This document shows positions 1 through 63,976 of a stretch of 63,976 nucleotides of DNA, in pieces. The DNA is from Paraspadella gotoi (taxonomy: Eukaryota; Animalia; Chaetognatha): contig CM119264.1 in assembly GCA_051294375.1 (NCBI GenBank), forward strand, positions 3,604,689 through 3,668,664, given 5' to 3'. Under the pieces are notes generated by a model. That model had not been told where the DNA came from, did not search any database, and saw only the letters and a list, made by a program, of their open reading frames with translations. The position numbers and the translations under genes are program-made. How positions within the stretch are numbered: the first letter of the stretch is position 1; every line of letters starts with the position of its first letter.

Positions 1-17
1 AAAACTATTTTTTTCAG

Positions 18-692
18 ATGGACGTTGATCCAAGTTCTCCTTACCCAGAAGAAGGAGAGGACAACGCAGGTGAATAGTTAACGTGAAAATGTGTAAAAAT
101 GATTCGTATAAATTGTATATTTGGAGCACCTGAACGTTTTTATTATTTATTATATTTTATTTATACGATATAACTTTGTTAAGTGTCATCTCATGCACCG
201 AGTAGTTTGATATAGAAAAACATCGATTTGGGAAACAGTGCTAATTAAAATAAAATTAGCACTGTTTCCCAAATCGATGTTTTTCTATATAACTTTGTAA
301 TAACGTTTTTTTTTTTCGCTCAGCTCGTTCGAACAGTCCCGCGATGGAGACAGATGAGCAGCCGGCGCACGCTGCCCCACAACACGTTCTCGGTCCGAGA
401 AATCAGTCCGAGGATCCTCACCTCACACCTGCCCAGATTCAGGTGATGAATTGTTATAAACTTTTGAAACTTACCTTTTTGTTCATATGAATATTACTTG
501 TCTCAGTCCTTTAAATATCCATATTTTCTCCGACAGGCTAAGGCGGAAGAGGCGCGCAAGTCGGCCGGGAACGAGAAAAAGATGTTCGTTCGGCGGAAGT
601 CGGAATTGCCGCACGACGTTGGGACGCTCAACGCCCTTGAGGGACACAAGCGCGCCGACGAGTACATGGCCACCACTCTGGAGTCCAGCTGA
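18..692 (+). CDS. PPP2R5: 3' exons of PP2A regulatory subunit B56 (gamma/delta-like); exons 18-69, 324-442, 537-692; gene begins upstream of window
   Basis: GT-AG exons join in frame. Last exon encodes RRKSELPHDVGTLNALEGHKRADEYM, which matches the recalled B56 delta/gamma C-terminal motif RRKSELPQD...ALEAHKRAE with the RRKS PKA site. Confidence 0.85.
210..290. repeat. Perfect 37-bp inverted repeat with 7-nt loop in a B56 intron
   Basis: atatagaaaaacatcgatttgggaaacagtgctaatt (210-246) is the exact reverse complement of 254-290. Confidence 0.95.
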
Positions 693-1922
693 GAGGCCCT
701 TTCTCAACCCGACGCTTTCGCTTTTTTATTATATTCAAACGTTTTTCGCGTTGAATGAAGTTTTAATTTTTTCGTTCTCTCAGAAAAATAGTGTGGTTTT
801 TTTTCGGAGTAGTTAGGAAGAAACAGTGATACATTTTATACGTATACACATGTGAAAAAAATATCAAATTCCTAGGTTTTATTGGTGGGTTTGAGGGCGG
901 GAAGACTTACCCTTTTTTGGTCGCTTTGGTGTTACATTCCAATTGATTGATTTTAATTATTTTGTAAACCAATTACGCTTTATTCCTGGAAAAAAAAAAG
1001 AGAGCGCCTGGTATTGAGTTATTGGGTGAAATTGGCCTTTTTCAGTGATTTTTTTTCATTTTCTTTTTCAAAGTGTAATTTTGGTTTGCCTTTTATGTGA
1101 GCTAATTGGCATTGCATTTCAACCCTTCATGGTTAATGACATACTGGAAAAAAAAGACAATGACGCCTGCTGCCGTCCCTGATAAGTTCTTGAAAAAAGG
1201 TTTATCCAAACAGCGATTCTATGGAACACTTCAACAGACTTTATAAGACTCCCCTAAACCTAAATTTCTAACACTGTCTTATGTTATAATGGCGTTTTCA
1301 CATTTTTTCGACCGACCAACCACGGTTCCATTCCATACTTTGACCCGCTTTTTAATATTATTCCTCACAATCTTAACTGTTTGCGAAATATATATTCTCA
1401 ACACCAGGCTCGTTGCTTCTTACAAAAGCGCAAGGCTAGTTTAAATTGAGTTTTGTAATTAACATGTAGATAAAAATACCTGTAAATATTGATCAAGTTG
1501 TGATTTATTGACTCGTTTGCACAATTTGCCTATTGCATAGTTTTAAATAAGTATTAGATTGAGTTAATAGTAAGTAAACTATGGTAATTCTTGTTGTGAA
1601 ACTTCCGTTTTGATTTTATATTCAAGTTGATGAATTGATTTATCTCATGGAGATAAAATCGCTTACTTCATGGAATAATTCGTGCACATATTTGTAAATT
1701 AGCCGATAGTTCTCCGAATAACTAGTCAGTAAATCATGTCTGTAGTGCTTTATTGATATGACGTAAATATCAAATATGAATGTTAATTTGTAAAACAAAG
1801 AAGCTAATGATTCCGTGAAATAAATACGATTAAAAAAAAACGATTGGGGAAATTTTTTTTATAGAGTAAGCCCCTGAATGTGTGTTTGTCGTTACTACCC
1901 TGTGAAACTTTATCACCATACT

Positions 1923-2812
1923 ATGTCTATGATTGCTTTATCTCTTGTAATTGGTCGACCATCTTTGGGTACTTTGTCACGTCATAATACATTTAAATTA
2001 CCTGATTTAATTCAGCATTTCAGATTTCATTAGAAATTCTTTTTTAAACCGCGTAAAACGAAAAAAGCTCCGCCAGAAGGTAATTTCATTGATTCGCTTG
2101 GATCCGCGTATTTTAAATTTTAAGGAAAGGAATTTTAGATTTTTTAAATTACCCTACAGCCACGAACTATGAAAAGATGGCCGGGACGCAGGGGCAGAAT
2201 GGTTAAATGGCGCACCCCTTTGGGAAGGAAACTTTCGTATCTAATCTACGGCTCATACGCTTTTATTGGATGGAACCTTCTACCCTACATATTTTATCGC
2301 TCCAGGAAAAGCTCCTACGAGGTCAGCAGCGAGAAACCGAACTTCTATTTAGTTTTTTAATAAAAAGTAATTTATTGTCGCGTCTTTTTTTTTTTTCCGA
2401 AGAAAGAATACTTGGAAGGAAAACGCACAAAATCTTTTGACTCGATAAGCAGTATTGAGCAATACTTTTACCTCTTCGGTTGGCATCTGGAAAACGTTAA
2501 AAGAACTAAGTTGACCGTGAGGGATTACTCGGTAGAGCTGCGCGAGTTGGAGACGGAGACCGAAAAGGTGTTCGCTTATCAGTTATAATTGGCTATAATA
2601 TGTTAAAAGTTATGGATTTTTAACCTAAACTTGTTTTTATTCAGGTCAAACTTCTCCACGATCATCCGGAGGCCTATTTGCAACAATTCGACTATCAAGA
2701 GAAACAGGATAAGATCGCGAAGATCCTTGAAAGAGTGAAAGGCGATACCTACGTGACGCCCGTCTATCCCGGACAGAAATACTACTTTCCCGCCAATTCC
2801 CTCTTTTATTAA
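1923..2812 (+). CDS. Small single-pass membrane protein of unknown function (basic N-terminus, possibly mitochondrial); exons ~1923-1968, 2024-2079, 2160-2321, 2403-2567, 2645-2812
   Basis: GT-AG exons splice in frame to ~200 aa with a hydrophobic segment LSYLIYGSYAFIGWNLLPYIFY and stop TAA at 2810-2812. The first exon is uncertain. Confidence 0.7.
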
Positions 2813-2820
2813 CTTTCCAG
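2813..2820 (+). promoter_or_regulatory. Unpaired 3' splice acceptor (candidate trans-splice site) upstream of VPS25
   Basis: TAA-ctttccAG-cgcagagcacaATG: the acceptor lies 8 nt after the upstream stop and 11 nt before the VPS25 ATG, leaving no room for a promoter. Confidence 0.55.
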
Positions 2821-2831
2821 CGCAGAGCACA

Positions 2832-3685
2832 ATGGCCGACGCGCAGTTTCAGTGGCCCTGGCAGTACAGTTTTCCGCCTTTTTTTACTTTGCAAGTACGT
2901 CTCATCATTCGCGATCGTCGAAAAATAATTTAATTTTTTGTGCGATAATGATTTTACAGTATAAGCCTAGTATTTTTCGTCATAGTAGCACATAATTTTC
3001 TTTTCATTTTCGATGAATTAAAAAAAATCTTCTTCGATATGAATCTGACTTTTTTTTTCTTCAAAGCCCAACGCCGACACTCGTCAGAAACAGGTGGAAG
3101 CGTGGTGCGCCCTCGTTCTTGCCTTTTGCCGTCACCATCGTATCTTCGTCTTGGATCTTCCCGCGGCTCAGTCCGACAAACTCGCTCTCTTTAACAATCA
3201 AGGTAAGTTCCTTCAAAAAACAGAGATCGATTTTCTTCTCCGTCTCACGATCACCCGCTCAGAGATCAAGCGTCAATTGTCGACGGAAGCCCTGAAGGCT
3301 GTGTTCGATCAACTCCACCAACTCGGCCAGTGCGAGTGGATCGATCGCAAGACCAAGAACTCCTGCCTTGTCTACTGGAAGACGCCGTCCGAGTGGGGCA
3401 ACCTTCTTTACAACTGGTCGCAGAGCATCGGCAACACCAACACGGTCTGCACCATGTTCGAGTTGAAGGAGGGAGACGACGTCGTGGGTCAGTTGGAAGA
3501 AGGACGCGATGCTCTTTTTTTCGCGGGAGTAAACACTCTTTCCCTTGTATTTTCTGACAGGGGAGGAGTTCGCGGGGATCGACGATCGAGTCTTGGTCAA
3601 AGCCTTGCAGTGTCTAGAAAAAGAAAGAAAAGCGGAGATCATGAAGGACGAAAACGATGACATTCAGGGCGTAAAATTCTTTTAA
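2832..3685 (+). CDS. VPS25: ESCRT-II subunit VPS25; exons 2832-2894, 3067-3202, 3263-3487, 3561-3685
   Basis: Spliced product MADAQFQWPWQYSFPPFFTLQPNADTRQKQVEAWC...VYWKTPSEWG...VCTMFEL...GVKFF* carries the hallmark VPS25 motifs, and exon phases are consistent. Confidence 0.95.
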
Positions 3686-4085
3686 CTATTTTTTGGTTTT
3701 ATTATTGTCGCGATACTCTGGTGAAGTTAAGCTGTTATTATTAAAAACACTTTCTCTATTTTTTTGTGGAAAAAATTTTTTTTTAATAAGTTAGGATTGG
3801 AGATTGCCTGTTTAAAAGTATACCAGATACAGTTAGTTTTGCCTAATGGCTTAAATCTACCTAATGTCTAGAATTAGATACCATAATATTCATTAGTAAA
3901 TACGAGATTATTTTGTTTAATGTTTTCGCCTTCTTTGACATTTGACATTTTTTGCTTCCCACGTTGGACTTTCCTTCCTAGAAGCAAAATTAGAATGTTT
4001 GTTATTTCTCTTCAAAGCCCAATCAATCAGAATGCAGACGATCGGATTTTTATCGGTAATCCGATCAGACGCTGATTTCGCCCAG

Positions 4086-6667
4086 CGAGCGTCTACAACG
4101 TTTACTACACAGTCCCAGAGGGCGGACGAGTCGTCCTCGAATGCCGCCACAACAAAGTCGATCCGCGTCAAATTCTCTGGATCAAAGGGAAACTGGGAAT
4201 CCTCAGCATCGATGGGGAAGACTGGTTCCACTTCGCCAACATCCTCGACGGAAAGCTCAAAGATGCCTACCGACTCGAGGCCACCGACAGATCCTCCTTT
4301 CTCGTCATCGACTCGGCCGCGTTGGACAACCTGGAGAAGACTCACCCGACCGTTTACAAGTGCCTCGTCGACATCGTCTTTGAGCGGAAGTTCGAAGTTT
4401 CAGTCGTCAAACGCGATCTCGACTGCGTCTCGATCGGCGTCGATTTTGGCCGCCATCTGACGGTCGGGTCCCGCCTTCGCATCGATTGCTCCATCACCAA
4501 AGATCGTAGTCCCTCTGGTCGAGTTCGGTTCATGCTTTACGTCGGCGACGAATGGAAAGGAAACGTCACCGTCAAAGGTCTGGACATCTACCTCCTAAGG
4601 ACCACGACGGCTCGAGCTTCGTTTGATCTGACGCTCGAGGAAAGATTCCAAGGAAAAAGCGTTAGGGTGGAGATAGAGACGGCTTTTCAAGATAAGAACA
4701 TTCAGTTCCATTTGGCGGAGAAATTGAGACTCACCTACGGAATTGAGATAGATTGTCCGAGGACACAGAGCTTTGTCCTCGGTTCGACGAGATCTCCGGG
4801 TTGTTCTCTCCGCGCCGGAGCTCCGATCCAGGCTTCGCGGTTTTCTTGGCATCACCGGGACTCGACGTGGACGCCGGAGATGGAGGCCGTTGACGGTGAA
4901 ATCGAGGCGACCGAAAGATCGGTTCCCGGCAATTACAGTTACGTTTTGAAGATCTCGAGAAATGTCGTGGATAATTTTACAAAATGCCATGGCGAAACCG
5001 TCTGGCTCGAGGCGATCGACGTAGAAAAGACGTTTAACGAAACTACAATGCTTACAGTCTATCAGCCGCCGATGTTGCGATGTCCGGAGTTAAAAGATCG
5101 TTTTCTCGAAATCGATTCGGCCGCAACTTTATCTTTCAACTGCTCGATCTTTTCCTGTCCTTTGCCGTTCATTGATCGCGCGATCTTCGACGAGACTCTC
5201 CGCGTCCTTCGTCCGGTCGTCCGCATTCAAAATCGAACGGAATTCGAGTTGTCGATCGAGATTTCCTTCGAGGCCGACCTGCCCTTCGGCGCCGAAGAAG
5301 CCAAGGCCTTCGCCGGGTCTTTTCCGCTCGCTGCGCCTTTACGCGGCGCCACGGGATGGAGGGGAAGATCGTACGGGCGCACGGAAAAAGGAAATCGAGA
5401 AAGACGTGAAGCGGGTTCCGACGACGAAGGGAACGAATCCTTGGTAGAAAAGAACGACGAAGAAAACGACAACGACACGCTGGAAAAGATCGCCAAGATG
5501 ATCAACGAATCCTCGTCCTTTACTTCCGACGACGCCGTATCTGATTTCGAATTCGTCGATAACTCTCCGGAGTTTACAGAGACGGAAGATGAAGACGAGA
5601 TAGACAACGAATTCCTTGTCGAATACGTCTCGTTTTCCAACTTGTCACTTGACGCGGATCGAATCGCAACGGCGATCAAGATAGAATCCTACTACGCCGC
5701 GCCGTCTTTCGGCGAGCGGGTCGTCTTGGACATGCCCCCGATGGACATTCGATTCGGTCCCGCGGGATTGACCTGCGACGCCAAAGTCCGCGTTCGCTCC
5801 GTCCCTTTCCTCTTTTACTGCCGAATCGTTTCCATCCCGGCGTTGGATTTGAAACTCGTGTCCGTCTCGTCTCGGTCCTCGGATCACGCCGAGCGCATTT
5901 ACGGGACCGTCACGGCCGTTGGCGGGTTGAGCTTCACCGAGGGATTTCACGTTCGCGTGGAAGAGGACGATCCGTTTCCAGCGTCGAAGGAGACGCTCAT
6001 AGTGGGCGTGGTGGGCGCCGGGGAATTCGAGGTGATGGTCGAGTATCAGGCGCTGGTTGTCGCTCCCGAAGGTTCAGTCTCTTCGACGAAGGGTTACGGC
6101 ATCGGCGGCGATCCGGAAACAATGGAAATCGGAAAGCAAGGTTTATCGAGGGATAATCGCAAACCCGGTAGCTCCGTCGGTTGGCGAAGCGTTACCGACA
6201 ACGTCTGGTTTTATCCCGTTTTGTCGGTTCTTATCGGCGTCATCGTCCTCACTCTCGGCATCGGCGTCTTCGTCCTCGCGCGTCGAAACGCTCGAGAGTC
6301 ACGTGACGAGCCTCGCATGACAACGCGGGTCGTCAACCCCGACGACGACGACGAGGGTTACAGCGCGCGTCACAACAGCTTCGCCTCGGGCGAGTTTTGG
6401 TCGGGGATCGAAGGCGAGGAAGACGTCAAGACGCGCGATTCGGACGAAGTCTCCCTGGGCGGCGCCGTCGTCGTCGAACGCGCCCTGGTCGAACCAACGC
6501 CCCAGTTGCCCGGTAGTCCTGACCTCGAGGTCTTGATGGTTCCCGAACATCCGCCAGCCGGGATCGATAAGATCAACTCCGTCAAAGCCATGCAGACTTT
6601 TTCCAAGAACATTTTAGCGACGTCGCCGCGGAAATCCGGGAAAGTCACAACAAGCGTGAATACGTGA
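4086..6667 (+). CDS. Type I membrane protein with N-terminal Ig-like domain(s); one long exon, 5' (signal peptide) exon not resolved
   Basis: The frame of ORF 4322-6667 is open from the acceptor at 4085. VPEGGRVVLEC...ILW...LVIDS...VYKC is an Ig-type C-W-YxC pattern. TM segment WFYPVLSVLIGVIVLTLGIGVFVLA-RR, then an acidic cytoplasmic tail. Confidence 0.7.
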
Positions 6668-7091
6668 TTTGTGAGAATGTTTTGGAGAGACGATTCGACT
6701 TGATTGATGAGATTGTCAGTTCGGTTACGTGGATTTTATGATGAACTCGTTGTGATGTTTATCGACCACTTTTCGACTCGGCCGTCGAAATACTTTTTTC
6801 GTCCTTTCGAAAAATATTTTCATGGCTCAGCTTTTCTAATTTTACTCGTAATATTTTACTTGATGCTCACGTTGAAGTTTTTAAGCTTCTGCGATAATTA
6901 TAAATTGGAAATTGTAAAAAAAAAAAATATCTTCGGCTAGCTGAGTTTTTTCCATGCTTGAGAAACATTGTACTAAGTGATGTTCAAATTTATATTATTT
7001 TAACCATCGTTAAACCACAATTTTTTTTTGTTCCATTTTATAGTTCTTTCGTCCAGACCTTTATCAAACTTTTATATGTAACTTTATCTCG

Positions 7092-8703
7092 ATGTCTCAC
7101 CTCGTCCCCACGGTGCCTCCATCGATCGAGCCGTCTTTCACAGTTCCGTCCACTTCCGTCTCGTGGATCTTCGTCTCAGCCGCAGATGGCGTCGCCGTCC
7201 GAGGATGCCTCTCGGCGACGGACGAATCGTCACCCGGCGCCGTCGTCGATCGTCGCGACGCCGGCGTCGACGGCGCCGTTCTGGTCGGACGGGTTTATCA
7301 CACCGCCGCCTCTTACGTTTTCGAGGAGTCGCCATTCACTCTGATTCCTGGCTCCGTCGTCGGTGAAAGGTTGGAACGAAGATTGGCAACGATGGGCAAA
7401 GAATCGTTTAAGAGGTTGCAATGACTCTTTTAATTTTATTTCTCTTTTCCCAGTCTAATCTCCATTCCATGGGGCCTCTCCGAGTACAAGTACGACAGTT
7501 TCGAGCTCCTGGCCGTGTCTCCGGAAAGACCGGACGGAACTCATTGGAGACGCTGTCGGAACGGCGCCGTCCCGAAATTTGCCGTGAAGGGAGGATTGAG
7601 CGAAGGTGCGCCCTCGAGTTTAAATAATATTATAAGTATTCCCCGATCTAATACTTAATTGATAGGGAAGCCAGGTACTGAATAAACGAGGTAGTGAATA
7701 AACGAGACTGTGAGAGTCTTGATTGAAAGCTTGCATGGACCTGCTATGTCATTATCTTGTAAGAGTGGTGGAGGCCTTAAACCACCAAAGCCTGTCCAAA
7801 GTCAGGGGCAAGATAGCTTATTTATTAAATGAATGGATAATTTGTATATTGGTTGGACTAATTCCCGAAGTCCCGTGATTGAGTTGCCGTCTCATGTGGA
7901 CGGAGTTGCTTGGCTTTGTTCCCTGATCTCTCTTTTTTTTATTTACCTTTTTTGTTCACGTTTATTGTTGACATAAGATATTTTTGCAACCATTCCCGCT
8001 ATTATTTGTTTGCTCTGTTTTCTTTTCAGAAAAAAAAAAATTCATATTGATTTTATGTATAAAAATACATTTTGTCACATTTCTTACTTTTAGACGGGGA
8101 ACTTCTCTTCATCGGTCGCAACGTGGATTCGCTCGTCGACGGTCGGACGAGATACGGCGAGCGCTTTCCCGCTCAATCGCCCCCCAAGCGTCTCGTCGGA
8201 AAGGTACAGCCTTCCCACGGTCGTCTTTACGTCGCCTTCAGAGGCAGCGAATATTTCTACAACGACTACGAAGTGTTGACGCTCAATCAGTCGCCAACCT
8301 CTTTGCAGGTCTGTCAGGGAGTTTTGTCGGGGATAGTTTGATACATTGTAAGAATTATGTCGTTACGAATTAGCTCTTCTGCCGCAATTCGATATTGCGC
8401 TCTTGCGGGTCGAGTCTCCACGTCGACCTTCTACCTCTTCCCGACAAACTGAAAAGCCTCTTACTTTCGCCACCGCAAATCGATGACGAGCAAATTCCCG
8501 AGGACGCGTTTCCCTCGCTCTTGGATCTCGTCGAGATAAACGCCATCTTGGAACGCAACCCCTCGGACGACCATGATCAGACATCTTCATCCTCCTCTTC
8601 CTCATCTCCTTCGTCTCCCTCGTCTCCGCGAGCGAACGAAGACTCGTTAGACGCTGGCTGGAATTCGCAGTTGTTTCCCTCCCTTCCCCGAAATCTCGAT
8701 TAA
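7092..8703 (+). CDS. DM9 (DUF3421) repeat protein with SOCS box; exons 7092-7369, 7454-7605, 8094-8308, 8374-8703
   Basis: DM9 motifs: W..NGAVPKFAVKGG..DGELLFIGR, VGKVQPSHGRLYVAFRGSEY.YNDYEVL. These are followed by SPTSLQLFCRNSILR...VDLLPLPDKLKSLL (BC box plus cullin box). Exon phases are consistent. Confidence 0.8.
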
Positions 8704-9168
8704 AGGGTTTTGGTCCAAAACTTGGGATAACTCACGATGATCAACCCACGAACGTTTAAGAAAAAAAGCTTTACTTATCATCGACGAATCACAACAACAA
8801 CGGACTCGAGACATCTGTATCGTCCTACTTGTCATAAACTTCAATTAACAGCCACTCTACTAAGAATCTGGATCGCCGAAAGTTGGAAGGATGACGTCAA
8901 AAACAACGGCGAGGCGGCATCCATCTTTCGATCGCGCGCCCCCACCTCAAACGTTTACTTCTTATTAGACTAATATTTTATTTATACACTTCCGTAATAG
9001 ATAGTTGTTATTATTGTTACGTTCTACATTCTACACAATAAAATAAAATACTTAAAAATCCTGTACAATTTGGAAATTATGTTTACTGGCCCAATGGGTG
9101 AAGCAAGAGACAGGAATTTTGAGGTCAACAGAGACAAATAGCGTGAAAACAAATTAAGACACGAATAG

Positions 9169-9451
9169 TTACAAGCATTGATATAATTCCGCTTCCTCGC
9201 AATCGCTCTCTGTCACGTCGTTCGTCCCCTCCACCGGCGTTTCCGGCGGCTGCTCTCTCTTCTCGGTCGGCGTCGCCCGGGTCTCCGGCGATGTCTTTGG
9301 TTTCGCTGATTCCGGATTCGACTTCCCGGCGGCTGGGGCGCCAAGATCGTCGTCTCCCGGCAGCACCAGTTTTAACTCTGATTGGTGCTGCGGGAAAAGG
9401 TTGAAAGGCTGAAAATCAAAATTTAATGGGGGGGGTGTTAATTAGTTCAAA

Positions 9452-9498
<47 letters not shown>

Positions 9499-12400
9499 GG
9501 TATAATTAACTTGGGCCTTGCCTTCAAGGGTCGGTGACAATAAATACAGTGAGAAGTTTTAGACGGAAACGGAGACGACGACAACGAGAAGGGAGAAGAG
9601 GCCGTCGTGGGACTCGAGAACCGCTCGTTGTCTGCCGAAAATTGGAAATAATACAAATAATATTCGTTAATAAGCCGGAAAATAATTTCTAGAGGTTATA
9701 ACCAATATTAATTATTTTAATAACCTCCGTTTGATCGAGATTTGGCGTCGTCGTCGGCGGGGATGTCCCAGTTTAAATTGGAGGGCGTGAGAGACGGTGT
9801 CTGCGATGAGAATGTTTTAATGACAGAAGAAGCTATATGAAAGGATCGATTCATGGGGAAAATTCTAGAAATTCGTGATGATACAAGACGGCAAGACGGC
9901 GACGTATTATTTTCCTTTGTCATTCTGCTAGTGCATCGATAATAAATATTCTGATAAATTTTAATTAACACAATCTTTATCATTTGTCGCAAAACTTAAA
10001 ATTCCGATTCGAGAAAAGCAAATCCATTTGTACTTCATGCCGCTCCAGGTTCGTTAGCATTAGTTACTGTCAGTTAGTAACGACGAACTAACGATATTAA
10101 CGATACTACAAAATTCTTCACAGACCTGCTTTGCCACTAGTTACATTAAAAAGCGAAAAAGCAAATATATACGATTCCAATTTGCAAAAAAAAAAAAAAA
10201 AGCGTAGACAGAAAAACGGGCTACTTTAACAACTGACCGACCGACCGTCCAACCTGAGGTTTCGTTTGTGTGTGACGATCGCGGAACCGATCTCCGAACA
10301 CGGACTCGTACGCGGCGATGACGGAATGCACCCGCGTCCTGGCCACCGGGTCAACGGACGCCGAGAGTGAACCGGTGTCTGTCAAATAACGAATTCGGAT
10401 TGGGCTTCATTCCGAGTCGGGTTATTTTCCATCGGATGTCACGTGGCTAAAATCTTAAACGGACCTGGATGGGTTCCAACCGGCCGGCTACAGCGAGGGC
10501 ATGCGTTGGAGGCGGTAATAATTCTGATAAACGCGATAAAAAGCCCTTGCCGTTTTAGTTCGGTTTCTTTTTATTATTTTGTTTCTCCAACAAACCCAAA
10601 CAAACAAACAAATAAAAACTTTTCAAGGATACACGCCATAACATTACTCTTTCCATTATATCTCACCTGATTGGTTGATCTCTTTCATCCTCATCGTCGG
10701 ACGATTTGTCGTTGCGGTCTCCATGGCAACCGTCGTTGCTTGGCGAAGGGGGGCGTCCGGCAAGGGTGAGTCCCTTTTTGACGAAAAACGGAACTGGGAG
10801 CGGAACAGTGACGAACGGAAGGTGAACTTGTTGCGCGCCTTGTAAATAATCAATTATATCATCATTATTAAAATATTTTTTTTATGGAGTATGTGCGGGG
10901 AAAATTTTTAGAATTGGGACTTAACGACCATATAAGATACCGAATTTAAATAAAATTGAGTTAAAATATATATAAAAATGGTAACGCTCACCTTGCTCGA
11001 AATCGGAGGTTATATCCCAATAATATTGGCAATATATCTTAAATTCATACATTTTTTTTTAATCACTTAACGTGCGAATCACGACGTTCAAATAATATCA
11101 AACTGGGTGATCACGTGTTTATTATGAAGGGGTTACGTGATAATCGACTCGTATGACAGCACGGGGTGAAGAATTAATATGGGGCTAAAAAATGATTCAT
11201 TACTTCACCATCAGAGCTGGAGGTTCTTGAATTGGGCACAGTTGAAATCTGAACTGAAATTGTCTTCGGTAAAAACCGCGAAATAAAAAAATGATGTACA
11301 ACGAGAACTTCGTATTTTTTTTTATTAATCTTTGCTTTGCAAAAGGTTTTAGATAAATTCGAAAATAAAGTGCGCCAACTTTGTTCGCCTTTTGTTTTCC
11401 CTGTTCACCTTTGCTTGCGGAGTTGGGCTGCGACGATCGCGCCGCCGACGTCGAACCCGAGAAGCGATCCAAAAGGCCATGGGAGGAGAGCGAAGCGGCC
11501 AGCGTCGACCCGCGGCCCCTCGCTCCGTATCGAGGGCTCAAGAGGCCGCAGCTCTGAGAACGAGTCAATCTGTGGACGGGCAGAGCGAGATTAAGTTAAT
11601 ATAAATTCCTTTATTCTTTGAATGATCATATTATTACGCACTTGGTCAGCTCCAGTTCCTCGTTCAATTGTTTGTTTAACTTGGATATCAAGCCAGGATT
11701 AACTTCGAATTTCTTTGTTAACGCGTCTGAATGTGGAAAGTCAATAATAAATTATATTTAGACTCCAAAGAAACCTCTAAGAATAGCTGGTATTTGAACT
11801 TATCATTGGTAAGTAAATTGTTGAATGCAACATTCACCTGTGGAAGATTTGTTGTCAACATTCTCTTTTGGTTTTGTTGCGAGACTGTTGGAAAAATCTT
11901 CAGAAGGAGCGACGTCTCTCGCTGAGTCTGTATGTACAGTGGTGTAATATAATTTTCGAAATATTTAGATTGATTGGTGCTCACATTTTTCGTCCATTCG
12001 ATCTGAATCGTCCTCGGACTGAGAGTCTCGCTGCTCCATCTGCAATCTGGTTAATCGTTGCGGAGTCCTTCTCGGGACGTAGCCTGAGTCAACACCGTAC
12101 ATATTAGCTTTTAGACTTAAGGAGTCATAGTTTTATAACTAATCGATTGTCAGTTTAGTTTGACTTTTTTAAATATTATCAAAATAAACTTAAATATACT
12201 ACTTTTTAAACACGATATAAATGCCTTTCTGATTAGATCCACTTACCATTCGTGCTTTTCTGAACCATCCTACTGTAGGCCCCTTGTTTTTTGAGTGATC
12301 CTCCCTTGAACCCGATCTGAATCATCGCTGGCGTCTTTTCGGTCTCCTCCACGTCGCCTGTCCATTGAAAAGGCGTCAATCGAGTTATTAATATAATAAT

Positions 12401-12969
12401 AATAAATCTTAAACTGATACTAAAACTCACCATTTCCGATTCTCGAGTGTCGTTGAGCCCCCTTCGCCCTGAGGTAAGTCGTCGCCGCCGACTGCAGCCG
12501 CTTACTTCTCGGGGTCGCCGCCAGATGCTCCGTAGAAAATGCTGTTGATTTAACTTGCGGCGCCGACGCGGCGCTGACGGCGCTGGCAGCGCCCATTTTT
12601 GCTGAGATTTCTCCTGTCGAATGAAAAGAGACGTTCAATGCTGAAATTCCCGGATGTATTTATTTTTTTTCGGAAACGAGGCAAATGAAGTTTGATATTT
12701 TCTTTTTTTTCTTTTTTTCTTTTTTTCGGAAACGAGGCTTGACAAATGACGTTTGATATTTTCTTTTTTTTCCGTCGTCAATTTACTTTTCATTATTTCT
12801 TCGGTGACGTTCCACGCTCCTCCCTGACGTTGAATTGAGGCTGGAAATAAGTATTAATTACGTTTATACCGAAATGAGATTAATTACTGGAAATTTAGTT
12901 ACCCTTCGATTTAGGATGAATTCTTTGGATTTAGATATATTTTTTTCCTTCCCCTCTCCATATCAAAAC

Positions 12970-13015
<46 letters not shown>

Positions 13016-13910
13016 TCTCTCTCTCTCCTCTCTCTCTCTCTCTTTTCCAATCTTTCTCTCTCTCCACCTCACCCGAGCTGCTTTCGCCGCGCGGAAAAGT
13101 TTCAATCGTCAGGTTTTTTTTCTTTGCTGAATCCACGAGATAAATTCCTGTCGGTTTTGGATCAGATTTTGCAAAAAAAAATACTAATTTAACCAAAAGT
13201 ATTTAATTACGTAATACATCGTCGATATACGTAATTATCGATATTATCGAACTAAAAAATGCTTCATTTTACCCGTGGCGTTTTTGGGCTTTGGGTTTTT
13301 CGCTTGTTTGAAAACTGTGACGTTTCCAAAAAGTCGTGACGCTTCTTGTTCGATCTCGTTCATTAATCTGGGAAATATCAGCCAATCATTCAATCATTGA
13401 TTAATTAATGTGTCAGGTTTCAGCGGCATTGGTAATGAAAAAAACTGACGATGACTGTTCGGACGTAAAATTACTTCGTTTTTAATGTTGATTAATTTCA
13501 ACTTGATTTCTTGAGAGAGAATGACAAAAGAGTCATTCATTGTTATTGTTATTGCACTTTTAAAATTGTTATTATTGTTATCATTATTATCATGATTATT
13601 ATTATTATTTTATTCTCTCACCTCTTATAACCGTTCCTTCTATTTTTGACTTGAGGGTCCACGCCTGTTCTCTGACCCAGCGGCATCTTCGAACCCAAAA
13701 AATATTATATTTTTTCATTCATCTTTTAATTAATCTTTTTATTCAAAAAATGTTTCACTTTACTTGTCGCCGCTGAGTCGAAGAAGCCAAAAACGGCGCC
13801 GACTTTCCAGCGGCGTCGTCGTCGTCGTCGTCGGCGTCGGCGTCGTCGGGGCTGAATGGAATAACTGGAGATCCCGGTCTCATCCTTTCCAAACACTTGG
13901 AACTTCCCAT
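9169..13910 (-). CDS. Multi-exon (~18 short exons) orphan protein, low-complexity and likely disordered
   Basis: A chain of exons with AG acceptors and GT donors (one GC donor) can be joined in frame from ~13910 to the stop at 9169 (...TESDCEEAELYQCL*). No recognisable domain; the start is uncertain. Confidence 0.55.
9457..9493. repeat. (TA)n microsatellite in intron
   Basis: Direct observation. Confidence 0.95.
12969..13064. repeat. (CT)n microsatellite in intron
   Basis: Direct observation. Confidence 0.9.
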
Positions 13911-16900
13911 TCGCGGCTGAAGGGTAAGTATTCAAAATTAGAACCTTGGTTGGTAAAGTCGTCTCCTTTGTAGTTTCCTTTCCCAAGATACTAAAAGTTT
14001 GTTTTTTTCTCGATCGAAAAAGACGGACATCCAGTCTTTTCAGGCGTTGGATCCGACGCGGGGAATCCTCGTGTTCATTGTAGTGTCTCCTCAATCGAAG
14101 GGCGTCAAGGAGAAAATTGATGACCTCATCAAAATGTTTGGTGTCGAAAGAAAAAGAGTTTCGGCACCCGAGCGGAATTTTTCGAAGAAGGACCTTGTTT
14201 TTTAAGGGTCCATGCTTGTTTTTTTTTGTTTTTTTTTCTTGAGTTTTGTTTTATTCTAGCTTATTGATGTTTTCGTTTTACAAAAAAATTAGGTGTAAAA
14301 TTTTATGAGAAAAGTTAATTTGAATTATAAATTTTAATCAAATTTGTTTCGTTTGCCGAAAGGACCATCTATAGTTCTCGAGAGGAGGGGAGGGAAAAAA
14401 AATCATTACCCTTTCTGATCGACACTTTTAATCAAAAGGTCATAAAAGTAATCGACCTTAATTTCAAGCCAAGAAAAGAAAAGAAAAATAAGAAAATCAA
14501 AATGAAGAAAGAAAAAGGCTAAATTTAATATGCCTGAAGGCAACACCTAAGACCTTTTTTAGCAAGAAAAGAATAAGAATCGCTAACGTCGACCTTTTAA
14601 TTGAACAGCAAGTAAATTTGCAAAATAAAAGCTCAAAAGATTTGAGACTTAATAAATCTCAAAAGATTTAAGACTTAATAAATCTGCGTCTTCGCCGTTG
14701 CATGGAAATCAACCGTTCGTCCTCTGCTATTTTGTGCTTCTCTCTTCCATGGAAAATGAAGAAGTCATGAAAAGCATTAACGTAAGATAGAATATGGTTC
14801 GCAGAACATATAGTAGGGTTGTCCAATTGATAAATTTATCCTTCAGTTATGAATTGACTAACAATAATGATTGTTAATTTTTATCGTCGATCGATATCAT
14901 TAACAAATATTTTTAAGTAATTGAAATGAAAAAACAAAATTTTTATTTTAAGATTTAATAATAAAAAAAGCATTTGAACTGTCTTAACGGCTTTCCGCCA
15001 GTCCTACAAGAAAACAAATCCTATGATTTGATCATCACCTAGTTATACAAACATTCCCGCAATTATTTGTTTGCTCTGTTTTCTTTTCAGAAGAAAAACC
15101 TAGTTATGCTGGTAATCTCCGTTTTTTTAATTTTTATTTTGTGTCCTTGTTTCATAATTCAAATCAAATTTATTTCAGATCTTTCAAACCTTCAGACTCC
15201 TTCTATATCAACTCGCTCTACCCAAATTTAGGTTTACTGTGTTTAAACCGGTGATTTGAATATTAGCTAGCTTTACCTTTACCCTGAAAACTAACTTTTA
15301 AGAGGGTCGACAAATGTTACGACGGACATGTCAGAATTTAAAAAGTTTTTAAGTATCTTAAATTGATAGCCTCAACGCCGGCCATTTTTTTGTCTTCTGC
15401 AATGAAGCCGTTTTTGTCTTATCTCTTACACGCGACGAATTTTAAAAAATGGAAAACGGAAATAAGTGGAAAGTGAAAAATGGAAAGAAGGGAAAGAGAA
15501 AAGAGAAAAGACGAAAAAGTATATTACAAAAAATATAATGCGAAAGAAATAGGAATTAAAAAAAGGTGAAGGTTGGAAATAAAATGGAAGAGAAAGGAAA
15601 AGAAAAGAAAACGTGAGTTAAAAAAAAGTTAATATTACAAAGAGGAAAACATAACATTTAAAGCATTTGATTAAAACGATTAAATTTAAAGAAGGAAAGT
15701 AGCCGAAATCGAATTAAAAAGTCAAAAAATGGAATCGCATCCCACAAACTTCTCCTTTCGAATGACCTTGAAAGCTTCGACTCTCTCAAGTTCCTCCGTC
15801 CTTCTTGTAGGAAACGTCGACGTCTCATGATCTCAACCGGAGATACGAATTTTTTTAGGGATGGAATTCATTCAAACTGATTCTTTCCTTTCTTTCTTTC
15901 TTTCCTTCTTTCAAACCGCTTTTTTCGACGACGACGACGACTACGTTCGTGTCTTCATCCCCCGCCTACTCGGCTGCTTTCATGCCGCACGAAATTTAGA
16001 AATTTAAAAAAAAGTAAATAAAATAAAAATAACAAAAAAAAACTTATTCGACACTTTTTTTCCCAAAAAAAAAGTTGCGGTTTCAAATTGGAAGTGGGTC
16101 ACGCGACGTTGAATTTAAAAATGCGTCTCTCTGGATACTCTTCACGAAAAACGATCACAACGACAACAAATAAATAACAACGACAACAACGCTACCACGA
16201 AGGAATACGTTAAACTCGTTTTCATCGATTAAAACGAAATGAAAATCGNNNNNNNNNNNNNNNNNNNNNNNNNNNNNNNNNNNNNNNNNNNNNNNNNNNN
16301 NNNNNNNNNNNNNNNNNNNNNNNNNNNNNNNNNNNNNNNNNNNNNNNNNNNNNNNNNNNNNNNNNNNNNNNNNNNNNNNNNNNNNNNNNNNNNNNNNNNN
16401 NNNNNNNNNNNNNNNNNNNNNNNNNNNNNNNNNNNNNNNNNNNNNNNNNNNNNNNNNNNNNNNNNNNNNNNNNNNNNNNNNNNNNNNNNNNNNNNNNNNN
16501 NNNNNNNNNNNNNNNNNNNNNNNNNNNNNNNNNNNNNNNNNNNNNNNNNNNNNNNNNNNNNNNNNNNNNNNNNNNNNNNNNNNNNNNNNNNNNNNNNNNN
16601 NNNNNNNNGGCTTCCGGCAACGAAAAGATTCGGTGTGTCTTTATGTGTGTCTATATATTATATATAATTAAATCTCAATTATATCATAATAAATTAATAC
16701 ATAAATTGATATTATTCTTACAAATATTAGGGCTACACTTGGCGCACCAAGTGAAGAATTTGAGCAAAGGCAGCGGATTTCGCTTCTCTAAAATCTTGAA
16801 AGACAAAAGGGAATCGGCCGGTAAAATACTTTTTTTTTAGTTATCAATCTTTATCTATTAGTTATTTATTTTTCAAATTTATATTCCTTCATTCATTCTT

Positions 16901-17084
16901 TCATTCTTTAATTCATTCATTCATTCATTCATTCATTCATTCATTCATTAATTATTCGTCCCCCGGCCCCAGGACCGGAAACGTTCGCCAAACGTCAGCG
17001 TCGACATCAGACTGACATCTTGAAGCACAGAAAAGGAAAGACTCCACCGCAACTTCGTCCTCTTCTCGGTCATCAACTCTTGGA

Positions 17085-17410
17085 AACGGGGAGACCCATC
17101 ATCTATCGGTGGGTGCGGTTTTTGATGGGGGGAGACCCATCATCTATCGTGGCGTGGCGGTTTTGATTGGGGAGACGCCATCATCTATTCGGTGGGTGCG
17201 GTTTGATGGGGGAGACCCATCCAATCCTACTAATCGTGGTGCCGGTAAGGATGGGGAGAACCCATCAATCTAAATCGGTGGGTGCGGTTTGAATGGGGGA
17301 GAACCCATACAATCGTATCGGTGGGCTGGACGGTTTGAATGGGGAGAAGACCCATCATCTATCCGTGGGTTTTGATGGGGTTTGATGGGGTTTGATGGGG
17401 TTTGACGGGG
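17085..17410. repeat. Minisatellite, ~38-40 bp unit (gatggggagacccatcatctatcggtgggtgcggttt), ~7 degenerate copies
   Basis: Tandem units are visible, each with an internal gatggg...cccatc inverted repeat. Confidence 0.85.
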
Positions 17411-17749
17411 ACATAGGTCACCCAATCTAACGCATAGACCTAAAATGTCGTTGCATCCTTGGAGAAAATACTCCATACCTTCTCACTGTTCTCACTGTTC
17501 TCAGTGCTGTCCAGATTAGCATTTTTTTTTTTTTTAAATTTAATTTTTAGTAAGGAAAACGTTTGTTTTGATCGTAACAACGGCAAAGTTTAGTTGAAAT
17601 GAAGGATCAAAACAAACTTTTTTCCGTATTTTTAATTTTAACCCAACGAAAAGAAAGTCTTTTACACTAATTTGATTTTGCTCATAATTTTTTATTTTTG
17701 TTTTTTCAAAACAAAAAAAAAGGGAAACAAACGACGTTCCTCGATTGGA

Positions 17750-20292
17750 AGTCGAAACTTTGAGAGATGATTATTTGTCAAACTCACAAACGGCCCTACG
17801 CAACACCTCGCCGCAGCGCAACGACGCCTCGCCACTACGCTGCGACGTCACGCCGCAACGCAGTCAAACGACGCCGCACAACTCGAATCTGCATAGACCA
17901 CAATCGATGCACAGCATGGGTTCCGCTTCTTTCGTCGCTAATTTTCGGGTGAGAAAATGGAGATCATAGATTTTTTATGGCGTAATGTATTTTTATTTTC
18001 TTTTACTCGTACTAGATACTACGTTTCTAAATGTACAAATGTAGTTTGTATGACTAATTACTAAGTATAATCACGCAAACCTCCATAAACCATTTCTTCG
18101 TAGTTATCATAGAGCGTTAAAATGTGTATCTTTAATTAAATGAATTAGAAATTATAAAAGAACCAATGTATCAAAAAAGATTTGTCTTCCCTCCCACAAC
18201 CCGGGACAGCTGCAACCGTCTTCTTCGAACCTTTTACCGACGCCGTCGTCGTCGGTCGTACCGACACCTTCCAGCCGACAAGAATGACGAAGACGTTTTT
18301 CCCAATTTTCTCTCGGAAGACGAAGCCGAACTTTCGTGTCGAAGCTCAAAATTCCCACTGGAGGGCGCAGGTCGGAATTGGGAAATTGGGAGAAGCGTTT
18401 GGTGAGGGGGCGCTGTGGTCAGTGACAAGGTCAGACTGCCTCATCAGTCATCTATCCTCGAGAAAAAAAAAGACTTTATGGCAACTGCTGGGTTGCCGAT
18501 GATGCCCATTGGGATGGGGCATCTCGTTGTTGGTTTTGGAGCTTGTCATTGGCGCGGTTACCCATTGGCTCACCCAGAGGGAAGTAGTTAGGACTGTGGA
18601 TGGAATGTAACGCTTTGGATGGTGCGTTTCCCCTCTGAGACAATTAGATTGGCTAAATCTATCAGGACGTGAGGCGGTGTAAATATTCCGCCACAATTTA
18701 AAATTTTTAAAAAACCAAGGAAAAATAAGATAAATATAATAAATAAAATAAAACAGAAAAGGCATTAAGCTTTTTAAATAGAGTACAATTACGGTACAAT
18801 GTTGCGCAATACGACTTACAGCATTACGGGCTGAAGAAATAAAATCAGAACTATTGGTAAGTAATGCCGCCTAAAAAAAAACAATCAAACCAGAACATCA
18901 CTGTCGAAAAAATGCATGGAAAGAAACATGACAACCACAAAATTTTAAAAAGAGCATCTAGTTTGGTGATTTATCCTCGTGAGATCAAACCGAACCTTCA
19001 AAAACCTCACTTAGTTCACTAATCTTGAGCTAACTCCTCAATTCTCACAAATTTTAGGGTCAGTTCTTAGATTAATTAGTTAAATTGGAGAAACGATGGG
19101 TTAAAAATACATAAGTATAATTATAAATATAATCTCTTTTGATGCCGCCAGTACTTTTAAATTAATTACCCAGTCAATGGTCTTAAAAGCATCATCTTTT
19201 TTCCTTTTTTCATCCATTTTCTGGTCAGAGAGTAGTGCGAAATAAATGCATGGGAAATAGAAAGGCCTTAAGGACTATTAAATAATTTAATGACTCGAAG
19301 ACATTAAAAGAGATCCCATAATTTAATAATCGGTATCTGTAAAGTAACATCTCGGTCATTTTGCCCACTTTAAAACCCCCACCACCTTGTCCACACGACC
19401 GACCCCTCCCAAACCAGACTTCCCCCTCTCCACCCTCTCGTCGAGACATCGGCGCCGGATTCTCGGCGTCGCCTCCGTGTCAACGGCGCCGCGTCGACCG
19501 GCGCTTTTCGCGGCGACGCATTGCATCTTCCGGAAGTGTATTGGTCTGAGGCGGAAGTGCCGGAAATTGACGCCGACGCCGAAGATGTCGACGCCGCCGA
19601 CGGAGAGAGGAGAATGAGGAATGAGCTTTTGCCTTCGATCGCTGCTCAAGGTAGAAAAGAAATATGGGGTCTTATCAACCAATCATTAAATCAATCAGCC
19701 GAGCAATCAGTTGATCGATTGAATTATTGGATCATTGAATTAATTTGTTGATTATTCATTCATTCATTCATTATATTTTTTTAATTCCTTTTTTTTTCTT
19801 TTTTCTTAGATTTTCTTATCTCTTTTTTTAAAAAATTTAATGAAGTTACTTAGTTTTTATTAATTTAATTATTTCCTATTTCCTTCCCTCAATTCTCCCC
19901 CCCCCCACCCATTCCCCAGATTCTCCCTCCCGATTCCTTCCCAACACTCAACGACGAGACTCGATATCAGTTCACCGATTTGGTTCAACGCCGAGATCCC
20001 GGCGACTTCGCCCCCTTCTCCCGGGAGAGGCGAAAACCCCTAGTCGCCTCGGCGTCGCGCGCCGGAAACGCCACTTCGGCGCCGGTGCCACGCGTCGCCA
20101 GGAAGCGGCGCTCTCGCGGCGCCGTCAAGTCCATAGACGGCGTGACGGTCATGGGAACGTCGCCCGTGTTTTTCCGTCGAACGCCGGAAGGTGGCGCGGG
20201 CGATGGAGGCGTCGGCGACGGTGTTGGGTCCATCTCTCCGCGGAGACAAATCGTCGTTGAGATTCCGGAAGGAGGGGAGAAGGAGGCGGAGG
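17750..20292 (+). CDS. Probable exons of a second orphan gene (~17750-17949, 18210-18370, 19419-19650, 19920-20292)
   Basis: GC-rich islands mostly bounded by cag/gt signals within AT-rich DNA. Frames could not be joined unambiguously. Confidence 0.3.
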
Positions 20293-21844
20293 TAGGGGGA
20301 GGGGTGTTGAAAGGGTGAGGAAAGGGGTGGGTAGGGGTGGTGAAGGGACTGGAAAAGTGAAAAGATAAAAAGTGAATTGAGAAAAGGACAAAAGAAATAT
20401 ATAAAAAAAGAAAAGAATATAAACGTTTCTTTCGCTCTCACAATTATTATTATTATTATTATTATTATTTTTTTAGACAATATGCATTGTACATCAACTA
20501 TTCAATATTGTATGTCATGAATAAATAAAACCGCGTACAAAAACTACGAGAAAACCGAAGGTTGTTAAAGGGAAAATTCATTACTCGTTGAAATGAAGCA
20601 CTGATGACGAAATACTACCCGAGTTTCGCCCGGAGCGATCCGAAGGCGAGAAAGATTGACTTAGTAAAACCCATAAATTTGTTGCAATAAAAAAGTTGTG
20701 TTTTTATCTGAGAATGGGATGGAAAAGAAAAATTGTTAATCATTGAAAAATTAGTAAATTATAAATTTACGGTTTTAAAATTATTTATGTAACTAGTAAA
20801 TATTACCTCCTAAAAATTTAATACATGACGCATTTATGGTGGTTTTAATTTAAATAAATAATAAATAAATTTAAAAAAAAAATAACAGTGGCATGTTTAC
20901 CGCCATTTCATGGGATGTTGAATTTTCGTTGCAAATTAATGTTTGTCTTTTTTTATGTATTAACAACAAAATTTGTCTTTTCTGTGATAATGATATTAAC
21001 TTGATAACTTCTTTCGTTAGCATTTCCTTTATGTTGTCTCAGTGACTATCCTCCGTGTTTTGATTTTACAAAATCAAAAGATATTTGTTTGTACTTTTGT
21101 TTCTGCTTCGTTAACAAAAGATAACGAGCTTCGATTTTGACTCGCGAAATTATAGGAGTAAATTCACAATAAATTTATCATTTTTACTTAAATTGCCTTT
21201 AGTTTAGAGAAACAAATCATTTTCGCTTAAAGTCATCACATTGACTTCTCATAATTAAATAATTATCTATATCGATTTTACATCTTAATTAATTTAAACT
21301 GTATTATTACCCACCATACTTCGCAAAAGACGAAACGTGGAAAATTTGATTCATCAAGATCGAAAAAGAAATCAGCTTCAATCCAAGTATCGCCTCCGTC
21401 TTTTTATGTTGCTTGGCAACGATGATGAGGCAGATCTTAATAACGACGCAAACACATAATCTTCCGAGGCTGCGTTTCGTCGTCATCATCATTATCGTCG
21501 TCGTCGTCATCATCATCGATTCATCGTCGTCGTCGTCGTATTATTAAATAAGATAGGCAAGATAGTTTATTTATCAAATGAATGGATAATTTTTATATTG
21601 GTTGTACCAATTTCATAAGAAAGAAAATAAAATCGGCAAATGAATTCTTTAGAAATTCCATTGCCCGCTTAGAAATTATTTCGAATTATTTTTTTAATTC
21701 TTTTTTGATTTGTTTTTGTTTTGTTTACAAATGTAAACTCTCTATAAAAATGAATGCCACTTTGTACAATTAGCAAATTCTATTCCATTGGCTTTTCTGA
21801 TTTCAATAAATCGATCCTTCTCATTTTGTTCTCATCGTCGTCAT

Positions 21845-21874
21845 TATCATCATCATCATCATCATCATCGTCCT

Positions 21875-21909
<35 letters not shown>

Positions 21910-21910
21910 G
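21845..21910. repeat. (CAT)n microsatellite
   Basis: Direct observation. Confidence 0.9.
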
Positions 21911-22139
21911 CAGTTACGCGCCGTCCGAATGAAATAAAAAGGCTTTCGCCACGCCCATTTGCCGTCGCCGGTCGACACCGTTTTACGGCGTCTTCCGGCA
22001 AAAAGGAGCGTCTTGCCAAATTCTTTGAACCCCGCGACGCTCCTCGTTCCCCCTCTCATTTAAAATAACCCGGTTTCATTAATGGTTCTGCCGAAACCAT
22101 TGGCCGATGGCCAACAGCCGTCTCCAGAATCCTAACGCT

Positions 22140-22330
22140 ATTGCACGGTGCTTTCAAGGTTATTGGCTTTCTCTCCATCGCATCAAAATGTTGGAACCAG
22201 GCTTGAGGGTTTTCCATACCCCAAGGCGGCTTACGGCCGTCCTCACGCTTCCCGCAGGGTAGGTACCAGGTTGGTATTGAACCCGGTACCTAGTGGTCAT
22301 GAGCTGATGGCTTTACTCACGACTGAAGGT
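22140..22330 (-). mobile_element. Possible tRNA-derived SINE remnant beside the LTR
   Basis: Minus strand has ...atcagctcatgaccactaggtaccgGGTTCAATACC, a B-box-like motif in a tRNA-like context. The A box is weak. Confidence 0.25.
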
Positions 22331-22462
22331 GTCATGTGTAAAGGCAGGGAGAACCTATGCTATGCCCGACTACATGTCCCCCAGATTGTAACCCACCCTG
22401 CACTGATTCCAGTAGAGGGAGGAGAGCAATCTTCAGCACATCTATGGGCCTGGAATCAGAAG

Positions 22463-22826
22463 TATTAAGTACAGTAAGTGCTATAGCCTCAGCTAAAACT
22501 TTCTATCTCCATGAAGCCCGTGATCATAACGAATTGATGTATTTTGTAGTAAGATGGTGTGTGTGATGTTAAGATCCTTCAAAGGCAAATAGTAAGTTCA
22601 TGTCAAATAATCATAATTCATTGCAAGTAATAACATACTAAGTAGGCTCCATCCGGGGAGTGTAGAAAAACCGATGTTCATTTGTCGTTCATCTCTCGTC
22701 AGCGGGCGATCCCTGGCGTTCACTTAGACTGTACTAAACTTTTCTACTCCGTAGTTACGTATTCAACAAATGATCAGTGTTTATACGTCGACGCCAAGTA
22801 TCGCACGCGTACGATCTCTCTTAACA
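22463..22826 (-). repeat. 3' LTR of copy A (364 bp, TGTTAAG...CTTAATA), preceded by purine tract ggtgggag
   Basis: Homologous to 36256-36613 (+) and ~61840-62259 (-), with homology ending at the same boundaries. Confidence 0.85.
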
Positions 22827-22999
22827 CTCCCACCTGTACGTGTAAACGGACAATACAACACTAGAGAGATCGTGCGCACCGCTGTACTTCGCCCTGTGGC
22901 AGTAGACTTTGTTACTGCAAACTGGATTCTATCCCCCTCTCTTGAAGAGTCACCGGCCCCTCTTGACGGTCCCATTGAGGTATCCGCTCCGATGTAAGA

Positions 23000-23191
23000 T
23001 CAGCAACAACCCTCTCCCACCAGTGGCGTCCTGAAAGGCGCCGCCCCTTTGGAACAGCATGGCGTCACCCGGCGTTTCACGGCATCACCTCCGGCCGACT
23101 TCAAGGCATCGTTGTCCTGCGACGCACCGTTGACCGTCTTGTCGATGACCATGATAGCCGCCGCCGGCGTCGCCTCCTCAAGTTTTTTCAT
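23000..23191 (-). CDS. Accessory ORF G (63 aa) upstream of the 3' LTR
   Basis: Intact, with a near-identical copy at 62441-62632 (one aa change). Confidence 0.45.
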   Translation of the reverse strand: MKKLEEATPAAAIMVIDKTVNGASQDNDALKSAGGDAVKRRVTPCCSKGAAPFRTPLVGEGCC

Positions 23192-23229
23192 TTCCCGGCT
23201 TGGCTCTCTCTCGATAACATAACTTGGAA

Positions 23230-23260
<31 letters not shown>

Positions 23261-23341
23261 TTTTATGTTTTTCCGTCGTGTTTTCTTTTCGTTGTTTAAT
23301 TAATTTTAATTAAGTTTGTTCATTACTCGTTCGTTTAAATA

Positions 23342-24120
23342 CATCACGCATAAAACGGGGTATATTTTTTCGCAATCGAGTAAACAAAAAGATTTCGGAA
23401 TCTTCTTTACCGTTTTTTTAAATTTCAGATTTTTTTTTAAATTTCTTTTTCCTTAATTTTTTTTCTAACTTTTTTCTCAATTTTTTTTCCAACAATTAAT
23501 TCCTAATTACTATTGCATAAAAAGATTTTTATTACAAAATATCGAGATTGGTTTATTTTATTAGACATTGCATTCTAAATTCAAATCATTTCTATGGTAA
23601 GAAAGAGTTAGTAAGAATGAGGAGGATGAGGAGGATGAAGCAGATGAGTAGGATGAAAATCAGGGAGAGAGAGTGAGAGAGAGACAATGAGAGAGAGAGA
23701 GAGAGAGAAAAGAAGAAAGACTCTCAAAAAATTTCTTCAAAGCAAATGTCTTGATATGGTATAGTTGCCGCTGTAAAACCATTGTCAGCAGAATATTGGA
23801 GTCCGTTATCAATAGAATCTAAAATTTATGATAAAAAGACAGATTTTATCGAAAAGGAAAGTAAAAACAACTAAATACGTTCTCAAGGATTTTCAAAAAG
23901 ACTGTTCTCATTTCGTGCGGGCCATACCGTGAGACATATCCATAAATTTCAGTAACCAGTTGAAAGGTCTTTTTATCCTCTTGAATTCTCCGTATGCGAA
24001 CAAAAAAAAAATTTTAGGGAAAATTAATAAAACGAAGAAAAGATGACTGAAATCTCGAATTCCAACGCGGTAAACGTTAAAACTATTCCTTTTCGGTTTT
24101 ACCCCGTTTTATGCGTGATG
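23342..24120. mobile_element. MITE-like non-autonomous DNA element (~780 bp) inserted in copy A
   Basis: Perfect 21-bp terminal inverted repeats catcacgcataaaacggggta / taccccgttttatgcgtgatg. The segment is absent from the homologous copy at ~62960-62980. Confidence 0.8.
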
Positions 24121-24383
24121 AATTATTCGTGCTCAATTTCCCAAAAAAAATTTTCTTTTTTCCAGTGACTCATTCTTTAATTATTTTTCCCTTCATTATC
24201 GTCGTTGGTCATGGTACCGGGCAAATTAAATACATTAACAATAAATAAAGGAACATGCCTCCAGGCCATACGACACGCCGGCGTGGGTTTGACGGTCGGC
24301 TCTGGAGGTGCCGTCCCGAGCAAATCAACTCCATCGGCGCCGACAGTCAAATTCGAGTTTAAATTGAATCTTTACGGCGGCGT

Positions 24384-25495
24384 CTAATTCGACCTCTTCC
24401 TCGTCGCCCGCTTGGCCCATTCCGGGTACGATTTTCTTGGAGGAGGTGGAGGCGGTGGTGACACTGGTTGCAACGTCGGAATTTTCCTCTTAGGCGCTGG
24501 AATTGGTCGAGACTGTGGCGGAGAGCAGACGAACTGCTCCATTCCTGCAGGAGGTCAAAAATTCGGCAGGCGCAAGTCCAACTGTGGCTGCATGCTGGAG
24601 TGTCGACTTGGCTCTGGTGAAGACGGTGATCGCGGATGTGGACAAGATAGAGATTCAATTTTCTCGTACATCCGGCCACACGTCTGTGACCAGAGACGCT
24701 CCGTTGTCGCACGACGCTGTTCCACTTCCCGGACTCGTCCCTCCAACCTGACTTCAGCCTGAATCCTGCGCTCCGTCTCTTTTTTCAAGTCTTGTTCCAG
24801 GCGTTCGATCTTGACGCGGAAGTCGGCCTTCTCCATCTCGGCCCTCAACTCCTGGTGTTGTCGGCGGTTCCGTTCTTCCAGTTGCGTCCAGCGTTTGCCG
24901 TCGACATCAGTTTGGGACGCTGCTGAAAATCGTGGTCCTGTTTCACCAGCGCTTCCGGAAGTTGTCATCGCGTAGTCTACAGCAGGTCCCGTTTTGTCGA
25001 AAATGACTACGCGGGTTGACGTCGCTGCTGTAGATGTTGATGGCGTCGGCCTTCCGTCATCCTGGATCTGCGTCGGAGTTGATCCCTTTGATGAGGTCCT
25101 CAAAATCCTCGTCTGACCATCCTCGAATTTTAGCAGCCTTTTTCCACGTCCGTCTAATACGCCGCACCATCACCTTATTCTCCTTTGTAGCCTTGAATGA
25201 TAATCTTTACGGAAAAGTCTATCAAGGCTCTTCGATGGGGTGGCAACGACTCCTTTTTGTTGAGGAAACGTGAAGCGAAGTCCTCGTCTTCTTCCGGCGG
25301 CGTCTCCGTAGTCGATGGCGCCGTAACCTCTTCGATAGACGCCGACGTTGCAAGTGAAACAGTTTCTATTTCGTTAGTCGTGCCGAAGTCTCCAAAATCA
25401 CGTGCGAATGGAAAGTCCCCGAATAATTCTTCTCTTTCTTGCGCTGATGGCGCCCACATTACCGTGTCTAGGTTCATGTCGAAGTGGGATTCCAT
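24384..25495 (-). pseudogene. Accessory ORF F, copy A (frameshifted or partly deleted homologue of 53772-54980)
   Basis: ORFs 25175-25495 and 24555-25103 match the two halves of the 402-aa ORF. Confidence 0.8.
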
Positions 25496-25842
25496 TTTGT
25501 TTTTTTAAATGAATGTTTATGAATTATTTGTAAGACGTTTTAAATAAGCTTTTCCTGTAATAACAATACAAATCGAATATTTAATGTGTGTTAGCTATAT
25601 CGAATTTCTTTTTCACTCATGAAAGTACAGTGAGAAATATTAGTGCATCGAATTAAGTCAACTCTTTAGCTTTTCAAACTCGAAATCTGGTTTTCTTTCC
25701 CGGATTTCTTTTTTCTGGAATGCGTCGACGTGTAAAGCTGGAACGGCTTAGTAAATTTTTGTAAATACTAATTAGTTATGTATTTTAGTACAATGAACAA
25801 TAATAACTAGTTAACTATATCTCTAGTATGTTTTTATCTCGA

Positions 25843-26085
25843 TTATCGAAATTGACTTTGATTCGAATATTTCTGCGGTCTTTTGTTTGCTATTCGCCCT
25901 CTACATTTCTCAGAAAAGTTTTTCGAACTTATCGCTTTTTTAATTTTACTCTTGCCTTTGCATCTTCGTAATCCGTCGTTCATCTGTATGCTCGGCCGGT
26001 TTGGATCCACCGAGTTCGTCGTCGCGACTTCTTTGACGAGGATACCGAAGCGCCCGAATTGTACTGCTATTTGACAAACGTCCAT
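25843..26085 (-). CDS. Accessory ORF E (80 aa, basic C-terminus)
   Basis: ATG after tttcag acceptor; homologue at 53191-53455. Confidence 0.55.
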   Translation of the reverse strand: MDVCQIAVQFGRFGILVKEVATTNSVDPNRPSIQMNDGLRRCKGKSKIKKAISSKNFSEKCRGRIANKRPQKYSNQSQFR

Positions 26086-26174
26086 TTTAACTGAAATTTT
26101 TAAACGAAACAACTTGGAAAATGTGTTTAAATAATTGAAATTTTTTTTGCTCGAACATTCTCAAATTTTTTATT

Positions 26175-26477
26175 TCAAAGCAATTCAACTCTTTTCTTTG
26201 TCAGCATCGAAAAAATCTTTCCTTCCCCTTCCAGGACGTCAGCCAATCTGCTCAGGTGCTCGATCCTCCACTGGTACTCTTTTATTTCCTCGTCGAGCTG
26301 GAGACCCATGGCAACATACTTGTAACTCCATGATTCGAGGTCCTCTTTATTCGTTTCCCGTTTCTGCAACGCGTCCTCAAGGTTGTCCGGCGATCCTTCG
26401 GCAACTTTGACTCTTTCCTGGATTCGAAACGACTCTGGACTTTTTACTTCTTGTGTGTTGAGTTCGAACTTACTCAT
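26175..26477 (-). CDS. Accessory ORF D (100 aa, helical/coiled coil)
   Basis: Intact ORF; frameshifted homologue at 52824-~53115. Confidence 0.6.
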   Translation of the reverse strand: MSKFELNTQEVKSPESFRIQERVKVAEGSPDNLEDALQKRETNKEDLESWSYKYVAMGLQLDEEIKEYQWRIEHLSRLADVLEGEGKIFSMLTKKRVELL

Positions 26478-26556
26478 TTTTAATTTGAGTAACAATTTTT
26501 GCTGAATTAAAACTCAATAGCAAAAAAAAACACAACGGGCAAATATACAATACACC

Positions 26557-27288
26557 TTAATTCACTTCCGGTCTGTTTTGGTATTTTTTTTCTTTTGTAT
26601 GGTTTCTCATTGCTTTTTGAAATTGAGAAAAGATGCGTTCTTGCGCATATCTAACTTTTATCCAGCGGTCATAATAGTTTCTTTGTTCGTTTATGTCAGC
26701 TTCCAACTCTTTCATTTTTTCGTCGTCGTGATTGTGTTTTTCGGTTTGTTTTTTGATGAAGTTTTCGTACGAGTTTTTCATTCTCATGGCGTCTTCAACT
26801 GTCTGTGGAGTGCAGTCTGCCTCCAGACACCATTTCGTATTTTCTTCTCGGAACTTATTTAATTCACTAAACAACAATAACGAAAGTTTCACCTCCTCTT
26901 TCTTAATGATGATAGTCTCACCTTTCTCTCAAGGTTTTCAATCTTTCGATCTATCTCGGTTTTTTCTATTTTGTTTTGAGTTAAGATTTCAGTATAATCC
27001 ACGAATTTACATACTTTTTCTTCGTCTCGTAAATCTACATCCTTCCAGTTTTCTTCGTTCAGGCTTTCCTTCTTTTCTTTAGCTTTTTCTAAGGCTTTTT
27101 TCTGGTTCTGTCTCCTCTTCTTCGAGTTCTGCATGTCGTTTCTCTGCTTCGTTATTTCAACTTCAGGGGAGTATTAATTTCTGTGTGAGATTGATGGACT
27201 CTGGTATTACCTTTTCTCATTTCGTGCCCTTCTTCCATTTCCTGTCAAGTTCGTAACGTTTTATTTTAAAGCCTTTGGCCAGATCCAT
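26557..27288 (-). pseudogene. Accessory ORF C (~245 aa coiled coil), frameshifted in this sequence
   Basis: Reconstructed from 26557-26892, 26889-27134, 48951-49265 and 52030-52753. Confidence 0.6.
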
Positions 27289-27359
27289 CTGGTTAATGAA
27301 ATATTAACTTTAAACTCAATTGAACGAATTTGTCTCTTTTATTGGATTTATTTGGATTT

Positions 27360-28490
27360 TTAATTCAACATTTGTGCAAAGTTTTCAGTCTTTCTCTGCT
27401 TCGTCAATCCTCTTTTTTTCTCTCTCTTATCATTTCAAAGATCTTTTTTCTGGGTGCTGCTTTTCGGCTTTGGTGATGTCTTCCTTTATCTGGTGCAGCT
27501 CTCTGATTTTTTTTCCATGTCGGAGCAGCTTTTTCCGGTTTCTCTTTTTCTCTGTCCTTCTTGCTTTCTTTTTTTTCAGCTTTAACTCCCTTTCGCAAAG
27601 AACGAGATCGTATATTTTCTTTTTTTTTCTCCTTCTTTCTCCCGCTATTGTCTCATTTTTTCGATTTCCTTCCATTCTTCGTTCGAGTTTTTTGCCATTA
27701 TTAACTGAATACATGAACATAATAACTATATCTTTTTTATATGTCTATTACAGTTAACGTTTCGAGCTAGCTTTTTTCTATTTCAACTAGTTTTGTTTCT
27801 CATCCTGATTTTCCGTTCCTCGTCGTTACCGGGTCTTTATCTTTTCAGTTTCTTTGTGGGTGGTTCCGGATTTTCTTGGTATGTTTCGTTTTCTGCTGTT
27901 GTTAAACGTTGTTGTATTGCTGCTGCTGCTGTAGTTGTTCTGCTGTGTGTGATGATGCTGTGTGGTGTGCTGCTGTGTGTATGCTTCTGCTGTTGTCGTG
28001 CTTCTGCTGTTTGCTGTTCAAATTCGGATTTTCTTTGCTTTCTTTTTTGCAATGAGTTTCTTGGGTCTCGTCGTCATATTCCTCCTCTGGATTCTGTAGA
28101 TCTTTTTGTATACCGTTTCGTCTCGTCTCTTGGCATTGGCGGAGGGATGTAGATGCTTTTAATTCTTTCGTCAACTCCGACATCATCTTTCTTCTCCTTC
28201 TTACTGAGTCTAGTACAAGTTATCATCGATGGCTGAGCATATTCCCATGATTGGATGCGTTCGTACTCTTCTCCACAATGTCCTTCATTCTTTTGTCCAT
28301 TGATGATCTTAGTTGTTTTTCAAAACAACTCTTCACAAATTGTTCGATATTCATTGTCACTGTTATTCTCTAATGTCCGAAATGGGTTTCGTAATAATGT
28401 TACTCTAACTTTATTGTTCATTTGTTTCTACTCAAATTTTTTGACTTCTCATTTCTTTATGACTATTTTACTTTGAACGAGTTTTTTCAT
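27360..28490 (-). pseudogene. Accessory ORFs B and A, copy A (indel-rich)
   Basis: Homologous to intact ORFs 51598-51957 and 50915-51538. Confidence 0.6.
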
Positions 28491-28520
28491 TTTTTACAGT
28501 TTTTGCTGTTGACGGCGTTC

Positions 28521-29790
28521 TCACTGCTCCAACTCCAGTTGAACCAGTGCGTTATGGTGACGTCGAAAAGTTCTTCCGTCGGCGAGCCGAACGACTGCTT
28601 CTCTCTTCAAAGGGCCGTCTCCTTTCATCTCGACGACGCAGCCCGTCTTCCATTGGTCTCGTGGCGCATTCGGTTCGACCAGCATGACCACTTGGCCCTC
28701 CTTCAGGTTTTCCGCCGACTTTCGCCATTTTGTCCTCTNNNNNNNNNNNNNNNNNNNNNNNNNNNNNNNNNNNNNNNNNNNNNNNNNNNNNNNNNNNNNN
28801 NNNNNNNNNNNNNNNNNNNNNNNNNNNNNNNNNNNNNNNNNNNNNNNNNNNNNNNNNNNNNNNNNNNNNNNNNNNNNNNNNNNNNNNNNNNNNNNNNNNN
28901 NNNNNNNNNNNNNNNNNNNNNNNNNNNNNNNNNNNNNNNNNNNGTTAATGAAGTAGATGTAAATAAGTATGGGTATAAAAAGTTCGATGGTGACAGTGCC
29001 ACTTCACTTTTAGGATCAGATGATTCAAACGTCAATGGTCGGCGATTTAATATAACCTGCTAACTATCGCTTTAGTATTGTCGAGAATGTTCGACCATCT
29101 AATTCGAGGCATGAGATAGAGGTGCTTCTATATTGTATATAATGATGCACTCCCACGCACCTACACGCAATGTAGGAGCATTTGGTGGTCCGAATATACC
29201 AGGTGAAGCCCTTTTGTCGGGCCGATTCTTTCGCGTTGTTTGTCGTCTTTGAAGTTGGTGAAGTTGCCCTCTCCGATCTGATTGTTTATAGGCCGACGCA
29301 GAGTTGCATGGCAGATTGTGATAACAAGTGTCAAACCGTACTCGATACGATTATATCTGATTTATTAGCCTTAGCATCGTGAGTATATGTTGCGTCCATA
29401 TTTTTATTGATTATGCACGCGGTTGTTAGAACAGTGAAGTATGACGACGGTTCTTTTATTTAGTCCATTCCCCGGCGTGTTTTCACATGGAATGGCCAAA
29501 CAATCAAGACCTGCTGAGCTTCGAGGATTGCTCAGTTAGACGGAAACTCGGGATGCTCGGCCATCTTCCTGCGGAGTTGGGACTTCAAATTCTTTTGGAC
29601 CAACTTCAAGCACCGGCAGGACATCTTCTCTAACGGCTGGTCTTCTCCCATATCAAGTGAAATCAATCTGTCATGAGACCGAATGGATAAAGCCATGGCG
29701 CCCGAATGGATAAGATTAGCGTGTCCTATGTCGAATTAGTGAACTACTACCATTTCGTCACGTCTGATTTGGCAATATTATTAGGTGTTG
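28521..29790 (-). pseudogene. Integrase region of copy A (noisy, gapped)
   Basis: DNA homology to 44718-45728; C-terminus ...DGPLKREAVVRLADGRTFRRHHNALVQLELEQ*. Confidence 0.75.
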
Positions 29791-32700
29791 TTAGATATGG
29801 AGTCTATTTCGAATTTCCCCAAGCCTCCCACCAGTTCTCATGAGCCCTTCCTCATCTATAAACGGACTTAACGCGACAATTCTTGAGTTTCTATGTCTCA
29901 GCTCTCTGTGTGAGTTCGGCGTCATCACCCCTAGTTTCAGCAATTCAAAGATCTCTTTTTCGAATTTTTTTCTTTGGATAGCTTTGATTAACTTTATCTC
30001 GGCTTTTTCAAAATCTTCTCCCGTCATTCGAATTTCTTTTCTTTCCTCCTTTTCTCCTTTTTTCTTTCGAATTTTCATTTCTATCAATTCTTTCACTGCT
30101 TTAGCGAAATAGATTATCCTTCTCACTTTTTTCGCCCAATCACTTATTTTCTCAGTAATTTTTATCACCCAGTCTTCCTTTTCCTCCCCCATTTCTTTTT
30201 TCGGGTATTCACGGGTTGAATTTGCAAATACTAATTCCATTGGACTGAATTCACTATCATCATACATAGCTCCGATATTTACTACTGTTTCTTCTTTTTT
30301 CTTCTTGAGGCTATCCAAATCTTCCGTCACTGGCCAATCTTCTTTCTTACTCCGAAGCCATTCTGGGCCTTTGTGGAACTTTCTCCAGTTTTCCACGTCA
30401 TCTGCGTCAATACCACGGCTTGTAAGGTCAGCTGGATTTTCTTGTGAGGGAATGTACTTCCATTCGTTTGGTCTTGAGAGTAGCCGGATCGTCTTTAATC
30501 GAAAATTTTCATATGTTTTGAATCGTTTTTTCCAGTCCCTAATCCACCTAATCACTGTTATTGAATCTGTGAGCATGTGGATTTCGTCAAACTCCTCGCC
30601 CGCTTCTCTAATCATCGTGTCTCTTGTCTGCGCCGCCAATCTTGCTGCATTCAACTCTAACCTCGGCATCGAATCTCCATGGTCCAACTGGTCTTCAACG
30701 ATAATCTTCTCTTGCATCTTCACCGGAACGACATGTGCTTTCGCAAAAAGAAGCGTCACGTGACTCTTTTCACTTCCTTTATTTTCTTTCTTAATGTATA
30801 TCGCCACTCCGTAACCTTCACAACTTGCATCACTGAACACAATCAACGTCGTCTTCACGCAGTCTAACCCGACAATATTCGTCCATCGCGGGATTCTAAT
30901 TCTCTTTAAGAAGTGCATCTTCTTCCTCCATTTGTCGAACGCCTCAAACAGCTCGTCGGGCAACTTGTCGTCCCAGTCTATTCCTTCCATCACCACCTTC
31001 TGAAATATACTTCGTCCCTTCAGTACAAACGGTGCCACCAATCCCAGCGGGTCAAAGACCGACGCGACCAACTTCAAAACGTCTCTCCTAGTCTTCGCCT
31101 CCTTCTTTGACTTTTCTGTTACGCGGACGAAAAACACATCTCGTTTTGAATTATAGCCCGTTCCCAAGACTTTTGAATCATGTTCCTCCATCGACGGATC
31201 TTCCGGCAACGCGTTTCCGGCTAATCCTTCAAGATTGTCTTCCAATTCTTCTTCCAGACCTTCGTCGACTGCTTCATTCTCTAACTCCTCGTCATCTTCA
31301 CCTTCTCCGGCTTCGTCTGACAGAATTCTTGGGTGAGACGCTTGCCACTTGGTCAACTCGAATCCCCCTCTTCTCATGGCCTCCGTCATGTCCAGCCTCA
31401 TTTTTCGGGCGTCTTTAATTCCATCTAATGCATCAAGATAGTCGTCAACATATACTTTAATAAAAAACGCGATAATGACCTCTGGCGAAAATTCTCCAGT
31501 AAAGCTCAACCTTTTTCCATGGTACTGCAGCACAAATGTAGCAACTCCTGGACTTCCTGCTCCCCCGAACACATGGACCAGCGGCTCGTGAATCTCCAAC
31601 GTCTTCATTGACTCGTCAGTATACCAATGGTACCTAAAAGCTGCTACGTCTTTTGGATGCAACTCTACTTGGTGGAAGAAGCCTTTTATGTCTGCAGAAA
31701 TCGTGTATCTCTTTCGTCGAAATTTCAACAGCATGCCGATCAGCGGAGTCAAGTTGTCTGGTCCCCCAATCAGATGGTCGTTTAGTGCATTCCCATTCAC
31801 CTTGGACGCTGCATCTTGGCAAATTCTAAACTTTCCCGGCTTGTCCGGTCTCGTAACTACGAGTAGCGGTGCGAAACATTCTGGATTACCCGGCGGCGGA
31901 TGGTCAACTAAAGCTTTTCTAGCGTGGCCCGATTCGATCGTCTCCTTCATTGTCTTGAACACACCCTCCTTCAGCATCGGATCTTTCCGCATTTTGTTTG
32001 CCAACTTCCGCGCTCTGCTTTCCGCATTCTTAATTACGTCGTCCTTGACCGTCTCGAAAAACTTAGCGGTCTCTTCCCTCCCTTTCTTCCACGGCGATGG
32101 CGCAACATAGTGTCCGGTCTTTTCATTAAAGTAAATCTCCTTCTCCAACTGCTCCAATGCGTAACAATCTTCCACTGACGGATGCTGCACCTCCGATGGG
32201 TATTTCTCCGTCCCCCTCATTATGAAGTCATGTCGGAACATCGACGCGATCATGTACTCCAGTTTCTCATGCTCATTCGGCGTTGAACAACAGCTTATAT
32301 GATCTCCGCTTTCATTTTCACTCGCTCCTACTAACGTCCACCCAAACAACGTCTTCAAAGCGACAGGATAACCTTCTGGACCTTTTCTTACTTCACCTCC
32401 GACCCATGCATGCGCCAGTCTAGCATCAAGAATCATCTCCACTGAGTCGTCCTCCAACTCAGCAAATTCAACTCCTTCCATGTAATGATAATCTTCGATC
32501 TCTTCATTCCTTGTCGGTCTGTCCGCCTCCGTCGTGAGGACTTCTCCGACCATCACTTTCCTCATCTCCGTGGAAAACGTATTATCTAAATTCGATACTT
32601 CAACATCTCCGTAATCCCTCCAAGCTCTCGAGACTTTATCGTAAGTGGTTAAATTAGTAAATTCAGCATAAGTAGCAACATCTAATTCTCTCGCTAACTT

Positions 32701-32829
32701 CGTCGACATCGCCGATCGAGTAGCGCCGCTGTCTAATAATGCATACGTGACGACCGATTTTTCTCCGTTTCTAACAACGACTGGAACGATCGGCCGGAAC
32801 GCTCCCGTCGTCACGTATGCCGCTGCTAG
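29791..32829 (-). CDS. pol: Bel/Pao pol (aspartic protease, RT, RNase H), copy A
   Basis: ALLDSGATRS, ADIKGFFHQV, YVDD, FDPLGLVAP, FSDAS..GYG, PRLELNAA, TDS, NPADLTSRG. Confidence 0.95.
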   Translation of the reverse strand, partial: LAAAYVTTGAFRPIVPVVVRNGEKSVVTYALLDSGATRSAMSTKLARELDVATYAEFTNLTTYDKVSRAWRDYGDVEVSNLDNTFSTEMRKVMVGEVLTTEADRPTRNEEIEDYHYMEGVEFAELEDDSVEMILDARLAHAWVGGEVRKGPEGYPVALKTLFGWTLVGASENESGDHISCCSTPNEHEKLEYMIASMFRHDFIMRGTEKYPSEVQHPSVEDCYALEQLEKEIYFNEKTGHYVAPSPWKKGREETAKFFETVKDDVIKNAESRARKLANKMRKDPMLKEGVFKTMKETIESGHARKALVDHPPPGNPECFAPLLVVTRPDKPGKFRICQDAASKVNGNALNDHLIGGPDNLTPLIGMLLKFRRKRYTISADIKGFFHQVELHPKDVAAFRYHWYTDESMKTLEIHEPLVHVFGGAGSPGVATFVLQYHGKRLSFTGEFSPEVIIAFFIKVYVDDYLDALDGIKDARKMRLDMTEAMRRGGFELTKWQASHPRILSDEAGEGEDDEELENEAVDEGLEEELEDNLEGLAGNALPEDPSMEEHDSKVLGTGYNSKRDVFFVRVTEKSKKEAKTRRDVLKLVASVFDPLGLVAPFVLKGRSIFQKVVMEGIDWDDKLPDELFEAFDKWRKKMHFLKRIRIPRWTNIVGLDCVKTTLIVFSDASCEGYGVAIYIKKENKGSEKSHVTLLFAKAHVVPVKMQEKIIVEDQLDHGDSMPRLELNAARLAAQTRDTMIREAGEEFDEIHMLTDSITVIRWIRDWKKRFKTYENFRLKTIRLLSRPNEWKYIPSQENPADLTSRGIDADDVENWRKFHKGPEWLRSKKEDWPVTEDLDSLKKKKEETVVNIGAMYDDSEFSPMELVFANSTREYPKKEMGEEKEDWVIKITEKISDWAKKVRRIIYFAKAVKELIEMKIRKKKGEKEERKEIRMTGEDFEKAEIKLIKAIQRKKFEKEIFELLKLGVMTPNSHRELRHRNSRIVALSPFIDEEGLMRTGGRLGEIRNRLHI

Positions 32830-33909
32830 TCAGGACGAACTCTGGTCCTGATCAGCTTCTTCTCTATGGAGAGATGCATGATGCCTCTGTCCACATGTCT
32901 GACATCCCATGAGGTTCGAGCAAGCTCTCGCCAAATGGCCGCGTCCGAAACAGAGTCTGCATAAGCCCTTTTCCTTCATCCAGCTCAACCTCTCGTCGAC
33001 GTTCAACTCGAGAAATTTTGAGCACACCCCCGTGAAGTGAATCTTTTCACAAAAATCACACTTTGAATGTCTGGGTCCTCTGGGTGCATGATTGGTTGGG
33101 TCCGAGTTAGGATTTGAAAAACTTCGATTGGCGGCGACGCTTGCTTTATACGCGCGAGTGGTTGTGGCGGCGCGAACGGAAATATGGTTCCTACCGGCTT
33201 CCCCGGACGTCCTCGCGCAGTTGTAATTCGACCCTCCCAATTTTTCTCCCGCTGCTGACCCCTGCTTCATGAGGATGCCCATCGTCTCCTTTGACCTCGT
33301 CACCTCCTTCACTAATTCCAGAAACTCTTCAAATTTTANNNNNNNNNNNNNNNNNNNNNNNNNNNNNNNNNNNNNNNNNNNNNNNNNNNNNNNNNNNNNN
33401 NNNNNNNNNNNNNNNNNNNNNNNNNNNNNNNNNNNNNNNNNNNNNNNNNNNNNNNNNNNNNNNNNNNNNNNNNNNNNNNNNNNNNNNNNNNNNNNNNNNN
33501 NNNNNNNNNNNNNNNNNNNNNNNNNNNNNNNNNNNNNNNNNNNNNNNNNNNNNNNNNNNNNNNNNNNNNNNNNNNNNNNNNNNNNNNNNNNNNNNNNNNN
33601 NNNNNNNNNNNNNNNNNNNNNNNNNNNNNNNNNNNNNNNNNNNNNNNNNNNNNNNNNNNNNNNNNNNNNNNNNNNNNNNNNNNNNNNNNNNNNNNNNNNN
33701 NNNNNNNNNNNNNNNNNNNNNNNNNNNNNNNNNNNNNNNNNNNNNNNNNNNNNNNNNNNNNNNNNNNNNNNNNNNNNNNNNNNNNNNNNNNNNNNNNNNN
33801 NNNNNNNNNNNNNNNNNNNNNNAATCCCTCTCAGTTATCTTCGGCCCTTTCAGAAGTTCCTCCAACATTTGCTGCGCGGTAAAATTTTTTCGTCCGAACT
33901 CAATCTCTA
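32830..33909 (-). CDS. gag: Bel/Pao gag C-terminal part, copy A (gapped)
   Basis: Cx2Cx3Hx4C, Cx2Cx4Hx4C and Cx2Cx3Hx4H knuckles; ends at an in-frame TGA (32830-32832). Confidence 0.9.
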
Positions 33910-35457
33910 NNNNNNNNNNNNNNNNNNNNNNNNNNNNNNNNNNNNNNNNNNNNNNNNNNNNNNNNNNNNNNNNNNNNNNNNNNNNNNNNNNNNNNNNNNN
34001 NNNNNNNNNTCCTTCCTTTCCCCCCTCTCTTTCCTCCCACGGCGGTATTCGCCCAACCCTCCGATCAAAGAATTCGATTTTTCATAAAGCGCGCCGGGGA
34101 AATTTTTTTATGGCCGCTCAAACCGTAGGAGAGCCGGCGAAAAGGGAGGAATAGAGGAACGGATAGGAGCGAAAATGGGGAAAGCGACAATTGGGGGAGC
34201 GAAGAGATTCGAGGAGCGGTGGAAATGAGAAACGGAAGAAGTGAGGAGTTGCATAGAATGTGGAGCTGGCGTAACGGAAAGTTCGGGTGAGGTTGAGTAA
34301 AAGGTAAGGCGTGGTCCTATAAGGGCGCGATGATGAGAAAGAGAGACAAAAAGAGAGAGAGAAGAGGCAGAGAGAAGTAGATGGGTGAGAGAGTTAGCCG
34401 TTGGGTTAGGTGATGGAGGTATGATTAGGGGTATAGGTAGATTCTGGGGAGGAGGGGGGTGGAGGAGATTGATTTCAGCTGCGACCAGAGCCAGTAGGGA
34501 GAAGAAGAAAAAGAAAAAAAAGAAACAGAGAAAGGGAAGGGAAAAGAAGAAGGCCCGAAAAAAGTTAATACAAAAGGAAAAAGGGGAAAAAAGGACCACG
34601 CTTTGAATAGGTAAATGAAGGAAGAAATATGCATGATGATGCATTGTGAATGATGATGATGAGAGATGGAGATGAGATTTGAATGGAAATGATTGGAAAA
34701 GAAACAAAAAAAAAATGAGAATGATGATTGATGATGATGAATGAATGGTGGTGGTAATTAACTTTTCATAATAGAGATGATTCGAACCATAAAGAGGAAA
34801 GTACATAAGGCAGCTCCAAAAACGGAGGAAAGAAAGAAAAAACGGAGATCATGCTTCTTCGTTTTTATTTCAAGCAGAGGGATTAAGTGACATCCCCTGG
34901 GCGAAATCTTTGATGTCGCTACTTTCGTCAAATTGCTTTTTTCCGAGGTTTAAAAAGAAAAAAAAATATGGTGCTGGCCTTGGAAATGAAGGGTTTAGGT
35001 GGACAGGTGTCATCGAAAGAAGCGTATTTCCTTGCTTGAAAGCAATTTCTGTCACGGTATATTTTAAATAGTTTAAACAATGATATATTTAACATAACTG
35101 CGATGGTTAGAATTTGTTAAATTTTTATTTTATTTTGAGGTCCCATTTTTACGTTAACTACTTTTTTTTTTCATTTCTTCCTTTTTTCTTTTTTTTTTCC
35201 ACGCCTTTTGTTTTATTTTCATTTCTTTCCTTTTACTCCATATTTCGTCATTTTCCCTTTTTTTCGTTTTCCTCAATATTCTCCCGCGAAGAGCGCGTGA
35301 GTCATCCTTCAGACGGCCGACACCGAATCCCAGATCTTCTCCGATCGCAAAAGAAAAAAAAAATATCGAGTCGTTGACTTTTAGTTTCTTCGGACCCGCT
35401 TGGGGTCGCATTACGAAGGAGAAAGGAATCTGGGAGAGAAGATATACTATATAACAA

Positions 35458-35458
<1 letters not shown>

Positions 35459-35540
<82 letters not shown>
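35459..35540. repeat. (AG)n microsatellite
   Basis: Direct observation. Confidence 0.95.
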
Positions 35541-35542
<2 letters not shown>

Positions 35543-36255
35543 AAACAAACGAGGGAAATGTCTTTTTTTCCTCAGAAAGGTCGTCGCATAGGAAAGGCGC
35601 CTCTTAGTCTGACTCTTCGGTTCAAGGGAGAGACGTAAAAAATTCCTTATTGGGGACTGAGCCCTCAGTTTGAGAACAGAGCCCAGTTTGAGAACAGAAG
35701 TCCCAGTCCTCAAACTACAGTCTCAGTCTCCAGAACAGAGCTTCAGTTTGAAGAAGGAATAATACTGTGCCTCAAGGTATATATCTTATCCAGATTTCTT
35801 TCCCGTTTATAATTTCACACATACGTTATACCAGTGCTGTTCATTACAGTGTTAAATCCAGTGAGGCAATGTCCCGATAACTTATTTCTTTTTTGTCTTT
35901 TTATCGACCAAGATCCAATTTTTTTTTTAATATTGCCTATTCCAGGTTATTCAAGGTCTTTTCTTTTGCCACTTTCTTTTTTCCCCTAAATCGAGAAAAA
36001 TTCTCTTTCTTTTTTTTCCTTCGTTTATTTGATGTCAAAATTTTCAAAACGAAGGTTAGCTTCAACAGCAGAGATATTTTTGGCTCTTAGGAAGAGAAAC
36101 ATTTAGAACTTTGTATATAACTCGTTCAAGCGCTAGTCGACCGAACGGAGAGGAGACACGAACATATCTTGTCCTGTAAATATGAAATTGAAGTTTCTGA
36201 GGGACTCTTCGCTTCTAGAAAACCTCCGGATTCGATGCTTACTGAGTCAACCCGG

Positions 36256-36613
36256 AGTTAAGAGAGATCGTGACGCCGCGCGATACTTGGCGTCGACGCA
36301 TAAACACTGATCATTTGTTGAATACGTAACTACGAACTAAAAAAAGTTCAGATACGTCTAAGTGAATGCCAGGGATCGCCCGCTGACGAGAAATGAACGA
36401 CAAATGAACATCGGTTTTCTATCACTCCCCGGATGGAGCCTACTTAGTATGTTATTACTTGCAATGAACAATTATTATTTGACATGAACTTACTATTTGC
36501 CTTGAAGGTTCTACTTCACTTCACACTACATATACATCAATTCGTTAATGAACACGGGCTTCATGGAGATAGAAAGTTTTAGCTGAGGCTTATAGCACTT
36601 ACTGTACTTAATA
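36256..36613 (+). repeat. 5' LTR of copy B (~358 bp)
   Basis: Reverse-complement homology to 22463-22826; lies ~810 bp upstream of gag. Confidence 0.8.
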
Positions 36614-37427
36614 TTAAGAACTAAACTGTCTCCTACGGGATTCTATCTAAACTAACTAATTAAAATTAAAATAGCCGAAGCAGCCTGGGACTTGGAGGAC
36701 TTTTGGCTTCCCGAGTTTTTGGGTCCTAAATAAAATCATAACCTTGATCACGTTCTAATTGTGAACAGTTTTGAGGAATTCGGAAAGAAAGTGGGAGCCA
36801 TCGATAAGGGCACCACGGGAGCCGATCTTTTTTTTTTAAAAAACGATTGGGCCGGATCTTTTGTGATCGGGCCCGGTAAGAACGGGCTGGAGCCGAAGCC
36901 GTCGCAAAGTGAGTTTGTGAAAAAAAAAATGCCAGTCGCTGCTCAAGATGGCGACGGATTGAAACTTTGGCCATAAACCCAGCGATTTTTTAATAACATT
37001 AATAATCAAAATGAGAGAGGAGTTAGACGGTTCGCAAAGAATTACAATACGAACTAAACAAATTTGAAAAATTGTACAATAATGCCAAAGTTTCGTCGAG
37101 GTCCAGGCGACCCGACAGGCCGAAGGGGTCCGGGTGACTGTCCGGAGACTGTTCACTGATCTTGCACAATTTTGTTGTCCGCACACATCCTGCACTTGAA
37201 ACCGATCGCGTAAAGTTATTATTAGATGAGGGTCTTGTAAATTCGGTACCGGGCGTATTAAGGGCTTGGTCCCGTTAGTTGTATTTGACGAGGAGTATGA
37301 GGCGTCTGTAGATGAAGGTGTTGAGGAATCTGATGAGAAAATGAAAGCATTGAGGGTACTGTCATTTTGCCGTCCGGTCCGGTTGTTCCCCAAACTATCC
37401 CACCTGTCGATCTTAGAACCCCTCGTC

Positions 37428-39747
37428 ATGAATCGCCGAACGTCAACGTCGAGAGTCGCGTCGAGCATTGGGTTGCAACTTCGGCCGACAGTCTGTACGT
37501 CGCCTAAGATCTACTACGGGCGTCTCCGCGTGTCTAGAGCCATCGAACGTCAGTGTCCGATCGTCCAGGAAGGAGGGCACGTCGGTAACAAAGTCCTCTC
37601 GATCGTCCAAAGAGACGATCAGACAAAGGTTGGTCCTCGATCTAGAGAGAGTTGACGAAGAGCGTTTAGCGATTGAAAAGGCGAGAGAGAAAGATAAAGT
37701 AGAAAAGGAGATTAGAAGATTAAAAGACGAGGCTAAGTTAAGAGAGATGGAAGAAAGTAAGAAAGAAATCGATTACGAATTCAGATTGAAAGCGATTGAA
37801 AGAAATAGAAAAGTGACTAACGAGAGAATCCACAACATTAGTAGAGGTAGTTCAGAAGAGGACCTGTATTCATGCAGATCGGGAGGAGCTCGCTCGGTAA
37901 CGTCGCGCCGAAGTCTCGTGAACGAACGTCGCGTCGACACACGCCCACGCGCCGATCAACACGTCGAAGAACGCCCGCTCGCCGAACGCCACGACGCAGA
38001 ACGCCCTTCCGCCGTCCAACTCGTCAAGGAATCTCCGCCGGATCTCACGGTGCCAAATCCCATCGTCTCTACGGTGAGGGGAGGAAAGGAAAGGGAGGCA
38101 GGACTTAATGAGGACGAATTGTTATTACAACTTGTGAGAAACTTACCTGAGGAAAAGAGGAAGAGTCTTGTTGCTGTATTGCAGTTGCCGCCGCCGGCCG
38201 GCCCGCGTAACATTGCGCCGCAAATCACCGCTTGTCCACCGATTGTTACCACGCCGTCCGTACCGCCACCCGTTCCGATCGCGCCGCCGCCGCGGATAGT
38301 ACCGCCGCCGCCGCCCGTAACATTTTCACCGCCGGTCCCGTTGCCACCGTTGCCGCCGCCTATTTTCATTCCGCCGGTTATACCGCCGCCGCCGATAGTA
38401 ACGCTCGGTTGTTCGTCGCCGTTTTTGTCGATGACGCCGGTGGAGAAATTGACGCCGCCGCCGACGGTTCCGTCGATAATTCAAGCGTCCGTTGCCGAAG
38501 GTGTGTCGAAGCCTGCTGAATGTCCCAGTTGTTATTGTCGAAGTTCGCCGCGCCCGTCGACGCCGTCCGTCGCCGATCTTTCTGTTGAGAATCTAGACGG
38601 GGGAGGGAGGAAAGAAGAGAAAGGAGAAAATATCAAATTAAATCACACACGTGAAGAAGCTCTTACCAACTATGCATTCTGCAAACACAACAACAAGCAC
38701 TGAGCATCATCAGACAAAAGAGGCCTAAATTAAAATTTAGCGGAAAGGATCGTCGAGTCGACTTTGAGTCACAGCTGAATTTATTTGAGTCACTCAGCAA
38801 AGTTGTGGGAGTAACCGACGAGATGTTGATGTCGGAATTAAAGGAGTACTTCGACGGGGATGCAGGGATCATAGTTTCACAACATGAGGCATCGGAAACC
38901 ACACTGAGGCTTTAAAGGAAGCAAAGAGAGGCGTTAGAGATTGAGTTCGGACGAAAAAATTTTACCGCGCAGCAGATGTTAGAGGAACTTCTGAAAGGGC
39001 CGAAGATAACTGAGAGGGATTTCACGGGGGCACGAACGTTTATATTAGAGATGGAAAGGTTTTGAAGAAGAGACAGTTGAGACAAATCGCAGCGTACGTT
39101 TTTCGACACAGTGACAACGTAGCATTGAGATATATGATCAAAAATTCGCATAGATAGCTAATCCGGTTGCCAAGAGAATGACAAGACATGAGTTAGCGAT
39201 TCTGAAAGGGGATGATAGGAAGAGAGGCGATCTCGAATTGAAATTTGAAGAGTTTCTAGAAATAATAAAGGAGGTGACGAGGTCGAAGGAGACGATGGGG
39301 ATCCTCATGAAACAAGGGTCATCGGTGGGAGAAAAAGTGGGTGGGTCAAATTATAGCAGCGCGAGGACGTCCGGGGATGTCAATAGGAACCACATTTCCG
39401 TTCGCGCCGCCACAACCACCCGCACTTCAAAGGCAATCGTCGCCGCCAACCGAAGTTTTTCGAATCCAAACTCAGACCCTACAAATCATGCACCCAGAGG
39501 ACCCAGAAATTCAAAATGTGATTTTTGTGAAAAGATTCACTTCACGGGGGTATGCTCAAAATTTCTCGAGTTGAACGTCGACGAGAGATTGAACTGGATG
39601 AAGGAAAAGGGTTTATGCAGACTTTGTTTCGGACGTGGCCATCTGGCAAGAGCTTGCTCGAACCTCATGGGATGTCAGACATGTGGACAGAGGCATCATG
39701 CTTCTCTCCATAGAGAAGACGCTGATCAGGACCAGAGTTCGTCCTGA
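37428..39747 (+). CDS. gag: Bel/Pao gag, copy B (Ser/Arg-rich N-terminus, coiled coil, Pro-rich segment, three Zn knuckles); frameshifts around 38650-39180
   Basis: ORFs 37468-38703 and 39178-39747; 38930-39020 matches the copy A fragment 33823-33909. Confidence 0.8.
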
Positions 39748-41947
39748 CTGGCTGCAGCATACGTGACGACGGGAGCGTTCCGGCCGATCGTCCCAGTTGT
39801 TGTTAGAAACGGAGAAAAATCGGTCGTCACGTATGCATTATTAGATAGCGGCGCTACTCGATCGGCGATGTCGATGAAATTAGCTAGTGAATTAGACGTC
39901 GCTACTTATGCTGAATTTACTAATTTGACTACTTATGATAAAGTCTCTAGAGCTTGGAGGGATTATGGAGATGTTGAAGTATCGAATTTAGATAATACGT
40001 TTTCCACGGAGATGAGGAAAGTGATGGTCGGAGAAGTCCTCACGACGGAGGCGGACAGACCGACAAGGAATGAAGAGATCGAAGATTATCATTACATGGA
40101 AGGAGTAGAATTTGCTGAATTGGAGGACGACTCGGTGGAGATGATTCTTGATGCGAGACTGGCACATGCATGGGTCGGAGGTGAAGTGAAGAAAGGTCCA
40201 GAAGGTTATCCGGTCGCGTTGAAGACGTTGTTCGGGTGGACGTTAGTAGGGGCAAGTGAAAATGAGAGTGGAGATCACATTAGCTGCTGCTCAACGCCGA
40301 ACGAGCACGAGAAATTGGAGTACATGATCGCGTCGATGTTCCGACATGACTTTATAATGAGAGGGACCGAGAAATATCCATCGGAGGTGCAACATCCGTC
40401 AGCGGAAGATTGCTACGCATTGGAGCAGTTGGAGAAAGAAATTTACTTTAACGAAAAGACTGGGCACTATGTTGCGCCGTCGCCGTGGAAGAAAGGGAGG
40501 GAAGAGACCGCTAAGTTTTTCGAAACGGTCAAGGATGACGTAATAAAGAATGCGGAGAGCAGAGCAAGAAAATTGGCGAACAAGATGCGGAAAGATCCGG
40601 CGCTGAAGGAAGGGGTGTTCAAGACGATGAAGGAGACGATCGAATCGGGCCACGCTAGAAAAGCTGTAGTTGACCATCCGCCGCCGGGTAATCCAGAATG
40701 TTTCGCGCCATTACTCGTAGTTACGAGACCAGACAAGCCGGGGAAGTTCAGAATTTGCCAAGACGCAGCATCCAAAGTGAACGGGAACGCACTAAACGAC
40801 CATCTGATTGGGGGGCCGGACAACTTAACTCCGCTGATCGGCATGCTGTTGAAGTTCCGACGAAAGAGATACACGATTTCTGCTGACATAAAAGGCTTTT
40901 TCCATCAAGTAGAGTTGCACCCGAAAGACGTAGCTGCATTTAGATACCATTGGTATACGGACGAGTCAATGAAGACGTTGGAGGTCCACGAGCCACTGGT
41001 CCATGTGTTCGGAGGAGCCGGAAGCCCAGGAGTTGCTACATTTGTGCTGCAGTACCATGGGAAAAGGTTGAGCTTCACTGGAGAATTTTCGCCTGAGGTC
41101 ATAATCGCATTTTTCATTAAAGTATATGTTGACGATTATCTTGACGCATTGGATGGAATCAAAGACGCCCGAAAGATGAGGCTGGACATGACGGAAGCCA
41201 TGAGAAGAGGGGGATTCGAGTTGACCAAGTGGCAGGCATCTCACCCACGAATACTGATAGACGAAGCCGGAGAAGATGAAGATGACAAAGAGTTGGAAAA
41301 GGAAAATGTTGACGAAGGTCTGGAAGAAGAATTGGAAGATAATCTTGAAGGGTTAGCCGGAAATGCATTGCCCGAAGATCCAACGATGGAGGAACATGAT
41401 TCAAAAGTCTTGGGGACAGGCTATAATTCGAAACGAGATGTGTTTTTCGTCCGCGTAACAGAAAAATCGAAGAAGGAAGCAAAAACGAGGAGAGACGTTT
41501 TGAAGTTGGTCGCGTCAGTTTTTGACCCGCTGGGGTTGGTGGCGCCGTTTGTACTGAAGGGACGGAGCATCTTTCAAAGGGTGGTGATGGAAGGAATAGA
41601 CTGGGACGAAAAGTTGTCCGACGAGCTGTTTGAGGCGTTTGACAAATGGAGGAAAAAGATGCACTTCTTAAAGAAAATTAGAATCCCGCGATGGACGAGT
41701 ATTGTCGGGTTAGATTGCGTGAAGACGACGTTGATTGTGTTCTGTGATGCAAGTTGTGAAGGCTACGGGGTGGCGATATACATAAAGAAAGAAAACAAAG
41801 GAAGTGAAAAGAGTCATGTGACGCTTCTTTTCGCGAAAGCTCATGTTGTTCCGGTCAAGATGCAAGAGAAGATTATCATTGAAGACCAGTTGGATCACGG
41901 AGATTCGATGCCGAGGTTAGAGTTGAATGCGGCAAGATTGGCGGCGC
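39748..41947 (+). CDS. pol: Bel/Pao pol (protease, RT, start of RNase H), copy B, truncated by gap
   Basis: Same motifs as copy A; in frame with gag across a single TGA. Confidence 0.95.
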
Positions 41948-44717
41948 NNNNNNNNNNNNNNNNNNNNNNNNNTAGAATTAGGAAGATAGAGATGATTTGC
42001 AAGATGTAGGGGAGCAGAGAGACAGCAACTGGGATTTGAGAGAGGCAGCGAAGCAAGTTTATACGACGAGAGAGGGAGGATGGGCAGCACATGCTCACTA
42101 GATTAGTCAATAGAACAGTGAGTTAGGTTGGATGCAGTGCGAGCCGCTGGAAAGAATTACGATATCATCAATGAACGTCAGTGAAAACGTTTCGTGGGTT
42201 ACGAAGGGACGGAATGCCATAACGACGGGCGCAGGGTCACTCTCAGACCAGAAAACGAATGGAAGTACATTCCCTAACGAAGAAGAATCCTAGCTGACGG
42301 CTCGACAAAGACCGTGGTAATTGAGTGCTGATGATGCGAGGTGATGAAAACAAGAATTCGATGCTGATGCTGGGAGAACGGGAGTTAGAAGGCTAGCGCA
42401 GGGCCCAGAAATGGCGAATATGCGTCGGCGTAGCGGAGATGTATAGCAGGGGGTGTATGATTATGTCATATATTATTGCGCCAGAGTAGTGTGTGTTCTG
42501 GTACAGGGAGCTTAGTCATGATCGATGATCACGGTGAAAGGTTAGAAGAAGAGAGAAGTCTAGAGATACAGTTGATTGGTGGGGCGAGATGTGAGGCCCG
42601 GGCCTTTCGGCAGGTGGTCAGCAGAGAACAGGAAGGTAAAGCTGAAGGTTTGAGAAGAGGAGACCTAGTACGATCGAGGCGCATGAGATGCGTGTTCGAG
42701 TCCTGAAATAATTGCAGAGAAGTTGAGTGTAGCATGTGTGATAATGTTCATTGAATGTATTGATGATCAGTGAGATCTCAGCACCCCTATGGGAAATGTG
42801 GTAATTTGCAAATTCAAACCGTACTCCCGGTTGACTATAGATTCCAGAGAAAAAGAGATGGGGAGGAAGATGGCAGATTTGGGTATTAAAAGTGACTGAG
42901 AAATAATAAAGTGAATTGGTAGAAAAAGTGAAGACGGATTAAGGATCGGAGTAGTGAAGTTGTTCCACAGAAAAGCAGGTAAAAGAATTAGTGAAACGAG
43001 GAATGTCGAAAAAGAGAAAAAAAGGGGAGAAAGGAGGTCCTGCTTGAGTTGTTTGAAAACTTGGGATGATGACGCCGGAAATTCACACCAGAGAGTTGAG
43101 ACACACGAGAAACTCGAGCGAGAATTGCTCGCGTTAAAGTCCATTTATAGATGAGGAACGAGGCTCATGAGAACTGGTGGGAGGCTGGAAAATTCGAAAG
43201 GACTACCATACACACAAACACCCAATAATATTGCCAAAAAGATGACGAAATGGTAAGATTCACTAATTCGACATGAACACACACACTTTATCACCAATTC
43301 CTGCCAATGCGCTACATTCCATTCGCGTCAGGAAGAAGATTCACCTTATTGGGGAGAAGACCAGCCGTAGAGAAAGATCCGGTCGCCGGTGTCTTGAAGT
43401 GTCAAAAGAATTGATAAAGTTCCAACCGCCAGCAGGAAGATGCCGAGCCATGCCCGAGTTCCGCATGTGAATGAAGCAATGTCACGTTCGAAGTCACAGG
43501 TCTGATTGTTTCGGGCCCATTCCAGGTGAACAAAAACACGACGTCGTGGCGGGCGAACTAAATCAAAAAGAACGTCGTCAAATTCACATTGATGTCGTAA
43601 CCAACGCCGTGCAGTAACATTGCGAAATATGAGCAGATATGACAAGCCTCAGTCGATGGCTCAGTGCTTTAATAAGATTTCAAAATGTTTATCCCAGGAG
43701 GTTACGGAACTTGTATCGGACAACGGCAGAGAGATTCGATGCCGAGGTTAGAATTGAATGCGGCAAGATTGGCGGCGCAGACAAGAGACACAATGATTAG
43801 AGAAGCAGGCGAGGAGTTCGACGAAATCCACATGCTCACAGATTCAACTAGTGTTGACAAACTTCAAGACACCGGCGGACCGATTTCTCTACGGCTTGGG
43901 GGCCTTCCTCCCCAATACTTAGGTGAATCTCTGTCCTGACTTGCGATGGAATTGTAGCGCATGCGCCCGAATGGAATGAAAAGTTACGTGCTCAAATGGT
44001 CGAAATTAATGAGGTCTACCAAATTCGTCCGTCTTTTGGCCAAATATTAAATTGAATGTTTGCTAATGTACAAAATAACAGGAAAGGTGGAAAAACAATT
44101 TTTTTCAATGGTAAAATGAAAATAATAACTTTAATAATATGCAGCAACCACGAATAACTGGCTCCGAACTGTTCCCAGCCTGAGCAACCCCGCCAACCAC
44201 ACAGTGTTCTTTCATGTGAGCCCCTTCCTGCATCTATTATAATAAAAAACGGCACCTTAACGCGAACAATTCTTGAGTTTTCTAATGTTCTCAGTCTCTG
44301 TCTGTGTTTTTCCAATTTGCTAAAAAAATTATTAAAAACAGAGTTCGGCGTCATCACCCCTTTAGGTTTCAGCAATTCAACATAGATCTTCTTTTTCACG
44401 AAAATTTTTTTCTTGATAGCTTTGAAATTAACTTTAAATCTCGGCTTTTTCAAAAATCTTCTCCCGTCATCTTCGAATTTCTTCTCCCCGTTCGGCATAT
44501 TGAATATACTCGTTTGTTACTCTGTACCTCAATCACACTCTGCGATCTGCATTCGTGACGGGCAGGATCATAGNNNNNNNNNNNNNNNNNNNNNNNNNNN
44601 NNNNNNNNNNNNNNNNNNNNNNNNNNNNNNNNNNNNNNNNNNNNNNNNNNNNNNNNNNNNNNNNNNNNNNNNNNNNNNNNNNNNNNNNNNNNNNNNNNNN
44701 NNNNNNNNNNNNNNNNN

Positions 44718-45728
44718 GTCAAAAGAATTTGAAAGTCCCAACGCCGCAGAAGATGGCAGAGCATCCCGAGTTTCGCGTGAATGAAGCAATTCCGTTCGAA
44801 GTCACAGGTCTTGATTGTTTCGGGCCATTCCAGGTGAAACACGCCGGGCGGGGACTAAATAAAAAGAACGTCGTCATATTCACATGTCTAACAACCCGTG
44901 CAGTAACATTCGAAATATTGAGAGATATGACAGCTCAATCGATGCTCAGTGCTTTAATAAGATTCAAAAATGTTTATCCAGGAGTACGGACACTTGTATC
45001 GGACAACGGCACCAACCTCGTGGGCGCCAACAACGAGATCGAGAGGCAACTTCATCAACTTCAAAAGGACGACAAAGTCAACGAAGGAATCGCCGCAAAG
45101 GGCATCACCTGGATATTCGGACCACCAAATGCTCCACATTGCGGAGGTGCGTGGGAGAGGTTGATCAGAGAAACGAAGAAGCACCTCAACGCCGTCATGC
45201 CCGCTGAATTAGACGTCGACACATTCTCGACAATACTAAGTGAAGTAGCAGGTATATTATATATCGCCGACCATGTGACGTTTGAAATCATCTGATCCTA
45301 TTAAAAAGGTGAAGGTGGCAACTGTCACAATCGAAGCTTTTTATTACCCGCATACTTATTTACATCTACTTCAATTAGACATATTTACCGATAACGCCAG
45401 GGCTGCGGAGATACATATCGAAAATGGCGGCTGTGGAGACAAGTGAGCGACGTTAGCCGACGCATTCTGGACAAAGATGGCATTCTGAATACTTGATCTC
45501 TTTAACAGCGAGAGGACAAAATGGCGAAAGTCGGCGGAAAACCTGAAGGACGGCCAAGTTGTCATGCTCGTCGAACCGAACGCTCCTCGAGATCAATGGA
45601 AGACGGGCCGCGTCGTCGAGATAAAAGGAGACGGCCCTTTGAAGAGAGAAGCAGTCGTCCGGCTCGCCGACGGAAGAACTTTTCGACGCCATCATAACGC
45701 ATTGGTTCAACTGGAGTTGGAGCAGTGA
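44718..45728 (+). CDS. Integrase core and C-terminus, copy B (frameshifted after ~45260)
   Basis: PFEVTGLDCFGP, SDNGTNLVGA, PHCGGAWERLIR (DDE core). Confidence 0.9.
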
Positions 45729-45761
45729 GAACGTCGTCAAGAGAAAAAACTGTAAAAAAAG

Positions 45762-48700
45762 TTTTCCTGTATCAAGTTCGTAACGGTATACTTTAAAGCC
45801 TTTGGCCAAGATCCATCTGGTTAAATGAAATATTAACTTTAAACTCAATTGAGAACGAATTTGCTCTTTTTAATGGATTTATTTGAATTTTTTAATTCAA
45901 CATTTCGTGCAAAGTTTTCAAAGTCTTTCTCTGCTTCGTCAATCCTCCTTTTATTTCTCTCTCTTATCATTTCAAGATCTCTTCCTTTCTGGGTGCTGCT
46001 TTTCGCGGCTTTTGGTGATGTCTTCCTTTATCTGGTGCAGCTCTCTGATTTTTTTCTCCATGTCGGAAGCAGCTTTTTCCGGTTTCTCTTTTTTCTCCCT
46101 GTCTTTCTCTGCTTTCTTTTCTTTCAGCTTTAACTCCCTTTCGCAAAGAACGAGATCGTATACTTTTCTTTTCTTTTCTCCTTCTTTCTCCCCCGCTATT
46201 GTCTCCCATCTTCTTTCGGATTTTCCTTCCATTCTTCTCAGAAGTTTTTTGCCAATTATAACTGAATACATGAACATAATAAACTATAATACTTTTTTAA
46301 TATGTCTATTAACAGTTAACGTTTCGAGCTAGCATTCTTTCTCCTTTCAACTAGTCTCTTGGTTTCTATCCTGATCTTTTCGCGTTCCTCGTCGTTACCG
46401 GATCTACTTTATCAGTTTCTTTGTTGGCTGGTTCCGCGATTTTCTTCGGTATCGTTTCGTTTTCTGCTGTTGTTAACGTTGTTGTAATTGCTGCTGCTGC
46501 TGTAGTTGCTTCTGCTGTTGTAGCTATGCTGCTGTGGTCGCTGCTGCTGCTGTAGCTGCTTCTGCTTTGTAGCTGCTTCTGCTGTTTTGTGCTTCAAATT
46601 CGGATTTTCTTTGTTTCTTTTTTGCAATGAGTTTTCTTGGTCTCGTCGTCATATTCCTCCTCTGGATTCTGTAGATCTTTTTGTATACCGTTTCGTCATC
46701 GTCTTCTGGCATTGGCGAGGGATGTAGATGCCTTTTAATTCTTTCGTCAACTCCGACATCATCTTTCTTCTCCTTCTTACTGAGTCTAGATACAAAGTTC
46801 ATCTCGATGGCTGGAGCATATTCCCATGATTGGATTGGCGTCGACCTCCTCCCACAATCCTTCATCAATTGTCCATTGATGATCTTAGTTGTTTTTCAAA
46901 ACAACTCTTCACAAATTGTTCGATATTCATTGTCCTGTTTTCCTCTAATGTCGAAAATGGATTTCGTATTAATGTTATCTACTTTATTGTTCATTTGTTT
47001 CTACTCAATTTTTTGTTTCTCATTTCTTTAAACTATTTTATTTTGAAACGAGTTTATTTTTTTTTTACAGTTTTTTCTTTCTGACGGCGTTCTCACATCG
47101 CTCCAACTCCAGTTGACACCATGCTGTTATTGATGCGTCGAAAAGTTCTTCCGTCGGCGAGCCGAGCGACTGCTTCTCTTCTTCAAAGGGCCGTCTCCTT
47201 TATTCTCGACGACGCGCGCCCGTCCTTCCCATTGTCTCGGGCGCTGTTCGGTTCGACAGCATGACACTTGGCCGTCCTTCAGGTTTTCCCGCCGACTTTC
47301 GCATTTTGTCCTCTCCTGTAAAGAGATCAAGTATTCAGAGTATGCCATCTTTTCCAGAATGCGTCGGCTACGTCTCTCACTTGTCTCCAAGCCGCCTTCA
47401 TACAGTCACCCTCTGCAAGCTGCTATATGTAATAATGTTAATGAAGTAGATGTGAATAAGTATGGGTATAAAAAAGTTTCGATGGTGACGTTGCCACTTA
47501 CACTTTTAGGTCAGATGATTCAAACGTCAATGGTCGCGGGTTTAATATACCTGCTACTTCCTTAGTATTGTCGAGAATGTGTCGACTCTAATTCAGGTGG
47601 CATGACGGCTTGAGGTGCTTCTTCGTTTCTCTGATCAACCTCTCCCACGCACCTCCGCAATGTGGAGCATTTGGGTGGTACCGAATATCCAGGTGATGCC
47701 CTTGCGGCGATTCCTTCGTTGACTTTGTCGCCTTTTGAAGTTGATGAAGTTGCCTCTCGATCTCGTTGTTTGGCGCCCCACGAGGTTGGTGCCTGTCTCG
47801 ATACAAGTGTCCGTACTCTCGGATAAACATTTTTGAATCTTATTAAAAAGCTGAGCATCGATTGAGCAGTCATATCTCTCAATATTTCGAATGTTACTGC
47901 AGCGGAGACATAGTGAATATGACGACGTTCTTTTTTTTAGTCCCCGCCGCGCGTTTTCACACTGGAATGGCCCGAAAACAATCAAGACCTGTGACTTCGA
48001 ATGGATTGCTTCTATTCACCGGAAACTCGGATGCTCGGCCATTCTTCTCGGCGCGTTGGGACTTTCAAATTCTTTTGACACTTCAAGCACCGCGGCGGAG
48101 ATCTCTACGGCTGGTCTTCCTCCCAATAAGGTGAATCTCTGTCTGAGCGAATGGATGATAGCGCGATGCGCAGCCGATGGGATTAAGTTAGTGTCATGTC
48201 GAAATTAGTGACTCTACACATTTCGTCGATCTCTTTTGGCAATATATATTGGGTGTTTGTGTGGATTTATGGTGGCGCTTTTCGAATTTCCCAGCCTCCA
48301 CCAGTTCTCATGAGCCCTTCCTCATCTCATAAAAGGACCTTAACGCGACAATTCTCGAGTTTCTATGTGTCTCACTCTCTGTGATAGATTCGGCGTCATC
48401 ACCCCAGTTTCACAACTCAAAGAGATCCTTTTCGAAATCTTTTCTGGTGAGTATATTTTACTTTTTTTTTAACTCGTGTTCCGTTTTCATAAGCTTTCCA
48501 CTTCGAATTACTTTCTCTTTCCTCTCTTCTCTTTCGATTCTCTCTCATTACCTCTTCTCTGCATAATTAGCTTTTGTAATAATTCCTTCTCATCTTTTTT
48601 CGCCCAACTCCACGTTCTCAAGTAATTTTATATCACCCAGCTTTTTCCTCACCCATCCTGCTTTGATGTATCACGGCCACGCTTTGAAGCAATACGAATC

Positions 48701-48850
48701 CTATGGTATGTATGGATGAATTACTTTCTATCTACATAGCATCATTAGCGTGCCTGATATACATTCTCTTCCTATGCTATCCAAATCTCGGATGGCGCAA
48801 TCGTTCCTAACTCCGAATGCCATTCTGGGCCTCTTGTGGAACTTGGGCTT
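45762..48850 (-). mobile_element. Inverted noisy duplicate of RNase H-integrase-ORF A-ORF B region
   Basis: Reverse-complement homology to 49366-52080; high indel density. Confidence 0.75.
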
Positions 48851-50914
48851 GCCTATCTGTGTTGCCTATCTGTTTATTTGTGTGCAAGCGGGCGTGTCTT
48901 ATGATACTAGCGCGCTGTGCAGCCTNNNNNNNNNNNNNNNNNNNNNNNNNGGAAATGGAAAGAAGGGCACGAATTATGGAAAAAGGGTAATTACCAAGAG
49001 TCCATCAATCTCACACGAAAATTAATACTCCCTGAAGTTGAAATAGACGAAGCAGAGAAACGACATGCAGAACTCGAAGAAGAGGAGACAGAACCAGAAA
49101 AAGCCTTAGAAATAGCTAAAGAAAAGAAGGAAAGCCTGAAACGAAGAAAACTGGAAGGGATGGAGATTTACGAGACTGAAAAAAAGTATGTAAATTCGTG
49201 GATTTATACTGAAATCTTAACTCAAACAGAAATAGAAAAAACCGAGATAGATCGAAAGATTGAAANNNNNNNNNNNNNNNNNNNNNNNNNNNNNNNNNNN
49301 NNNNNNNNNNNNNNNNNNNNNNNNNNNNNNNNNNNNNNNNNNNNNNNNNNNNNNNNNNNNNNNNNTGAGCATAACTCGGAGACACTGTCGCGTTTAAGAT
49401 TCCATTTATTAGCTAGATGAGGAAGGGGCTCATTGAGAACTGGTGTGCTGGAGGCTGACGGTACAACCTTCCGAGACACAAGGGCACGATACATTACACA
49501 ACACAAAACACCAAGTCAATATTGTGCCCCACAATTAGATGACGATAAGTCAGGGTAGATCACTCAATTCGAAATCCAGAACAACATTAATCTATACCAT
49601 TCTAGTTCGCGCTATGCGCTACATTTCCATTCGCTCGACAGAGAGATTCACCTTGTTGGGAGGAAGACCAGCCTGTAAGGAGAAGACGTTCGCGCTCGGT
49701 AGCTCTGAAGTGTCAAAAGAATTTTGAAAGTCCAACGACCTGCAGCAAAAGATGGCGATGCATCCGAGTTTCGCGGAACGAAGCATTCCGTTTCGAAGTC
49801 ACAGGTCTTGATTGGTTTCGGGCATTTCCAAGGTGAAACTCGCCAGGGCGGGGACTAATCAAAAGAACGTTCGTCAATATTCACATGTCTACAACTCGTG
49901 CAGTAAACATTCTGAAAATATTGAGAGATTGACGGAGTCATAATCGATGCTCAGTGCTTTACATACAGATTTAAAAATGTTTGTCCAGGAGTACGGCACT
50001 TTGTATCGGACAACGGCACCACCTCGTGGGCGCCAAACAACGAGATCGAGAAGGAACTTCCACCAATTCAACAAGGCAGCGAACTAAAGTTCAACGAAGG
50101 AATCGCGCGCCAAAGGCATTACCTGGATATTGCCGGACCAGCCAAATGCTCCCAGCATGCGGATGGTGCGTGGCGAGAAGGTTGACAGAGAAACGAGAAG
50201 CACCTCACGCCGTCATGCACCGCGAATTAGACGTCGACACATTCTCCAGAAATACTAAGGGAACGTCAGCAGGTATTAATCTTGTCCACCGACCATTGAA
50301 CGTTTGAAATCATTGACCCTAAAAGTGAAATTGCACTGATCTCAACCATTCGAACATTTTTATACCAACTTATTCACATCTACTTCATTAAATTACCTAC
50401 CATAGCAGTGCAGAGGGTGGACTGATGAAGGCGGGCTTTGGAGACAAGTGAGAGACGGTAGCCGACGCGTTCTGGAAAGAATGGCAACCCTGAATATTTG
50501 AATCTCTTTACAGGAACGGACAAGATGGCGGAAAGTCGGCGAAAACCTGAAAGACGGCCAAGTTGTCATGCTCGTCGAACCGAACGCTCCTCAGAGAATC
50601 AATGGAAGACGGGCCGCGTCGTGCTGAGATAGAAAGGAGACGGCCCTTTGAAGAGAGAAGCCAGTCGCCGGTTCGCCGGGAAAGAATTTTCGACGACCAT
50701 TCATAAACGCACCTGGTTCAACCTGGAGTTGTGAGCAGGTGAGAACCGTCGTCAGAGAAAGAAACTGTAAATAAAAAAAATGAAAAAACTCGTTCAAATA
50801 AATAGTTTAAAGATATGAGAAACAAAAAAAAATTTGAGTAGAAACGAATGAACAATAAAGTCAGATTAACATTAATACGAAAACCATTTTCGAAAATTAG
50901 AGAAAAACAGAGAA

Positions 50915-51538
50915 ATGAATATTGAACAATTCGTTGATGAAGAGTTGTTATTGAAAGACCAACTAAGATCATCAATGGACAAAATGATGGGAGTGTTGTG
51001 GGAGGAGGTCGACGCCATCCAATCATGGGAATATGCTCCAGCCATCGAGATGAACTTTGTACTAGACTCAGTAAGAAGGAGAAGAAAGATGATGTCGGAG
51101 TTGACGAAAGAATTAAAAGGCATCTACATCCCTCCGCCAATGCCAGAAGACGATGACGAAACGGTATACAAAAAGATCTACAGAATCCCAGAGGAGGAAT
51201 ATGACGACGAGACCAAGAAACTCATTGCAAAAAGAAAACAAAGAAAATCCGAATTTGAAGCACAAACAGCAGAAGCAGCTACAATAGCAGAAGCAGCTAC
51301 AGCAGCAGCAGCGACCACAGCAGCATCAGCTACAACAGCAGAAGCAACTACAGCAGCAGCAGCAATTACAACAACGTTAACAACAGCAGAAAACGAAACG
51401 ATACCGAAGAAAATCGCGGAACCAGCCAACAAAGAAACTGATAAAGTAGATCCCGGTAACGACGAGGAACGCGAAAAGATCAGGATGAGAAACAAGAGAC
51501 TAGTTGAAAGGAGAAAGAATGCTAGCTCGAAACGTTAA
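50915..51538 (+). CDS. Accessory ORF A (>=207 aa; acidic, Ala/Thr repeat tract, basic C-terminus); true start may be ~50780
   Basis: Intact ORF directly downstream of the integrase stop; homologues in two other copies. Confidence 0.65.
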   Translation: MNIEQFVDEELLLKDQLRSSMDKMMGVLWEEVDAIQSWEYAPAIEMNFVLDSVRRRRKMMSELTKELKGIYIPPPMPEDDDETVYKKIYRIPEEEYDDETKKLIAKRKQRKSEFEAQTAEAATIAEAATAAAATTAASATTAEATTAAAAITTTLTTAENETIPKKIAEPANKETDKVDPGNDEEREKIRMRNKRLVERRKNASSKR

Positions 51539-51597
51539 CTGTTAATAGACATATAAAAAAGTATTATAGTTTATTATGTTCATGTATTCAGTTAATA

Positions 51598-51957
51598 ATG
51601 GCAAAAAACTTCGATGAAGAATGGAAGGAAATCGAAAGAAGATGGGAGACAATAGCGGGGGAGAAAGAAGGAGAAAAGAAAAGAAAAGTATACGATCTCG
51701 TTCTTTGCGAAAGGGAGTTAAAGCTGAAAGAAAAGAAAGCAGAGAAAGACAGGGAGAAAAAAGAGAAACCGGAAAAAGCTGCTTCCGACATGGAGAAAAA
51801 AATCAGAGAGCTGCACCAGATAAAGGAAGACATCACCAAAGCCGAAAAGCAGCACCCAGAAAGGAAAGAGATCTTTGAAATGATAAGAGAGAGAAATAAA
51901 AGGAGGATTGACGAAGCAGAGAAAGACTTGAAAACTTTGCACGAAATGTTGAATTAA
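51598..51957 (+). CDS. Accessory ORF B (119 aa, E/K-rich coiled coil)
   Basis: Intact ORF with ATG 6 nt after a tattcag acceptor; homologues in two other copies. Confidence 0.65.
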   Translation: MAKNFDEEWKEIERRWETIAGEKEGEKKRKVYDLVLCERELKLKEKKAEKDREKKEKPEKAASDMEKKIRELHQIKEDITKAEKQHPERKEIFEMIRERNKRRIDEAEKDLKTLHEMLN

Positions 51958-52029
51958 AAATTCAAATAAATCCATTAAAAAGAGACAAATTCGTTCAATT
52001 GAGTTTAAAGTTAATATTTCATTAACCAG

Positions 52030-53455
52030 ATGGATCTGGCCAAAGGCTTTAAAGATAAAACGTACGAACTTGACAGGAAATGGAAAGAAGGGCACGAATT
52101 ATGGAAAAAGGGTATTACCAAGAGTCCATCAATCTCACACGAAAATTAATACTCCCTGAAGTTGAAATAGACGAAGCAGAGAAACGACATGCAGAAACCA
52201 AGAAGAGGAGACAGAACCAGAAAAAGCCTTAGAAAAGCTAAAGAAAGAAGGAAAGCCTGAAACGAAGAAAACTGGAAGGGATGGAGATTTACGAGACTGA
52301 AAAAAAGTATGTAAATTCGTGGATCTTATACTGAAATCTTAACTCAAACAGAAAAGAAAAAAGAGATGATAAAGATTGAAAATCTGAGAGAAAGGTAAGA
52401 CTATCTTCTGAGAAAGAGAGGTGAAACTTTCGTTATTGTTTGTTTAGTGAATTGAAAAGTTTAGAGAAGAAAACACGAAATGGTGTTTGAGGCAGACTGC
52501 ACTCCACAGACAGTTGAAGACGCCATGAGAATGAAAAACTCGTACGAAAACTTCATTAAAAAACAAATCGAAAAAATACAATCACGAGAGAAAAAAATAA
52601 AAGTTAGAAGCCGATGCATAAACGAACAAAGAAACTACTATGAACGCTGGATAAAAGTTAGATATGCGCAAGAACGCATCTTTTCTCAATTTCAAAAAGC
52701 GATGAGAAACCACACACAAAGAAAAAAAATACAAATAAGGCGGAATGAATTAATTATTGTATTATATTTTCCCTTGTTTTTTTTATTAGTATTGATTCAG
52801 AAAAATTGTCTACTCAAATTAAAATGAGCAAGTCCGAACTTTCCGTCAAGAAGTAAAAAGTCCAGAGTCTTCCGAATCCAGGAAAGAGCAAAGTTCCGAA
52901 GGGTCGCCAGACAACCTCGAGACGCGTTGGAGAAAAGAGGAGGCAACAAAGAGGATCTCGAATCATGGAGTTTCAAGTATGTTGCCATGGGTTTCAGCTA
53001 GACGAGGAAATTAAAGAGACCAGTGGAGATCGAGCACCTGAGCAGACTAGCTGACGTCCTGGAAGGGAAGGAAAGATTTCTCGACGCTGACAAAAAATGT
53101 TGAAATGCACTTAAATAAAAATTTAGAATGTTCGATCGAATGTTAATTATTTAAACATATTTCAAGTTGTTGTTTAAACTTCCAGTTAAAATGGACGTTT
53201 GCCAGATAGCAGTACAGTTCGGGCGCTTCGGTATCCTCGTCAAAGAAGTCGCGACGAAACTCGGTGGATTCAAACCGGCCGAGCATCCAGATGAACGACG
53301 AGTTACGAAGATGCAAAGGCAAGAGAAAAAATAAAAACGATAAGTTCGAAAAAACTTTTCTTAGAAATATAGAGGGCGAGCAGCAAACAAAAGACCGCAG
53401 AAAAATCCGAACAAAATTGATCTTGAGAATTCGAGTAAAAAGACTAGATATATAA
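52030..53455 (+). pseudogene. Accessory ORFs C (52030-~52753), D (52824-~53115) and E (53191-~53455), copy B, with indels
   Basis: Colinear homology with the copy A ORFs. Confidence 0.6.
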
Positions 53456-53771
53456 CTATATATAGCTAAATAAACAATTCATTTGACTAGATAACTAATT
53501 AAATTATAAAAATTTACTAAGCCGTACCAGCTATCCACGTCGACGCGTTCCAGATAAAAGAAATCCGGGAAGGAAAACCAGATTCGAGTTTGAAAAGTTA
53601 AAGATTTGACTTAATTTGATGCATTAATATTTCTCACTGTACTTGCATGAATGAAAAAAGAAATTCGAAATAGCTAACACAAATTAAATATTCGATTGTA
53701 TTGTTATTACAGGAAAAATAGCTGATAAAATATCATCAAACATTCAATAAACATTCAAAATAAATCCAAAG

Positions 53772-54980
53772 ATGGAATCCCATTCCGATATTAACTTAGA
53801 TTCTGTGATGTGGACACCTTCAATACAGGAAAGGGAGGAGCTCTTCGGGATCTTTCCATTTGCTCGCGATCTCGAAGAATTCGGTACCACAAACGAAATC
53901 GAGACCATCTCCATTGCGACGTCGGCCTCTATTGAAGAAGTTGCGGCACCAACGAACAAGGAGCCAACGCCGGAAGACGATGAAGACTTTGCATCACGCT
54001 TCCTCAATAAAAAGGCGACGCTGCCACCGCACCGACGAGCTCTGATAGACTTTTCTGTAAAAATCATCATAGACAGCGGCGACGAGCCATATTTCAAGTA
54101 CGACTTCAAGGTCACGAAGGAGACAAAGGTGATGGTGAGGCGGATCAAAAGAACATGGAAGAAAGCCGCCAAGATTCGGGGGTGGACGGACGCCGAATTT
54201 GATGATTTGATTAAAGCGATCAACTTCGGGGTAAACCTAGAAACGTTGAGAATGATGTCCATTCTCATCCGATCAAGTCATCAAACTCAACCGCCATTGG
54301 AGTCCTTGTCGGAGGAAAGAACATCGACGCCGTCAACGAGCTCGGCGGCGACATCCACCCGTGTGGTAGTTTTTGACAAAACGGGCCCGGCCGTCGATTA
54401 CGCGACAGCGACCACCGGACACTCTGGAGCTGTCGAAACAAGATTATCAGCAGCTTCTCAAACAGATGTCGACGGCCGCCGCTGGACCCAACTCGAAGAG
54501 AGGAATCGCCGGCAGCATCAGGAGTTGCTGAGAGCAGAAGTGGAGAAGGCCGACCTCCGAGTCAAGATCGAGAGGCTCGAGCAAGACCTAAAGAAAGAAA
54601 CAGAACGCAGGATCCAGGCCGAGGTGAAATTGGAGGGGCGTGTACGAGAAGTAGAACAGCGCCGTGCGACCACAGAGCGGCTCTGGTCTCAGACATGTGG
54701 CCGCATGTACGAGAAGATTGAAGCAATGTCATCTTCTCACCCGCGACCGCCAACATCTCCAGAACAGAATCAATGGCCACAGTTGGATCTTCGCCTGGCA
54801 GCATTTCGACCGCCCATTGGAATGGAGCAATTTGTACGCTCACCACCGCAGTCCCGACCTAATCCTGCACCAAAGAGAAAAATCCCCACTTTACAGCCGG
54901 TGTCACCGCCGCCTCCTCCCCCTCCAAGAAAAAATTACCCGGACTGGGCCAAACGGGCGACGAAGAAAAGGTCGTCTTAA
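53772..54980 (+). CDS. Accessory ORF F (402 aa; coiled coil, poly-Pro, basic C-terminus; no signal peptide or TM)
   Basis: Long intact ORF; the protein is conserved with copy A while third codon positions differ. Confidence 0.85.
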   Translation: MESHSDINLDSVMWTPSIQEREELFGIFPFARDLEEFGTTNEIETISIATSASIEEVAAPTNKEPTPEDDEDFASRFLNKKATLPPHRRALIDFSVKIIIDSGDEPYFKYDFKVTKETKVMVRRIKRTWKKAAKIRGWTDAEFDDLIKAINFGVNLETLRMMSILIRSSHQTQPPLESLSEERTSTPSTSSAATSTRVVVFDKTGPAVDYATATTGHSGAVETRLSAASQTDVDGRRWTQLEERNRRQHQELLRAEVEKADLRVKIERLEQDLKKETERRIQAEVKLEGRVREVEQRRATTERLWSQTCGRMYEKIEAMSSSHPRPPTSPEQNQWPQLDLRLAAFRPPIGMEQFVRSPPQSRPNPAPKRKIPTLQPVSPPPPPPPRKNYPDWAKRATKKRSS

Positions 54981-57293
54981 ACTTTAAGCTTGAACTGTCG
55001 GCGCCGATGGAGTGATTGCCTGGGTCGACACCTCCAGAGCCGACCGCCAAACCCACGCCGGTGTGTCATATGGCCTGGAGGCATGTGCCTTTATTTATTG
55101 ATAATGTATTTAAATTGCCCGGTACAATGACCAACTACAATAATGACGGGAGAAATAATTAAAGAATGAATCACTGGAAAAAAGAAAANNNNNNNNNNNN
55201 NNNNNNNNNNNNNNNNNNNNNNNNNNNNNNNNNNNNNNNNNNNNNNNNNNNNNNNNNNNNNNNNNNNNNNNNNNNNNNNNNNNNNNNNTGTGACGAAAAA
55301 AAGGACGGAACATAAATGAAATAAGGGAAAGAGGAAAGGCACAAATCGCGGATGGAGGTAGAAACAAAGAGAGGAACAAAGGCGGAGGAAATAGAAAGGC
55401 AAGGCGAAAGCGATAATCGCGGGAATGAGGTGAAAAGGCAAGAGATGGAAAAAGGAGGGAAAAAATCGAGCACTGGAAAAGCAAAAGGAGGAAATCATAT
55501 CGGGAAAAAGAGGTGCAAGATAGATTAAAGGGAGGAACCGAGGAAGAAAAAAAGGAGACTCGAGGGAGAAATTTACAGACGTACTGAAGAAAAAGGAGAC
55601 GCTAGAAAAGAAGTTTTAAAAATTAAAAAATAAAGATAAATGACATAAATTATGAAAAAACTCGTAATTAAACTTAGCTAGCATAAGGAAAAAAAAAACT
55701 CCCGAGGAGGATTTGAAATGCGTCAAAGCATTGAGTGACGAAGAAAGGCAAAACGTCGAGGTCCGATGCCAATCCAGAAGTTCCGCAGGCCAGAGTCAGA
55801 ATGGGGGGGGAAGGACAGGAAGAGAGGCCTCGCGCGTGGGGCAAAAAGAGGGACCTGCGACGGCAGGAGGAAGCACTCGAGCAGGTGAGGGGCAAAAGAG
55901 ACAGGGGGCTGGGAGGTGGCAGTAGAGAGAGGCGGATGGGCAAAAGAGCGGGAGCTGGGGGGACTTGAAGGAGAGAGAGGGGTGGGCCAAGAAGAGGGGC
56001 TGGGGTTGGGGCAGGATATGGAGAGCGGCGATGAGCAGGTGGCAACCCTAATACGGAGCGGGAGCTGGGGGGATCGGGACAAGGAAGAAACCGTCTCACT
56101 TCTTTCGCCGGATTGCGAAGGCAGAAAGCCAGTCCGCCGGTCGAAGCTGATGACTTAACCGCATCAGAAGGGACACGGAATGCCGACAAAAAAAAAAGTA
56201 ACTTCGGCGAACAAAGAATACAAGAAAAGGAAAAGGAGGACTTGAAAAGAAAAAAAGACTTCGTGAAGAGAGAACAAGACAATAACGGAAGGCACAAAGG
56301 GGAACAAAAAGAAAGTTAGAAAAATGATATCTGTAAGCAAAGAAGGGAAGATCAGAAAAGAGAAGAGAAATCTCTTCTCTCTCATCTTCCTCCTCGCTCT
56401 CTCTCTCTCTCTCTCTCCTCTCTCTTACTCTCTCTCTCTCATCTCTCCGCTCTCTCATCCCTCTCCTCTCTCTCTACTTTCTACCATTGTCTCGTCTTCA
56501 ATTAGTTGCCTTAATTAATCCATTTCACTCGAACGAAAGGGCGAAACCGGAAGTGTCGATCACGAGAGGCGTGCCTCGCCGGGGGTCCGAAAGTGGGGGG
56601 GGGGCAGAGGAAATAAGCAAAAAAAGGGCAGGCCCGACACTGAAAAACGTCAAAACTAAATTAAGCGAAATTGGCACGCTTTTTTTTTTCTTTTTCGTGT
56701 GTGTGTGTGTCATTGGTTTGGCGAAAAAGAGAGAGAGATAGAGAGAGAAGAGATGCAGAGAAGAGAAGGATGAGAGAGCAGAGAAGACGAGAGAGAGAGA
56801 GAGAGAGGGCGGGATTTCTTAACGAAAGAGGAAAAAAATGAAAGGAGCCGTCGGCTCCAGCACAAAGTTGCAGGACAGAATTAATGGAATAGTTTTCGAA
56901 GTTTTGAGATGAAGGCTATGCACAATCACTACGACCTCTTCCATTATTAATAAATTCTTCCGTTCTTCTCGATTTCGAATTGAAGCGGTTGGAGAGGGCG
57001 TGGCAAGGGGGGGCGAAATAGACAAATTACAAAGAAACCAGACTCCACAAAAAAAAACAAAGAAAAACAACCGACACACACAGCGCAGAATCTACACACA
57101 CACAGACGCTCAGCGCGAACAAAAAAATTCAAATTTTAAAAAAAAAGTCTTACGAACAAAAGGCAGTCTTTCTCCTTCTTTCCAGGGCGGCAGCGGATGG
57201 CAAATATCTAGCATGGCTCGACGGAAACAAAGGCAATGAGGCATGACGGAGCACGCAAACACCCTCTACTCCTCTCCTCTCTCTCTCCTCTCT

Positions 57294-57324
<31 letters not shown>

Positions 57325-59017
57325 GCTTCTTTCATACACCACGACACACGTCTCCCAGCCGCTGCCCTCCGGATGGATTTAATACAATACCATTTCCCCT
57401 CTCGGAATTCAAATTTAGTTACCCATTTTTTTTAGGCTAGTAATACGTCAGTGTATTTAGTTTAATCAGCATGAATATCAATTACTTTCTTTTCAATCTT
57501 CCGAATTCTGCAAACTAAAAAGCTAAACAAAAATGTTTTTGCTACATAACAATACACAGTTTAAACACTATCCTACGTAAGTGTTTATCGACTCTCTAGA
57601 TTTTTTCCTCCATTCTCGTTCTTTCGACAAAAAAATAAAAAGCAAATAATCTTGATTCATAAACTACGTGAGCAAGTACTTCGGCTGAATACTGAAGACC
57701 TCGTTTTTGGCTCTGGACGCTCGCTTCGTGCGCGTCGTAGTTGTCGTCGTCGTCTTATGTCTTTTTATCCATATCTTTCTGTTATGTACACAAATTTCAT
57801 TGCCAAGCAATTGTCTTTCTCATGATCAGTTGTCATCACCCTTGTCCTTACCTTCTGTCATGCGATTTAAACTTTTTTTTACGACGGCATCGCACTATCG
57901 TCTTCATCTTCGTCGTCTCCTCCGTCGTCGTCGTCGTCGTCGTTATTGTCATCGATCGTTCGACAACGTCTTTCGTCGTCGCCGTCTTTCGTCGTCTTTG
58001 CCGTCGGCGCCAGAGTGACCAATAACATCAAGAGAAACCCATTCCTGCCGGATTACCGTTTTCTCTGAAACCTTGATCGAAAACAGCCTCGAGGGATGAC
58101 GTGGAGGGAGAGGGGTGGGTGTCAGAGGGTGGCAGTCTTTCCACTGTCGCGTCATTCCCCCATCATCCGATTCTCCTCCTCTCTCTCTCTCTTTCTTCTC
58201 TCCTCTCTCTCTTCTCTCCTCTCTCCTCTCTCTCTTCATCTCTCTCTCTCTCTCCTCCATAGGACAATCCCTCAACCAGTCTGACTCGCTTAATTTGCTT
58301 TAACCCCTCTTCTTCCGCAAACCCAACATCCTTCCACCCGCAACTGAATTTAAAAACTTCTCTCCCCTTGTGGCATCTCCCAACCGATGAACAAAGATAC
58401 CCCCCAAAGTGAGCAGTAAAACAACTTTAATGACCGAACTGGTTCTCGATTACAAAAATAAAATTGGTTGAGAATTTTGCACAGTTTAAACTACCATAAA
58501 GAATAAACGTCTCTAAAAACACAATATTAAAACAAAAACTAAACCCAAACCTTTTGATAGACAAATCGTTCATAGTTTAGTTTAAATCATTAATCGAGCG
58601 AATATAAAGAAGGAGATTTAAACTCCCCGTATAATTCGTTTTCAATCATTTTTTTTTCGCCCTTTTCCTCTCTTCATCCCTCTCTTTCTCTCATCTCTTG
58701 CATCCTCTCTTTCTCCTCTCTCTTCATCCTCGTATAAATTATTCCCGCGCGAGCCACAATATTAAAGAACAAAAAAACTCTTTTTTCTTCTTCGGATCTC
58801 TGGAATGTCATTATCAGATCCGGGCATAATCAGGGGTAAACCATTGTCCCCTCTTCTCTACGATTTAACTCTTTATCCAGTGCGAAAGGAACACGATTCC
58901 AATAGCGAAGAGGGTTTGAAAAGGTTCCTTTCGGAAAAATTGCTGGTGCTCTGGGGACCTGGACGGATGAGAGAGAGCGGGAAAGAGAGACAGGAGAGAG
59001 AGATAGCAGCAGAGAGC

Positions 59018-59048
<31 letters not shown>

Positions 59049-59922
59049 AAGAGAGAGACGAGAAGAGAGATAGAGAGAGAAAGCACGAGAGAGAGAAAGT
59101 AGGACAAAAAGACTATAGTGAGTATCATGAATGGTAGCACCGATAAAAAAAAGTCACGAGGCAAGAACAAGATCAAGAAGATATATCGAAAGACTAAAGG
59201 CAAAAATGATCCTATATCTTTGGATATTTTACGTAAACACATTAAATGTTTGTAATTAATAATTTCAACATTTTATCTAAATTCACAAATGCAAAGTTTC
59301 AAAGAAATCTGAATACATAACAGAATAATCCGCCCAGACAAATAGAAGGCACAGAACCACATAATGACTCGATTAAAAAAAAAGATACGATAGGGAAACA
59401 AAATGATGGAGAAACGCGATGAAAGAAAGAAAGAAGATATAATGAAGAGAAAGAAAGAAAACTAGGAAAAACTCTGGTTACGAAAAACTTGAGAAACAAA
59501 AAAAAACGAAGATAAAATTAAACTATTGAAAATGATGACGACAGACAAACTTACAGGCAAAGAAATGACTGTCAAATGAAATGATAAAATGAAGAATTTT
59601 GGGAGAGAACATTAGTAAAAAGAAGATTTGAAAGAAGAAAAAAAATAACGCAAAAGATACAAAAAGACGAGAAATTGAGTGGAAATAATTAACAGTTTCA
59701 TTTCTCCGTGTCCTGCAGCTAACATTAATCTCCTAGACATTAGCATACACAAAATCATTGGCAAAAAAAAAAAGTTAATTGAAAGAAAACAACAGAGAAG
59801 ACAAAAAAAACAATACGAAAGTTTTCATCAAACACTCAGACTCAGAGTGAGCAATCTCTACGTCAATTCTTTTTCCGACATGGTTTCATCTTTTTTTTTC
59901 AAATAGACTTCATGCCGATGGG

Positions 59923-59962
<40 letters not shown>

Positions 59963-61839
59963 GCAATGACCATTGTCTTTTCCACATTTTTTTCTGTAAC
60001 CTCACACCATCTATCTTTAATGATGAATTCTCTATCAGGTTCTTTTCCTACAAACTTTACCTTCAAGAAAACATAATAAATTATAAACAAAAAATAATCG
60101 TCTTCTTTATTAAACAATATCATACTAAGTAATCATTACATAAGACTCTTTTAAAATAATTAAAATTTCTTTAAACATTCTAAAATTCTCTAAAACTTCC
60201 TTACAAATTCTATAAATTCTAAATTCCTAACTTCTAAAATTCTAAAACATTCGATAAACATTCTAAAATCTCTAAAACTCTCCTAAGAACTTTCTAAATT
60301 TCTAACACCTTCCTAACAACTTCTAAATTTCTTACCATTTCTACATTTTGAGCATTGTATAAAACCTCCACTTCATTTTTAATCTTTCTTTCCTAGACCA
60401 GCACAATTACACATCATAACCACCTAGGATCAATGACTAGTGCCGTCAAGCATATCTCTGCGATCCTTCTCCAACCTGCAGACTAACAAAAAACGATAAT
60501 ATGAATTTGACATCCACAGCACGAGAAAGCAACAAACAATCTGGGAACTCGTTCTAAAATTTGTGCACTTCTAGTTACAAAGCACCGATCAAGAATAATC
60601 TCTGCTGCAAGACAAAAACAAAAACAGCTCTTTATCTGCGGCAGACTCCCGATGAAATAACCAGATGAACAGTGCACTAAAACTAACAGAGCGGTTAGAG
60701 CAACAGGGAGCCCTATTACAATATAACTACGGTGTACTTTGACCCTCTACTCAATCTACTACTCTCTCTCTCCTCCTCTCCTCCTCTTTTCTTTAATAAT
60801 CTCACTCTCCTCCTAACTCTCTCACCTCTCTACTCTCCTCATCATCAACTCTCCTTCATCTCTCATCTCCTCTCTCCTCATCTAACTCCACTTACCACAG
60901 ACCTTTCCCCACTCCCTACAAACCCTGCCCCACCGTCACCCTTACTCACAACAATCCTTCCCCCCTCTTCGCACCCCGATCAATGCCTCATTTATTTCTC
61001 TCTCCTCCTCCACCGCCCTACATTCCATTACTTTATTCCTTGCTAAATCCGATCACGCCAGACACGAGAACACGCAACGACCTTTCGGACACCATTTATC
61101 GCTTACTTGACATCATCATCGTCGGCCCATATCGCCCGCTCTCGTTGTATGTCTGCTTGCTTGTCCCACTTTGACTCCACCAGCTCGTTAGGAATACACA
61201 CGCGAAAATGAGTGGTTTCTTTCCGTCGTTTGTGTCGAAGAGATTCGCCGCTTTGAACGACGAACACACAAAAGTGATGTGGATTCGAAGATCCTTTAGT
61301 GTGTCCCAACTCGATCGCTTCCGAACAACTTCTTGTCATCGTCTAGCCCACACAAACACACTTTATGCCAGTTACAGCAACTTTTTATATACTTATCAAA
61401 TGTTGCTCCAACTCAACCAGCAGCCCAACCCTCATTTATTCCTCTTAGTATTCAGTTTTTTTGTTTTTTCCTTCCTCTATTTTTATTCAACTTTGTCCTC
61501 AAGTTTCCGTCTTCGAACATTTTGAATTCCACAATTCATTTCATACCAGCTGCTCTGAGACTCGGTTGAAATGAGACCAAGTAGATCCAGAGTTCGCGTC
61601 TCATCGCAATTTAATTCATTTTTGCCTTTTCGTTCCCTCAACACCTATTTACTGGCTCCCCAGCGTCGCACGAATGTGCGCTACCATCTTAACAAGAACA
61701 TTAAAAAAATAAGCTGTTTTAACCCATCTCTCTCTCATCTCTTCTCTCTCTCTCTCTCTCTTTCTTCTCTCTCCCTCTAACATTCCAACCTTCAACGCTC
61801 TCCGTTAAACAACTCAATTAAACAATCAACAATCAAATA

Positions 61840-62650
61840 CATTAAGATACAGTGAAGTTGCTATTAGCCTCAAAGCTACAAACTTTCTATCTCACATGAA
61901 GCCCGTGATCATAACGAATTGATGTATTTTCTGTACCGTCCGACCTGTTTGTGTGAAGATGGAATGTTTTGTTACAGATCCTTCAAAGGCAAATAGTAAG
62001 TTCCATGTCAAATAATCATACAATTCCTGCAAGAATAACATACTAAGTAGGCTCCATCCGCGGGATGTGTAAGAAAAACCGATGTTCATCCTCTTCGTTT
62101 CATCTCTCGTTCACTCTCTCGTCAGCCGGGCGATCCCTGGCGTTCACTTAGACCTGTTACTGAGTTTCTACCTCCCCGTAACGCTTACGTCACTTCAACA
62201 AAAGATGCAGTGTTATACGTCGACGCCAAATATCGCGCGCGTGACGATCTCTCTTAACACTCCCCATCCATGCGTAATCGTGCAAACGGACCATACAATA
62301 CCTAGAGAGATCGTGCGCACCGCTGTACTTCGCCCTGTGGCAGTAGACTTTGTTACTGCAAACTGGATTCTATCCCCCTCTCTTGAAGAGTCACCGGCCC
62401 CTCTTGACGGTCCCATTGAGGTATCCGCTCCGATGTAAGATCAGCAACAACCCTCTCCCACCAGTGGCGTCCTGAAAGGCGCCGCCCCTTTGGAACAGCA
62501 TGGCGTCACCCGGCGTTGCACGGCATCACCTCCGGCCGACTTCAAGGCATCGTTGTCCTGCGACGCACCGTTGACCGTCTTGTCGATGACCATGATAGCC
62601 GCCGCCGGCGTCGCCTCCTCAAGTTTTTTCATTTCCCGGCTTGGCTCTCA
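61840..62650 (-). mobile_element. Copy C 3' end: LTR (~61840-62259), purine tract and ORF G (62441-62632)
   Basis: Direct homology to 22463-23210. Confidence 0.85.
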
Positions 62651-62679
62651 AAAAAAATAAAAAAGAATAAAAAAAAATC

Positions 62680-63976
62680 TTTAGACGCCGCGTAAAGACT
62701 TCAATTTAAACTCGAATTGACTTCGTTCGGCACCACGCTCCGTATGGAGTTGATCTTGCTGCGGCCGGACGGCACCTCCAGAGCGACCGCCCAAACCCAC
62801 GACCGGGACGTGGTGTCGTATGGCCTGGAGGCATGTTCCTTTATTTATTTGTTAATGTATTTATTTGCCCGGTACCATGGACAACGACGATAATGAAGGG
62901 AAAAAATAAAGGAATGGATAAGTCACTGGAAAAAAAAAAATTTTTTTTGGGGAAATTGAGGCACGGAAATTATTTAACGAACGAGTTAACGAACAACTTT
63001 AATTAAATTAATTAAACAACGAAAAGAAAACACGACGGGAAAAACATTAAAAAAAAATATTAAAAAAAAAAAAAAAAATTCCAAGTTATGTTAATCGAGA
63101 NNNNNNNNNNNNNNNNNNNNNNNNNNNNNNNNNNNNNNNNNNNNNNNNNNNNNNNNNNNNNNNNNNNNNNNNNNNNNNNNNNNNNNNNNNNNNNNNNNNN
63201 NNNNNNNNNNNNNNNNNNNNNNNNNNNNNNNNNNNNNNNNNNNNNNNNNNNNNNNNNNNNNNNNNNNNNNNNNNNNNNNNNNNNNNNNNNNNNNNNNNNN
63301 NNNNNNNNNNNNNNNNNNNNNNNNNNNNNNNNNNNNNNNNNNNNNNNNNNNNNNNNNNNNNNNNNNNNNNNNNNNNNNNNNNNNNNNNNNNNNNNNNNNN
63401 NNNNNNNNNNNNNNNNNNNNNNNNNNNNNNNNNNNNNNNNNNNNNNNNNNNNNNNNNNNNNNNNNNNNNNNNNNNNNNNNNNNNNNNNNNNNNNNNNNNN
63501 NNNNNNNNNNNNNNNNNNNNNNNNNNNNNNNNNNNNNNNNNNNNNNNNNNNNNNNNNNNNNNNNNNNNNNNNNNNNNNNNNNNNNNNNNNNNNNNNNNNN
63601 NNNNNNNNNNNNNNNNNNNNNNNNNNNNNNNNNNNNNNNNNNNNNNNNNNNNNNNNNNNNNNNNNNNNNNNNNNNNNNNNNNNNNNNNNNNNNNNNNNNN
63701 NNNNNNNNNNNNNNNNNNNNNNNNNNNNNNNNNNNNNNNNNNNNNNNNNNNNNNNNNNNNNNNNNNNNNNNNNNNNNNNNNNNNNNNNNNNNNNNNNNNN
63801 NNNNNNNNNNNNNNNNNNNNNNNNNNNNNNNNNNNNNNNNNNNNNNNNNNNNNNNNNNNNNNNNNNNNNNNNNNNNNNNNNNNNNCCAGAGACGCTCCGT
63901 TGTCGCACGACGCTGTTCCACTTCCTGGACTCGTCCCTCCAACCTGACTTCAGCCTGAATTCTGCGCTCCGTCTCT
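62680..63976. mobile_element. Further family fragments: F-G spacer on + strand (62680-63100) and ORF F on - strand (63886-63976)
   Basis: Homology to 23210-24390 (lacking the MITE) and to 24690-24780. Confidence 0.8.

Follow-up and report, generated by a model that had tools for sequence, protein, structure and literature searches.

How many genes does this Bel/Pao-like retrotransposon carry beyond gag and pol, and how might they be expressed? The window, by which we mean the whole 63,976-nucleotide stretch of the Paraspadella gotoi genome that was analysed (assembly GCA_051294375.1, contig CM119264.1), had been proposed in a sequence-only reading to hold a Bel/Pao element with an operon-like array of accessory genes. 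Our analysis supports its assignment, as judged from the DNA, as a Bel/Pao-type long terminal repeat (LTR) retrotransposon with its own multi-gene non-env cassette: the Pol of copy A, on the minus strand, matches the Pfam family Peptidase_A17 (PF05380, E 7.8e-35), and three cassette frames are under selection, while the proposed gene count and sizes required correction. Further Pfam matches in pol are to PF00078 (scored on copy-A pol) and PF00665; from Pfam and alignment with relatives, pol has the order PR-RT-RH-IN and the Pao-type domain. On the plus strand, the clean part of pol (39748–41947) encodes protease, RT (YVDD) and RNase H by Pfam, and integrase pieces (PF00665) lie at 44753–45295 and, in noisy sequence, at 49370–50738. 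Upstream, gag (36929–39747, plus strand) consists of a frameshifted 5′ part, a coiled coil, a proline-rich tract and three Cys-His boxes.

We determined the ends of the element by LTR matching. A 5′ LTR of about 357 bp (36257–36613, plus strand) is a 90% match to the 3′ LTR of copy A (22463–22826, minus strand; TGTTAAG ... CTTAATA) and also matches an LTR at 61841–62259; LTR ends are TG...TA. Since the ~360-bp LTRs before gag (36257–36613) and after the cassette (22826–22463) sit on different copies, the full size of ~13 kb is an estimate made by joining parts of two copies. A polypurine tract, AGGTGGGAG (22827–22835, minus strand), adjoins the copy A 3′ LTR and is also found in a short-read loose end. 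The element's LTRs yielded no target-site duplication that could be paired, and none of seven TGG sites in the noisy leader was recognised as a primer-binding site of tRNA-Arg or tRNA-Gly type. The sequence here comes from a hybrid assembly and contains numerous indels, N gaps and inverted duplicates. The cassette of copy B, on the plus strand, runs into an N gap at 55189, and the 3′ LTR flank expected there from the earlier reading is not visible.

Between integrase and the 3′ LTR lie frames A, B, C1, C2, D, E and F, with G a doubtful member. ORF A (50915–51538, plus strand, open in copy B; 28354–27758, minus strand, frameshifted in copy A) encodes 207 aa with a helical N-terminal part, an Ala/Thr repeat and a basic tail, and ORF B (51598–51957, plus strand, open in copy B) encodes a charged, helical protein of 119 aa. 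Frame C1, of ~130 codons (52030–52424, plus strand; 27288–26889, minus strand, in copy A), is frameshifted in all window copies and terminates at a TGA (26891–26889 in copy A). C2 (52448–52753, plus strand; open in copy A, 26865–26557, minus strand) occupies a different frame and measures 76 aa from its first ATG or 102 codons from its acceptor. Thus, what had been read as a single 245-aa ORF C is two frames with a TGA between them. ORF D (100 aa; 52824–53114, plus strand) is open in copy A at 26477–26175 (minus strand), as is the basic, 80-aa ORF E (53191–53435, plus strand) at 26085–25843 (minus strand). ORF F (402 aa; 53772–54980, plus strand) is open in copy B and broken in copy A (25495–24384, minus strand); it has an N-terminal domain, a Ser/Thr linker, a 94-residue helix, and a proline-rich and basic tail. 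G (63 aa; 23000–23191, minus strand, open in copy A) does recur at 62441–62632 (minus strand), as had been claimed, but its place in the cassette is doubtful, as it has no acceptor (rank 77 among 429 AGs in copy A) and lies ~1.2 kb beyond F, past a secondary high-copy insertion of 787 bp with 25-nt inverted ends (23338–24124, copy A) that is outside the cassette proper. One short-read contig has a net 70-nt deletion within the G frame. The remaining sizes agree with the first description (A, B and F open in copy B; D, E and G in copy A), and A–F do recur in copy B, colinear with copy A. All seven ORFs had been described as open in copy A, which is so for D, E and G; copy A has frameshifts in A, B, C1 and F, and copy B in C1, C2, D and E. 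We found no window copy in which every cassette frame is open.

The ORF set exceeds chance. Four ATG-initiated ORFs of at least 100 aa within 4.5 kb were reached in 1 of 500 Markov simulations, and an ORF of 400 aa in none of 500. Among short-read contigs there are matches to B, E and F in their open forms and to most of A and D. The match across 53610–55058 (F region) has one difference and no gaps, that across 51616–52109 (B region) has three differences and no gaps, and those at 25554–26003 and 26304–26650 (copy A) have one difference and no gaps. Contigs also span A-B-C1, C2-D and the stretch from E to the acceptor of F, and one agrees with copy A as far as the TGA of C1. A sequencing run guessed to be RNA (X6) behaves almost identically to the DNA run X7 and was not used as expression data.

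Pairwise dN/dS between the two copy types, with shifted frames as controls, revealed that F, C2 and D are under purifying, protein-level selection. For F, dN/dS was 0.06 (343 of 403 codons, p 9e-72; controls 1.95 and 3.40); for D, 0.20 (66 of 101 codons, p 1e-4; controls 2.80 and 1.02); and for C2, 0.13 (54 of 77 codons, p 0.002). For scale, pol gave 0.03. Applied pairwise, the per-ORF check that had been proposed favoured these three frames; A (0.65 and 0.17), B (0.44), E (0.51), C1 and G did not reach significance in the same pairwise test. Changes in two short segments were also synonymous: 4 of 4 changed codons of C2 lying 5′ of its first ATG, and 3 of 3 changes that fall in the C1 tail ahead of the C1 stop codon.

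These data bear on whether the genes number only three (F, C2 and D), with decayed cargo or frames open by chance making up the remainder, or whether mis-assembly produced the array. The indels, N gaps and inverted duplicates of the hybrid assembly would allow this, as would the non-significant selection results for A, B, C1, E and G. However, two separate tracts show the order integrase-A-B-C-D-E-F and a third shows integrase-A-B, the contigs bridge the junctions named above, and the frames that gave no selection result share the acceptor layout described below; they escape selection testing because the copies are too alike. We regard this explanation as extremely improbable.

Acceptor-like sites, host-like in score, precede six of the seven frames B through F and A. 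On the plus strand they are TATTCAG before B (51567–51591, 6 nt ahead of the ATG); TAACCAG of C1, abutting its ATG (52005–52029); TGTTTAG at the start of the C2 frame (52423–52447; rank 2 of 395 AGs in copy B and 1 of 429 in copy A); one or more before D (52765–52800), which may be where a 64-nt cis intron between C2 and D ends; TTCCAG 5 nt ahead of the E ATG (53161–53185); and TTACAG 59 nt ahead of the F ATG (53688–53712). No strong acceptor precedes A (best rank 38 of 395 AGs, copy B). Of the eight best-scoring AGs, six of those in copy B (n=395, p 4e-6) and three of those in copy A (n=429, p 0.02) have a start no more than 65 nt downstream. Cassette acceptors score 8.1–14.1, against 7.4–15.8 at ten host acceptor-like sites, by a measure devised after the sites were known and raised by T-rich spacers in A-rich coding DNA; through composition alone, the antisense strand outscores the sense strand. 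In the relative L001, a TTCAG lies 5 nt ahead of an ATG directly after pol; the L001 DNA stops 140 nt past pol.

As first reported, the short spacers of the A–E stretch are AT-rich, measuring 59, 72, 79 and 89 nt at 73–81% AT. Could some of them be introns, so that there are fewer genes than frames: three or four proteins from spliced mRNAs, C1-C2-D being one such case, plus F? Tested as introns of one gene, four of five spacers do not behave so: A-B, B-C1, D-E and E-F have no fitting donor. The C2-D spacer does fit a 64-nt phase-0 intron, with a weak donor (0.7). C2 codes straight from its acceptor, and the C1 tail contains a strong donor, but this is out of phase with C2, and the C1 tail shows only synonymous changes until its stop. 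Applied to the cassette as a whole, this reading is distinctly unlikely; for C2, an intron is compatible with common-leader splicing of the other frames.

A different possibility is that one or more internal promoters drive the genes, as for env in some Oikopleura Tor elements (PMC4402516), together with short local introns in the 5′ UTRs. Frame A, which follows a 180-nt AT-rich gap and has no acceptor, and the 347-nt E-F spacer would suit this arrangement. The 59–89 nt spacers leave little promoter room, and four acceptors have no local donor to pair with. We consider it quite improbable.

The term "operon-like" fits the layout; the acceptors, together with donors in the leader, suggest that expression goes through splicing. 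Two donor-like sites lie in the leader (36873–36914, plus strand), ccg|GTAAGA at 36876 and aaa|GTGAGT at 36909, 53 and 20 nt ahead of the first ATG after the LTR, and there is no ATG in 36564–36928 (LTR end plus leader). Of the 27 GT sites that LTR and leader together contain, they are the top two, with scores of 5.2 and 5.0 against a best of 5.2 among 291 GT sites in gag-pol; the leader sequence is noisy, and the assembly does not join it to the cassette of its copy. Copy B has a donor-like site just past the integrase stop (50739); we dropped it because two of the three other tracts lack it and the third reads differently there.

The reading we favour is a complex-retrovirus-like Bel/Pao element that makes subgenomic mRNAs by common-leader splicing, and we judge its chances about even. 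One ATG-free leader from the 5′ LTR would be spliced to the acceptor ahead of most cassette frames. Unspliced RNA would yield Gag, plus Gag-Pol through readthrough, and singly spliced RNAs would yield B, C1, D, E and F. Because C2 is already coding 5′ of its first ATG, its expression would take an additional coding exon; a leader lacking an ATG could not provide its start. Common-leader splicing gives no route for A, which has no good acceptor.

The same sites could serve a true operon, in which trans-splicing of a spliced leader to each acceptor cuts a polycistronic RNA into mRNAs for single genes and 3′ ends form in the spacers. The 59–89 nt spacers comprise a stop, an AT-rich stretch and an acceptor 0–34 nt before the ATG; AATAAA occurs in two of the four short spacers (B-C1 and D-E) and TATAAA in A-B. 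Among host genes at 1–8500, five appear co-oriented and three have an acceptor-like AG 11–35 nt before the ATG. Against this, the strong upstream donors would favour cis-splicing, and the coding sequence of C2 5′ of its first ATG requires a coding cis exon. AATAAA is frequent in A-rich DNA, with three more between integrase and A, and 5′ UTR introns would explain the host acceptors equally well. An operon resolved in this way seems to us rather unlikely. If used, the AATAAA motifs in the spacers would cut the element's genomic RNA. At the host gene VPS25, an acceptor-like AG lies 8 nt after a possible upstream stop. Within the window, there was no match to an SL RNA or any other Rfam family.

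Common-leader splicing would leave gag and pol to the unspliced RNA, where they are separated by an in-frame UGA-CUG followed by a 14-bp stem (39745–39836, plus strand). A second copy has UGA-CUA and the stem (32832–32741, minus strand, the strand of copy A). The stem begins 12 nt after the U of UGA and covaries. A metagenome scan confirmed 2 of 204 candidate stretches, L001 and L002; L002 was set aside as a relative, its match being only 20 residues. In L001, 36% identical, UGA-CUR and the stem are retained, and three Cys-His boxes end gag there as in both window copies. The in-frame UGA in both copies and L001 thus marks a candidate for gag-pol recoding by readthrough. Its UGA-CUR context, 9-nt spacer and long stem resemble UGA-CUA readthrough of the alphavirus type (PMC3159437); unlike in that case, the putative signal here joins a retrotransposon gag to pol. 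The acceptors, leader donors and this signal had been passed over in the sequence-only reading.

What might the cassette proteins do? No transmembrane helix was found in the seven frames scored (C1 excluded; highest 19-residue hydropathy 1.14), in agreement with the earlier description. Nine cassette queries gave no Pfam match above cut-off, env families included; B, C1, C2, D, E and G, searched against Pfam only, matched no family. We found no homologue of F, in searches that in part covered only near-length proteins and, for the atlas, used residues 1–165, and none of A in a sequence search among near-length proteins; atlas matches of A at 0.89–0.90 were discounted, as shuffled proteins reach that level. 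Viral contigs yielded no relative. The proposed non-host, non-env origin thus held in Pfam searches with the cassette frames and homologue searches with A and F. In the structure model of F (mean pLDDT 53.7), the long helix alone is confident; its N-terminal domain modelled at pLDDT 39.2, and a viral fold search gave no match at E 0.001. Among 55 frame pairs, C2-D paralogy (p about 0.02) was not significant once corrected. Over 183 aa, F residues 213–380 share 23% identity with the gag N-terminal region. With p about 0.01 from local shuffles and E 0.045 once composition is corrected for, this likeness, noticed in hindsight, is no more than a lead.

The products are probably soluble, charged, mostly helical intracellular regulators rather than fusogens. 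One of their likeliest jobs may be Rev- or CERV-like protection or export of the unspliced, acceptor-rich genomic RNA, for which basic E, or F through its basic tail, would be candidates. The other, for F, B, C1, C2 and D, would be to pair through coiled coils with Gag or with proteins of host defence. A bolder proposal, which we consider unlikely, is that an LTR retrotransposon operates as a eukaryotic operon. Its six or seven genes would be new, arising partly by tandem duplication and duplication of the Gag N-terminus, and the host's trans-splicing of a spliced leader would resolve them. F would pass from one lineage to another in the manner of an arms-race gene, and the element would belong to a marine Bel/Pao clade using UGA readthrough.

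The element shares with Belpaoviridae its LTRs, polypurine tract, Gag Cys-His boxes, PR-RT-RH-IN and Pao peptidase/RNase H domain. The family profile gives one to three genes, 4.2–10 kb, a continuous or overlapping gag-pol, LTRs of 0.2–1.2 kb and a primer-binding site for tRNA-Arg or tRNA-Gly (PMC8742986), whereas here there are at least eight frames, ~13 kb, no env and an in-frame gag-pol stop. Because gene count and size exceed the profile, we file it as Bel/Pao-type, outside the profile's description. Of the features of complex retroviruses, candidate motifs for a donor before gag and for 3′ acceptors are present in the DNA; no env was found among the frames scored for membrane helices or by Pfam. 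In the case of the C. elegans Cer1 CERV, a spliced non-env orphan ORF that lies after pol and before the 3′ LTR is needed for export of unspliced genomic RNA (PMC10309623); the orphan frames here are placed alike, but Cer1, as portrayed there, is Ty3/gypsy with one accessory gene, and we found no sequence link. In the invertebrate element Tor3a, splicing joins a donor near gag to an acceptor before the third gene (PMC4402516). Planarian Burro/GYPSM1 are giant gypsy-like elements of >30 kb (PMC6431247), likewise invertebrate LTR elements enlarged through accessory ORFs, but with recognisable domains and env homology inside the polyprotein, in contrast to small orphan frames 3′ of pol. Bdelloid terminons also have many accessory ORFs, coiled-coil proteins among them, but are Penelope-like, without LTRs and with enzymes in their cargo (PMC6431247). 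MDG1-group sORF1/sORF2 (PMC11952523) and Cer19-ORF2 (PMC7084138) are likewise small or extra non-env genes of animal LTR elements, one or two in number; sORF2 is a membrane protein from unspliced RNA (PMC11952523), whereas the seven frames scored here have no membrane helix.

Relative to the published description (PMC8742986), this would be an envelope-less Bel/Pao member whose six or seven accessory genes are either selected or candidates, and the conserved UGA signal may mark a distinct clade of Bel/Pao elements. The cassette is a source of orphan proteins in which to seek RNA-export or counter-defence functions, and the element offers a clean test of how full-length RNA is kept despite many splice acceptors. 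If borne out, retrovirus-like complexity would have arisen in Bel/Pao as well, without env infectivity.

The window holds DNA of animal type with GT-AG introns. One LTR element is present there in several partial copies, at 22.4-55.2 kb and 61.8-64 kb. This region is a hybrid assembly in which clean and indel-rich stretches occur alongside N gaps and inverted duplicates; the inverted duplicate segments at 45763-48155 and 62650-63100 are probably assembly or chimeric-read artefacts. Two copy types could be distinguished: copy A runs from 33.9 to 22.5 kb on the minus strand, and copy B has its accessory cassette at 50700-55187 (plus strand). Pol is of Bel/Pao type by Pfam (Peptidase_A17, E 7.8e-35; reverse transcriptase with YVDD; integrase), the LTRs are ~360 bp and a purine tract precedes the 3′ LTR. 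The LTR at 36257-36613 has ends reading TG...TA, not TG...CA, and in bins of three of four sequencing runs its depth was several times the internal depth (highest in run X1), which suggests solo LTRs. A 64-aa frame at 22781-22975 (minus strand) crosses the purine tract into the LTR. Summing parts of two copies gives an element of ~13 kb, longer than the 4.2-10 kb of the ICTV profile of Belpaoviridae and with more than that profile's one to three genes (PMC8742986).

The cassette comprises frames A, B, C1, C2, D, E and F between integrase and 3′ LTR, with G further on. The sequence-only reading had placed seven colinear ORFs in copy A. Instead, neither copy has every frame open: copy B keeps A, B and F intact, and copy A keeps C2, D, E and G. 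The 245-aa ORF C of that reading proved to comprise separate frames C1 and C2, and the intervening TGA is shared by copy A and a contig. Short-read contigs matched the open form over 53610-55058 (one difference, no gap) and 51616-52109 (three differences, no gap); a contig over 50996-51642 had one difference and 36 gap letters, and those over 25554-26003 and 26304-26650 had one difference each and no gap. All four sequencing runs, from three studies, covered the cassette, with independent support limited since one run is possibly the assembly's source and X6 and X7 resemble one data set. Four ATG frames of at least 100 aa within 4.5 kb were equalled in 1 of 500 simulations.

G, proposed as a seventh accessory gene, does exist in a second copy, differing at one site. 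It is nonetheless doubtful as a gene, as it lies on the far side of a 787-bp insertion, lacks an acceptor and carries a net 70-nt deletion in one contig. The insertion (23338-24124), bounded by inverted ends of 25 nt, is non-coding, high-copy and MITE-like, and its depth exceeds that of the element by one to two orders.

The dN/dS check proposed for each ORF was run as a pairwise codon comparison between window copies, leaving out codons near gaps; it gave low values for F, C2 and D and no significant selection on A, B and E. For F, dN/dS was 0.06 (343 of 403 codons), an approximate figure as dS (~1.9) is near saturation, with shifted-frame controls of 1.95 and 3.40. Values were 0.13 for C2 (54 of 77 codons, p 0.002) and 0.20 for D (66 of 101 codons, p 1e-4; shifted-frame controls 2.80 and 1.02), against 0.44 for B, 0.51 for E and, for A, 0.65 versus copy A and 0.17 versus the tract near 46 kb. 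The first three changed codons of E were synonymous and its C-terminal half was variable; in C1, one of three changed codons was synonymous at the start and three of three in the tail. F, C2 and D are well supported as genes, and A, B, C1 and E are likely genes.

F differs by 24% between copy types, while spacers and the 3′ flank of F differ by 2-10%, and one stretch of F occurs in three distinct versions within X6. From this divergence pattern and the X6 versions, F has likely been exchanged between lineages. Synonymous-site divergence in F (53772-54980 versus 25495-24384) was far greater than that of the non-coding flanks.

No cassette frame matched Pfam above cut-off, F had no relative among 1.84 billion representatives or, among proteins of similar length, in a 5.8-billion set, and a protein database search over similar lengths found none for A. 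The claim that the ORFs lack transmembrane helices held for the seven frames scored (A, B, C2, D, E, F and G). The model of F contains one confident 94-residue helix and an N-terminal domain that is not confidently folded. Two weak leads were resemblances of C2 to D (p ~0.02, uncorrected) and of F to the gag N-terminal region (p ~0.01, compared after the fact).

A pyrimidine tract and YAG lie 0-59 nt upstream of each ATG of B, C1, D, E and F, and the C2 frame starts at a predicted acceptor; both copy types retain these six acceptor-like sites, and A has no site of this kind. Six of the top eight AGs in copy B (n=395) and three of eight in copy A (n=429) precede a start, by a score that is descriptive more than independent, as it was devised after the sites were known and T-rich spacers raise it. 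Host acceptor-like sites scored in a range that overlaps the cassette's. The best two of 27 GT sites in LTR plus leader (the stretch before gag) are aaa|GTGAGT (36909) and ccg|GTAAGA (36876), and 36564-36928 is free of ATG. These leader donors would be spliced onto the six acceptor-like sites, yielding separate cassette mRNAs. On these predicted sites, we consider expression by such common-leader splicing an even call. Spacers as introns of one gene fit C2-D only (one of five spacers).

That the cassette is instead a trans-spliced operon appears unlikely: the two strong donor-like sites in the leader would favour common-leader splicing, and C2 requires an upstream coding exon, hence cis-splicing, since all four changed codons between its acceptor and first ATG are synonymous (one of three and none of three in the other two reading frames of that stretch). 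C2 is also an anomaly in the common-leader scheme, and a strong donor in the C1 tail is in the wrong phase for it. Among host genes, about five at 1-8500, including VPS25 (ESCRT-II, ~2830-3685), are co-oriented and close-set, and in three an acceptor-like site precedes an ATG by 11-35 nt; an operon there is possible. The host frame at 4030-6667 is long and almost free of introns (711 aa counted from 4532); it probably starts with an Ig-like region, has a single membrane helix close to its end and matched no Pfam family.

Gag and protease are separated by an in-frame TGA-CT(G/A) in both copies and in L001, a metagenome contig whose pol is 36% identical to the element's. A long stem starts 12 nt after the U in all three junctions (39745-39836, plus; 32832-32741, minus; L001 1043-1134; z -2.7, -2.3 and -3.2). 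Of its 14 pairs, compared across two lineages only, six are unchanged, three changed on one side, five on both and none broken. Database relatives (37-43% identity) start at or just past this point, as expected if a stop precedes pol. Reportedly, the silkworm element Kamikaze also has a gag-pol stop. The junction of the present element matches the alphavirus UGA-CUA plus stem signal (PMC3159437); the accessible part of PMC5009743 holds nothing on Bel/Pao readthrough. Judged from sequence, UGA-CUR with its covarying stem is likely a readthrough signal marking a Bel/Pao clade. In L001, TTCAG lies five bases upstream of an ATG just 3′ of pol, and the contig ends 140 nt past the pol stop; the ATG frame after this acceptor-like site (5450-5592) has a hydrophobic start, runs off the contig and could belong to an env or to a further accessory gene.

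An extra ORF occurs in some Bel/Pao elements of C. elegans. The accessible parts of the literature describe extra ORFs in plant LTR elements (aORFs; PMC7264820), Cer19-ORF2 (PMC7084138), sORF1/2 (PMC11952523), and Burro and Terminons (PMC6431247), a Tor env expressed via splicing or an internal promoter (PMC4402516), and env-like extra genes in Bel/Pao (PMC13524379, PMC554778, PMC3118150). Literature searches outside subscription papers, Repbase and supplements, any of which could hold such a description, turned up no multi-gene, non-env cassette in a Bel/Pao element and no trans-spliced operon in an LTR element. The multi-gene accessory cassette of this Bel/Pao-type element is real, as first proposed, and apparently undescribed.

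An element with six acceptors would have to leave some RNA unspliced and export it. As the spliced non-env gene CERV of Cer1 serves unspliced-RNA retention/export (PMC10309623), we tentatively propose that one product, basic E or F, might be a CERV/Rev-like factor. We think that the helical products may associate with Gag or with host defence proteins.

Follow-up and report, generated by a model that had tools for sequence, protein, structure and literature searches.

Acceptor-like sites before accessory ORFs of a chaetognath BEL/Pao retrotransposon: candidates for spliced-leader trans-splicing

As a rule an LTR element can support a single extra gene, since each additional one needs a capped mRNA while the full-length RNA has to stay whole. 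In the genome of Paraspadella gotoi, the 63,976-nucleotide window analyzed here (contig CM119264.1, 3,604,689 to 3,668,664; coordinates below count from its first letter) contains an element with an accessory cassette of six small ORFs (A–F) between integrase and 3′ LTR, raising the question of how so many reading frames are expressed. A sequence-only reading had placed a conserved 3′ splice acceptor before each of ORFs B–F, and proposed a polycistron resolved by spliced-leader (SL) trans-splicing, alternative splicing from a common leader donor, or ordinary introns.

The element belongs to the BEL/Pao group of LTR retrotransposons. A three-knuckle Gag and a YVDD reverse transcriptase (RT) are defining traits of BEL/Pao, and direct reading of the ORFs at 39178–39747, 32830–33282 and 29791–32709 reveals a gag with three Cys/His knuckles and the RT motif YVDD. 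In Pfam, the pol ORFs match the Pao peptidase A17 region (PF05380, E 1e-31 to 1e-35) and RVT_1 (PF00078, E 4e-5). The pol ORF of cassette-bearing copy A (RT and A17 region) occupies 29791–32709 on the minus strand (PF05380 E 7.8e-35, PF00078 E 3.8e-5), and a further copy on the plus strand (37747–41947) contains gag pieces, with the three knuckles at 39178–39747, and pol (PF05380 E 2.4e-31). The degenerate integrase end of pol, directly 5′ of the cassette (49626–50735, plus strand), matches 44718–45760, a separate piece; the ORF there has a sub-threshold Pfam match to rve (E 0.002). Besides the cassette at 51–55 kb, the window holds cassette copy A (24151–28738, minus strand; two blastn pieces, 84.6% and 76.5%) and a third, partial copy consisting of the integrase end, A, B and the start of C (45763–48155, minus strand; 87.5%). 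Repeat comparison shows an LTR-like repeat of ~360 bp at 22463–22826 (minus strand), with further copies at 36257–36613 (plus) and about 61841–62260 (minus); two of the three, including the first, open with TGTT after a purine run. No clear primer-binding site was seen beside these repeats in the window, which is gapped and holds no complete element copy, and Rfam gave no match across it.

The accessory ORFs, all on the plus strand, are short and charged. ORF A (50915–51538; 207 aa, acidic, with an Ala/Thr repeat), intact in the copy at 51–55 kb, and ORF B (51598–51957; 119 aa, Lys/Glu-rich) match no Pfam family at cut-off. Copy comparison shows ORF C (52030–52750, end approximate) to be frameshifted in both copies. 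ORF D (52824–53110; about 100 aa), which has neither a Pfam match nor a usable Atlas match, and ORF E (53191–53469; 80–90 aa) are broken here and open in copy A (26477–26175 and 26085–25843, respectively). ORF F (53772–54980; 402 aa) has a Pro-rich end and a predicted long helix at residues 230–320, the one part for which its structure model (pLDDT 54.6) is confident. Its best Atlas match (0.85) is unnamed, none of 7053 candidates gave a hit, and a HMMER alignment to a Myb-repeat protein (E 4.6e-4, 26 residues) was rejected as chance. No credible homologue was found for any accessory protein tested, no Pfam fusogen family of an env-type glycoprotein occurs in the six pieces scanned, and no long hydrophobic stretch is evident by eye in the accessory translations. 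The cassette likely encodes small helical proteins acting as regulators or particle factors, not an envelope.

ORFs D and F are under purifying selection. Between copies, dN/dS is 0.20 for D (p 1e-4, 66 codons) and 0.06 for F (dS about 1.95, dN 0.11, 343 codons); for E it is 0.51 and non-significant (p 0.19). D and F therefore need a route to translation. In both copies, every ORF retains a start codon of its own. ORF C probably contains a true intron (52395–52459, plus strand), judging from the pattern AAG/GTAAGA...AAG over 65 nt, which in copy A reads AAG/GTGAGA...TAAG over 68 nt; in the 10 codons 3′ of it there are four synonymous and no replacement changes, and none of the six cassette joints in the RNA contigs corresponds to it. 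An alternative C start at ATG 52480 was rejected, as the coding signal extends upstream. For a candidate intron in ORF E (53435–53521), the donor is indistinct in copy A and selection behind it is non-significant (p 0.32).

The five acceptor-like AGs lie exactly where they had been reported, ending at 51591, 52029, 52800, 53185 and 53712, and at distances of 6, 0, 23, 5 and 59 nt from the ATGs of B, C, D, E and F, respectively. No ATG intervenes in any of the five, F included, and all five AGs are CAG. The C site touches its start codon (AG/ATG), and no 5′ UTR remains for C behind the AG. Between AG and ATG, no in-frame stop interrupts B, C, D or E; F has such stops there in both copies. ORF A has a CAG 4–5 nt 5′ of its ATG in three copies, without a T-rich tract.

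Are these sites more than chance? Scored with an acceptor model derived from 12 host introns confirmed by RNA (13 for later scoring, including that of copy A), the B (51562–51591), C (52000–52029), D (52771–52800), E (53156–53185) and F (53683–53712) sites, all on the plus strand, rank 3, 7, 2, 5 and 4 of 390 cassette AGs, rank 1 falling to a second candidate before D, TAG 52789. Their counterparts in copy A between them take ranks 1, 3, 4, 7 and 9 of 362. The five score 3.4–15.8; in a pol control, the best of 191 AGs reaches 3.4. The 30 nt 5′ of the sites are 43–67% T (96th to 99.6th percentile) on a strand with 20% T overall, and T replaces A solely upstream of the sites on this strongly A-rich strand. 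The score mainly tracks T-richness, as the T-rich antisense strand reaches 21. Dinucleotide shuffles within the spacers, with limits (59–178 nt) set by the analyst, gave p = 0.008, 0.38, 0.004, 0.14 and 0.007 for B, C, D, E and F, the best site of the C–D spacer being TAG 52789 and not 52800; combined by Fisher's method p = 8e-5, with C and E each non-significant alone. CAG at 5/5 sites compares with 88 of 391 cassette AGs, a post hoc observation. By sequence, the five sites look like real host-type acceptors.

The earlier claim that all five are retained in diverged copy A is right as to presence (27705, 27289, 26502, 26091 and 25555), and the B and C sites recur in the third copy near 46 kb, so that both occur in 3/3 copies. 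As evidence of function the retention says less. The conservation argument is weak because identity to copy A is high all along the spacers of B (94%) and C (96%); in addition, six substitutions fall in the 106 nt that end shortly after the F site, inter-copy divergence climbing just 3′ of that site. Diverged spacers occur only at D (80% identical), where the CAG is kept and TAG 52789 lost, and at E (78%), where TTCCAG at 53185 reads TTTCAG in copy A.

The RNA evidence comes from one run, in the form of contigs, recognized as RNA by its removed host introns. None of the 6/6 cassette joints falls at the five AGs, nor does any of the 13 loose ends listed among 31 in the cassette. RNA contigs pass unspliced through 52029, 52800 and 53712, whereas host introns are removed in the same run; likewise, none of the six cassette joints is GT..AG, as against 13 introns among the 15 host joints listed. 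Two joints span the D site (52728 to 52821 or 52847) and most likely reflect divergent copies. The lack of joints at the five AGs argues against ordinary introns, and contigs cannot show a 5′ leader. The blank is otherwise weak, because contigs lose minor variants and short leaders. Moreover, cassette coverage in this run could derive from DNA of the multi-copy element, and a contig joining two genes, as over the three cassette spacers bridged, does not prove a single transcript.

On the plus strand, five host genes follow one another head to tail in the 1–9 kb interval, and the host junction at 2791–2832 had been read as an SL trans-splicing site. There, the stop of a 161-aa ORF at 2812 is followed 8 nt later by CAG 2820 (and CAG 2825) and by the ATG of VPS25 at 2832 (PF05871, E 5e-22). 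A host RNA contig (1853–6682) lacks all six introns yet keeps the spacers, with 2820 unspliced; 2820 is therefore not an ordinary intron end. Acceptor-like sites precede 4/4 downstream host genes (scores 6.7–14.9, best per search region). No leader was seen at 2820 among the 10 loose ends listed of 142 in the RNA contigs. SL addition at 2820, and SL trans-splicing in this host, is thus a prediction.

Collectively, one mRNA per accessory ORF is the likeliest reading, as the sites are host-like and two of the ORFs are under selection. To this extent the earlier proposal is supported, and its intron option is disfavoured; between its SL and leader-donor versions, we tentatively favour SL trans-splicing, at somewhat below an even chance. 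A single LTR-driven transcript, made from one promoter, would span the cassette; the T-rich tracts with CAG would act as splice acceptors; the host's spliced leader would be joined there, yielding one capped mRNA per ORF; and partial use of the sites would let full-length RNA survive for reverse transcription. Each such mRNA could end by polyadenylation within the following spacer, or else extend to the 3′ LTR so that the mRNAs nest. In line with this, the cassette has a same-strand, short-spacer layout with an acceptor-like site before each downstream ORF, weak at A, and stops separate F from the upstream frames in both copies. Very short junctions are described in trans-spliced operons of chaetognaths and Ciona (PMC2481426, PMC2760879). 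Counting against SL trans-splicing are the leader unseen in RNA, ORF A without a T-rich acceptor, donor-like motifs in the element leader, and AATAAA that is not enriched (3/6 cassette spacers vs 1.5 expected, p 0.14), three such sites being kept in copy A.

The same sites could instead be AT-rich spacer by-products that are never spliced, the ORFs being translated through internal promoters, re-initiation or leaky scanning. This we consider somewhat unlikely. The unspliced contigs, the dominance of T content in the score, the background-level conservation of B, C and F, and an ORF A intact without a good acceptor all speak for it; against it stand the T-tract-then-CAG order that exceeds in-spacer shuffles, the uniform CAG, the confinement of T-for-A replacement to the stretches 5′ of the sites and the limited weight of the RNA blank. 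Six promoters in spacers of 59–180 nt, or re-initiation over six ORFs, would also be unusual. Alternative cis-splicing from one 5′-leader donor, giving nested mRNAs with a shared end in the 3′ LTR in the manner of complex retroviruses, is unlikely in our view. Two strong donor-like motifs, GTAAGA at 36876 and GTGAGT at 36909 (36876–36914, plus strand), do lie between LTR-like repeat and gag, and the lack of significant internal poly(A) signals suits 3′-coterminal mRNAs. Lone extra ORFs of LTR elements usually come from spliced messages (PMC5408684), and Cer1 uses cis-splicing besides SL1 (PMC3315495). However, this leader is known from one noisy copy, with ~0.6 GTRAG motifs expected per 330 nt by rough estimate; no leader-derived loose end is among the 13 listed; and the leader-to-cassette introns required, about 7–11 kb as estimated from copies, contrast with the 13 observed host introns of 60–488 nt.

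Ordinary introns, in some spacers or in all, would turn the ORFs into exons of one longer gene or of two; this appears quite improbable. Candidate routes stand, from C to D through the copy A donor and from A to B through GTAAGA at 51071; the stretches before B, C, D and E are open, the spacers have lengths like host introns, and the element probably has a true intron inside C. Yet every upstream ORF terminates at a stop of its own ahead of the spacer, stops in both copies shut F off, and the cassette joints lack the GT..AG form of the host's. The in-frame C–D join through GAA/gtgaat suggested earlier finds its donor in copy A but no GT in the copy at 51–55 kb.

SL trans-splicing giving one mRNA per ORF, if true, would make the host machinery a multi-gene expression system and show how virus-like accessory sets can grow in retroelements of trans-splicing hosts. 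The cassette would also offer a small system in which to study what decides whether an unpaired acceptor is cis-spliced, trans-spliced or skipped. A broader proposal, possible but doubtful, is an element-built operon in which host SL machinery yields five or six accessory mRNAs from one transcript, entire genes such as F, acceptor through stop, are exchanged as modules among family members, and a large environmental clade of relatives 10–12 kb long may share the design. Even if cis-splicing applies, our literature search found no BEL/Pao element combining six accessory genes with multiple acceptors of the retroviral kind. Among 264 relatives at E <= 1e-30, PF05380 is present in 118 of the 120 listed. 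Related loci number 79 in metagenomes, five, all distant, in prokaryote genomes and none in viral contigs. Only one metagenome locus is close (L001, 42%), and it ends 146 bp past pol; a short-ORF run between pol and LTR occurs in none of the 33 loci with longer 3′ flanks examined of 84, and all four distant loci with more than 3 kb from pol to LTR carry one ORF of 784–1044 aa.

How does the cassette compare with known systems? Complex retroviruses (lentivirus, foamy virus) carry several short 3′ accessory ORFs with an acceptor before each, a layout that the cassette resembles; they differ in element family, in having env, and in cis-splicing from a major donor, for which the cassette has a candidate only. 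BEL/Pao elements with a 3′ extra ORF (roo; mosquito elements with a chuvirus-like glycoprotein) share the Pao A17 gag-pol and coding room between integrase and 3′ LTR, but their known extra is one large env-like ORF (PMC13524379), in contrast to the six short, soluble-looking ORFs without family match in the cassette. Burro/GYPSM1 of planarians and the bdelloid ORF3 elements are likewise invertebrate LTR elements with accessory ORFs, some coiled-coil; they are Gypsy-like, and the available portions of the reports describe no acceptor-per-ORF layout (PMC6431247, PMC5408684), the string "trans-splic" being absent from PMC6431247 by word search. SL-resolved animal operons of chaetognaths (PMC2481426, PMC12460157) and Ciona (PMC2760879) also have same-strand genes less than 250 bp apart with an acceptor opening the downstream genes; there the genes belong to the host and SL reads have been mapped to them, whereas the cassette, with candidate sites, sits in a retroelement that must also keep uncut RNA. 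Cer1, a Ty3/gypsy element of C. elegans, is also an LTR element in a trans-splicing host; its subgenomic RNA is SL1 trans-spliced, and its genome-length 8 kb RNA must bypass, and does skip, consensus sites (PMC3315495). In Cer1, a single SL site lies close to the 5′ end, and the one spliced RNA, of 2.4 kb, serves one protein (PMC3315495); in the BEL/Pao cassette, each of five or six candidate sites precedes a different 3′ ORF.

By its sequence, the Paraspadella gotoi element belongs to the BEL/Pao LTR retrotransposons and measures ~13 kb (a sum over partial copies), with a cassette of six ORFs, A-F, behind the integrase (50915-54980, plus strand). Evidence for this comes from two Pol ORFs (29791-32709 and 39868-41940) with matches to Pao peptidase A17 (E 1e-35 and 1e-31) and RVT_1, from three Cys/His knuckles in Gag, and from a ~360 bp repeat that occurs three times in the window. 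The integrase piece gives a weak rve match. In copy A, a diverged cassette copy (24151-28738, minus strand), the repeat opens with TGTT, is preceded by a purine run and lies ~1.5 kb behind ORF F. Copy A also contains an ~800 bp stretch with inverted ends (CATCACGCATAAAACGGGGTA; 23340-24130), likely a MITE insertion, which is missing from the copy at 62681-63100. GC-rich stretches of ~370 bp, 300 bp of them identical between both, precede the LTR-like repeat at 22830-23200 and 62260-62650 (both minus strand) and contain, by eye, a 63-codon ORF; a tandem array of ~41-bp units with G runs lies at 17088-17400. The first 78 of 120 listed Pol relatives, with identities up to 46-47%, derive from assemblies of ENA, JGI and Logan, and contigs of 10.2-12.4 kb carry 8 of the first 47 listed and likewise several cluster members. 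Relatives P0001-P0047 form a large clade of environmental BEL/Pao Pol proteins, often on 10-12 kb contigs. Among related loci (84 fetched, nearly all distant), a repeat pair is present in 22 of the 33 examined, and all four of these 33 with a pol-LTR gap of >3 kb carry one ORF of 784-1044 aa and no cassette.

The AGs preceding ORFs B-F, whose positions the sequence-only reading had given exactly, are real and acceptor-like as far as sequence can tell. On direct reading of the plus strand, they end at 51591 (6 nt to the ATG of ORF B), 52029 (AG|ATG, 0 nt, leaving ORF C no UTR of its own), 52800 (23 nt to ORF D), 53185 (5 nt to ORF E) and 53712 (59 nt to ORF F), each within a CAG and with no ATG intervening before the start. 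An acceptor model trained on a small set of 12 RNA-supported host introns ranks the B, C, D, E and F sites 3, 7, 2, 5 and 4 among 390 AGs (50700-54980), and their copy A counterparts 7, 9, 1, 4 and 3 among 362; in a pol control of 191 AGs, the top score, 3.4, equals that of the weakest of the five sites. Dinucleotide-preserving shuffles of each spacer between neighbouring ORFs, within limits of our choosing, yield p = 0.008 (B), 0.38 (C), 0.004 (D), 0.14 (E) and 0.007 (F), combined p = 8e-5. The score mainly tracks T content, and the antisense strand scores higher than the strand of the five sites. Between ORFs C and D, a TAG at 52789 scores above the CAG at 52800, but copy A retains the CAG alone. 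ORF A lacks a T-tract, though in three copies a CAG stands 4-5 nt ahead of its start codon.

Retention of the sites in copy A had been offered as an argument for all five. It stands for the D and E sites, the only ones in diverged spacers (80% and 78% identity), and carries little weight for the B, C and F sites, whose surroundings are near-identical (B spacer 94% throughout, C spacer 96%, and 6 substitutions across the 106 nt that end shortly beyond the F site); aligned in this way, conservation is weaker evidence than first claimed. Many inter-copy differences appear to be small indels typical of noisy long reads, and the window contains ten N gaps.

Purifying selection acts on both ORF F (dS ~1.95, dN 0.11, 343 codons) and ORF D (dN/dS 0.20, p = 1e-4), and does so in no frame but the annotated one; ORF A, ORF E and the latter half of ORF C show a trend in this direction without significance. 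The two copies retain a separate ATG for every ORF. In this copy, frameshifts break ORFs C, D and E, of which D and E are uninterrupted in copy A. Because in-frame stops lie between AG and ATG in both copies, ORF F is not readable in frame as a downstream exon. No Pfam family reached cut-off in the six cassette pieces scanned, further homology searches with F and D found no credible homologue, and the model of ORF F predicts one 90-residue helix, the remainder at low confidence.

Positions 52395-52459 in ORF C (plus strand, 65 nt) are probably a real intron; they and their copy A counterpart (26921-26854, minus strand, 68 nt) share AAG|GTRAGA, and the ten codons behind differ between copies by four synonymous and no replacement changes. 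This intron was not found among X1 contigs (assembled from one RNA run); alternatively, the frame may run straight through, with errors common to both copies. A possible second intron of 87 nt (53435-53610 region, plus strand) ends in TAAG at 53521, with an unclear donor in copy A, and would lengthen ORF E by ~29 codons. ORF F looks to have been exchanged as a unit, acceptor to stop, because inter-copy identity falls from ~92% to ~76% just past the F acceptor and returns to ~90% past the F stop, while dS stays as low as 0.08-0.14 in ORFs A, C and E. Comparison of ORF F at 53713-54990 with 25555-24380 and 63886-63976 reveals two lineages, near-saturated at synonymous sites, that coexist within elements otherwise 90% identical and switch between acceptor and ATG. 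Speculatively, a divergent family member might have contributed ORF F through a template switch onto its processed F mRNA.

X1 is the only RNA run containing the cassette (0.47 of words). Its contigs cover 29 of 30 cassette bins, which for a multi-copy element is not proof of transcription, and one matches this copy's ORF F at 1231/1232 bases. Over 1-12000, 13 of the 15 listed joints, where a contig skips DNA (23 in total), correspond to introns 60-488 nt long with GT..AG or GC..AG ends. Host introns do show up as joints, which makes it unlikely that the cassette spacers are efficiently spliced out as ordinary introns: none of the six cassette joints is GT..AG or ends at any of the five AGs. 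The suggestion that some spacers are ordinary introns thus fared poorly, and we regard it as very unlikely. Unspliced contigs bridge 52029, 52800 and 53712; two joints of unassigned content span the D site and probably derive from copies like copy A. None of the 13 listed loose (unaligned) contig ends (31 in total) lies behind any of the five AGs; contigs lose minor variants and cannot reveal transcript starts, and are therefore uninformative on addition of a spliced leader (SL) or element leader.

In the host, five genes including VPS25 lie head to tail within 1-9 kb (plus strand). The cluster (1-9400) comprises a gene end that we take to resemble PP2A B56 (no Pfam match on the one exon tested), a 161-aa ORF, VPS25, an intronless membrane-protein-like ORF (to 6667) and a gene from ~7092, and a minus-strand gene converges on it. 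In the main RNA path, the AG at 2820 does not close an intron, because a single X1 contig spanning 1853-6682 lacks six introns and retains the intergenic spacers, and this AG sits 8 nt past the stop of the 161-aa ORF, with the ATG of VPS25 following 11 nt later. Such a layout fits the almost spacer-free operons described for a chaetognath and Ciona (PMC2481426, PMC2760879). No leader was found at 2820 among the 10 listed loose ends (142 in total). One host gene has an RNA-supported GC-AG intron (9409-9521, minus strand); of 11 plus-strand host donors, 9 combine an AG directly ahead of the GT with weak positions +3 to +6. A repeat within a host intron (7600-8000; run depth near 40,000; no Rfam match) is probably a high-copy SINE or MITE.

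A capped eukaryotic mRNA yields mainly its first ORF. With ORFs in fourth and sixth place under selection, these would therefore need 5' ends of their own, and we consider it fairly probable that the acceptors are used to make one mRNA per ORF; that they go unused is unlikely. Such mRNAs may arise by SL trans-splicing at these sites, a route we favour tentatively, because the host gene layout is operon-like, the C site is AG|ATG without a UTR, and an intron from leader to cassette would need 7-11 kb, compared with the short host introns observed. The same length requirement weighs against cis-splicing from a donor-like motif between the LTR-like repeat and gag, which we find quite unlikely, despite GTAAGA at 36876 and GTGAGT at 36909 in the single leader copy and a lack of AATAAA enrichment in spacers (3/6, p = 0.14).

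Older work on nematode Cer elements reportedly proposed spliced accessory exons. In the mostly open-access, partly accessible literature compared (including PMC12460157, PMC6431247, PMC3315495, PMC2481426, PMC5408684, PMC13524379 and PMC2760879), a scope that does not establish absence, we found no LTR element whose multi-gene cassette is resolved by SL trans-splicing, and no BEL/Pao element in which every accessory ORF has an acceptor of its own. By either splicing route, SL addition or a leader donor, the acceptors would be partly skipped, thereby keeping genome-length RNA. Partial skipping would fit the unspliced contigs and the precedent of Cer1, in which splice sites are partly skipped to the same effect (PMC3315495). 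Genome-length RNA of Cer1 must bypass splice sites, as would be required of this BEL/Pao element.
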